From assembly GCF_030811475.1 (NCBI RefSeq), contig NZ_JAUSQV010000001.1, positions 3,920,880 through 3,952,879 on the forward strand: a stretch of 32,000 nt of DNA, in the 5' to 3' direction. The notes beneath the pieces are model-generated. The model did no database searches. It had not been told where the DNA came from and saw nothing but the letters and a program-made list of their open reading frames with translations. How positions within the stretch are numbered: position 1 is the first letter of the stretch; each line of letters begins with the position of its first letter. The translations under genes and the position numbers were made by a program. The DNA comes from Nakamurella flavida. GTDB taxonomy: Bacteria > Actinomycetota > Actinomycetes > Mycobacteriales > Nakamurellaceae. Positions 1 through 32,000 of this stretch are shown piece by piece.

Positions 1-183
1 CCGCCGCCCGCCGGCCCCACGGGCCCGCCGAGCGGCTCGGCCCCGTCCGGTGGGGACTTCGGCCCGCACACCCAGGCGTTCCGGCCGGACTTCGACGACA
101 CCGGCGAACACCCCCAGGGTGACGGGCCCCCCACCCAGGCGTGGCGGCCGGATGACGACGGGAATCCACCGCCCCGGCGGTGA
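1..183 (+). CDS. 3' end of an upstream gene encoding a proline-rich C-terminus (partial; start lies outside the window)
   Basis: Frame 1 is open from base 1 to TGA at 181-183 (PPPAGPTGPPSGSAPSGGDFGPHTQAFRPDFDDTGEHPQGDGPPTQAWRPDDDGNPPPRR*). Third codon positions are almost all G/C, as in the confident genes. A strong hairpin follows. No domain recognised. Confidence 0.4.
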   Translation, partial: PPPAGPTGPPSGSAPSGGDFGPHTQAFRPDFDDTGEHPQGDGPPTQAWRPDDDGNPPPRR

Positions 184-194
184 CCATCGCAGAT

Positions 195-232
195 GCAGAA
201 CAGCCGGACCCCGCGGGGTCCGGCTGTTCTGC
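195..232. terminator. Hairpin between convergent genes (candidate bidirectional terminator)
   Basis: GCAGAACAGCCGGACCCC (195-212) is the exact reverse complement of GGGGTCCGGCTGTTCTGC (215-232). It lies between the stop at 181-183 (+) and the fumC stop at 277-279 (-). The flanking T/A tract is poor, as is usual in high-GC actinobacteria. Confidence 0.55.
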
Positions 233-276
233 GTCCTGTTCCCGTGCCGATCGCGCGGCCGGCGTCCGGGGACGGA

Positions 277-1734
277 TCAGGGGTGGGTCATGGACAGCAG
301 ATCGAGCGCCTCGTCGAGCTGGGTGTCGGTGAGCTTGCCGGAGGTGACGTGCCCGCGGGAGCGGACCACCTCGGCGATCGTGCGGGACTCCTTCAGGGCC
401 TGCTTGGCCACGGAAGCGGCCTCCTCGTACCCGATGTACTTGTTCAGCGGGGTCACGATGGACGGCGAGGCCTCGGCGTAGAACAGGCACTTCTGCCGGT
501 CGACCTCCAGGCCCGCGATGCACCGGTCGGCCAGCAGGCGCGAGACGTTGGCCAGCAGCCGGATCGACTCGAGCAGGTTGCGGGCGATCACCGGGAGCAT
601 CACGTTCAGCTCGAAGTTGCCCTGCGAGCCGGCGAACGCGACGGTGGCGTCGTTGCCGATGACCTGGGCCACCACCTGCAGGGTCGCCTCCGGCAGCACC
701 GGGTTGACCTTGCCGGGCATGATCGACGACCCGGGCTGCAGGTCGGGAAGGTGCAGCTCGCCCAGGCCCGCGCGCGGACCCGATCCCATCCAGCGGATGT
801 CGTTGCAGATCTTGTTCAGGCCGACGGCGATGGTGCGCAGCTGGCCGGACGTCTCGACCAGTGCGTCCCGCGCGCCCTGGGCCTCGAAGTGGTTGCGGGC
901 CTCGGTGAACGGCAGATCGGTGAGCCGGGCCAGCTCCTCGATGACGGCCGCGGCGAACCCGGGCGGGGTGTTGATGCCGGTGCCGACGGCGGTGCCGCCC
1001 AGCGGCAGCTCGGCCAGCCGGGGCAGCGAGCCGGACAGCCGGTCCACGCCGTAGCGGATCTGCGCGGCGTAGCCGCCGAACTCCTGGCCCATGGTCACCG
1101 GGGTGGCGTCCATCAGGTGCGTCCGGCCGGCCTTGACCACGTCCGACCACTCGTCGGCCTTGATCTGCAGGGCGCCGGCCAGGTGGTTCAACGCGGGGAT
1201 CAGCTCGGTGACCACGGCCTCGGTGGCGGCCACGTGGATCGACGACGGGAAGACGTCGTTGGACGACTGCGAGGCGTTGACGTGGTCGTTCGGGTGGATC
1301 GCCGCACCGTCCTGCGAGGCCAGCGAGGCGATCACCTCGTTGGTGTTCATGTTCGAGCTGGTCCCCGAGCCGGTCTGGAAGACGTCGATGGGGAAGTGCC
1401 CGTCGAACTCGCCGTCGGCGACGCGGGTGGCCGCGGCGGTGACCGCCCGGGCCTGCTCGTCGGTGATCACCCCGAGTCGGGCGTTGACCGTCGCCGCGGA
1501 GGCCTTGATCAGGGCGAGTGCGCGGATCTGCGCCCGCTCGAGCCCGCGGAAGGAGATCGGGAAGTTCTCCACGGCCCGCTGGGTCTGCGCCTTGTACAAC
1601 GCATCCGCCGGCACCCGGACCTCGCCCATGGTGTCGTGCTCGATGCGGAAGTCGCCTGCCGGGCCCGTCGACGGGGCCGGGGCGTCAGCGGAGGATGCGG
1701 TCGCGGGCGTGAACTCGCCGTTGTGTTCTGCCAT
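277..1734 (-). CDS. fumC: Class II fumarate hydratase
   Basis: The [11 protein letters not shown] signature and full-length fumarase/aspartase-family similarity are visible in the translation. I trimmed the 555-aa track ORF to the internal ATG at 1734 (MAEHNGEF...); the upstream 70 codons are Arg/Pro-rich junk. Confidence 0.95.
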
Positions 1735-1879
1735 GCGGGCCAAACTATCCGGGTCCGGGCGGGTACGGCGCTCCCGTCGGCCGACTCCGGGGCTGATCTG
1801 CATCACAGCGGGCGCCGGGGCGGCTCCGCACGGGCCGCCGCGGCGGGGGGCCCACGGGGGTGCGTGGGAACATGGACCC

Positions 1880-2479
1880 ATGGCCGCCCGACGCACCACC
1901 ACCATGCGCGACATGGTGCTGTCGATGGGTCTGCTGACCGTCATCGCGCTGCTCGGGGCGGCGTTCTACTTCGGGTTCAGCTTCTCCCCGGGCGGGCCCA
2001 CGGCGGGGGAGAACCCGACCGCCGACGTGACCCGCGGCTTCGACACCTCCGAGGCCTCGGTGGGCTTCCCGGTGCTCACTCCCACCGGTCTACCGGCCGC
2101 GTTCCAACCCAGCTCGTTCTCCCGGACGGCCGCCGGTGGGTCCGCCCCGCCCGCGGTGCGCGGTGGCTGGCTGGTCGACGGCGAACGGTTCATCACCCTC
2201 ATCGAGTCCTCCGCGCCGGTCGCCGATGTGCTCACCGCCGAACTGGGCGAGCAGGCCGAGATCGGCGCCACCGGTGTGGTGCAGGCCGGCGGCCGGGAGT
2301 GGTCGCTGGCGGTGGGCCGACGGGACGAGGCGGCGTGGTTCCTCACCGTGCCGGCCGCCCAGGTGCCCGGCGGCAGCGGGTCGGGCCAACTGGTCTACCT
2401 GATCACCGGTACGGCCACGCCCAAGGCCTTCCAGACGCTGGCCGCCGCAGTCACCGCACAGCTCACCGCGGCCGGCTGA
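1880..2479 (+). CDS. DUF4245-like membrane-anchored protein
   Basis: ATG at 1880 is in frame with track ORF 1091..2479. The product starts [31 protein letters not shown] (one N-terminal TM helix) followed by a ~170-aa domain. It is divergent from fumC, as DUF4245 genes typically are in actinobacteria (family assignment from memory). Confidence 0.7.
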
Positions 2480-2498
2480 CCGCTCACTGCCGTCCTGG

Positions 2499-2747
2499 TC
2501 AGGCGCTGTCCTCGTCGGCGCGGGCCAGCGCCGACTCGACCCGTTCCCGGGCCCCGTCCAGCAGCCGGGTGCACACCCCGGCCAGGTGCTCACCGCGTTC
2601 CCACAGCGTCAACGACTCCTCCAGCGGCAGTCCACCGGCCTCGAGGCGGGCCACCACCTGGGCGAGCTCGTCCCGGGCCTGCTCGTAGCTGGTCGGCCCG
2701 TCGTCGGCCGCCGGGGCGGGGGAGGCGGGTTCGCGGGTGGCGGCCAT
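2499..2747 (-). CDS. xseB: Exodeoxyribonuclease VII small subunit
   Basis: 82 aa containing [40 protein letters not shown], the typical XseB helical hairpin. It lies immediately downstream of xseA on the same strand. Confidence 0.9.
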
Positions 2748-2837
2748 CGTCGGGTGTCCTTCCGGGCGGGGTGCGGGGTGCGGGTCAGGTTCTCACGGCG
2801 TCGGCCGGCGGCGGGCCGCTCGGGAGCGGGCGGCCGG

Positions 2838-4112
2838 TCAGGAGTCCGGCGCGGCGCCGTCGCTCACGGCGAGCACCGCGCCGTCGGCCACCCGGACCCG
2901 CAGGGTCGTCCCGGCCGGGGCCTGGTCGATCGACCGCAGCACGGTCCGCGTCCCGGCGTCGACCGTCTGGACCACGGCGTACCCGCGGGCCAGGGTCGCA
3001 GCCGGACCGAGGACGGACAGTTGCGCCCGGCGGTGCGCGAGGTCGCGGTCGGCCCGGTCGAGCGTCGTGTGCACCCAGCGGCGGGCCCGTTCGGTGGCCA
3101 CCTGCACGTCCTGGCGGCGCCGTTCGATCGGGCCGAGCGGGTCGGCGAGCACCGTCGCCGCGGTCAGCCGGCCCAGGCGTGCCTGCTCGGTGAGCACCCA
3201 CCCGGTGAGCGCCCGGCGGGCCCGGGCCCGGAGCTGCTCGACCTGCCGGAGCTCGGCGGCCATGTCGGGCACCACCCGCTTGCCGGCGTCGGTCGGCGTG
3301 GAGCACCGGACGTCGGCGACGTCGTCCAGGATCGGATGGTCCGGTTCGTGCCCGACCGCGCTGATCACCGGTGTCCGGCAGGCGGCCACGGCCCGGCACA
3401 GCGTCTCGTCGGAGAACGGCAGCAGGTCCTCCACGCTGCCGCCGCCCCGGGCGATCACGATGACGTCCACCTCGGGGTCGGCGTCCAGCCTGGTCAGCGC
3501 GTCGATGAGCTGGGTGACGGCGTTCAGACCCTGGACGGCCGCGTACTCGATGCGGAACCGCACCGCGGGCCACCGCGCCCGGGCGTTGGCCAGCACATCG
3601 GACTCGGCGGCGCTCGCCCGCCCGGTGATCAGCCCCACGGCCCGGGGCAGGAACGGCAGCGGGCGCTTCCGGGCGGCGGCGGTCAGCCCCTCGGCGGCGA
3701 GCAGGCGGCGCACCCGCTCCAGCCGGGCCAGCAGCTCTCCGAGGCCGACCGGGTGCATCTCGTCGACGCGGAACGACAGCGACCCCCGCGCCGGGTAGAA
3801 CTCGAAACGCCCGTGCACCACCACCCGGGATCCCTCGCTGGGCGGCGCGGCCAATCCGGCCAGCACCGAACGCGAGCAGGTGACCTGCAGGGACATCGTC
3901 ACCGAGGCGTCCCGCAGCGTCAGATAGGCCGTCTGGGCGCCCGGCCGCAGGGTGAACTGGGCGATCTGCCCCTCCACCCAGGCCGCCGGGGCCCGGGAGA
4001 TGTACTCGGTCATCCGCTGGGTGAGCGCACGAACCGGCCACGGGTTCTCCCGGGTCGTCTGCCCGGCCGTCGCCGGCGGCGCCTGCGGGCCGGTCACCGG
4101 GCACCCGGGCAC
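2838..4112 (-). CDS. xseA: Exodeoxyribonuclease VII large subunit
   Basis: 424 aa. The N-terminal OB-fold region (VWVEGQIAQ...RPG...YLTLRD) and the catalytic/coiled-coil region are typical of XseA. It is paired with xseB. Confidence 0.92.
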   Translation of the reverse strand: MPGCPVTGPQAPPATAGQTTRENPWPVRALTQRMTEYISRAPAAWVEGQIAQFTLRPGAQTAYLTLRDASVTMSLQVTCSRSVLAGLAAPPSEGSRVVVHGRFEFYPARGSLSFRVDEMHPVGLGELLARLERVRRLLAAEGLTAAARKRPLPFLPRAVGLITGRASAAESDVLANARARWPAVRFRIEYAAVQGLNAVTQLIDALTRLDADPEVDVIVIARGGGSVEDLLPFSDETLCRAVAACRTPVISAVGHEPDHPILDDVADVRCSTPTDAGKRVVPDMAAELRQVEQLRARARRALTGWVLTEQARLGRLTAATVLADPLGPIERRRQDVQVATERARRWVHTTLDRADRDLAHRRAQLSVLGPAATLARGYAVVQTVDAGTRTVLRSIDQAPAGTTLRVRVADGAVLAVSDGAAPDS

Positions 4113-4128
4113 GGGGCCGCGGCGGCGC

Positions 4129-5361
4129 TCACTCGGCCGACTGGCCCAACGTGGTGATCCGGTTCGTCAGCAGGGTCAGGAACGGAGCCCGGCCGCGGTG
4201 CTGCTGCTCGAACAGCAGCAGATCAGCCGTCTGGGCCGCGGTGAGGCTCCCCAGGTGGCCGCGGACCTGGGCCACGGTCATCCCGCTGTATCCGGCCAGC
4301 GCATCGGGCTCGTCCGGTGTCGTGGTCGGGGTGGTGGTGGTGGTGGCCGTGGCTGAACCGGTGCCGGCTTTCGGGTCCGCGGCGACCGACGGGGTGGGCG
4401 GGGTCGAGGGCACAGCCGTCGGTGCGGAGGTCGGCGGGACGACCGCCGGCCCGGCCGGCTTGGGCGTGGTGGCCGCGTCCCGGGTGCGCGCGGCCGCGGC
4501 CGCGCTCCGGGCGGTGTCCTCGGCGGTCAACCCGTGCGGCGCGCGCTCGGGGGTGACGGCGTCCACCGAGGTGGGGACCGGCCGGGGCGGGCGGGCCGCC
4601 GGGTGCGCCGGGGTGGGTCGGACCTCGGGCCCACCCACCGGGGTGGGTGTCGGTGCGGGCGCGGCGGGCTTGGGCGGGGTCGGCACGGGCGGGGTGGACG
4701 CAGGCGGGGCGGATGCAGACGGGGCGGACGCGGCGGTGGGGACGGGCGCGGTGCCGACGGTCGGCTCACCGCCGACCGCGGCGGCCAGCAGGGCCTCGGA
4801 GCCACCGGCCGGCGGGTCGAGGGCGGCGTCCGCCGCTGCCCGGCGGGTCCGGGTGGTGGCGGTCCCGTCGGCCTCGGCCACGGCCGCGGGGGAGTCGGCG
4901 GGCGTGTGGGCGGACGGGCCGGTGTTCTCGTGGTGGACCGCGGGAAGCACGTCGTCCAGGTCGGGCAGCACGGTGGGCGCCTGTGCCGGCCCGCCGGGGA
5001 TCGGGCCACTGCTGGAGCTCCGGTGCGCGTGCTCGTGCTGGTCGTCGTGATCGGCGGCATCACCCGCATCGTCGGCCGGGCGGCCCATGGCGGAGGTCGG
5101 CGCGTCGTCGTCGTCGTCGTCGAAGCGGGCCCAGGCCGGGCTGTCCCCGCCGGATCCCCGGGTGAGGCCGGAGAGCAGCTCCTCCCCGCGGCCGGCGAGC
5201 TCGGCGACCTCCTGTTGCACCTTCATCGACAGGCGTACGGCGCGGCCGACGAGGGTCACCGGCAGGGCCGGGAGCTCCTCGGGCAGGCGCTTGAGGGTGT
5301 CGATGCCGGTACCGACGAGTCCGGCGGCGACGAGCACGGGGGTCGGCAGGGTGAGGGCCAT
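4129..5361 (-). CDS. Rv1109c-like protein with conserved termini and a long Pro/Ala/Thr-rich low-complexity core
   Basis: ATG at 5361 is preceded by GGAGA. The N-terminus is an amphipathic region ([52 protein letters not shown]). The C-terminus is [25 protein letters not shown]. It sits between xseA and ispH as Rv1109c does in M. tuberculosis; from memory, some pipelines call this family lipid droplet-associated protein. Confidence 0.7.
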
Positions 5362-5473
5362 GTCTCCAGACTGCCGTATCCGCCGGCGGTCGGCCCGCGC
5401 CGGGTGTCCGGAGATGACCCGCGCGGGGCTGCGTGCGCCGCCCGACGTCGACGGACCGACCTACCATGGGGTC

Positions 5474-6439
5474 ATGACCGCCGCCACGACCCGCCGTGTC
5501 CTGCTCGCCCGTCCCCGCGGTTACTGCGCCGGCGTGGACCGGGCCGTGGTCACGGTGGAGAAGGCGCTCGAGCAGTACGGCGCCCCGGTCTACGTCCGCA
5601 AGCAGATCGTCCACAACAAGCACGTGGTGGCCGGTCTCGAGGCGCGCGGGGCGGTCTTCGTCGACGAGACCGAAGAGGTCCCCGAGGGGGCGATCGTGGT
5701 GTTCTCCGCGCACGGGGTGTCCCCGGCGGTGCACGAGGAGGCCGCGCAGCGCGATCTGCGGGTCATCGACGCGACCTGCCCGCTGGTCACCAAGGTGCAC
5801 AAGGAGGCCGTCCGGTTCGCCTCCGAGGGGTACGACATCGTCCTCATCGGGCACCGCGGGCACGAGGAGGTCGAGGGCACGCAGGGCGAGGCCCCCGACG
5901 TCATCCAGGTCGTGGACACCGCCGCGGACGTGGACGCGGTCCAGGTCGCCGACCCCGAGAAGGTGATCTGGCTCTCGCAGACCACCCTGTCGGTGGACGA
6001 GACCCTGGAGACGGTCGACCTGCTCCGTCGGCGGTTCCCGCTGATGACCTCACCGCCGAGCGACGACATCTGCTACGCCACCCAGAACCGGCAGGAGGTC
6101 GTCAAGCAGATCGCCGACGACTGCCAGCTGGTCATCGTGGTGGGCTCCAAGAACTCGTCGAACTCCGTGCGGCTGGTCGAGGTGGCCCTGGACGCCGGCG
6201 CGGACACCTCGTACCTGGTGGACGACGCGACCGAGATCGACGAGGCCTGGCTGACCGGCGTGGGCACGGTCGGGGTGACCTCGGGCGCCTCGGTGCCGGA
6301 GGACCTGGTGGACGGGGTGCTGGCCTGGCTGGCCGAGCGCGGCTACGCCGACGTGCAGGAGTTCACCGCGGCGACCGAGACGTTGACCTTCTCGCTGCCC
6401 AAGGAGCTGCGCCGGGATCTGCGTCCGGCCAACCGCTGA
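5474..6439 (+). CDS. ispH: 4-hydroxy-3-methylbut-2-enyl diphosphate reductase
   Basis: Internal ATG at 5474 ([25 protein letters not shown]...) gives a 321-aa protein with full-length IspH/LytB similarity. The track ORF from 5087 carries an implausible extension. Confidence 0.95.
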
Positions 6440-6467
6440 CCACGGTGCCGACAGGTGCCCGCCGGGG

Positions 6468-6917
6468 TCAGTGGTGCCCGGCGGTGGCGCGCGGACGCGC
6501 TGCGGTCGACCGACGCAGCGGCTGCGCGTAGATCCGGATGCCGCCCAGCATGAGGACGAGCAGGGTGCCGATGAGCATGGTCGGGAACGTGGCGATGACC
6601 CGCAGCGCGGTGGCGTAGAGCCCGCTGGTCGCGGTGAACGCGATACCACCGACGAGCACGCCGAAGACGAGCACCAGCGGCGGCTGCACCATCGCGGTGA
6701 ACAGGGAACCACGGCGGACGAACAGCACCGCCGCGACCACTCCGAACCAGAAGCCCAGCCGCAGACCCCAGCTGAGCTGACCGCTGATCACGCCGTCGGC
6801 GGCCGCGCCGACCATGGTCAGCACGAGCGCGATGGCCACGGCCGACCACCAGGGGCCGCCCTTGCGGGTGGGCACCACGCTGGCATCGACGGCGGGAACG
6901 GTTCCGGGCGAGGTCAC
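6468..6917 (-). CDS. Small integral membrane protein (about four predicted TM helices)
   Basis: GTG at 6917 overlaps the rmuC TGA (GTGA, 6914-6917). The product VTSPGTVPAVDASVVPTRKGGPWWSAVAIALVLTMVGAAADGVI... has four hydrophobic segments. The remainder of the 565-aa track ORF is antisense/out-of-frame to rmuC. Confidence 0.65.
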   Translation of the reverse strand: MTSPGTVPAVDASVVPTRKGGPWWSAVAIALVLTMVGAAADGVISGQLSWGLRLGFWFGVVAAVLFVRRGSLFTAMVQPPLVLVFGVLVGGIAFTATSGLYATALRVIATFPTMLIGTLLVLMLGGIRIYAQPLRRSTAARPRATAGHH

Positions 6918-8092
6918 CGCTCCACGGTAGCGGCTGGCCGGTGGGCCGGCGTGTGACTCGGCGGCCGTGCGTCCCGTTCGTCCGGGCCGGGGGACAGGCC
7001 GGCCGGGCCGCCGGTCGGCGGTCGCAGTTCGGTGGACTGGGCCCGCAGCGGGGTGGATCCGATGGGCGGCGCGGCCGGAGCCGGCTCGCCCGGTACCCCG
7101 AGATCGGTGAACCGCCGCGCGGTGACCAGCACCCGGCTGTCCATCGACCGCACCAGCTGGTTGTAGGACTCCACGGCCCGTTCCAGGCCCGTGCCCGCCC
7201 GCGCCAGGTGCTCGGCCATGGTGGCGAGCCGCCCGTGCAGCTCGCGGCCCAGGGCGTGGATCTCCGTGGCCGATGCGGTCAGCGTCTCCTGCCGCCAGGT
7301 GAAGGCGATCGTCCGCAGCAGGGCGATCAGGGTGGTCGGGGTGGCCAGGATGACCGACCGGGAGAAGGCGTGGTCGGCCAGCCCCGGGTCGTGCACCAGG
7401 GCGGCGTCCAGCAGCGGTTCGCCGGGCACGAACAGCACGACGAACTCCGGGGCGGGCTGGAACGCCGACCAGTACGCCTTGCCCGCGAGGGCATCGACGT
7501 GACCCCGCAGCGCCCGGGCGTGGGCGGCCATGGCCCCGGCCCGTTGGCGGTCGTCGGGTGCGTCGAGGGCGGCCAGCCAGGCGGCGAACGGCATCTTGGC
7601 GTCCACCGGGATGCTGCGGCCGCCGGAGAGTCGCACCACCATGTCGGGGCGCACTCCGGGGGCGGCGCGACCGGCCCGGTCCCGTGCGCCCGGCGCGCTG
7701 ACCTGGACGTCGAAGTCGCAGTGTTCGACCATGCCGGCGAGCTCCACGATGCGCTGCAGCTGGATCTCCCCCCACCGGCCGCGGACCTGCGGAGCACGGA
7801 GCGCACCGACCAGCGACCGGGTCTGCCCACCCAGTTCGGTGGATGCCCGGTGCAGCGCGGCCACCTGTTCGTGCAGGCCGGCATAGGCGCCCACCCGGTC
7901 CCGTTCGACCTCCCGCAATCGGTCCTCCACCCGCTGCATGGCCTGCGAGGCGGGGGCGAGGAGGGCGGAGAGCTGGGCGGTGTCCGCGGCCCGGCTGCTG
8001 CCGGTGGATCGGCCGATGAGCAGTCCGAGGCCGACGCCGACGGCGATCAGGGCCGCTCCGAGCAGCAGGGTGGTGGCGTCCATGGTCCGCAC
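6914..8092 (-). CDS. rmuC: DNA recombination protein RmuC
   Basis: 392 aa with an N-terminal TM anchor (LLLGAALIAVGVGLGLLIG), a coiled-coil and a C-terminal RmuC nuclease-like region (PDMVVRLSGGRSIPVDAKMP...VLFVPGEPLL). The start is GTG 8092 or ATG 8083. Confidence 0.88.
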   Translation of the reverse strand: MRTMDATTLLLGAALIAVGVGLGLLIGRSTGSSRAADTAQLSALLAPASQAMQRVEDRLREVERDRVGAYAGLHEQVAALHRASTELGGQTRSLVGALRAPQVRGRWGEIQLQRIVELAGMVEHCDFDVQVSAPGARDRAGRAAPGVRPDMVVRLSGGRSIPVDAKMPFAAWLAALDAPDDRQRAGAMAAHARALRGHVDALAGKAYWSAFQPAPEFVVLFVPGEPLLDAALVHDPGLADHAFSRSVILATPTTLIALLRTIAFTWRQETLTASATEIHALGRELHGRLATMAEHLARAGTGLERAVESYNQLVRSMDSRVLVTARRFTDLGVPGEPAPAAPPIGSTPLRAQSTELRPPTGGPAGLSPGPDERDARPPSHTPAHRPAATVER

Positions 8093-8320
8093 CCTGCCGC
8101 AGACCCCCGACAGTCCTCACCCGTCCGCCCAGCACCCGGCACCGCCCCCGAGGTGCGATCGCCACGGTGCCCGGGTCGTTCCTTGGCGCCCTGGTCCGGG
8201 TCTCCAGCAGACGTCACCGGCGGGAGCTCACGGATGGCCCACCACGTCCGGCGGTCTGCCGGCCGGGTGTGGGTCGACAGACAGCGGATCGGACGCGCCG
8301 GTCGCGGTAGGCTCCGTGCC

Positions 8321-8407
8321 ATGTCCGTCCAGGGTGTTCCGTTGGTGTGCCGTCGCGAGGTCGACCTCGTGCGCGTCACCAGCGCGGCGTGTTGCCCTGC
8401 GTCCTAG
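8321..8407 (+). promoter_or_regulatory. Candidate Cys-codon leader mini-ORF (28 aa) upstream of sirA
   Basis: ATG 8321 to TAG 8405-8407 encodes MSVQGVPLVCRREVDLVRVTSAACCPAS, with tandem Cys codons TGT TGC at 8390-8395. A -10-like TAGGCT (8308-8313) ends 7 nt before the ATG and there is no SD, which suggests a leaderless transcript. It is paralogous to the mini-ORF at 14128. Confidence 0.5.
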
Positions 8408-8507
8408 ACCCGACCCCGTTCGCCGCCGCGCCGGGATGTCGTCCTCCCGCTGACGTCCGCCGTCGCTGCCGGGTGGCCATCTCCAGCCAGATCCGCAAGG
8501 ACGTGCT

Positions 8508-10217
8508 GTGTCCACAGAAGCCCCGTCATCCGCTCCCGGAGCCCCCGCTCCGGCGCCCCGACGTACCCGGCCCGACGCCGGGCGCGGCCAGGGCCAATGG
8601 GCGCTGGGCCACCGCGAACCGCTCAACCCCAACGAGCGGACCAAGAAGGACGACGACGGCCTGCACTGCCGCCAGCGCATCGAGAACGTCTACCGCTACA
8701 CCGGCTACGACGGCATCGACCCCGGTGACCTGCGCGGCCGGTTCCGCTGGTGGGGGCTGTACACCCAGCGCGCCCCGGGCATCGACGGCGGCCGCACGGC
8801 CGTCCTCGAGCCCGAGGAGCTGGAGGACAAGTTCTTCATGCTGCGGGTCCGCATCGACGGCGGGCAGCTCACCACCACCCAGCTGCGCACCATCGGCGAC
8901 ATCTCGACCCGGTACGCCCGGGACACCGCCGATCTCACCGACCGGCAGAACGTGCAGTACCACTGGATCCGCATCGAGGACGTCCCGGACGTGTGGCAGC
9001 AGCTGGAGGCGGTGGGTCTGTCCACCGCCGAGGCCTGCGGCGACACCCCCCGTGTGGTGCTCGGCTCTCCGGTGGCCGGGATCGCCACCGACGAGATCAT
9101 CGACGGCACCCCGGCGATCACCGAGATCGTCCGTCGGTTCGTCGGGTCGGAGGAGTTCTCCAACCTGCCCCGCAAGTTCAAGACGGCCATCTCCGGCTCG
9201 CCCCGGCACGACGTCGCCCACGAGATCCACGACATCGCGTTCGTGGGTGTGGTGCACCCCGAGCACGGCCCGGGCTTCGACCTGTGGGTCGGCGGCGGGC
9301 TGTCCACCAACCCGATGCTGGGTCAGCGGCTCGGCGCATGGGTCCCGCTGGACGAGATCCCCGAGGTCTGGGCCGGCGTCATCTCGATCTTCCGCGACTA
9401 CGGGTACCGGCGGCTGCGCAACCGGGCCCGGTTGAAGTTCCTCGTCGCCGACTGGGGGGTCCGCAGGTTCCGGGACGTGCTGGAGCAGGAGTACCTGCAC
9501 CGCACCCTGGTCGACGGCCCCGCCCCGGCCGAGTACGCCGGACCGCGGGACCACGTGGGCATCCACCCGCAGAAGGACGGCCGCTTCTACGTCGGGGTCA
9601 ACCCCACCGTGGGCCGGGTGTCCGGCTCGTTGCTGACCCAGGTCGCGGATCTCGTCGAGGCGCACGGCAGCGACCGCGTCCGGATGACCACCGACCAGGG
9701 CCTGGTGATCCTGGACATCGAGCAGGCGCGGCTGGCCTCGCTCACGGCCGGTCTCGAGGCCCTCGGGCTGTCGGTCAACCCGTCGACGTTCCGGCGGAAC
9801 ATGCTGGCCTGCACCGGGTTGGAGTTCTGCAAGTTGGCCATCGTGGAGACGAAGGCGCGCGGCATCGCCCTGGTCGACGAGCTGGAGCGCCGGGTCGGCG
9901 ACCTGGACGTCCCGCTGACGATCAACATCAACGGGTGCCCGAACGCGTGTGCCCGCACGCAGATCGCCGACATCGGCCTCAAGGGCATGATCGTCACGGA
10001 CTCCGACGGCCGGCAGGTCGACGGCTTCCAGGTGCACCTGGGTGGCGGACTCGGCCTGGACGCCGGGTTCGGGCGGAAGCTGCGCGGCCACAAGGTGACC
10101 GGCGACGAGCTGCCGGACTTCGTCGAACGCGTCGTGCGGTCCTTCGACGCGCAGCGCGTGCCCGGCGAGCGGTTCGCGCAGTGGGTCGAACGGGCGGACG
10201 AGGCGGCCCTGCGATGA
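8508..10217 (+). CDS. sirA: Ferredoxin-dependent sulfite reductase (NirA/SirA family, siroheme + 4Fe-4S)
   Basis: 569 aa with nitrite/sulfite reductase repeats and the cluster-binding motifs CTGLEFCKLAIVETK and NINGCPNACAR. GTG start at 8508 with AAGGA 6 nt upstream. It heads the cys operon. Confidence 0.93.
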   Translation: MSTEAPSSAPGAPAPAPRRTRPDAGRGQGQWALGHREPLNPNERTKKDDDGLHCRQRIENVYRYTGYDGIDPGDLRGRFRWWGLYTQRAPGIDGGRTAVLEPEELEDKFFMLRVRIDGGQLTTTQLRTIGDISTRYARDTADLTDRQNVQYHWIRIEDVPDVWQQLEAVGLSTAEACGDTPRVVLGSPVAGIATDEIIDGTPAITEIVRRFVGSEEFSNLPRKFKTAISGSPRHDVAHEIHDIAFVGVVHPEHGPGFDLWVGGGLSTNPMLGQRLGAWVPLDEIPEVWAGVISIFRDYGYRRLRNRARLKFLVADWGVRRFRDVLEQEYLHRTLVDGPAPAEYAGPRDHVGIHPQKDGRFYVGVNPTVGRVSGSLLTQVADLVEAHGSDRVRMTTDQGLVILDIEQARLASLTAGLEALGLSVNPSTFRRNMLACTGLEFCKLAIVETKARGIALVDELERRVGDLDVPLTININGCPNACARTQIADIGLKGMIVTDSDGRQVDGFQVHLGGGLGLDAGFGRKLRGHKVTGDELPDFVERVVRSFDAQRVPGERFAQWVERADEAALR

Positions 10218-10396
10218 GCGAGACGCGGTCGCCCGCCCAGTACTGCCCGTACTGCGGGGAGACCGACCTCTGGCCGCACGAGGACTCGCACGGCGCCTGG
10301 TCGTGCCGCACCTGCGGACGGGTGTTCGCGGTGCGCTTCATCGGGTTGGCCTCGCGGGCGCAGTCCGGTGACCCGGCTCCGGAGGTGACCCCGTGA
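10214..10396 (+). CDS. 60-aa zinc-ribbon microprotein (CysX-like position)
   Basis: Its ATG at 10214 overlaps the sirA stop (ATGA) and its stop overlaps the cysH GTG (GTGA). MSETRSPAQYCPYCGETDLWPHEDSHGAWSCRTCGRVF carries CxxC-x17-CxxC. The track only shows it as the tail of a long spurious ORF (8750..10396). Confidence 0.7.
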   Translation: MSETRSPAQYCPYCGETDLWPHEDSHGAWSCRTCGRVFAVRFIGLASRAQSGDPAPEVTP

Positions 10397-11097
10397 CGTC
10401 GATGCTGCGCAGCCCGGCCGATCTGGCCCGGCTGGCCGAGGTCGGCGCCCACGAGCTCGAGGGCGCGAGCGCCCACGACGTGATGTCCTGGGCCGGCGAG
10501 CATTTCGGTGACCGGCTGGCGGTGACGGCCTCCATGCAGGACACCGCACTGGCCCACCTGGCCTCGAAGGCCGTCCCCGGGATCGACGTGCTGTTCCTGG
10601 ACACCGGGTACCACTTCCTGGAGACGCTGGGCACTGCGGACGCGGTCGAGGCGGTCTACGACGTCACCCTGAGGCGGCTGACCGCCGAGCACACGGTGGC
10701 CCAGCAGGACGCCCTGCTCGGCAAGGACCTGTTCGCCACCGATCCCGACACCTGTTGCGCGCTGCGGAAGGTCGCCCCGCTCAACGCGGCGCTGGCCGGG
10801 TACGACGCCTGGGCGACCGGGGTGCGGCGGGTGGAGTCGCCGACCCGGGCGAACACCCCGGTCGTCGCCTTCGACGTGCGCCGGCAGAAGATCAAGTTGG
10901 CGCCGCTCGCCGCATGGACCGACGAGGACGTGGACGCCTACATCGCCGCGAACGGCGTCCTGGTCAATCCACTGCTCTCCCCGGAGTACCCGTCGATCGG
11001 GTGTGCACCGTGCACCCGTGCGGTGCTCCCCGGACAGAACGCCCGGGCCGGCCGCTGGGCCGGCATGGCCAAGACCGAATGCGGGATCAACACATGA
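10393..11097 (+). CDS. cysH: Assimilatory adenylyl-sulfate (APS/PAPS) reductase, thioredoxin-dependent, Fe-S type
   Basis: 234 aa with a PAPS-reductase fold. The Cys pair DTCCALRKV plus GCAPCT is the 4Fe-4S ligand set of APS-type enzymes, and the C-terminal KTECGIN is an ECGLH-like catalytic Cys motif. Confidence 0.92.
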   Translation: MTSMLRSPADLARLAEVGAHELEGASAHDVMSWAGEHFGDRLAVTASMQDTALAHLASKAVPGIDVLFLDTGYHFLETLGTADAVEAVYDVTLRRLTAEHTVAQQDALLGKDLFATDPDTCCALRKVAPLNAALAGYDAWATGVRRVESPTRANTPVVAFDVRRQKIKLAPLAAWTDEDVDAYIAANGVLVNPLLSPEYPSIGCAPCTRAVLPGQNARAGRWAGMAKTECGINT

Positions 11098-11675
11098 GCA
11101 CATCCGTGCAGGCGCTCGGAGCAGGATCGGGGACCCCGGTGCGCGGCGGGGCCACGGTGTGGCTGACCGGGCTGCCCAGCGCCGGGAAGACCACCGCGGC
11201 CTTCGCCGTGGCCGCGGCGCTGCGCGAGGCCGGGCACGAGGTGGAGGTCCTGGACGGCGACGAGGTGCGGACGCACCTGTCCGCCGGGCTGGGCTTCTCC
11301 CGGGCCGACCGCGACACCCACGTCACCCGGATCGCCTTCGTGGCCGAACTTCTCGCCCGGCACGGGGTGATCGTGCTCGTCCCGGTCATCGCGCCGTTCG
11401 CGGCCACCCGGGAGACGGTGCGCGCCCACCACGCCGACCGCGGCACGTCCTACGTGCAGGTGCACCTGTCCACCCCGGTGCAGGTGTGCGCCGAGCGGGA
11501 CGTCAAGGGCCTGTACGGCAAGGCGGCCCGGGGCGAGATCACCGGCATGACCGGGGTCGACGACCCCTACGAGATCCCCGAGCACCCGGATCTGCGGATC
11601 GACACCTCGACGGTCGACCTGACCGCGACGGTGCGCACGGTGCTCGACCTGCTGCGGGAAAGAGGACTGGCATGA
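11094..11675 (+). CDS. cysC: Adenylyl-sulfate kinase
   Basis: ATG 11094 overlaps the cysH stop (ATGA). P-loop WLTGLPSAGKTT, LDGDEVR, and the GLGFSRADRD motif typical of APS kinase. Confidence 0.92.
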   Translation: MSTSVQALGAGSGTPVRGGATVWLTGLPSAGKTTAAFAVAAALREAGHEVEVLDGDEVRTHLSAGLGFSRADRDTHVTRIAFVAELLARHGVIVLVPVIAPFAATRETVRAHHADRGTSYVQVHLSTPVQVCAERDVKGLYGKAARGEITGMTGVDDPYEIPEHPDLRIDTSTVDLTATVRTVLDLLRERGLA

Positions 11676-12622
11676 GCTTCTGGACGGGGCCGCGTGGGGG
11701 TTCGGCCGGCGGGACCGGACTGGCGACGCGCAAGAGCGAGAATCTGCGGGCCCTGGAGTCCGAGGCCATCCACATCCTCCGGGAGGTGGCCGGGCAGTTC
11801 GAACGGCCAGTGATCCTGTTCTCCGGCGGCAAGGACTCGATCCTGGTCCTGCACCTGGCGCTCAAGGCGTTCTACCCGGCCCCGCTGCCGTTCTCGTTGC
11901 TGCACGTGGACACCGGGCACAACTTCCCCGAGGTGCTCGAATACCGGGATCGCGTCGTCGCCCACTCCGGGCTGCGCATCACGGTGGCCAAGGTGCAGGA
12001 CTGGATCGACGACGGCCGGCTCACCGAGCGGCCCGACGGCACCCGCAACCCGCTGCAGACGGTGCCCCTGGTGGACACCATCGCCGAGCAGCGGCACGAC
12101 GCGGTCATCGGCGGTGCCCGCCGCGACGAGGAGCGGTCCCGCGCCAAGGAGCGGATCTTCTCCCTGCGCGACGGGTTCGGCGGCTGGGATCCGCGGCGGC
12201 AACGGCCCGAGCTGTGGAACCTGTACAACGGGCGGCACGCCCCGGGCGAGCACGTCCGGGTCTTCCCGCTGTCCAACTGGACCGAGCTGGACGTCTGGAA
12301 CTACATCGAGGCCGAGGGCATCGAGCTGCCTGCCATCTACTACGCGCACCGGCGCGAGGTGTTCGACCGCGGCGGCATGTGGCTCACGGCCGGGGAGTGG
12401 GGCGGCCCGAAGGCGGGCGAGACCCTGCAGACCCGCACCGTGCGCTACCGCACGGTCGGCGACATGTCCTGCACCGGTGCCGTCGACTCCGACGCCGCCG
12501 AGATCGCCGCGGTGATCGAGGAGATCATCGCCACCCGCATCACCGAGCGCGGGGCCACCCGGGCCGACGACAAGGTCAGCGAGTCCGCCATGGAGGACCG
12601 CAAGCGCGAGGGGTACTTCTGA
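11672..12622 (+). CDS. cysD: Sulfate adenylyltransferase subunit 2
   Basis: ATG 11672 overlaps the cysC stop (ATGA). LRALESEAIHILREVAGQFERPVILFSGGKDSILVLHLALKAF and the remainder show full-length CysD similarity. Confidence 0.95.
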   Translation: MSFWTGPRGGSAGGTGLATRKSENLRALESEAIHILREVAGQFERPVILFSGGKDSILVLHLALKAFYPAPLPFSLLHVDTGHNFPEVLEYRDRVVAHSGLRITVAKVQDWIDDGRLTERPDGTRNPLQTVPLVDTIAEQRHDAVIGGARRDEERSRAKERIFSLRDGFGGWDPRRQRPELWNLYNGRHAPGEHVRVFPLSNWTELDVWNYIEAEGIELPAIYYAHRREVFDRGGMWLTAGEWGGPKAGETLQTRTVRYRTVGDMSCTGAVDSDAAEIAAVIEEIIATRITERGATRADDKVSESAMEDRKREGYF

Positions 12623-14037
12623 TGAGCAGCTCCACCTCCACCCGGACCGAGCATCAGGCGGCCGTCTCGCCCACCGAGGCGCACGATCTGGCCCACGCGT
12701 TCCACGAGCGGGCGCCGGAGCGCAAGCTGCTGCGGTTCGCCACCGCGGGTTCCGTCGACGACGGCAAGTCCACCCTGGTCGGTCGCCTGCTGCACGACTC
12801 CAAGTCGGTGCTGTCGGACCAGCTGGATGCCGTGGAGCGGACCTCCACCGCCCGCGGGCTGGACACTCCGGACCTGTCGCTGCTGGTCGACGGCCTGCGC
12901 GCCGAGCGCGAGCAGGGCATCACCATCGACGTGGCCTACCGGTACTTCGCGACCCAGCTGCGCACGTTCATCCTGGCCGACACCCCCGGGCACGTGCAGT
13001 ACACCCGGAACACCATCACCGGCGCCTCCACGGCCGATCTGGTGGTCATCCTGGTCGACGCCCGCACCGGGGTGGTCGACCAGACCCGGCGCCATGCCGC
13101 GGTGGCCGCGCTGCTGGGCGTCCCGCACCTGCTGCTGGCCATCAACAAGATCGACCTGGTCGACTTCGACGAGGCCGTCTTCGACCGGATCGCGGCCGAG
13201 TTCGACGAGTACAGCCGGGAGCTCGGCATCGGCGAGGTCACCGCCATCCCGATCTCGGCGCTGCACGGCGACAACGTGGTCACCCGCTCGGAGCGCATCG
13301 ACTGGTACTCCGGGCCGAGCATCCTCGAACACCTGGAGACCGTCGAGCTGACCGACGACGCCGCGGAGGGGCCGGTGCGCTTCCCGGTGCAGCTGGTCAT
13401 CCGCCCGCGCTCCGACGCGTTCCCGGACTACCGCGGGTACGCCGGTCGGGTCGCGGCCGGGACGGTGCGGGTGGGGGAGACCGTGACGGTGCTGCCGTCC
13501 GGGCGGACCAGCTCGATCTCCGGGATCGACACCCCGGACGGCCCGGTGGACGAGGCCAGGGCGGGGGAGTCGGTCACCTTGCTGCTGGCCGATGACGTCG
13601 ATCTGTCGCGCGGCGATCTCATCGTGGGCGGGCAGGGCGACCTGCCCGAGCCGGTCACCGAGTTCACCGCCACGGTGGCCCAGCTCGCCGACCGCCCGCT
13701 GCGGTCCGGCCAGCGCGCCCTGCTGCGGTACGGCACCCGGGAGGTCCGGGTCATCGTCGCCTCGTTGGACCACCTGATCGACATCGACACCCTCGCGTCG
13801 CTGCCGGCGCCGTCGACGTTGTCGCTCAACGATCTGGCCCAGGTCACCCTGCGCACCGTCGACGCGGTGCCGGTGGAGCCCTTCCGCCCCCGCGGCGCCG
13901 TCGGTGCCCTGCTCCTGGTCGACCCGGCCGACGGCACGTCGCTGGCCGCCGGCATGGTCGGCAACCGGCGGGAGTCGTTGCACGCCAGCGAGGTTCGCCG
14001 GCCGGCCGCACTGCAGAAAGACGGCCGGCCCGCCTGA
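12622..14037 (+). CDS. cysN: Sulfate adenylyltransferase subunit 1 (GTPase), not fused to an APS kinase domain
   Basis: ATG 12622 shares one base with the cysD TGA (TGATG). G-domain motifs GSVDDGKSTL, DTPGH and NKID are present. The 471-aa protein ends without a CysC domain. Confidence 0.95.
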   Translation: MSSSTSTRTEHQAAVSPTEAHDLAHAFHERAPERKLLRFATAGSVDDGKSTLVGRLLHDSKSVLSDQLDAVERTSTARGLDTPDLSLLVDGLRAEREQGITIDVAYRYFATQLRTFILADTPGHVQYTRNTITGASTADLVVILVDARTGVVDQTRRHAAVAALLGVPHLLLAINKIDLVDFDEAVFDRIAAEFDEYSRELGIGEVTAIPISALHGDNVVTRSERIDWYSGPSILEHLETVELTDDAAEGPVRFPVQLVIRPRSDAFPDYRGYAGRVAAGTVRVGETVTVLPSGRTSSISGIDTPDGPVDEARAGESVTLLLADDVDLSRGDLIVGGQGDLPEPVTEFTATVAQLADRPLRSGQRALLRYGTREVRVIVASLDHLIDIDTLASLPAPSTLSLNDLAQVTLRTVDAVPVEPFRPRGAVGALLLVDPADGTSLAAGMVGNRRESLHASEVRRPAALQKDGRPA

Positions 14038-14048
14038 GGAAGTCTCGG

Positions 14049-14083
14049 GGGATGACCGTCCCATCAGCTGGGACGGTCATCCC
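14049..14083 (+). terminator. Stem-loop after cysN (candidate intrinsic terminator)
   Basis: GGGATGACCGTCCCA (14049-14063), loop TCAGC, then TGGGACGGTCATCCC (14069-14083). This is a perfect 15-bp stem, followed by GTTCTGCTTCC, 12 nt after the cysN stop. Confidence 0.6.
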
Positions 14084-14127
14084 GTTCTGCTTCCCTCAAC
14101 ACCCCCTGAACTGGTAGACATACTCCC

Positions 14128-14208
14128 ATGCCGACGCGTCTGTGCCTTGTTGCACGTCTGACCGTCGATCTCATGCGCCGCAGCTGCGCAGCCTGTTCCG
14201 CCAGCTGA
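14128..14208 (+). promoter_or_regulatory. Second candidate Cys-codon leader mini-ORF (26 aa) upstream of the ABC importer unit
   Basis: ATG 14128 to TGA 14206-14208 encodes MPTRLCLVARLTVDLMRRSCAACSAS (three Cys codons). GGTAG lies exactly 15 nt upstream of the ATG, as at the first leader. The peptide shares VDL[VM]R...AAC[CS].AS-stop with the 8321 mini-ORF. It is too short to appear in the ORF track. Confidence 0.5.
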
Positions 14209-14305
14209 CCTCGGACGCAGGCCCACGCCGCGTTCCCGGTCTCCAGCGCCCTTCTCCGCGCGCCCGGCGCCGCGCCCCCTGTTCATCAGATCGTGGAGTC
14301 CTCCC

Positions 14306-15427
14306 GTGCCTGCCCTCTCCTCCCGCACCGTCCGCCGTCGCGGCGCGGCCGCCGTCGTCCTCGCCGGTCTGCTCGCCCTGACCGCCGCCTGCGGTGGCGG
14401 CGGTACGGACAGCGGGTCTGCCGGTGCCGGCACCGACTCCGTCACCCGGGGCGACACCGCCGAGGGTGGCGGGACGCTGCGTCTCGGGTACTTCCCGAAC
14501 GTCACCCACGCCGCCGCCGTGCTCGGGGTGGCCAACGGAACGTTCCAGAAGGCGCTCGGCGACACCGCGCTGGAGACCACCACCTTCAACGCCGGCCCGG
14601 CGGCCACCGAGGCGTTGCTGTCCGGCGCCATCGACGCCACCTTCATCGGCCCGAACCCGGCGATCAACGCCTTCGCCAAGTCCGACGGGGACGCGATCCG
14701 CATCGTGGCCGGGGCCACCGACAACGGGGCCGCGCTCGTGGTCGCGCCGGACATCAACTCCGCAGCCGACCTCGCCGGCAAGACGTTGGCCACCCCTCAG
14801 CTAGGCGGCACCCAGGACGTGGCGCTGCGGAAGTGGCTGCTGGACAACGGGTTGAAGGTGCAGACCACCGGCGGGTCCGATGTCGACATCGTCAACCAGG
14901 AGAACGCGCAGACCCTGGACCTGTTCAAGAGCGGCGAGGTCGCCGGTGGGTGGCTGCCCGAGCCGTGGGCGTCCCGCCTGGTGCTCGAGGCCGGCGGCAA
15001 GGTGCTGGTGGACGAGAAGACCCTGTGGCCGGACGAGAAGTTCCTGACCACCCACCTGATCGTCTCGCGCACCTATCTCGAGGCGCACCCGGACGTCATC
15101 GAGAAGCTGATCACCGGCGAGGTCGCCGAGATCGAGGCCATCCAGGCCGACCCGACCGGCTCGCGCACCGCGCTGAACGCCGCGATCGGTGAGCTGACCG
15201 GCAAGCCGCTGCAGGACGCCACGATCGAGAGCGCCTTCGCGAACATCACCCCCACCTGGGATCCGCTGGCCTCGTCGCTGACCAAGATCGCCGCCGACGG
15301 CTTGGCCGCGGGCACCCTCACCGAGGAGCCCGATCTGAACGGCATCTACGACCTGCGCATCCTCAACAAGGTGCTCACCGCCCAGGGCAAGCCGGCCGTC
15401 TCGGCCGCCGGTCTGGGTCAGGAATAA
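14306..15427 (+). CDS. ABC transporter substrate-binding lipoprotein, NitT/TauT (aliphatic sulfonate/nitrate/taurine) family
   Basis: GTG 14306 with GGAG 9 nt upstream. The signal peptide has the lipobox LALTAAC. The mature part (LRLGYFPNVTHAAAVLG...FIGPNPAINAF) is NMT1/SsuA-like. Confidence 0.85.
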   Translation: MPALSSRTVRRRGAAAVVLAGLLALTAACGGGGTDSGSAGAGTDSVTRGDTAEGGGTLRLGYFPNVTHAAAVLGVANGTFQKALGDTALETTTFNAGPAATEALLSGAIDATFIGPNPAINAFAKSDGDAIRIVAGATDNGAALVVAPDINSAADLAGKTLATPQLGGTQDVALRKWLLDNGLKVQTTGGSDVDIVNQENAQTLDLFKSGEVAGGWLPEPWASRLVLEAGGKVLVDEKTLWPDEKFLTTHLIVSRTYLEAHPDVIEKLITGEVAEIEAIQADPTGSRTALNAAIGELTGKPLQDATIESAFANITPTWDPLASSLTKIAADGLAAGTLTEEPDLNGIYDLRILNKVLTAQGKPAVSAAGLGQE

Positions 15428-15450
15428 GCGGACAGGAACGAGGAGCCCAC

Positions 15451-16305
15451 ATGGTCACCCTGAGCCCCACCAAGCGGGAGCGCGTCTACATCGACGACGA
15501 TCCCCGCGTCGTCCCGCTGTTGCCGCCGACCCTGCAGACGGTGGAGGCCGCGGTGCGGCTCGACGGCGTGGGCAAGGTCTTCAGCGGCCGGGGCGGCCGC
15601 AAAGGTGGTGGCAGGGCCGTTCCGGCCCTGGACACCGTCAGCCTGTCGGTGGCGCCGGGTGAGTTCGTCTGCCTGCTGGGTGCCTCCGGCTGCGGCAAGT
15701 CCACGCTGCTCAACCTGATCAGCGGCCTGGACCAGCCGACCTCCGGCACCCTCACGGTGGCCGGCCGGCCCGCACTGATGTTCCAGGAGGCGGCGCTGTT
15801 CCCGTGGTTGACCGCGGGGCAGAACGTGTCACTGGCCCTGAAGTACGCCGGGGTGGCCAAGGCCGATCGCCGGGCCCGGGTCGAGCAGTTGCTCGAGCTG
15901 GTGCGCCTGGGCGGCACCGCCGACCGGCGGGTGCACGAGCTGTCGGGAGGGCAGCGGCAGCGGGTCTCGCTGGCTCGCGCGCTGGCCCAGGACGGCACGG
16001 TCCTGCTGATGGACGAGCCGTTCGCCGCGCTGGACGCGATCACCCGCGACGTCATGCACGACGAACTCACCCGGGTGTGGAAGGAGACGGGCAACAGCGT
16101 CGTCTTCGTGACGCACAACGTCCGCGAGGCCGTCCGGCTGGGCCAGCGGGTGGTCCTGCTGTCCTCCCGCCCCGGTCGCGTCGTCGGCGAGTGGCAGGTC
16201 GCCATCCCGGGCCCGCGCACCATCGAGCATCCCGAGGTCTCGGCGCTGGCCGCCGAGATCACCGTGCGTCTGCGTGAGGAGATCGCCAGCCATGCCGGCG
16301 CTTGA
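15451..16305 (+). CDS. ABC transporter ATP-binding protein (NitT/TauT family)
   Basis: Walker A GASGCGKST, signature LSGGQRQRVSLARAL, Walker B LLMDEPF. GAGGAG lies 6 nt upstream of ATG 15451. Confidence 0.92.
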   Translation: MVTLSPTKRERVYIDDDPRVVPLLPPTLQTVEAAVRLDGVGKVFSGRGGRKGGGRAVPALDTVSLSVAPGEFVCLLGASGCGKSTLLNLISGLDQPTSGTLTVAGRPALMFQEAALFPWLTAGQNVSLALKYAGVAKADRRARVEQLLELVRLGGTADRRVHELSGGQRQRVSLARALAQDGTVLLMDEPFAALDAITRDVMHDELTRVWKETGNSVVFVTHNVREAVRLGQRVVLLSSRPGRVVGEWQVAIPGPRTIEHPEVSALAAEITVRLREEIASHAGA

Positions 16306-17197
16306 CGATTCGGTGGTCTCCCGCGAGGAGGTCGAACGCGAGGACACCGCCCGCGTCGAGGCCGGTCTGGATCGACTGGATGCGGTCGACCTGCACCGCA
16401 CGCCCTGGTGGCGGCGGCTCGGCTCGTCGATCGTGCCGCCGTTCCTGGCGTTGGTCGTCGTGCTGGTGATCTGGGAGATCCTCTTCCTGCTCAAGGTCAA
16501 GCCGGAGGTGATGCTCCCGTCGCCCGCCTCGGTCGGCAAGGAGTTCCTGCGGTTGCTGGAGGGCGGCCAGGCCGTCGACGCGGTGTGGACGAGCCTGTCC
16601 CGCGGGCTCATCGGCTTCGCCATGTCCATCGTGCTGGGCTCGCTGATCGGCATCGCGGTGGCCCGGCTGGGCTGGCTGCGCGCCTCGATCGGGCCGCTGC
16701 TGTCCGGGCTGCAGTCGCTGCCGTCGGTGGCCTGGGTGCCGCTGGCCATCCTGTGGTTCCAGATCAGCCCGTCGATGATCTACATGGTGGTGCTGCTGGG
16801 CGCCGTGCCGTCGATCGCCAACGGGCTCGTCTCGGGGATCGACCAGGTGCCGCCGTTGTACAACCGGGTCGGCAAGGTCCTCGGCCTGTCCTGGTGGGGG
16901 CAGACCCGGCACGTGCTGCTGCCCGCGGCGCTGCCCGGATACGTCGCCGGTCTACGGCAGGGCTGGGCGTTCTCCTGGCGTTCGCTGATGGCCGCCGAGC
17001 TGATCGCCACGTCGAGCAAGCTCGGGTTCGGTCTCGGCCAGCTGATGAACCAGGGCCGTGACCTGTCCGACGCCCCGCTGCTCTACACCGGCCTGATCCT
17101 CATCTTCATCGTCGGTGTCGGCGTGGAGATGCTCTTCTTCCGGCCGATCGAGCGGGCCATCCTGACCGCCCGCGGGTTGTCCACCACCGGACGCTGA
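16292..17197 (+). CDS. ABC transporter permease (NitT/TauT family)
   Basis: Multiple TM helices and a BPD-transporter EAA-like region (AAELIATSSKLGFGLGQLM). ATG 16292 overlaps the ATPase 3' end by 14 nt; GTG 16274 is an alternative start. Confidence 0.88.
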   Translation: MPALDDSVVSREEVEREDTARVEAGLDRLDAVDLHRTPWWRRLGSSIVPPFLALVVVLVIWEILFLLKVKPEVMLPSPASVGKEFLRLLEGGQAVDAVWTSLSRGLIGFAMSIVLGSLIGIAVARLGWLRASIGPLLSGLQSLPSVAWVPLAILWFQISPSMIYMVVLLGAVPSIANGLVSGIDQVPPLYNRVGKVLGLSWWGQTRHVLLPAALPGYVAGLRQGWAFSWRSLMAAELIATSSKLGFGLGQLMNQGRDLSDAPLLYTGLILIFIVGVGVEMLFFRPIERAILTARGLSTTGR

Positions 17198-17203
17198 TCG
17201 CGA

Positions 17204-17238
17204 CGCCCGCACCCTCGAACGCCACAGGGGTGCGGGCG
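17204..17238 (+). other. Intercistronic stem-loop between the permease gene and fgd
   Basis: CGCCCGCACCC (17204-17214) is the exact reverse complement of GGGTGCGGGCG (17228-17238), with a 13-nt loop. It begins 7 nt after the permease stop. There is no U-tract. Confidence 0.4.
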
Positions 17239-17265
17239 GGCCGTCGCAACGGGCAGGATCGGGTC

Positions 17266-18267
17266 ATGGGACTTCGTCTGGGGTACAAGGCATCGGCCGA
17301 GCAGTTCGGGCCGGTGGATCTGCTGCGCTACACGGTGGCGGCCGAGGAGAACGGCTTCGACTCGGTCTTCACCTCCGACCACCTGCAGCCCTGGCGGCAC
17401 GACGGCGGGCACGCCCCCGCCGCCCTGCCGTGGCTGGGCGCGGCCGGCGCCCGCACCGAACGGGTGATCCTCGGGACCTCCGTGCTGACGCCCACGTTCC
17501 GCTACCACCCGGGTGTCGTCGCCCAGGCCTTCGCCACCCTGGGCGTGCTGTACCCGGGGCGGATCATCCTGGGCATCGGGTCGGGGGAGTCGCTGAACGA
17601 GGTGCCGCTGGGCATCGAGTGGCCCGACGGCAAGGAGCGGTTCGCCCGGCTCAAGGAGGCGATCACGCTCATCAAGGAGCTGTGGTCGGGTGAGCGGGTC
17701 ACCTTCGACGGGCAGTTCTACCGGACGCAGAACGCCACCATCTACGACCGTCCGGACACCCCCGTGCCGATCTACATCGGCGCCTCGGGTCCGGCGGCGA
17801 CGCGGATGGCCGGCCGGGTGGGCGACGGGTTCATCACCACCTCCGGCAAGCCCGAGACGCTGTATCGCGACACGTTGATGCCGGCCCTGGCCGAGGGCGC
17901 CGTCAAGGCCGGTCGCACCCTGGACGACCTGGATCTGATGATCGAGATGAAGGTGTCGTTCGATCCGGATCTCGACCGGGCCCGGGAGGACACCCGCTAC
18001 TGGGCGGCGCTGGCGCTCAGCGCCGAGGAGAAGATGGGCGTGGAGGACCCGATCGAGATGCAGCGGCTGTCCGATGCGCTGCCGGTGGAGCGCGCGCAGT
18101 CCCGGTGGATCGTCTCGTCCGATCCCGACGAGCACGTGGAGAAGATCAGGACGTACCTCGACCTGGGCTTCCGGCATCTGGTGTTCCACGCCCCGGGTCC
18201 GGATCAGGAGCGCTTCCTGAAGATCTACGGCGAGCAGGTCCTGCCGCGTCTGCGCGCCCTCGCGTGA
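17266..18267 (+). CDS. fgd: F420-dependent glucose-6-phosphate dehydrogenase family protein (luciferase-like monooxygenase fold)
   Basis: From ATG 17266: MGLRLGYKASAEQFGP...SDHLQPWRHDGGHAP...GTSVLTPTFRYHPGVVAQAFATLG...WIVSSDPDEHVEKI...LVFHAPG. It appears collinear along its length with mycobacterial Fgd1 as I remember that sequence. Confidence 0.82.
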   Translation: MGLRLGYKASAEQFGPVDLLRYTVAAEENGFDSVFTSDHLQPWRHDGGHAPAALPWLGAAGARTERVILGTSVLTPTFRYHPGVVAQAFATLGVLYPGRIILGIGSGESLNEVPLGIEWPDGKERFARLKEAITLIKELWSGERVTFDGQFYRTQNATIYDRPDTPVPIYIGASGPAATRMAGRVGDGFITTSGKPETLYRDTLMPALAEGAVKAGRTLDDLDLMIEMKVSFDPDLDRAREDTRYWAALALSAEEKMGVEDPIEMQRLSDALPVERAQSRWIVSSDPDEHVEKIRTYLDLGFRHLVFHAPGPDQERFLKIYGEQVLPRLRALA

Positions 18268-18995
18268 GCGGCGTCCCGCCGCTGATCGGGCTGGCCCACG
18301 GCAGTCGGGACCCCCGCGCCGCCGAGACCATCGAGGCGGTGATGGCCGCGGTGGCGGAGCTGCGACCGGGTCTGGTCACCCGACCCGCCTACCTCGACCT
18401 GATGGAACCCGACCTCGGACAGGCCGTGGTTGCGTTGCAGCAGGAGGGGGAGCTGGCGCGGGCCGTGGTGCTCCCGCTGCTGTTCACCCAGGCCTTCCAC
18501 GCCACGGTGGACACGCCGACCGCGGTCGGTGAGGTGACCGGCGAGACCGGGGTGGAGCTGCTCGTCGGCGACATCCTCGGCATGGGGGACGAGGTGCTGG
18601 CCGCGCTGCGGGCCGCTGCCCGCACCGCCGACGTCCCGGACGACGCCGCGATCCTGCTCTTGGCGGTCGGCTCCAGCGTGCAGAGCGCCAACGACGCCGT
18701 GCACGATCTGGCCGGCCGGTGGGCCGCGCTGCGGACCGGGCCGGTGTGGGCGGGGTTTGCCACCGCCGGCCAGCCCAAGGCCGCGGCCGTCCTCGAGCAG
18801 GTGGGGGAGCACGCAGTCACCACCGACACCCCCGTCGTGGTGGTGCCGCTGTTCCTGGCTCCGGGGCTGCTGCTGGACGCCACCGTCCGCCGCGCCCGCG
18901 ACCTCGCCGGGGACGTCCCGGTGCTGATCACCGAGCCGTTGGGCACCACGTTGGCGGGGTTGGTGCTGGCCCGGTACGACGCGGTCGCCGGCTGA
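18264..18995 (+). CDS. cbiX: Sirohydrochlorin chelatase (CbiX/SirB type, two-module)
   Basis: GTG 18264 overlaps the fgd TGA (GTGA). The N-terminal module is LIGLAHGSRDPRAAE...LPLLFTQAFH. The second module is LLLAVGSSVQSAND...VPLFLAPGLL. Siroheme is the sulfite reductase cofactor, so the context fits. Confidence 0.78.
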   Translation: MSGVPPLIGLAHGSRDPRAAETIEAVMAAVAELRPGLVTRPAYLDLMEPDLGQAVVALQQEGELARAVVLPLLFTQAFHATVDTPTAVGEVTGETGVELLVGDILGMGDEVLAALRAAARTADVPDDAAILLLAVGSSVQSANDAVHDLAGRWAALRTGPVWAGFATAGQPKAAAVLEQVGEHAVTTDTPVVVVPLFLAPGLLLDATVRRARDLAGDVPVLITEPLGTTLAGLVLARYDAVAG

Positions 18996-19125
18996 CCGCT
19001 CGACCCGGCTGGGCTTCACCGAGGGGCAACCGAACGTAATGATCTGATCACTGTCAGGCATTCCCGGGGTGGTCGTCCGTCCGTTCTCCCGAGAGGGTGC
19101 CCTGGCCCTTCCGGGAGATCCGATC

Positions 19126-22100
19126 GTGAAGACCCGTCGCCGACCGACCTTGCCCGGCGCCCTGGCCGTCCTGCTGCTGGTGGGCGGTCTGGTGCTGGCG
19201 CCGCCCCTCGCCGGGGCCGCCTCCGCCGCGCCGGGCGACGTCGTCGACTCCGGCCCGGGCTGGACCATCACCGAGACCGCCGACGGCTACCGCATCGAAC
19301 TCACCGTCGCCGATCCGCTCCCCGTCCGATCGGCCGAGGCCGGGCTCGAGGTGGACGGCGTCGACCTGACGTCCGTGTCGGTGTCCGCGGACCGACGCAG
19401 GGTGCAGGCGGAAACCCCCGACCCCGCCGTCCGGAACACCGACACCGTGGTGCTCACCTGGGACGGCGACCCCGCGGTCCAGGCCGCCGACGGGACAGCG
19501 GGCGACACCGCGCCGCCGGCGTCCGGTCCCGTGCTGGACGCCGACCCGGCCGTAGCCGGGCCGTACACCGTCGCCCGCGCCGACTACGACCTCGGTGACG
19601 AGGTCGAGGACCTGGCCGGTCTCGAGGGCCGGCGGGGCGAGATCCGCGGCGCCGTCTACTACCCCGCGGAGAAGACCACGGCCAGTCCGGTGGCGCTCTT
19701 CCTGCACGGTCGGCACACGGGCTGCGTCAGCGGACCCGAGCAGTGGCCGTGCACGGGTGGCGCATCCATCCCCAGCTATCTGGGCTACGACCAGCCCGCC
19801 CAGGCGCTGGCCAGCAACGGGGTGGTCGTGGTCTCGGTGTCCGCCGACGCGATCAACGTCCTCGACAACTTCGCCTCCGACGGGGGTACGCAGGCCCGGG
19901 GGCAGCTGGTCCTGGACACGCTGACCCGCCTCGCCCAGGCCGACACCGTCGGCGCGCCGGGCTTCGACCCGGTGCTCCGCGGCCGGCTCGACCTCACCCG
20001 GGTCGGCCTGATGGGCCACTCCCGGGGCGGCGCCGGCGTGGTGCGCGCGGCCCGGATGAACTCCCAGCTGGACCAGCCGTTCGGCATCCGGTCGGTCTTC
20101 CCGCTCGCCCCGACCAACCCCACCCGGGAGACCGCGCCCGGCGTGGCCACCGCGGTCCTGCTGCCCTACTGCGACGGGGACGTCAGCAGCCTGGACGGGC
20201 AGCACTTCGTCGACGACGCGCAGGGTGCCTTCGACGACTCCGTCCTGCGGACCTCGCTGCTGGTCATGGGGACCAACCACAACTACTTCAACACGATCTG
20301 GTCGCCGGGCGGCTTCTCCGTCGCCACGTCCGACGACTGGTCGTACGTGGACGAGGACCAGAGCAATCCGGTCTGCGGACAGAACGCACCCGGGCGGCTC
20401 GACCAGGCCGCCCAGCGGGCCGTGGGCACGGCCTACCTGTCCGGCTTCTTCCGCCTGACCCTGGCCGACGACACCCGGTTCCTTCCGCTGTTCGACGGTT
20501 CCCGGTCCACGGTGGCCTCGGCCCGGAACGCCGACGTGCGGGTGGCCGCGCAGGCCCCGGCGGACGACCGGATCGATCTCGCGCCGACCGCGTCCACGAC
20601 GCTCCTGGCTTCGGGGGTCCAGGCCGCGGTGTGCACCGGATCCGGCACCGCGGCGCTCTCGGCGGCCACGGCGTGCTCGACCCTGGCGCCCGACCAGGTG
20701 CCCCACTGGGGACCCGCGTGGAGCGCCGGTTCCCTGCCCACGTCCTCCGCCTTCCGGATGCGGTGGGACGCCGCCGGCGGCTCCCTGGACCTTCCGTTCG
20801 CGGTTGGTTCCCGCGACGTGTCCACCATGACCGATCTGACCTTCACGCTGGCGCCGGACGAGGCGGTGGCCGGCAGCACGGACGTCACGGCGGAGGTGTA
20901 CGACGGGACCGGGACGACCCGCTCGCTGGACCCCGCCCTCCTCGACGACGCCCTGCGGGTGCTGCCCGGAACCACCACCCCGCTGCGCCGGGTGGTGCTG
21001 CAGCAGGTGCGCGTGCCACTCAGCTCGCTGGCCGGCCTCGACCTGACCGACATCCGCGGGATCCGGTTCCGGTCGGGCACGGACACCGGCGGGGTGTACA
21101 TCGCGGACGTGGCCGCCACCCGCAGCAGCGTGGGACGGCCCGAGGTGCGCAAGCTGCCGACGCTGTCGCTGGCCCCGACCGGGGTCCGGCAGGTGGCCGC
21201 CACCCGGGCGGGCTCCCTGGCCGTGCTGCTGGACGAGCCCTCCCCCCGACCGGTGACGACCTGGATCGTCACGCACGCGCAGGCGGGCGTCTCGACCAGG
21301 ATCACGGCCACGACGAAGGTCACCGTCCCGGCCGGACAGCGGTGCGCGCCGGCCTCGTTCCCGGTGCCCGGCGCGGGAGAGGAGGGGGTGTCGGTGGCCC
21401 GGATCGACGCCGACGGCGGTCTGATCACCGCGGCCCTGCCCGGCATCGCCACCGCGGAGGTCACCGTCCAACCCGCCGACCTCGGTGACGACGGCCCGCA
21501 GGTGGGCGAGCAGGGTGACGTGTGCGCGGAGGCGCTCACGCCGATCGGGACCCTCGGGGTTCCCGGCGGGGAGCTGCGGCCGGGCGACGCCTTCACGGTG
21601 ACCGGATCAGGCTTCCGGGCCGGGGAGACGGTGACGCTGACCGTCCCGGGAGCCGCGGACGTGACCGCCCTGGCCGACGGGGACGGGGCCGTCCGCATCG
21701 CCGCCGCCGTCCCGGCGGATGCGTCCCCGGGTGCGGCGGAGGTCACCGCCGTGGGGTACGGCTCATCACTCCGTGCGACCGGGTCGATCACCGTCACCGC
21801 TGCGGCCCCGCCGACCAGCAGCGATCCGTCGACCAGCGATCCGGCCACCAGCGATCCGTCGACCAGTGACAGTTCGACCACGTCCGATCCGGCCACGTCC
21901 GATCCGGTCACCTCCGATCCGGCGACCTCGTCGACCACCACGACTCCGGTGGTGACCAGCACGGTCACCGCGGTGGTGGTGCCGGTGGTCCGGACGACCT
22001 CACGGGACGCCGCGGCCGTCCGGTCGGGGTCGCTGGCCCACACCGGGGTCGACGTCGGGGGTCTGATCTCGGCGGGCGTGCTGCTCATCGGGGCGGGCCT

Positions 22101-22146
22101 CACGGTGGTGGTCACCACGCGCCGTCGGACCCGCCGGGCGCACTAG
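19126..22146 (+). CDS. Cell-wall-anchored secreted alpha/beta hydrolase (lipase/polyesterase-like) with a C-terminal LAHTG sorting signal
   Basis: GTG 19126 with GGGAG 8 nt upstream. Signal peptide VKTRRRPTLPGALAVLLLVGGLVLAPPLAGAASA. Nucleophile elbow GHSRGG, with candidate Asp (YCDGDV) and His (GTNHNYF). An Ig-like segment and an SDPxT repeat linker follow. LAHTG (22033-22047) plus a hydrophobic helix and the RRRTRRAH tail form a sortase substrate signature. Confidence 0.85.
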   Translation: MKTRRRPTLPGALAVLLLVGGLVLAPPLAGAASAAPGDVVDSGPGWTITETADGYRIELTVADPLPVRSAEAGLEVDGVDLTSVSVSADRRRVQAETPDPAVRNTDTVVLTWDGDPAVQAADGTAGDTAPPASGPVLDADPAVAGPYTVARADYDLGDEVEDLAGLEGRRGEIRGAVYYPAEKTTASPVALFLHGRHTGCVSGPEQWPCTGGASIPSYLGYDQPAQALASNGVVVVSVSADAINVLDNFASDGGTQARGQLVLDTLTRLAQADTVGAPGFDPVLRGRLDLTRVGLMGHSRGGAGVVRAARMNSQLDQPFGIRSVFPLAPTNPTRETAPGVATAVLLPYCDGDVSSLDGQHFVDDAQGAFDDSVLRTSLLVMGTNHNYFNTIWSPGGFSVATSDDWSYVDEDQSNPVCGQNAPGRLDQAAQRAVGTAYLSGFFRLTLADDTRFLPLFDGSRSTVASARNADVRVAAQAPADDRIDLAPTASTTLLASGVQAAVCTGSGTAALSAATACSTLAPDQVPHWGPAWSAGSLPTSSAFRMRWDAAGGSLDLPFAVGSRDVSTMTDLTFTLAPDEAVAGSTDVTAEVYDGTGTTRSLDPALLDDALRVLPGTTTPLRRVVLQQVRVPLSSLAGLDLTDIRGIRFRSGTDTGGVYIADVAATRSSVGRPEVRKLPTLSLAPTGVRQVAATRAGSLAVLLDEPSPRPVTTWIVTHAQAGVSTRITATTKVTVPAGQRCAPASFPVPGAGEEGVSVARIDADGGLITAALPGIATAEVTVQPADLGDDGPQVGEQGDVCAEALTPIGTLGVPGGELRPGDAFTVTGSGFRAGETVTLTVPGAADVTALADGDGAVRIAAAVPADASPGAAEVTAVGYGSSLRATGSITVTAAAPPTSSDPSTSDPATSDPSTSDSSTTSDPATSDPVTSDPATSSTTTTPVVTSTVTAVVVPVVRTTSRDAAAVRSGSLAHTGVDVGGLISAGVLLIGAGLTVVVTTRRRTRRAH
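21820..21927 (+). repeat. In-frame 15-nt tandem repeat encoding (S-D-P-x-T)n linker
   Basis: Seven units, all inside the hydrolase CDS and in frame. They read AGCGATCCGTCGACC / AGCGATCCGGCCACC / AGCGATCCGTCGACC / an 18-nt variant / TCCGATCCGGCCACG / TCCGATCCGGTCACC / TCCGATCCGGCGACC. Confidence 0.8.
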
Positions 22147-23057
22147 CCCTCCGCCGGGGCCGGCTCCACCCGGGGCCGGCTCCGCCGCCGGGACAGCCCG
22201 ACGCCGACCAGGCACAGCGCCCCGCCGGCCAGCGCCAGCAGGGGCGGCACCTCGTCCAGCAGCACCAGCGACAGCAGGATCGTGATGGGCGGGACCACGT
22301 AGGTGGTGACGCCGAGCCGACCGGCGTCCATCCGGGCCAGGGCATAGGCCCAGGTGACGAAGGCCAGGGCGGTGGGCACCGCGCCCAGGTACACCACTCC
22401 GGCGATGGCGGACCCGGGGGCGTCGGCCAGGTCGCCGACGAGCTGCGGCAGGAACGGCAGGCAGGCCACCGCGCCGATCAGGCAGGCGGTGGCGGTCACC
22501 TGCAGGGCGGGAAGGCGGCGGAGCACCGGCTTCTGGGCCAGCACCCCGATCGCGTAGGTGACGGCCGCGACCAGAGCGAGACCGACGCCGGTGACATCCA
22601 CCGCGCCCGCCCGGCGGGTGGCCACACCCACGAGAACGGCGCCGGCGAAGGCCACGCCGGCCCCGATGACGAGCCACCGCGGAAATCCCTCGCGCAGCAG
22701 CCAGCCGGCCAGCACGGCGATGAGCACCGGCCCCACGCCCACGATCATCGCGGTGGTCCCGGCGTCCAGGTGCTGTTCGGCCGCATTCAGGGCCACGTTG
22801 TAGAGGGCGAACCAGGCCACCCCGCACACGACCAGCAGCAGCCATTCCCGGCGGGTCGGCCGCACCCACGCCCGGCGCAGCACGGTGATCGAGACCAGCA
22901 CGATCGCGCCGACCAGCAACCGGCCCAGGGCGAGGGACCCGGGCTCGAAGTCCCGACCCACGGCGCGGATGGCCACGAAGGCCGAGGCCCACGCGAGCAC
23001 GGTGATCACCACCGCCGTGGTCGTGCGGGCAGCGGGGGAGAGCACGACGGAGGGCAT
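22143..23057 (-). CDS. EamA/DMT-family transporter
   Basis: 304 aa from ATG 23057 (MPSVVLSPAARTTTAVVITVLAWASAFVAIR...), about ten TM helices in two EamA-like halves. Its stop overlaps the hydrolase stop on the palindrome CTAG. Confidence 0.85.
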   Translation of the reverse strand: MPSVVLSPAARTTTAVVITVLAWASAFVAIRAVGRDFEPGSLALGRLLVGAIVLVSITVLRRAWVRPTRREWLLLVVCGVAWFALYNVALNAAEQHLDAGTTAMIVGVGPVLIAVLAGWLLREGFPRWLVIGAGVAFAGAVLVGVATRRAGAVDVTGVGLALVAAVTYAIGVLAQKPVLRRLPALQVTATACLIGAVACLPFLPQLVGDLADAPGSAIAGVVYLGAVPTALAFVTWAYALARMDAGRLGVTTYVVPPITILLSLVLLDEVPPLLALAGGALCLVGVGLSRRRSRPRVEPAPAEG

Positions 23058-23125
23058 GGCACGACTCTCGCACCCCGCCCCGACACCGCCGTACACCGAC
23101 GGCCGCGTGGGGCACCATCACGGTC

Positions 23126-23770
23126 ATGACGCTGGACGCAGGACCGCCCACCCGGTGGGAGCAGGAGTACACCGGCCAGGACTGGGCGGACTACGCCGAC
23201 CGGTTCGCTCGCGAGTTCGCCGAGGGGGTCGATCACGACGGCGAGGCCCGTTTCCTGGATGTGCTCGCCCCGCGCGGCGCGGCGATCCTGGACGCCGGCT
23301 GCGGCACCGGGCGGGTGGCCGCCGGCCTGCACCGTCGTGGGCACCGGGTCGTCGGGGTGGACCGGGACGCCGGCCTGCTGGCCATCGCGGCCCGGCAGTA
23401 CCCGGAGGTGCGGTACCTGCGGGCCGACCTGGGGTCGGTGACCGCCGACGTGCTGCGCAGCGCCGGTGCGCCCGAGCGGTTCGACGTCGTGGCCGTCCCC
23501 GGCAACGTGATGGTGTTCCTCGCCCCGGGTAGCGAGCGCGACGTGTTGACGGCGCTGGCGACGCTGCTGGTGCCGGGTGGCCGGCTGGTCACCGGCTTCG
23601 CGACCGACCGCGTCTACCGCGTGGCCGACTTCGACGCCGACTGCGCCGCTGTCGGGCTCGTGCTGGAGCACCGCTTCGCCACCTGGCACCTGGACCCGTG
23701 GATGGACGACGCGGGCTGGGTGGTCAGCGTCCTGCGTGCACCGGCGGGCGCGGAGCCCGACCCCCTTTAG
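23126..23770 (+). CDS. Class I SAM-dependent methyltransferase
   Basis: 214 aa with motif I ILDAGCGTGRVAAGL and motif post-I VVGVDRD. The substrate is unknown. Confidence 0.85.
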   Translation: MTLDAGPPTRWEQEYTGQDWADYADRFAREFAEGVDHDGEARFLDVLAPRGAAILDAGCGTGRVAAGLHRRGHRVVGVDRDAGLLAIAARQYPEVRYLRADLGSVTADVLRSAGAPERFDVVAVPGNVMVFLAPGSERDVLTALATLLVPGGRLVTGFATDRVYRVADFDADCAAVGLVLEHRFATWHLDPWMDDAGWVVSVLRAPAGAEPDPL

Positions 23771-23781
23771 ACTGGCTTCCC

Positions 23782-24861
23782 GTGACCCTGACCCTCGGCA
23801 TCGTCGGCCTCCCCAACGTCGGCAAGTCCACCCTGTTCAACGCGCTGACCAAGGCCGACGTGCTGGCCGCGAACTATCCGTTCGCCACCATCGAGCCCAA
23901 TGTGGGCATCGTCCCGCTGCCGGATCCGCGGCTGGACAAGCTGGCCGAGCTGTTCGACTCGGTGAAGATCGTGCCGGCCGTGGTGTCGTTCGTGGACATC
24001 GCCGGCATCGTCAAGGGGGCCAGCGAGGGTGCCGGGCTGGGCAACAAGTTCCTGGCCACCATCCGCGAGGCCGACGCGATCTGCCAGGTCGTCCGCGTGT
24101 TCGCCGACGACGACGTGATCCACGTCGACGGCCGGGTGGATCCGATGGCCGACATCGAGACCATCAACACCGAGCTGATCCTGGCCGACATGCAGACGCT
24201 GGAGAAGGCGATCCCGCGGCTGGAGAAGGAAGCCCGGATGCAGAAGGACCGCCGCGCGGTCCTCGAGGTCGCCGTCGCCGCCCAGGCCGTCCTGGACTCC
24301 GGCCGGACGCTGTTCTCGGCGCAGAAGACGATCGACCTGGCCGTGCTCAAGGAGCTGTCGTTGATGACGACCAAGCCCTTCCTGTACGTGTTCAACGCCG
24401 ACGAGTCGGTGCTGACCGACGACGCCCGCAAGGCCGAGCTGAAGGCGGCCGTCGCCCCGGCCGACGCGGTATTCCTGGACGCCAAGGTCGAGTACGAGCT
24501 GCTGGAGCTGGACGACGAATCCGCCCTGGAGCTGCTCGAGTCCGTCGGCCAGGAGGAGCCGGGCCTGCACGCCCTGGCCCGCGCCGGCTTCCACACCCTG
24601 GGCCTGCAGACGTACCTGACCGCCGGGCCCAAGGAGTCGCGGGCCTGGACGATCAAGCAGGGCGCCACCGCCCCGCAGGCCGCCGGCGTCATCCACTCGG
24701 ACTTCGAGAAGGGCTTCATCAAGGCCGAGGTCATCTCCTACGACGACCTCGTCGCCGCCAAGACCATCGCCGCCGCCCGTTCCGCCGGCAAGGCCCGCAT
24801 CGAGGGCAAGGACTACGTCATGCACGACGGGGACGTGGTGGAGTTCCGCTTCAACGTGTGA
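23782..24861 (+). CDS. ychF: Redox-regulated ribosome-binding ATPase YchF
   Basis: GTG 23782. (V)TLTLGIVGLPNVGKSTLFNALT..., the YchF-type G domain, and the C-terminal TGS-like end DGDVVEFRFNV. Confidence 0.95.
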   Translation: MTLTLGIVGLPNVGKSTLFNALTKADVLAANYPFATIEPNVGIVPLPDPRLDKLAELFDSVKIVPAVVSFVDIAGIVKGASEGAGLGNKFLATIREADAICQVVRVFADDDVIHVDGRVDPMADIETINTELILADMQTLEKAIPRLEKEARMQKDRRAVLEVAVAAQAVLDSGRTLFSAQKTIDLAVLKELSLMTTKPFLYVFNADESVLTDDARKAELKAAVAPADAVFLDAKVEYELLELDDESALELLESVGQEEPGLHALARAGFHTLGLQTYLTAGPKESRAWTIKQGATAPQAAGVIHSDFEKGFIKAEVISYDDLVAAKTIAAARSAGKARIEGKDYVMHDGDVVEFRFNV

Positions 24862-24907
24862 AACGAGGGTGTTCATTGTGGTCAGAGGGCATGTGCGGTA
24901 TCTGCTT

Positions 24908-24929
24908 GTCCGCAGATAGTCCGCAAGAA
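24908..24929 (+). repeat. Left copy of a 22-bp direct repeat (iteron-like, two GTCCGCA half-sites 11 nt apart)
   Basis: GTCCGCAGATAGTCCGCAAGAA matches 26492-26513 at 21 of 22 positions. It lies 47 nt after the ychF stop, next to the integrase fragment. Confidence 0.7.
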
Positions 24930-24948
24930 TCTCGCTGGAAGCTGCGAC

Positions 24949-25236
24949 CATGAGGGCGTCGGCGGCACGTCGGGTGCGATCTTCTGCAGTCGGCCACAGG
25001 TGCGAGTAAGTCCCGAGGGTGGTCGTCGCAGACGCGTGGCCTAGGGCACGCTGCACCGTGACCACGTCGCAGCCGGCATCCCACAGGGGTTCAGGTGGCC
25101 GGGCGATGTGTCCCTCGCGAAGATGGCGGGCCGGTGCCAGGATGCAGACATGGTCGACGACACCGGCAAGGACAGTCAGATTTGGCTTGGCGAACGGCCG
25201 CCAACGTGGCAGATCGTCGGTTCCGTCGTCGGGGGC
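24949..25236 (-). pseudogene. Tyrosine recombinase (phage-type integrase) C-terminal fragment
   Basis: My hand translation of the minus strand gives ...ARHLREGHIARPPEPLWDAGCDVVTVQRALGHASATTTLGTYSHLWPTAEDRTRRAADAL. This is the LGH...T...Y.H catalytic-Tyr box of tyrosine recombinases. The frame is closed upstream by TAG at 25237-25239, so no N-terminal or core-binding domain remains. It has no stop of its own and runs on antisense through ychF. Confidence 0.6.
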
Positions 25237-25386
25237 CTACTTGCTTTCGCGAGCATCGCCTGGGGGATCGGCCACAGGCACTTCGCCGCAGCCACAGACA
25301 CCGTATTTTGGCTCGCGTGCCTCATGCTCGTACTACCCATACTGATCCCCCTGCCCAGGCTCATCCGTACCTGGCGCAAGCTCTGA
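25108..25386 (+). CDS. Possible small two-TM membrane protein (92 aa, or 78 aa from ATG 25150)
   Basis: Two clean hydrophobic helices, IVGSVVGGLLAFASIAWGIG and TVFWLACLMLVLPILIPLP, then a basic tail RLIRTWRKL. There is no obvious SD and the 5' part overlaps the integrase fragment on the other strand. Weak call. Confidence 0.35.
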   Translation: MSLAKMAGRCQDADMVDDTGKDSQIWLGERPPTWQIVGSVVGGLLAFASIAWGIGHRHFAAATDTVFWLACLMLVLPILIPLPRLIRTWRKL

Positions 25387-25510
25387 CTTGGCCGGGACAG
25401 GAACTCTCTCGGTTCGCCACGCTGTTCACGTAACCTCTGCCCTCCCGCTGCCCCTTCGGGCGTGTACCCGTTTTGATCACGAGGAACGAAAACGTGCGGA
25501 GGCAGTCCCG

Positions 25511-26341
25511 TCAGCCTCCAATCTCTCCCTTGGAGTCATATGCTCGGTAGAAGCCAATCTCAAATTTCTGTACCGTTTGCTGCGAGTCAATATCATGAGA
25601 CCATTCCTCGAGTAAGACGTGCGCAGGCTCCCAATCGCGGCCATGACGGCCTGGCGAGACAACCGAGCCCCCCTCAGGAAACATGTAATCCCCCGTGGGT
25701 AACGCCAGGATTTCTCGGATCGGTACGTCTCGCATTGGAACAAAATCCTCCTCGGTGAGGAAGTCAAGCGATGGCCACTCGCGCAGCTTGAGTCCGGGTA
25801 CCCGTTTTCCGCGGTTTCCGTGATCTTTCAATCGCTCCTCGTTGCAGAAGACGACGGTCGAAGTCGCCTGGTCCAGGTAGAATTCGACGTAGTAATTTGC
25901 GAGCTGGTCAATCCATCTCACTCGGTTCAAGAGTGTTTTTCGGTCCTTGTACCAGAGGTTGAAATGGACCATGAGCTCAGCACCCTTGTGAGATGACGAT
26001 CGCTTGTATTTCTGAACACTCTTAATGCTCGCCGGCCCTGACCGTTGCGAGACCGTCTCAGTACGGCGGATGAAAAAATATATCGGGATTTTTGCACCAA
26101 GAGGTGGAAGCTCGACCTGTCTTGGTTTCTCCGCTGTGCCCATGGGCCCGAGCACCACCCCCGCGGAGGCTAAAGCCTCCTCTGGTTCGGAATCGACAAA
26201 CAAGGGCAGAGTCATGGGAAGATGCCCAGTGACTTTCTCGTCAGAGCACTTTTCCCATCCTTGCAAACAGCCACCGCACAGGCCGCCCGCTTCGGGCTCT
26301 AGTCTGCCCTGGCACCGGAGGCAGGCCGCAAAATCCCACAT
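25511..26341 (-). CDS. Orphan 276-aa protein: N-terminal four-Cys zinc ribbon plus an unrecognised ~240-aa domain
   Basis: A 276-codon open frame in ~45% G+C DNA is very unlikely by chance. C7-x2-C10-x11-C22-x2-C25 (ACLRCQGRLEPEAGGLCGGC). AAGG lies ~10 nt upstream of the ATG at 26341. The stop is embedded in a GGAGGC/GCCTCC hairpin followed by GCACGTTTTCGTT on the minus strand. Confidence 0.7.
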   Translation of the reverse strand: MWDFAACLRCQGRLEPEAGGLCGGCLQGWEKCSDEKVTGHLPMTLPLFVDSEPEEALASAGVVLGPMGTAEKPRQVELPPLGAKIPIYFFIRRTETVSQRSGPASIKSVQKYKRSSSHKGAELMVHFNLWYKDRKTLLNRVRWIDQLANYYVEFYLDQATSTVVFCNEERLKDHGNRGKRVPGLKLREWPSLDFLTEEDFVPMRDVPIREILALPTGDYMFPEGGSVVSPGRHGRDWEPAHVLLEEWSHDIDSQQTVQKFEIGFYRAYDSKGEIGG

Positions 26342-26491
26342 CTGACCGACCTTAGCCAGGCGCGGCCAGAACTGTAGGGCACTCGTACAACGTGCGTGTT
26401 GTCCTCACCTTGGGCGGCCTTAGCCCGCCCCGACGTGCCGTCTCGCTAAAGAGGGCTCGGACAGGCGGCAGACCCAAGTTGATCTTCGCTG

Positions 26492-26513
26492 GTCCGCAGA
26501 AAGTCCGCAAGAA
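26492..26513 (+). repeat. Right copy of the 22-bp direct repeat
   Basis: GTCCGCAGAAAGTCCGCAAGAA has one mismatch to 24908-24929. It lies in the 374-bp non-coding gap between the orphan gene and the TA module. Confidence 0.7.
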
Positions 26514-26691
26514 GGCCGTGACAGCCCGTTTCTGCCCCTTCCTCCCAAACGGTCGGCGTGCACATCCTCCAAGATCAGGACATGTAAACGTCACTACCCG
26601 ACGCTACCCAACGACCCCCTGCGACGTCCCGCTTCAACGTCTGACCGAGTCGGGCGTCGTTGGTCGTCCTCGGAAGCGTTTCTTCGGTCGT

Positions 26692-26708
26692 GGTAGCACG
26701 GTGCTACC
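26692..26708. promoter_or_regulatory. Palindromic candidate operator of the TA operon
   Basis: GGTAGCAC-G-GTGCTACC has perfect 8-bp arms and ends 7 nt before the antitoxin ATG (26716). This is the usual location for autoregulation by RHH antitoxins. Confidence 0.5.
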
Positions 26709-26715
26709 GTGATGC

Positions 26716-27075
26716 ATGGCCAGGACCAGTCAGCCCACCCGCCTCCCGGCCGACATCTATGACGCTGCGGTGGCAGCGTCCGCGATCTCGTCGCGCTCGG
26801 CGGCGCAGCAGATCGCCCACTGGGCGCGCATCGGTCGTGAGCTGGAGATGTCCCCCCAGGTGAACCACCGGGCGATCAATCACGTTCTCGTCGGCGCCGG
26901 GTCCTATGACGCGCTGAGCGAGCAGGAGCAGGCCGTGGTTCGTCAGGAGTGGACCGAACGCGCGACGGCTCTCCGGGGAGAGCTGAACTACGCAGCCGGT
27001 TTCACTGCTGCAGGGGAGTCCTACTCGGAACTCGACGCCGACGGCAGTGTCGTCGTGCACCCGGCCCGCGACTGA
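26716..27075 (+). CDS. ParD-like (ribbon-helix-helix) type II antitoxin
   Basis: 119 aa. The N-terminal TRLPADIYDAAVAASAISSRSAAQQIAHWARIGRELE is an RHH-type DNA-binding module. The stop shares one base with the downstream ATG (TGATG). Confidence 0.72.
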   Translation: MARTSQPTRLPADIYDAAVAASAISSRSAAQQIAHWARIGRELEMSPQVNHRAINHVLVGAGSYDALSEQEQAVVRQEWTERATALRGELNYAAGFTAAGESYSELDADGSVVVHPARD

Positions 27076-27641
27076 TGCCTCTGCTGCACCTCCTCGCCGG
27101 TCCCGACGGTTCCGGGAAATCCAGCTATGTCGCAGATGTGCTGCTGCCCGCCACACGCCTGCCGTTCGTCAATGCCGACGAGATCGCGGCATCACACTGG
27201 CCGGAGAATCCTGCGGTGCACGCCTACGAGGCGGCGCAGATGGCCGAGGAACAGCGTCGGGCCCTCATCGCAGCGGGGACATCCTTCATCTCCGAGACTG
27301 TGTTCTCCCACCCGAGCAAGGTGCAGCTCGTCACCGACGCCGCCGGGGCCGGCTATCTGGTGCACCTGCACGTCGTCCTGGTTCCCGTCGAACTGACCGT
27401 GCAGCGGGTTCGTGAGCGTGTCCGGCGTGGTGGTCATGTCGTCCCCGAGTACAAGATCCGCGAGCGCTACGAGCGGCTCTGGTCTTACGTCCGAGACGCG
27501 ATCGTCGTGGCCGACATCGCAGAAGTGTTCGACAACACCAGTGCGGACGCCCCGTTCCGCTTGTGTGCGTCGTACCGGCACGGCGCACTCGAGGGTGCTC
27601 CGGAGTGGCCGGCCTGGACTCCCGCTGCCCTGTGCGGTTGA
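27075..27641 (+). CDS. Zeta-toxin-family / AAA_33-like P-loop kinase (putative toxin)
   Basis: 188 aa. MPLLHLLAGPDGSGKSSYV (Walker A at the extreme N-terminus), FVNADEIA, and a size and layout typical of zeta-toxin-domain proteins. It is translationally coupled to the antitoxin. Confidence 0.78.
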   Translation: MPLLHLLAGPDGSGKSSYVADVLLPATRLPFVNADEIAASHWPENPAVHAYEAAQMAEEQRRALIAAGTSFISETVFSHPSKVQLVTDAAGAGYLVHLHVVLVPVELTVQRVRERVRRGGHVVPEYKIRERYERLWSYVRDAIVVADIAEVFDNTSADAPFRLCASYRHGALEGAPEWPAWTPAALCG

Positions 27642-27821
27642 TCGGGCGGCACCGCCGCGCATGACGGTGGGGGGTGGCGCCCGGACCTGAACGGGCGCTG
27701 ATCGAACCGGGAAGTGAGCCGAGGAGTTGAACTCGCCGCACGCGAGGAATGGGTCCGGGTCCACTCGTGTTCGCACCAGGTACGGGCCACCCCCGTCATC
27801 GACGTGCGAACGAGGAGACCC

Positions 27822-28958
27822 ATGCCCGACAGCCCCACCCTGCCCACCGGCGACAACGCCGCCTACCGCGCCCCGACCCCGACCCGCACGCCGCCGGAGG
27901 GCGCGCACGCGCTGGTCGTCGGGGCCACCGGCATCACCGGGTCGGCGCTGATCGACGAGCTGGTCGAGGCCGGCTGGCGGACCACCGGGCTGTCCCGGCG
28001 TTCGCTGGACATCCCCGGCGCCGGGCACGTGGCCGCCGACCTGACCTCGTTGGACAGCCTGCAGAGCGCGCTGGACGGGCTCCAGCCCACGCACGTGTTC
28101 ATCACCGCGTGGTCACGGCAGGAGACCGAGGCGGAGAACGTCCGGGTCAACGGCGGCATGGTGCGCGACCTGCTCGCCGTCCTCGGCCCGCAGGGCTCGC
28201 TCCGGCACGTCACCCTGGTCACCGGGTTCAAGCACTACCTCGGGCCCTTCGAGGCGTACGGGATCGGCGAGCTGCCGGACACCCCGTTCCTGGAGGACGC
28301 CGAGCGCCGGCCGGTGGAGAACTTCTACTACGCGCAGGAGGACGAACTCACCGCAGCCGCTGCGGCGCACGGGTTCTCGTGGTCGGTGCACCGTGCCAGC
28401 ACCGTCTTCGGGCACGTGGTCGGCAACGCCATGAACATGGCCTCGACCCTCGGTGCCTACGCCGCGATCGTCAAGGCGACCGACCGGCCTTTCCTGTTCC
28501 CCGGATCGCAGGTCGCGTGGAACGGCGTCGTCGACATCACCGACGCGGAGTTGCTCGCCGACCACCAGCTCTGGGCGGCGACCACCCCGCAGGCGGCGGA
28601 CACCGAGTTCAACATCGTCGACGGCGACCTCGTGCGCTGGCGTCGGCTGTGGCCGCAGCTGGCCGAGTACTTCGGGGTCCGCGCGGAGGGGCCGGGGGAG
28701 ACCCCGGTGCCGCTGGAGGAGCAGATGGTCGGGGCCGAGGCCGTGTGGGAGAAGCTCGTCGCCGAGCACGATCTCGCCGAGCCCGATCTGTCCCGCGTCG
28801 CGTCCTGGTGGCACACCGACAGCGACCTGGGCCGGGAGACCGAGGTGTTCGGGGACATGACCCGCAGCCGGGTCGCCGGGTTCACCGGCTGGGTCAACAC
28901 CACCGGCTCCCTGCTGGACATGCTCGGCCGCTACCGCGCGGACCGCATCCTGCCCTGA
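27822..28958 (+). CDS. SDR-family oxidoreductase of the PRISE (progesterone 5-beta-reductase/iridoid synthase-like) type
   Basis: ATG 27822 with GGAGA 5 nt upstream. VVGATGITGSAL (Rossmann), THVFITAW...EAENVRVNG, GFKHYLGPFE, NFYYAQED and WSVHRAS all fit the PRISE family pattern. Confidence 0.85.
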   Translation: MPDSPTLPTGDNAAYRAPTPTRTPPEGAHALVVGATGITGSALIDELVEAGWRTTGLSRRSLDIPGAGHVAADLTSLDSLQSALDGLQPTHVFITAWSRQETEAENVRVNGGMVRDLLAVLGPQGSLRHVTLVTGFKHYLGPFEAYGIGELPDTPFLEDAERRPVENFYYAQEDELTAAAAAHGFSWSVHRASTVFGHVVGNAMNMASTLGAYAAIVKATDRPFLFPGSQVAWNGVVDITDAELLADHQLWAATTPQAADTEFNIVDGDLVRWRRLWPQLAEYFGVRAEGPGETPVPLEEQMVGAEAVWEKLVAEHDLAEPDLSRVASWWHTDSDLGRETEVFGDMTRSRVAGFTGWVNTTGSLLDMLGRYRADRILP

Positions 28959-29018
28959 CGTCCGTGCTCGCCCGCCCCGGTGGAAGCCGCCGGGGCGGGG
29001 GGGGATTTACGGACGTCA
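28956..29018. terminator. Two-tier hairpin spanning exactly from one stop codon to the convergent stop codon (candidate bidirectional terminator)
   Basis: The outer stem is TGACGTCCGT (28956-28965) with ACGGACGTCA (29009-29018). The inner stem is CCCGCCCCGG (28971-28980) with CCGGGGCGGG (28990-28999). TGA 28956-28958 is the + gene stop and TCA 29016-29018 is the - gene stop. Confidence 0.6.
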
Positions 29019-29837
29019 GTCCATCTGCATCCCGCCGTCGATGTTGATCGCCTGGCCGGTGATGTAGCTGGCGGCGTCGGAGGCGAGGAACAGGATCAGG
29101 TTGGCCACGTCGGCTTCGCTGGCCGGGCGGCCCATCGGGATGGCGTCGATCCACTCCTGGACGAGCTGGCCGGGCTGGTAGTCGCCGAGCTTGGCCGCCC
29201 ACGCGCCGTCCAGGTAGCCCCACATGTCGGTCATCACGATGCCCGGGCAGTAGGCGTTGACCCGGATGTCGTCCTTGGCGAGTTCCTTGGCCAGCGACTG
29301 GGTCAGGCCCATGACGCCGAACTTGCTGGCCGCGTAGTGCGGTGTGTAGATGAAGCCCTCGCGGGCCTGGGCACTGGCGGAGTTGAGGATGACCCCGCCG
29401 CCGCTGCGGCGCAGCCACGGCGCCGCCGCCCGGGCCACCACGAACGGCGCCACGGTGTTCACGTCGAGGATGCGGCGGAACTCGGTGGGGGTCAGATCCT
29501 GCAGGTACTCCACGCTGATGACGCCGGCGTTGTTGACGACGATGTCCAGGCGACCCCGTCGTTCGCCGATGGCATCGACCGCGGCGCCGACCTGGGCCTC
29601 GTCGGTGACGTCGACGATCGCGCCCTCGGCATCCAGCCCCATCTCCCGCAGCGACGCGGCCGCGGCCTCCACCCGCTCGTCACGGTCGAGAAGCACGACA
29701 CCGGCGCCGTTCTCGGCCAGAGACCGGGCGATGGCCAGGCCCATGCCGCGGCCGGCCCCGGTCACCAGCGCCACGCGCCCGGTGAAGTGGCCGGCGAAGA
29801 TCGCGGACGTCCGGGGGGCGGGGGTGGATGCGGTCAC
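29016..29837 (-). CDS. Classical short-chain dehydrogenase/reductase
   Basis: GTG 29837 is preceded by AGGAGGAG and overlaps the kinase stop (GTGA). TGAGRGMG cofactor motif, NNAG, and catalytic YAASK. 273 aa. The track ORF (460 aa) is over-extended. Confidence 0.9.
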   Translation of the reverse strand: MTASTPAPRTSAIFAGHFTGRVALVTGAGRGMGLAIARSLAENGAGVVLLDRDERVEAAAASLREMGLDAEGAIVDVTDEAQVGAAVDAIGERRGRLDIVVNNAGVISVEYLQDLTPTEFRRILDVNTVAPFVVARAAAPWLRRSGGGVILNSASAQAREGFIYTPHYAASKFGVMGLTQSLAKELAKDDIRVNAYCPGIVMTDMWGYLDGAWAAKLGDYQPGQLVQEWIDAIPMGRPASEADVANLILFLASDAASYITGQAINIDGGMQMD

Positions 29838-31363
29838 GGGGACTCCTCCTGGGGGGCGGGGCGAAAACGGGAACGGGCGACGGCATCGCGCCACGACCGG
29901 CGCCGTTCGGCGGCGGTCTCGGCGTCCAGCGCAGGTTCGAATGCCGTGCGGTCCCGGGGCATGTCCAGGCACTCGTCGGCGGTCCACAGGCCGCACCCGA
30001 GACCGGCCAGATGGGCGGCGCCGGTGGCGGAGAGCTCGGCGATGTTGCTGCGCAACAGATGTCGGCGGCTCAGGTCGGCCTGGGTCTGCATGAGCCAGTC
30101 GTTCTGGGCCGGGCCGCCGTCGGCCAGCACCGTGTCGACCGGCGTGCCGACCCTGGTCTCGACCGCGGCGAGCAGGTCCTCGGTCTGCAGGGCGATGGAC
30201 TCGAACGCGGCCCGGGCCAGATCGGCCGCGCTGGTGCCCAGGCCGAAACCGCTGACCGTGGCCACGGCCTGCTCGTCCCACCACGGCGCGCCCAGACCGG
30301 CGAAGGCGGGTACCAGGTTCACCCCGTGGGCCGTACCGGTCCCGGCCGCCAACGCGGCCAGTCGGGCCGGATCCGAGTCCAGCAACTTCGCGAGCCACAG
30401 CACGGTGGCCCCGGTGGACAGGATCGTGCCCTCCACCGCGAAGACCGGCTCCGGGTCCGCCCAGGCCAGGGTGCGCACCACCCCGCCGTCGGCCGGATCG
30501 GGAACTGCGCCCGCAGACGCACTCCCCGACAGCCCCATGACCGAACTGCCGCTGCCATGGGTGACCTTGACCTGTCCCGGCCCGCGGACGCCGTGCGCGT
30601 ACAGCGCGGCGTGCGAATCACCCAGAACGCCGTGCACCCGTACCCCCGCCGGCAGGCCCGGCACCCCGGTGATCGGCGCACTCGCGGCGCCGGACGGGAC
30701 GATCTCGGGCAGACACGCCGCGGGGATGTCGAACAGCTCGAGAAGCTCGTCGTCCCAGCGGAACCGGTCCAGGTTGAGCAGCTGGGTCCGGCCGGCGTTA
30801 CCGGCCTCGATGCGGTGCTCACCGGTGAGGGAGAACAGCAGCCAGGAGTCGACGGTGCCGACGGCGAGTTGTCCACTGCGCGCCTGCTCCCGGGTCGGGT
30901 CGATCTCGTCCAGCAGCCACCCGAGCTTCAACGCGGAGAACATCGGGTCCACCGGGAGGCCGGTGCTCGCCCGGATGCGGGTGTCCCAGCCCCGTTCCCG
31001 GAGGGTGGCGACCCGGCCGGCCGTGCGTCGGTCCTGCCAGCCGAGCATGGGACCCAGCGGTTCGCCGGTTTGCCGATCCCAGATCAGGGCCGATTCGCGC
31101 TGGTTGGTCAGGCCGAGCCCGCGCACCTCGACGCCGGGGACCGTGTCGAGAGCGGTGGTGATGGCCGTGACGACGCTGTCCCGGATCTCGGCCGGGTCCT
31201 GTTCGACCCAGCCCGGGCGGGGGTCCGACCGGCCGACCCGCACTGATGCCCGACCCAGGATCTCGCCGGCCTCGTCGACGACGACCGCCTTGGTCGCACT
31301 GGTGCCCTGATCGACCGCCACCACGACGGCCCGCAGGCCGCGCTGCTCCCCGCCCACCACCAC
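29834..31363 (-). CDS. FGGY-family carbohydrate kinase (glycerol/xylulose kinase-like)
   Basis: 509 aa. AVDQGTSATKAVVVD...PGWVEQDP (FGGY N-terminal signature) and the C-terminal FGGY domain (GGPAQNDWLMQ). Confidence 0.9.
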   Translation of the reverse strand: MVVGGEQRGLRAVVVAVDQGTSATKAVVVDEAGEILGRASVRVGRSDPRPGWVEQDPAEIRDSVVTAITTALDTVPGVEVRGLGLTNQRESALIWDRQTGEPLGPMLGWQDRRTAGRVATLRERGWDTRIRASTGLPVDPMFSALKLGWLLDEIDPTREQARSGQLAVGTVDSWLLFSLTGEHRIEAGNAGRTQLLNLDRFRWDDELLELFDIPAACLPEIVPSGAASAPITGVPGLPAGVRVHGVLGDSHAALYAHGVRGPGQVKVTHGSGSSVMGLSGSASAGAVPDPADGGVVRTLAWADPEPVFAVEGTILSTGATVLWLAKLLDSDPARLAALAAGTGTAHGVNLVPAFAGLGAPWWDEQAVATVSGFGLGTSAADLARAAFESIALQTEDLLAAVETRVGTPVDTVLADGGPAQNDWLMQTQADLSRRHLLRSNIAELSATGAAHLAGLGCGLWTADECLDMPRDRTAFEPALDAETAAERRRSWRDAVARSRFRPAPQEESP

Positions 31364-31458
31364 GCTCCCTCACGGCACAGTCGCCCGGGAGGACCTCTGC
31401 ACCCCGTCGCCGTTGACTGGATATGCGTGCACAGAATTACTATCGAGACAGGCTGGTG

Positions 31459-32000
31459 TCAAGTGCGGCGGGGGGTCAGGCCGACCAGGTAGTGGTCGAA
31501 AGCCTCATCGGTGCGGATGGTGTCGCCGGTCGCGGCCAGATCCAGCAACAGACCGCGGATGACGGCGAGCACGAGGGTGGCCAGCTCCGGTCGGCCGATG
31601 GTCCGCAGCCCCTCCGTCAGCAGGGGCAGCCAGTCCGTCGTCGCCTCCCGCGGGAAACCGGGCCACAGTCGCTGCCCGGTGCTGTCCCGCAACTGCTGCC
31701 CGAACATGCCAAGGTACGGCCGGCCACGCGGTCCGGTCATCTCCGCCCACGCCCGGCGGAGTGTCACGGGGTAGGGCTCACCCGCTCGGGCGGTCAGCAG
31801 CTCGCCGTAGAACTCCTGCTGGCGCCGGCGGGCCCGGTCCAGAACAGCGCGGAGCAGGGTGTCGCGGCTGCCGAAGTGGTAGATCAGCATCCGGGACGAC
31901 GTGCCCGCCGCGGCGGCCAGGGTCTCCAGCCGGTCGGGGAGGCCGTGCGCAAGAGCGTGATCGGTGCAGGCCTCGAGCAGGTGCCGGGCGATCTCCGGCT
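31459..32000 (-). CDS. TetR-family transcriptional regulator (5' end beyond the window)
   Basis: By hand translation the frame stays open upstream of the track ATG to the window edge. The HTH is LETLAAAAGTSSRMLIYHFGSRDTLL. It is divergent from or adjacent to the kinase-SDR operon. Confidence 0.85.
   Translation of the reverse strand, partial: PEIARHLLEACTDHALAHGLPDRLETLAAAAGTSSRMLIYHFGSRDTLLRAVLDRARRRQQEFYGELLTARAGEPYPVTLRRAWAEMTGPRGRPYLGMFGQQLRDSTGQRLWPGFPREATTDWLPLLTEGLRTIGRPELATLVLAVIRGLLLDLAATGDTIRTDEAFDHYLVGLTPRRT

Follow-up and report, generated by a model that had tools for sequence, protein, structure and literature searches.

What is a 276-aa reading frame with a four-cysteine N-terminus and a low G+C content doing between the ychF gene of Nakamurella flavida and a toxin-antitoxin pair, and on what kind of DNA did it arrive? 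The original prediction, made from the sequence of the 32,000-nt stretch analysed here (the window), described it as an orphan gene in a mobile-element hotspot, and as a candidate for a stand-alone defence or abortive-infection function. The features of the region are listed in Table 1.

The open reading frame is a genuine, intact and horizontally acquired gene. The ORF listing returns it with exactly the predicted limits, on the minus strand and with an ATG start, and its G+C content is 55.1% as a whole compared with 72% for the genome. By codon position the values are 61/43/62%, a pattern typical of coding sequence, and GC3 is 62% against 93-95% (about 94% overall) in the flanking host genes, so that the gene is compositionally foreign, as was originally proposed. 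In a 500-nt profile of the window the G+C content dips to 54-60% at 25501-26500 only, and the counts first given for two 60-nt lines (25561-25620 and 26041-26100) are exact at 43.3% and 46.7%. At the composition of the ORF, 276 stop-free codons have a per-frame probability of 8.8e-6, and this length was reached in 0.1% of 2000 shuffles of 25400-26450, which agrees with the earlier judgement that a chance origin is very unlikely. The closest relatives of the protein match with E values down to 1e-58; every homologue pair compared shows a pN far lower than its pS, with dN/dS of 0.28-0.48 among those pairs with unsaturated synonymous sites. The genes of close relatives are likewise 54-58% G+C, on contigs of 64-72% G+C. 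Measured against its closest relative, the window copy is of full length, and all family-invariant residues and the four cysteines are intact. There is a Shine-Dalgarno-like motif upstream, and a search for a sigma-70-type promoter consensus for the gene found none. The intactness of the gene need not reflect selection in N. flavida, as its unameliorated G+C content implies recent acquisition.

The NCBI (PGAP) annotation calls a shorter, 234-aa product, consisting of residues 43-276 only (hypothetical protein JL107_10710). This start is too late, as every full-length relative retains the N-terminal CxxC-x11-CxxC, and we regard a real gene with the 276-aa start as highly probable. In one relative (P0004) the ribbon is encoded in frame upstream of the annotated start, which had hidden it. 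The annotation should be corrected, as PGAP and the metagenome callers start the gene about 42 codons late and the zinc ribbon is missed.

Table 1. Features in and around the ychF-associated remnant (positions in the window).
Feature	Position	Strand	Basis and remarks
ychF (ribosome-binding ATPase), integration target	23698-24861	+	Pfam YchF-GTPase_C 1.3e-38 and MMR_HSR1; PGAP call
att core copy 1, last ychF codons and stop (EFRFNV*)	24843-24861	+	Direct repeat
Arm-type repeat copy 1, tandem GTCCGCA(G/A) units, 11-nt spacing	24904-24929	+	Repeat search
Tyrosine-recombinase C-terminal remnant (...LWDAGCDVVTVQRALGHASATTTLGTYSHLW...)	24950-25119	-	Pfam Phage_integrase; frame reading
Small membrane-protein ORF, 92 aa (PGAP: 78 aa)	25108-25386	+	Convergent with 276-aa gene
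276-aa protein-coding gene	25511-26341	-	ORF listing, composition, shuffle test, homologues
Conserved core, about aa 60-185 (about 125 aa), predicted all-beta	25787-26164	-	Alignments, AlphaFold
Zinc ribbon codons, C7-x2-C10-x11-C22-x2-C25	26267-26323	-	Alignment, tblastx, P0004 upstream frame
Shine-Dalgarno-like AAGG	26350-26353	-	8 nt upstream of ATG at 26341; read from sequence
Arm-type repeat copy 2	26488-26513	+	Repeat search
att core copy 2, S-R-F-N-V-stop in ychF frame	26626-26644	+	Direct repeat; frame read from sequence
ParD-like antitoxin	26716-27075	+	Pfam E=3.9e-16
Zeta-toxin/AAA_33 kinase	27072-27641	+	Pfam E=1.1e-12

The gene lies in a 1.78-kb relic and is the one intact cargo that can be recognised there. 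The relic is very probably a CIME-like remnant of a lambda-type tyrosine-integrase element at the ychF 3' end, judging from its repeats and gene content. CIMEs are defined by the retention of attL and attR together with the loss of integration and transfer genes (PMC5704250). Here the relic is bounded by direct repeats derived from the target site, 19-nt copies of the ychF 3' end that are identical at 17/19 positions (two copies at three or fewer mismatches, against 0.01 expected in the pattern search), the second being either a displaced or an element-borne copy. Just inside them is a 22-bp arm motif (GTCCGCAGANAGTCCGCAAGAA) with exactly two occurrences in the window and 0 expected; the first repeat is 43 nt inside its core and overlaps the end of the integrase remnant, and the second is 113 nt inside its core and 147 nt upstream of the start of the 276-aa ORF.

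Of the integration and transfer genes there is only an integrase fragment, with no relaxase or Rep gene between the att cores (ORF list, Pfam). The fragment matches positions 140-168 of the 172 of Phage_integrase (E=0.0045), which is below the Pfam gathering score, as expected for 30 aa, and it includes Box II LGH...Y and the region of the catalytic tyrosine (ALGHASATTTLGTYSH). The integrase is thus reduced to its last 50 or so residues; complete catalytic, core-binding and arm-binding domains are absent, the frame is open back to 25237 only, and tblastn and tblastx across 24000-28000 reveal no further integrase similarity upstream of about 25119. There are no Rfam matches in 24000-28500 and no tRNA genes in the window or the related loci, and therefore these elements do not target tRNA genes. 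The small membrane-protein ORF (hydropathy maximum 2.25; GC3 0.785) has no family matches and no counterpart in related loci, and is either co-cargo or possibly spurious. The ParD-like/zeta-toxin pair has intermediate GC3 values (0.82 and 0.78) and adjoins the att-bounded remnant on the outside, with no third att copy bounding it. Two components of the hotspot as originally described, the decayed integrase and the type II toxin-antitoxin pair, are therefore supported by Pfam matches, and the hotspot can be refined to an att-flanked remnant at the ychF 3' end; the repeats described as iteron-like are better read as the att-core and arm-type repeats of an integrative element.

A relative with 27% identity (locus L011) is located inside a twin of this mini-element at the 3' end of glnA. 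Its ends are a perfect 25-nt core repeat at the Gln-synt_C 3' end, with an arm motif of 11-nt periodicity inside each, a layout matching that of the window remnant, and the interval comprises the family gene, an integrase truncated at its 5' end and a 313-aa ORF that is unrelated. We considered ychF as the target here also and rejected it, as the target-gene end matches the glutamine synthetase C-terminus. There are thus two clean, integrase-less, att-flanked relics at housekeeping-gene 3' ends (ychF and glnA) in high-GC bacteria. The same att/arm architecture was sought at L002, L003, L004, L006, L007 and L009, with no convincing repeats.

The other relatives are in varied surroundings. One is on a 14.7-kb element with a perfect 20-nt bounding repeat, a serine recombinase and a Prim-Pol/D5 primase, and others are near an integrase and an HTH_17 protein, in a relaxase/RepA/IS region that is ICE- or plasmid-like, or near an ImmA-type gene. 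Locus L001 has a toxin-antitoxin pair nearby, and at L005 an OLD/AriA/GajA-like ATPase gene is immediately upstream of the family gene. At the locus of the P0007/P0013/P0014 subgroup, synteny extends over 7-8 metagenome contigs, and the nearest recombinase is at least 9 kb away. In an all-versus-all blastp of the ORFs the 276-aa family gene alone is common to the loci, and no partner gene, whether upstream, downstream or convergent, is conserved among them. The candidate partners, each rejected for lack of a counterpart elsewhere, were the 248-aa gene upstream at L001 and L002, the small upstream ORFs at L007 and L008, the convergent downstream genes, and a 68-aa downstream ORF at L014.

The family is extremely rare and unclassified, and is present only as a solitary single-gene module in unrelated mobile-element and island contexts. 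When 1.84 billion representatives were searched exhaustively, about 8-9 clusters emerged, all of them unnamed, and the P0009 relative is truncated at its N-terminus. The word-index homology search, which is under-sensitive for this family, returns only the gene itself with the single protein and two members with a nine-sequence profile; scans of the genome collections, in which the window's own stretch is apparently masked, recover no relatives, nor do those of IMG/VR, the INPHARED phages and the PLSDB plasmids. The protein resembles neither a phage protein family in PHROGs nor a viral structure in BFVD. The early observation that the protein matches no named family holds for Pfam, PADLOC, PHROGs and NCBIfam, all of which are blank, but the gene is not a strict orphan, given that about eight distant clusters exist. 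This rarity leaves comparative inference nearly exhausted, and experiment is the way forward.

At its N-terminus the protein has a genuine and conserved predicted Cys4 zinc ribbon, with the cysteine spacing first described for it. C7, C10, C22 and C25 are invariant in 7/7 aligned full-length members, and tblastx shows 26240-26341 to be conserved relative to the L001 and L002 loci. No Pfam model matches the ribbon at E <=1 and no NCBIfam model matches it; the sole PDB sequence resemblance in the profile search is a weak one to the zinc-ribbon ribosomal protein uS14 (E=0.36). In alignments of the core, P73, W130, E153, H174 and R180 are invariant and G68, R74, R134, D145 and Y151 nearly so. The AlphaFold model has a core pLDDT of 75-87 and a mean of 64.5, and the predicted fold is not robust, as re-prediction of residues 1-190 with the tail removed gave a worse model. 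Even the best Foldseek hits in PDB and BFVD stay below a probability of 0.6 and a TM-score of 0.2; this lack of a fold match is weak evidence given a model of moderate confidence that is worse without the tail. The structure and profile comparisons reveal no confident homology to housekeeping, prophage-structural or transposase families. There is no hydrophobic segment in the hydropathy plot, indicating a soluble, cytoplasmic protein, and the C-terminal tail is acidic (pI 4.4) and poorly conserved.

W130, E153, H174 and R180 constitute an enzyme-like residue set, a putative active site proposed from conservation alone. Known nuclease superfamilies (HNH/His-Me, PD-(D/E)xK, TOPRIM and GIY-YIG) give no profile match and no canonical motif is present. 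PD-(D/E)xK, HNH, ART and HEPN readings were tried and rejected, as they agree with neither the order of the residues nor the secondary structure and have no profile support.

The gene is very likely accessory cargo, which would be dispensable for integration, replication and transfer of the element. Its most likely role would be in genetic conflict, as a stand-alone defence, exclusion or addiction-type factor, although a conflict- or defence-type function as such is a tentative assignment. In this reading the zinc ribbon may make contact with a partner protein or with nucleic acid, and binding or cleavage of a nucleic-acid or nucleotide substrate may fall to the beta core, through the E153/H174/R180/W130 cluster; we consider it rather unlikely that the protein is catalytic and does not simply bind. 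The hints of a conflict-type role are the ATPase neighbour at L005, the toxin-antitoxin pairs near the window gene and L001, the persistence of an intact gene in two relics with destroyed integrases, and the enzyme-like character of the conserved polar residues. The best explanation overall, which we put somewhat short of an even chance, is mobile-element cargo with a likely role in genetic conflict.

The defence role originally proposed has this circumstantial context in its favour. Against it, no family member matches a catalogued defence protein in PADLOC 2.0 (the window protein has 0 families at E <=1), and relatives are absent from the phage, plasmid and viral collections. Of 20 neighbours of relatives scanned with PADLOC, one is defence-type, the L005 ATPase, and the loci with flanks are too few for statistics. 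The syntenic locus of the P0007/P0013/P0014 subgroup is stable and not an obvious island. The L005 ATPase has a weak Toprim signal in its C-terminus, and it is thus probably self-contained and needs no partner; we accordingly rejected the family gene as its effector partner, the ATPase probably being an OLD-type protein. Nothing found here refutes a defence function, which is unproven.

A bolder form of the conflict reading is that of a new stand-alone enzyme family, with a zinc ribbon and a new beta fold carrying a Glu/His/Arg/Trp site, carried by mobile elements of high-GC bacteria as a single-gene weapon against competing phages or elements. We consider this rather unlikely; it would account for the retention of the gene and loss of the integrase in the ychF and glnA mini-elements if the gene benefits or addicts its host. 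Should the family prove to be a defence or exclusion enzyme, the immune repertoire of actinobacteria, which has been studied far less than that of enterobacteria, would gain a new fold and a new mechanism.

The same ribbon and core could instead belong to an element-maintenance or regulatory DNA-binding protein, which would bind the arm repeats or an operator and control excision, replication or cargo expression of the parent element, with no action against other genetic elements. Residues 1-190 of the window protein are basic (pI 8.9) and zinc ribbons often bind nucleic acid, but over their full length 8/9 members are mildly acidic (pI 5.1-5.9), there is no HTH or other known DNA-binding domain, and the invariant W/E/H/R set is more pocket-like than a DNA-reading surface. 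The gene starts close to an arm-type repeat (147 nt in the window and 26-87 nt in L011) and is co-directional with the integrase in both mini-elements, yet integrase binding suffices to account for repeats in both arms. Relatives are found among regulatory and replication genes of integrative elements, but these elements have unrelated recombinases (tyrosine and serine), replication and transfer genes, and att/arm sequences, with which a dedicated factor should co-vary. We judge this reading to be of low probability.

Less probable still is that the gene is anti-defence or host-manipulating cargo, overcoming host immunity or altering host physiology as the element enters, for instance through inhibition or modification of a host enzyme. 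Such a role would suit a single, fast-evolving gene of patchy distribution and foreign composition on diverse elements, with an acidic C-terminal tail and with defence-type or toxin-antitoxin genes adjoining it at some loci. It fits poorly with the absence of the family from phage and plasmid collections and of any similarity to phage protein families or viral structures, and with the intact gene in two immobile relics, where an entry-phase function is useless.

About equally improbable is a decaying passenger without current function in N. flavida, its frame open only through recent arrival. In its favour are the wrecked state of the element, with the integrase deleted and the att cores diverged at 2/19 positions, a GC3 so unlike that of the host as to imply recent arrival, the negative search for a consensus promoter, and the truncation of the P0009 relative. 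The window copy is nonetheless full-length against its closest relative with its invariant residues and cysteines intact, and the independent L011 mini-element also kept the gene intact while losing its integrase. That the ORF is a chance frame or mis-framed fragment of another gene is effectively refuted: this high-GC window contains many long spurious ORFs (for example a 432-aa ORF antisense to ychF), but this region is its least GC-rich, where stops are frequent and shuffles seldom reach 276 codons, and the protein has homologues with E values down to 1e-58 and pN below pS.

Returning to cargo with a conflict role as the preferred reading, several known systems offer comparisons. The N-terminus resembles uS14 and other Cys4 zinc-ribbon modules in having two CxxC knuckles 11-17 residues apart, but here such a module is joined to a beta core that has no known relative. 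Single-gene defence and abortive-infection cargo, as catalogued by PADLOC and DefenseFinder, is a working analogy, the family gene being similarly solitary, rare, foreign in G+C content and borne on mobile elements, and sometimes adjoining defence or toxin-antitoxin genes; it differs in having no sequence or fold relationship to catalogued systems and a single defence-type gene among 20 neighbours scanned.

In a lambda-type attP the core is flanked by P and P' arms with arm-type integrase sites, and int reads toward att. Joining the ends of the window remnant gives a comparable order–arm repeat, 113 nt, core, 43 nt, arm repeat–with the integrase 3' end abutting one arm and the tandem units 11 nt (one helical turn) apart, but with one repeat pair detected per arm. 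As the N-terminal arm-binding domain of the integrase is deleted, we infer rather than observe that the repeats are integrase sites. The closest parallel to the islet as a whole is with CIMEs, in its bounding by direct copies of the target-gene 3' end and its retention of internal arm-type repeats with loss of a functional integrase; as in the CIME accretion model, it adjoins further foreign DNA, the toxin-antitoxin pair. It differs from the published CIMEs in its actinobacterial host, its ychF target, its one intact cargo gene, and its cores, which differ at 2/19 positions.

The minus-strand frame lies exactly where originally predicted (see table), and the two 60-nt composition counts reported for it, 43.3% and 46.7% G+C, are exact. 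Over its full length the gene is 55.1% G+C (61, 43 and 62% at codon positions 1, 2 and 3), the surrounding host genes having 93–95% G+C at third positions, and the G+C profile of the window shows a 54–60% dip confined to 25501–26500, with about 72% elsewhere. A chance origin was called very unlikely in the original description, and the probability of 276 stop-free codons at this composition is 8.8e-6 per frame, with an equally long frame in 0.1% of 2000 shuffles of 25400–26450. The four-Cys zinc ribbon has the spacing described (C7-x2-C10-x11-C22-x2-C25), and no hydrophobic segment was found in the 276-aa protein. NCBI annotates the gene as Nakamurella flavida hypothetical protein JL107_10710, 234 aa, a call that starts at Met43 and lacks the ribbon; AAGG sits 8 nt upstream of the ATG at 26341, the predicted correct start. 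Starts in the family are called systematically late, at Met43 by NCBI/PGAP in the window (26216–26341, minus strand) and after the ribbon for the relative P0004 (locus L004, 57–143), so that the conserved Cys4 ribbon is missed in both.

A word-index homology search with the protein matched only the gene itself (JL107_10710), and an exhaustive phmmer search of 1.84 billion cluster representatives gave ten matches: the gene itself, eight clusters, and a CUB-repeat protein discarded as spurious. P0002 is 41% identical (E=1e-58), followed by P0003 (E=5e-30), P0004 (E=1e-17) and five further clusters (E=1e-4 to 2e-6); each is of metagenomic origin, unnamed or 'hypothetical', and holds one to three sequences. 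With these relatives the gene is no strict orphan, and its family is tiny and unnamed. The patterns used found no relatives in 185,579 species-representative genomes, nor in IMG/VR, INPHARED phages or PLSDB plasmids. In the family alignment the four Cys are conserved, P73, W130, E153, H174 and R180 are invariant, and G68, R74, R134, D145 and Y151 nearly so. The reading frame of P0004 does encode a ribbon (VWNNEFCLRCQ...CSDCL), immediately before the annotated Met, and P0009 is an N-terminally truncated copy of 123 aa, so all full-length members carry the ribbon. Copies of the close subfamily have 54–58% G+C on contigs of 64–72%, and the family gene is compositionally foreign wherever found.

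The protein had been described as matching no nameable family, and searches of Pfam, NCBIfam, PADLOC and PHROGs were indeed empty for it, as were Pfam, NCBIfam and PHROGs for every other member; a PDB-sequence profile search returned only the zinc-ribbon ribosomal protein uS14 (E=0.36). An AlphaFold2 model built with a 9-sequence alignment predicts an all-beta core of about eight strands (residues 74–170, core pLDDT 75–87), with mean pLDDT 64.5 and pTM 0.61, the five models spanning 51 to 64; a re-run of residues 1–190 alone was worse (pLDDT 57, pTM 0.30). Since the model is of middling quality and poorer when shortened, the predicted fold is termed unmatched, not demonstrably new. Patterns for PD-(D/E)xK, HNH, TOPRIM, ART and HEPN were rejected, the residue order and beta-rich prediction fitting none.

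Features of the window and of loci carrying relatives (P numbers denote family members, L numbers loci)
Feature	Position	Strand	Description
276-aa gene	25511-26341	-	ATG start, 276 aa (ORF listing)
Small ORF	25108-25386	+	92 aa, PGAP 78 aa; one or two hydrophobic helices
Core copy 1	24843-24861	+	last 19 nt of ychF including stop
Core copy 2	26626-26644	+	17/19 identical to ychF end
Integrase remnant	adjoins left arm motif	-	encodes ...LWDAGCDVVTVQRALGHASATTTLGTYSHLW
ParD-like/zeta-toxin pair	26716-27641	+	outside right core
L011 (P0008-type, ~27% identical)	1-2558		twin mini-element of window islet
L005 (P0006)	2249-16980		14.7-kb element between perfect 20-nt direct repeats
L007/L008 (P0010)			tyrosine integrase + HTH_17, SLFN_AlbA_2 protein
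L001/L002 (P0002)			region with relaxase, RepA_C, AEP-helicase, IS elements, RES-Xre pair
L013 (P0009)			family copy adjoins ImmA-type HTH-peptidase
L006, L014-L019 (P0007/13/14)			syntenic locus, 7-8 metagenome contigs; nearest integrase 9 kb off

The low-GC islet beside ychF is bracketed by two repeat families. The core repeat, with 0.01 copies expected by chance in the whole window, still encodes S-R-F-N-V-stop in the ychF frame in its right copy. The 22-bp arm motif GTCCGCAGANAGTCCGCAAGAA (two GTCCGCA units, 11 nt apart) occurs exactly twice, against 0 expected, at distances of 43 nt from the left core and 113 nt from the right one, on the inner side in each case. Of the decayed integrase in the original prediction, the terminal stretch of a tyrosine recombinase with Box II and the catalytic Tyr is recognisable (Pfam Phage_integrase positions 140–168 of 172, E=0.0045), with no recognisable integrase similarity further upstream. 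Repeats described as iteron-like are present, but are better read as att core and arm motif. Joining the islet ends gives arm, 113 nt, core, 43 nt, arm. A lambda-type attP is laid out as arm, core, arm with int reading toward att; the joined ends reconstruct this order and int orientation, so the islet is very probably what is left, 1.78 kb with the interior deleted, of an element that had inserted at the 3' end of ychF.

Between the islet ends lie the 276-aa gene and the small convergent membrane-protein ORF, which overlaps the open antisense frame of the integrase remnant and for which no counterparts were found in related loci. A GC-rich hairpin without a T-run (GGGCGG-CCTTAGC-CCGCCC, 26412–26430) is placed between the arm repeat and the gene, ~70–90 nt upstream of its start. 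A 432-aa frame (23767–25065, minus strand) is an artefact: the remnant has lost any stop codon, and the frame starts there and runs on antisense through all of ychF. Spurious long frames are typical of 72% GC DNA.

The ParD-like/zeta-toxin pair is of intermediate composition (GC3 ~0.8), no third core copy was found beyond it, and it probably represents an earlier arrival of foreign DNA at this hotspot. A perfect palindrome, GGTAGCAC-G-GTGCTACC (26692–26708), stops 8 nt short of the parD-like start codon and probably serves the pair as an autoregulatory operator. Elsewhere in the window, the product of 19069–22146 (plus strand) is a secreted protein of 1025 aa that weakly matches a PETase-like hydrolase (precomputed Pfam list, L012). 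Ser/Thr/Pro-rich repeats in its C-terminus are followed by LAHTG, a hydrophobic segment and basic residues at the end, an arrangement that resembles the sortase-anchoring signals of actinobacteria.

Among the relatives' loci, L011 has a perfect 25-nt direct repeat as core (99–123 and 2446–2470). The gene that ends there matches Gln-synt_C positions 311–344 of 344 with its terminus, the predicted target being the 3' end of a glutamine-synthetase gene. Its arm motif, GCGGAGCAG-N2-GCGGAGCAG with 11-nt periodicity, lies just inside each end (262–282 and 2388–2408), and GCGGA, common to the L011 and window arm motifs (coding strand), hints that their integrases are related. The L011 interior holds the family gene, an unrelated 313-aa ORF and a 5'-truncated integrase (profile positions 120–169); two terminator-like hairpins follow the right core. 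In the apparently intact integrative element of L005 the right repeat copy falls within a serine recombinase gene, at its 3' end; the cargo of the element includes a Prim-Pol/D5_N primase, an XRE regulator and an OLD/AriA/GajA-like ATPase. In L013 (1548–3372), P0009 overlaps the 3' end of a 492-aa HTH_3 + Peptidase_M78 (ImmA/IrrE-type) + DUF2188 fusion gene. The L014 locus (8640–19733; also L006 and L015–L019) includes an SH3_3 protein, a HisKA_3/GerE two-component pair, a RamC-like lanthipeptide synthetase and a convergent four-gene operon of 129-, 148-, 192- and 163-aa proteins lacking an assigned role. All-versus-all blastp of every ORF leaves the family gene as the sole gene shared, and no conserved upstream, downstream or convergent partner was found among the loci compared. 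The gene is very probably accessory, and it travels whatever the recombinase type, replication genes and att sites around it.

We tentatively place first an accessory conflict factor, acting in defence, exclusion or addiction. The defence role originally proposed is unproven: the protein has no PADLOC match, and one of 20 scanned neighbours of relatives has one, the other nineteen having none. The exception is the OLD/AriA/GajA-type ABC ATPase immediately upstream of the family gene in L005, probably self-contained given a weak Toprim signal in its C-terminus. TA pairs lie near the family gene in the window and in L001. The gene is intact in two relics without a functional integrase (the window and L011), which is in keeping with a gene that benefits or addicts the host; the window copy arrived so recently that its intactness counts for little. 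The basic core (pI 8.9) and conserved Asp, Glu, His, Trp, Tyr and many Arg suggest a nucleic-acid or nucleotide substrate; that the product is an element regulator or DNA-binding factor seems rather unlikely, and an anti-defence or host-manipulation factor is doubtful. A functionless passenger is equally improbable. Nonsynonymous divergence lies below synonymous by a wide margin in all family pairs (dN/dS 0.28–0.48 where unsaturated), and the family encodes protein and is under constraint. Another or unknown role takes the remainder.

The observation of the gene is confirmed and its interpretation partly supported, context and lack of family being right, the repeats reinterpreted and defence unproven. 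The protein family is very rare and has no place in existing classifications. Mobile elements commonly carry uncharacterised cargo ORFs, so the locus is of modest interest; its importance would be much greater only with proof of a new enzymatic defence mechanism. The locus itself is of a known kind, an integrase-less integrative-element relic with an uncharacterised cargo gene. A CIME is defined by retention of attL and attR with loss of integration and transfer genes (PMC5704250), and the islet has this form, both att sites being retained and the integration and transfer genes gone.
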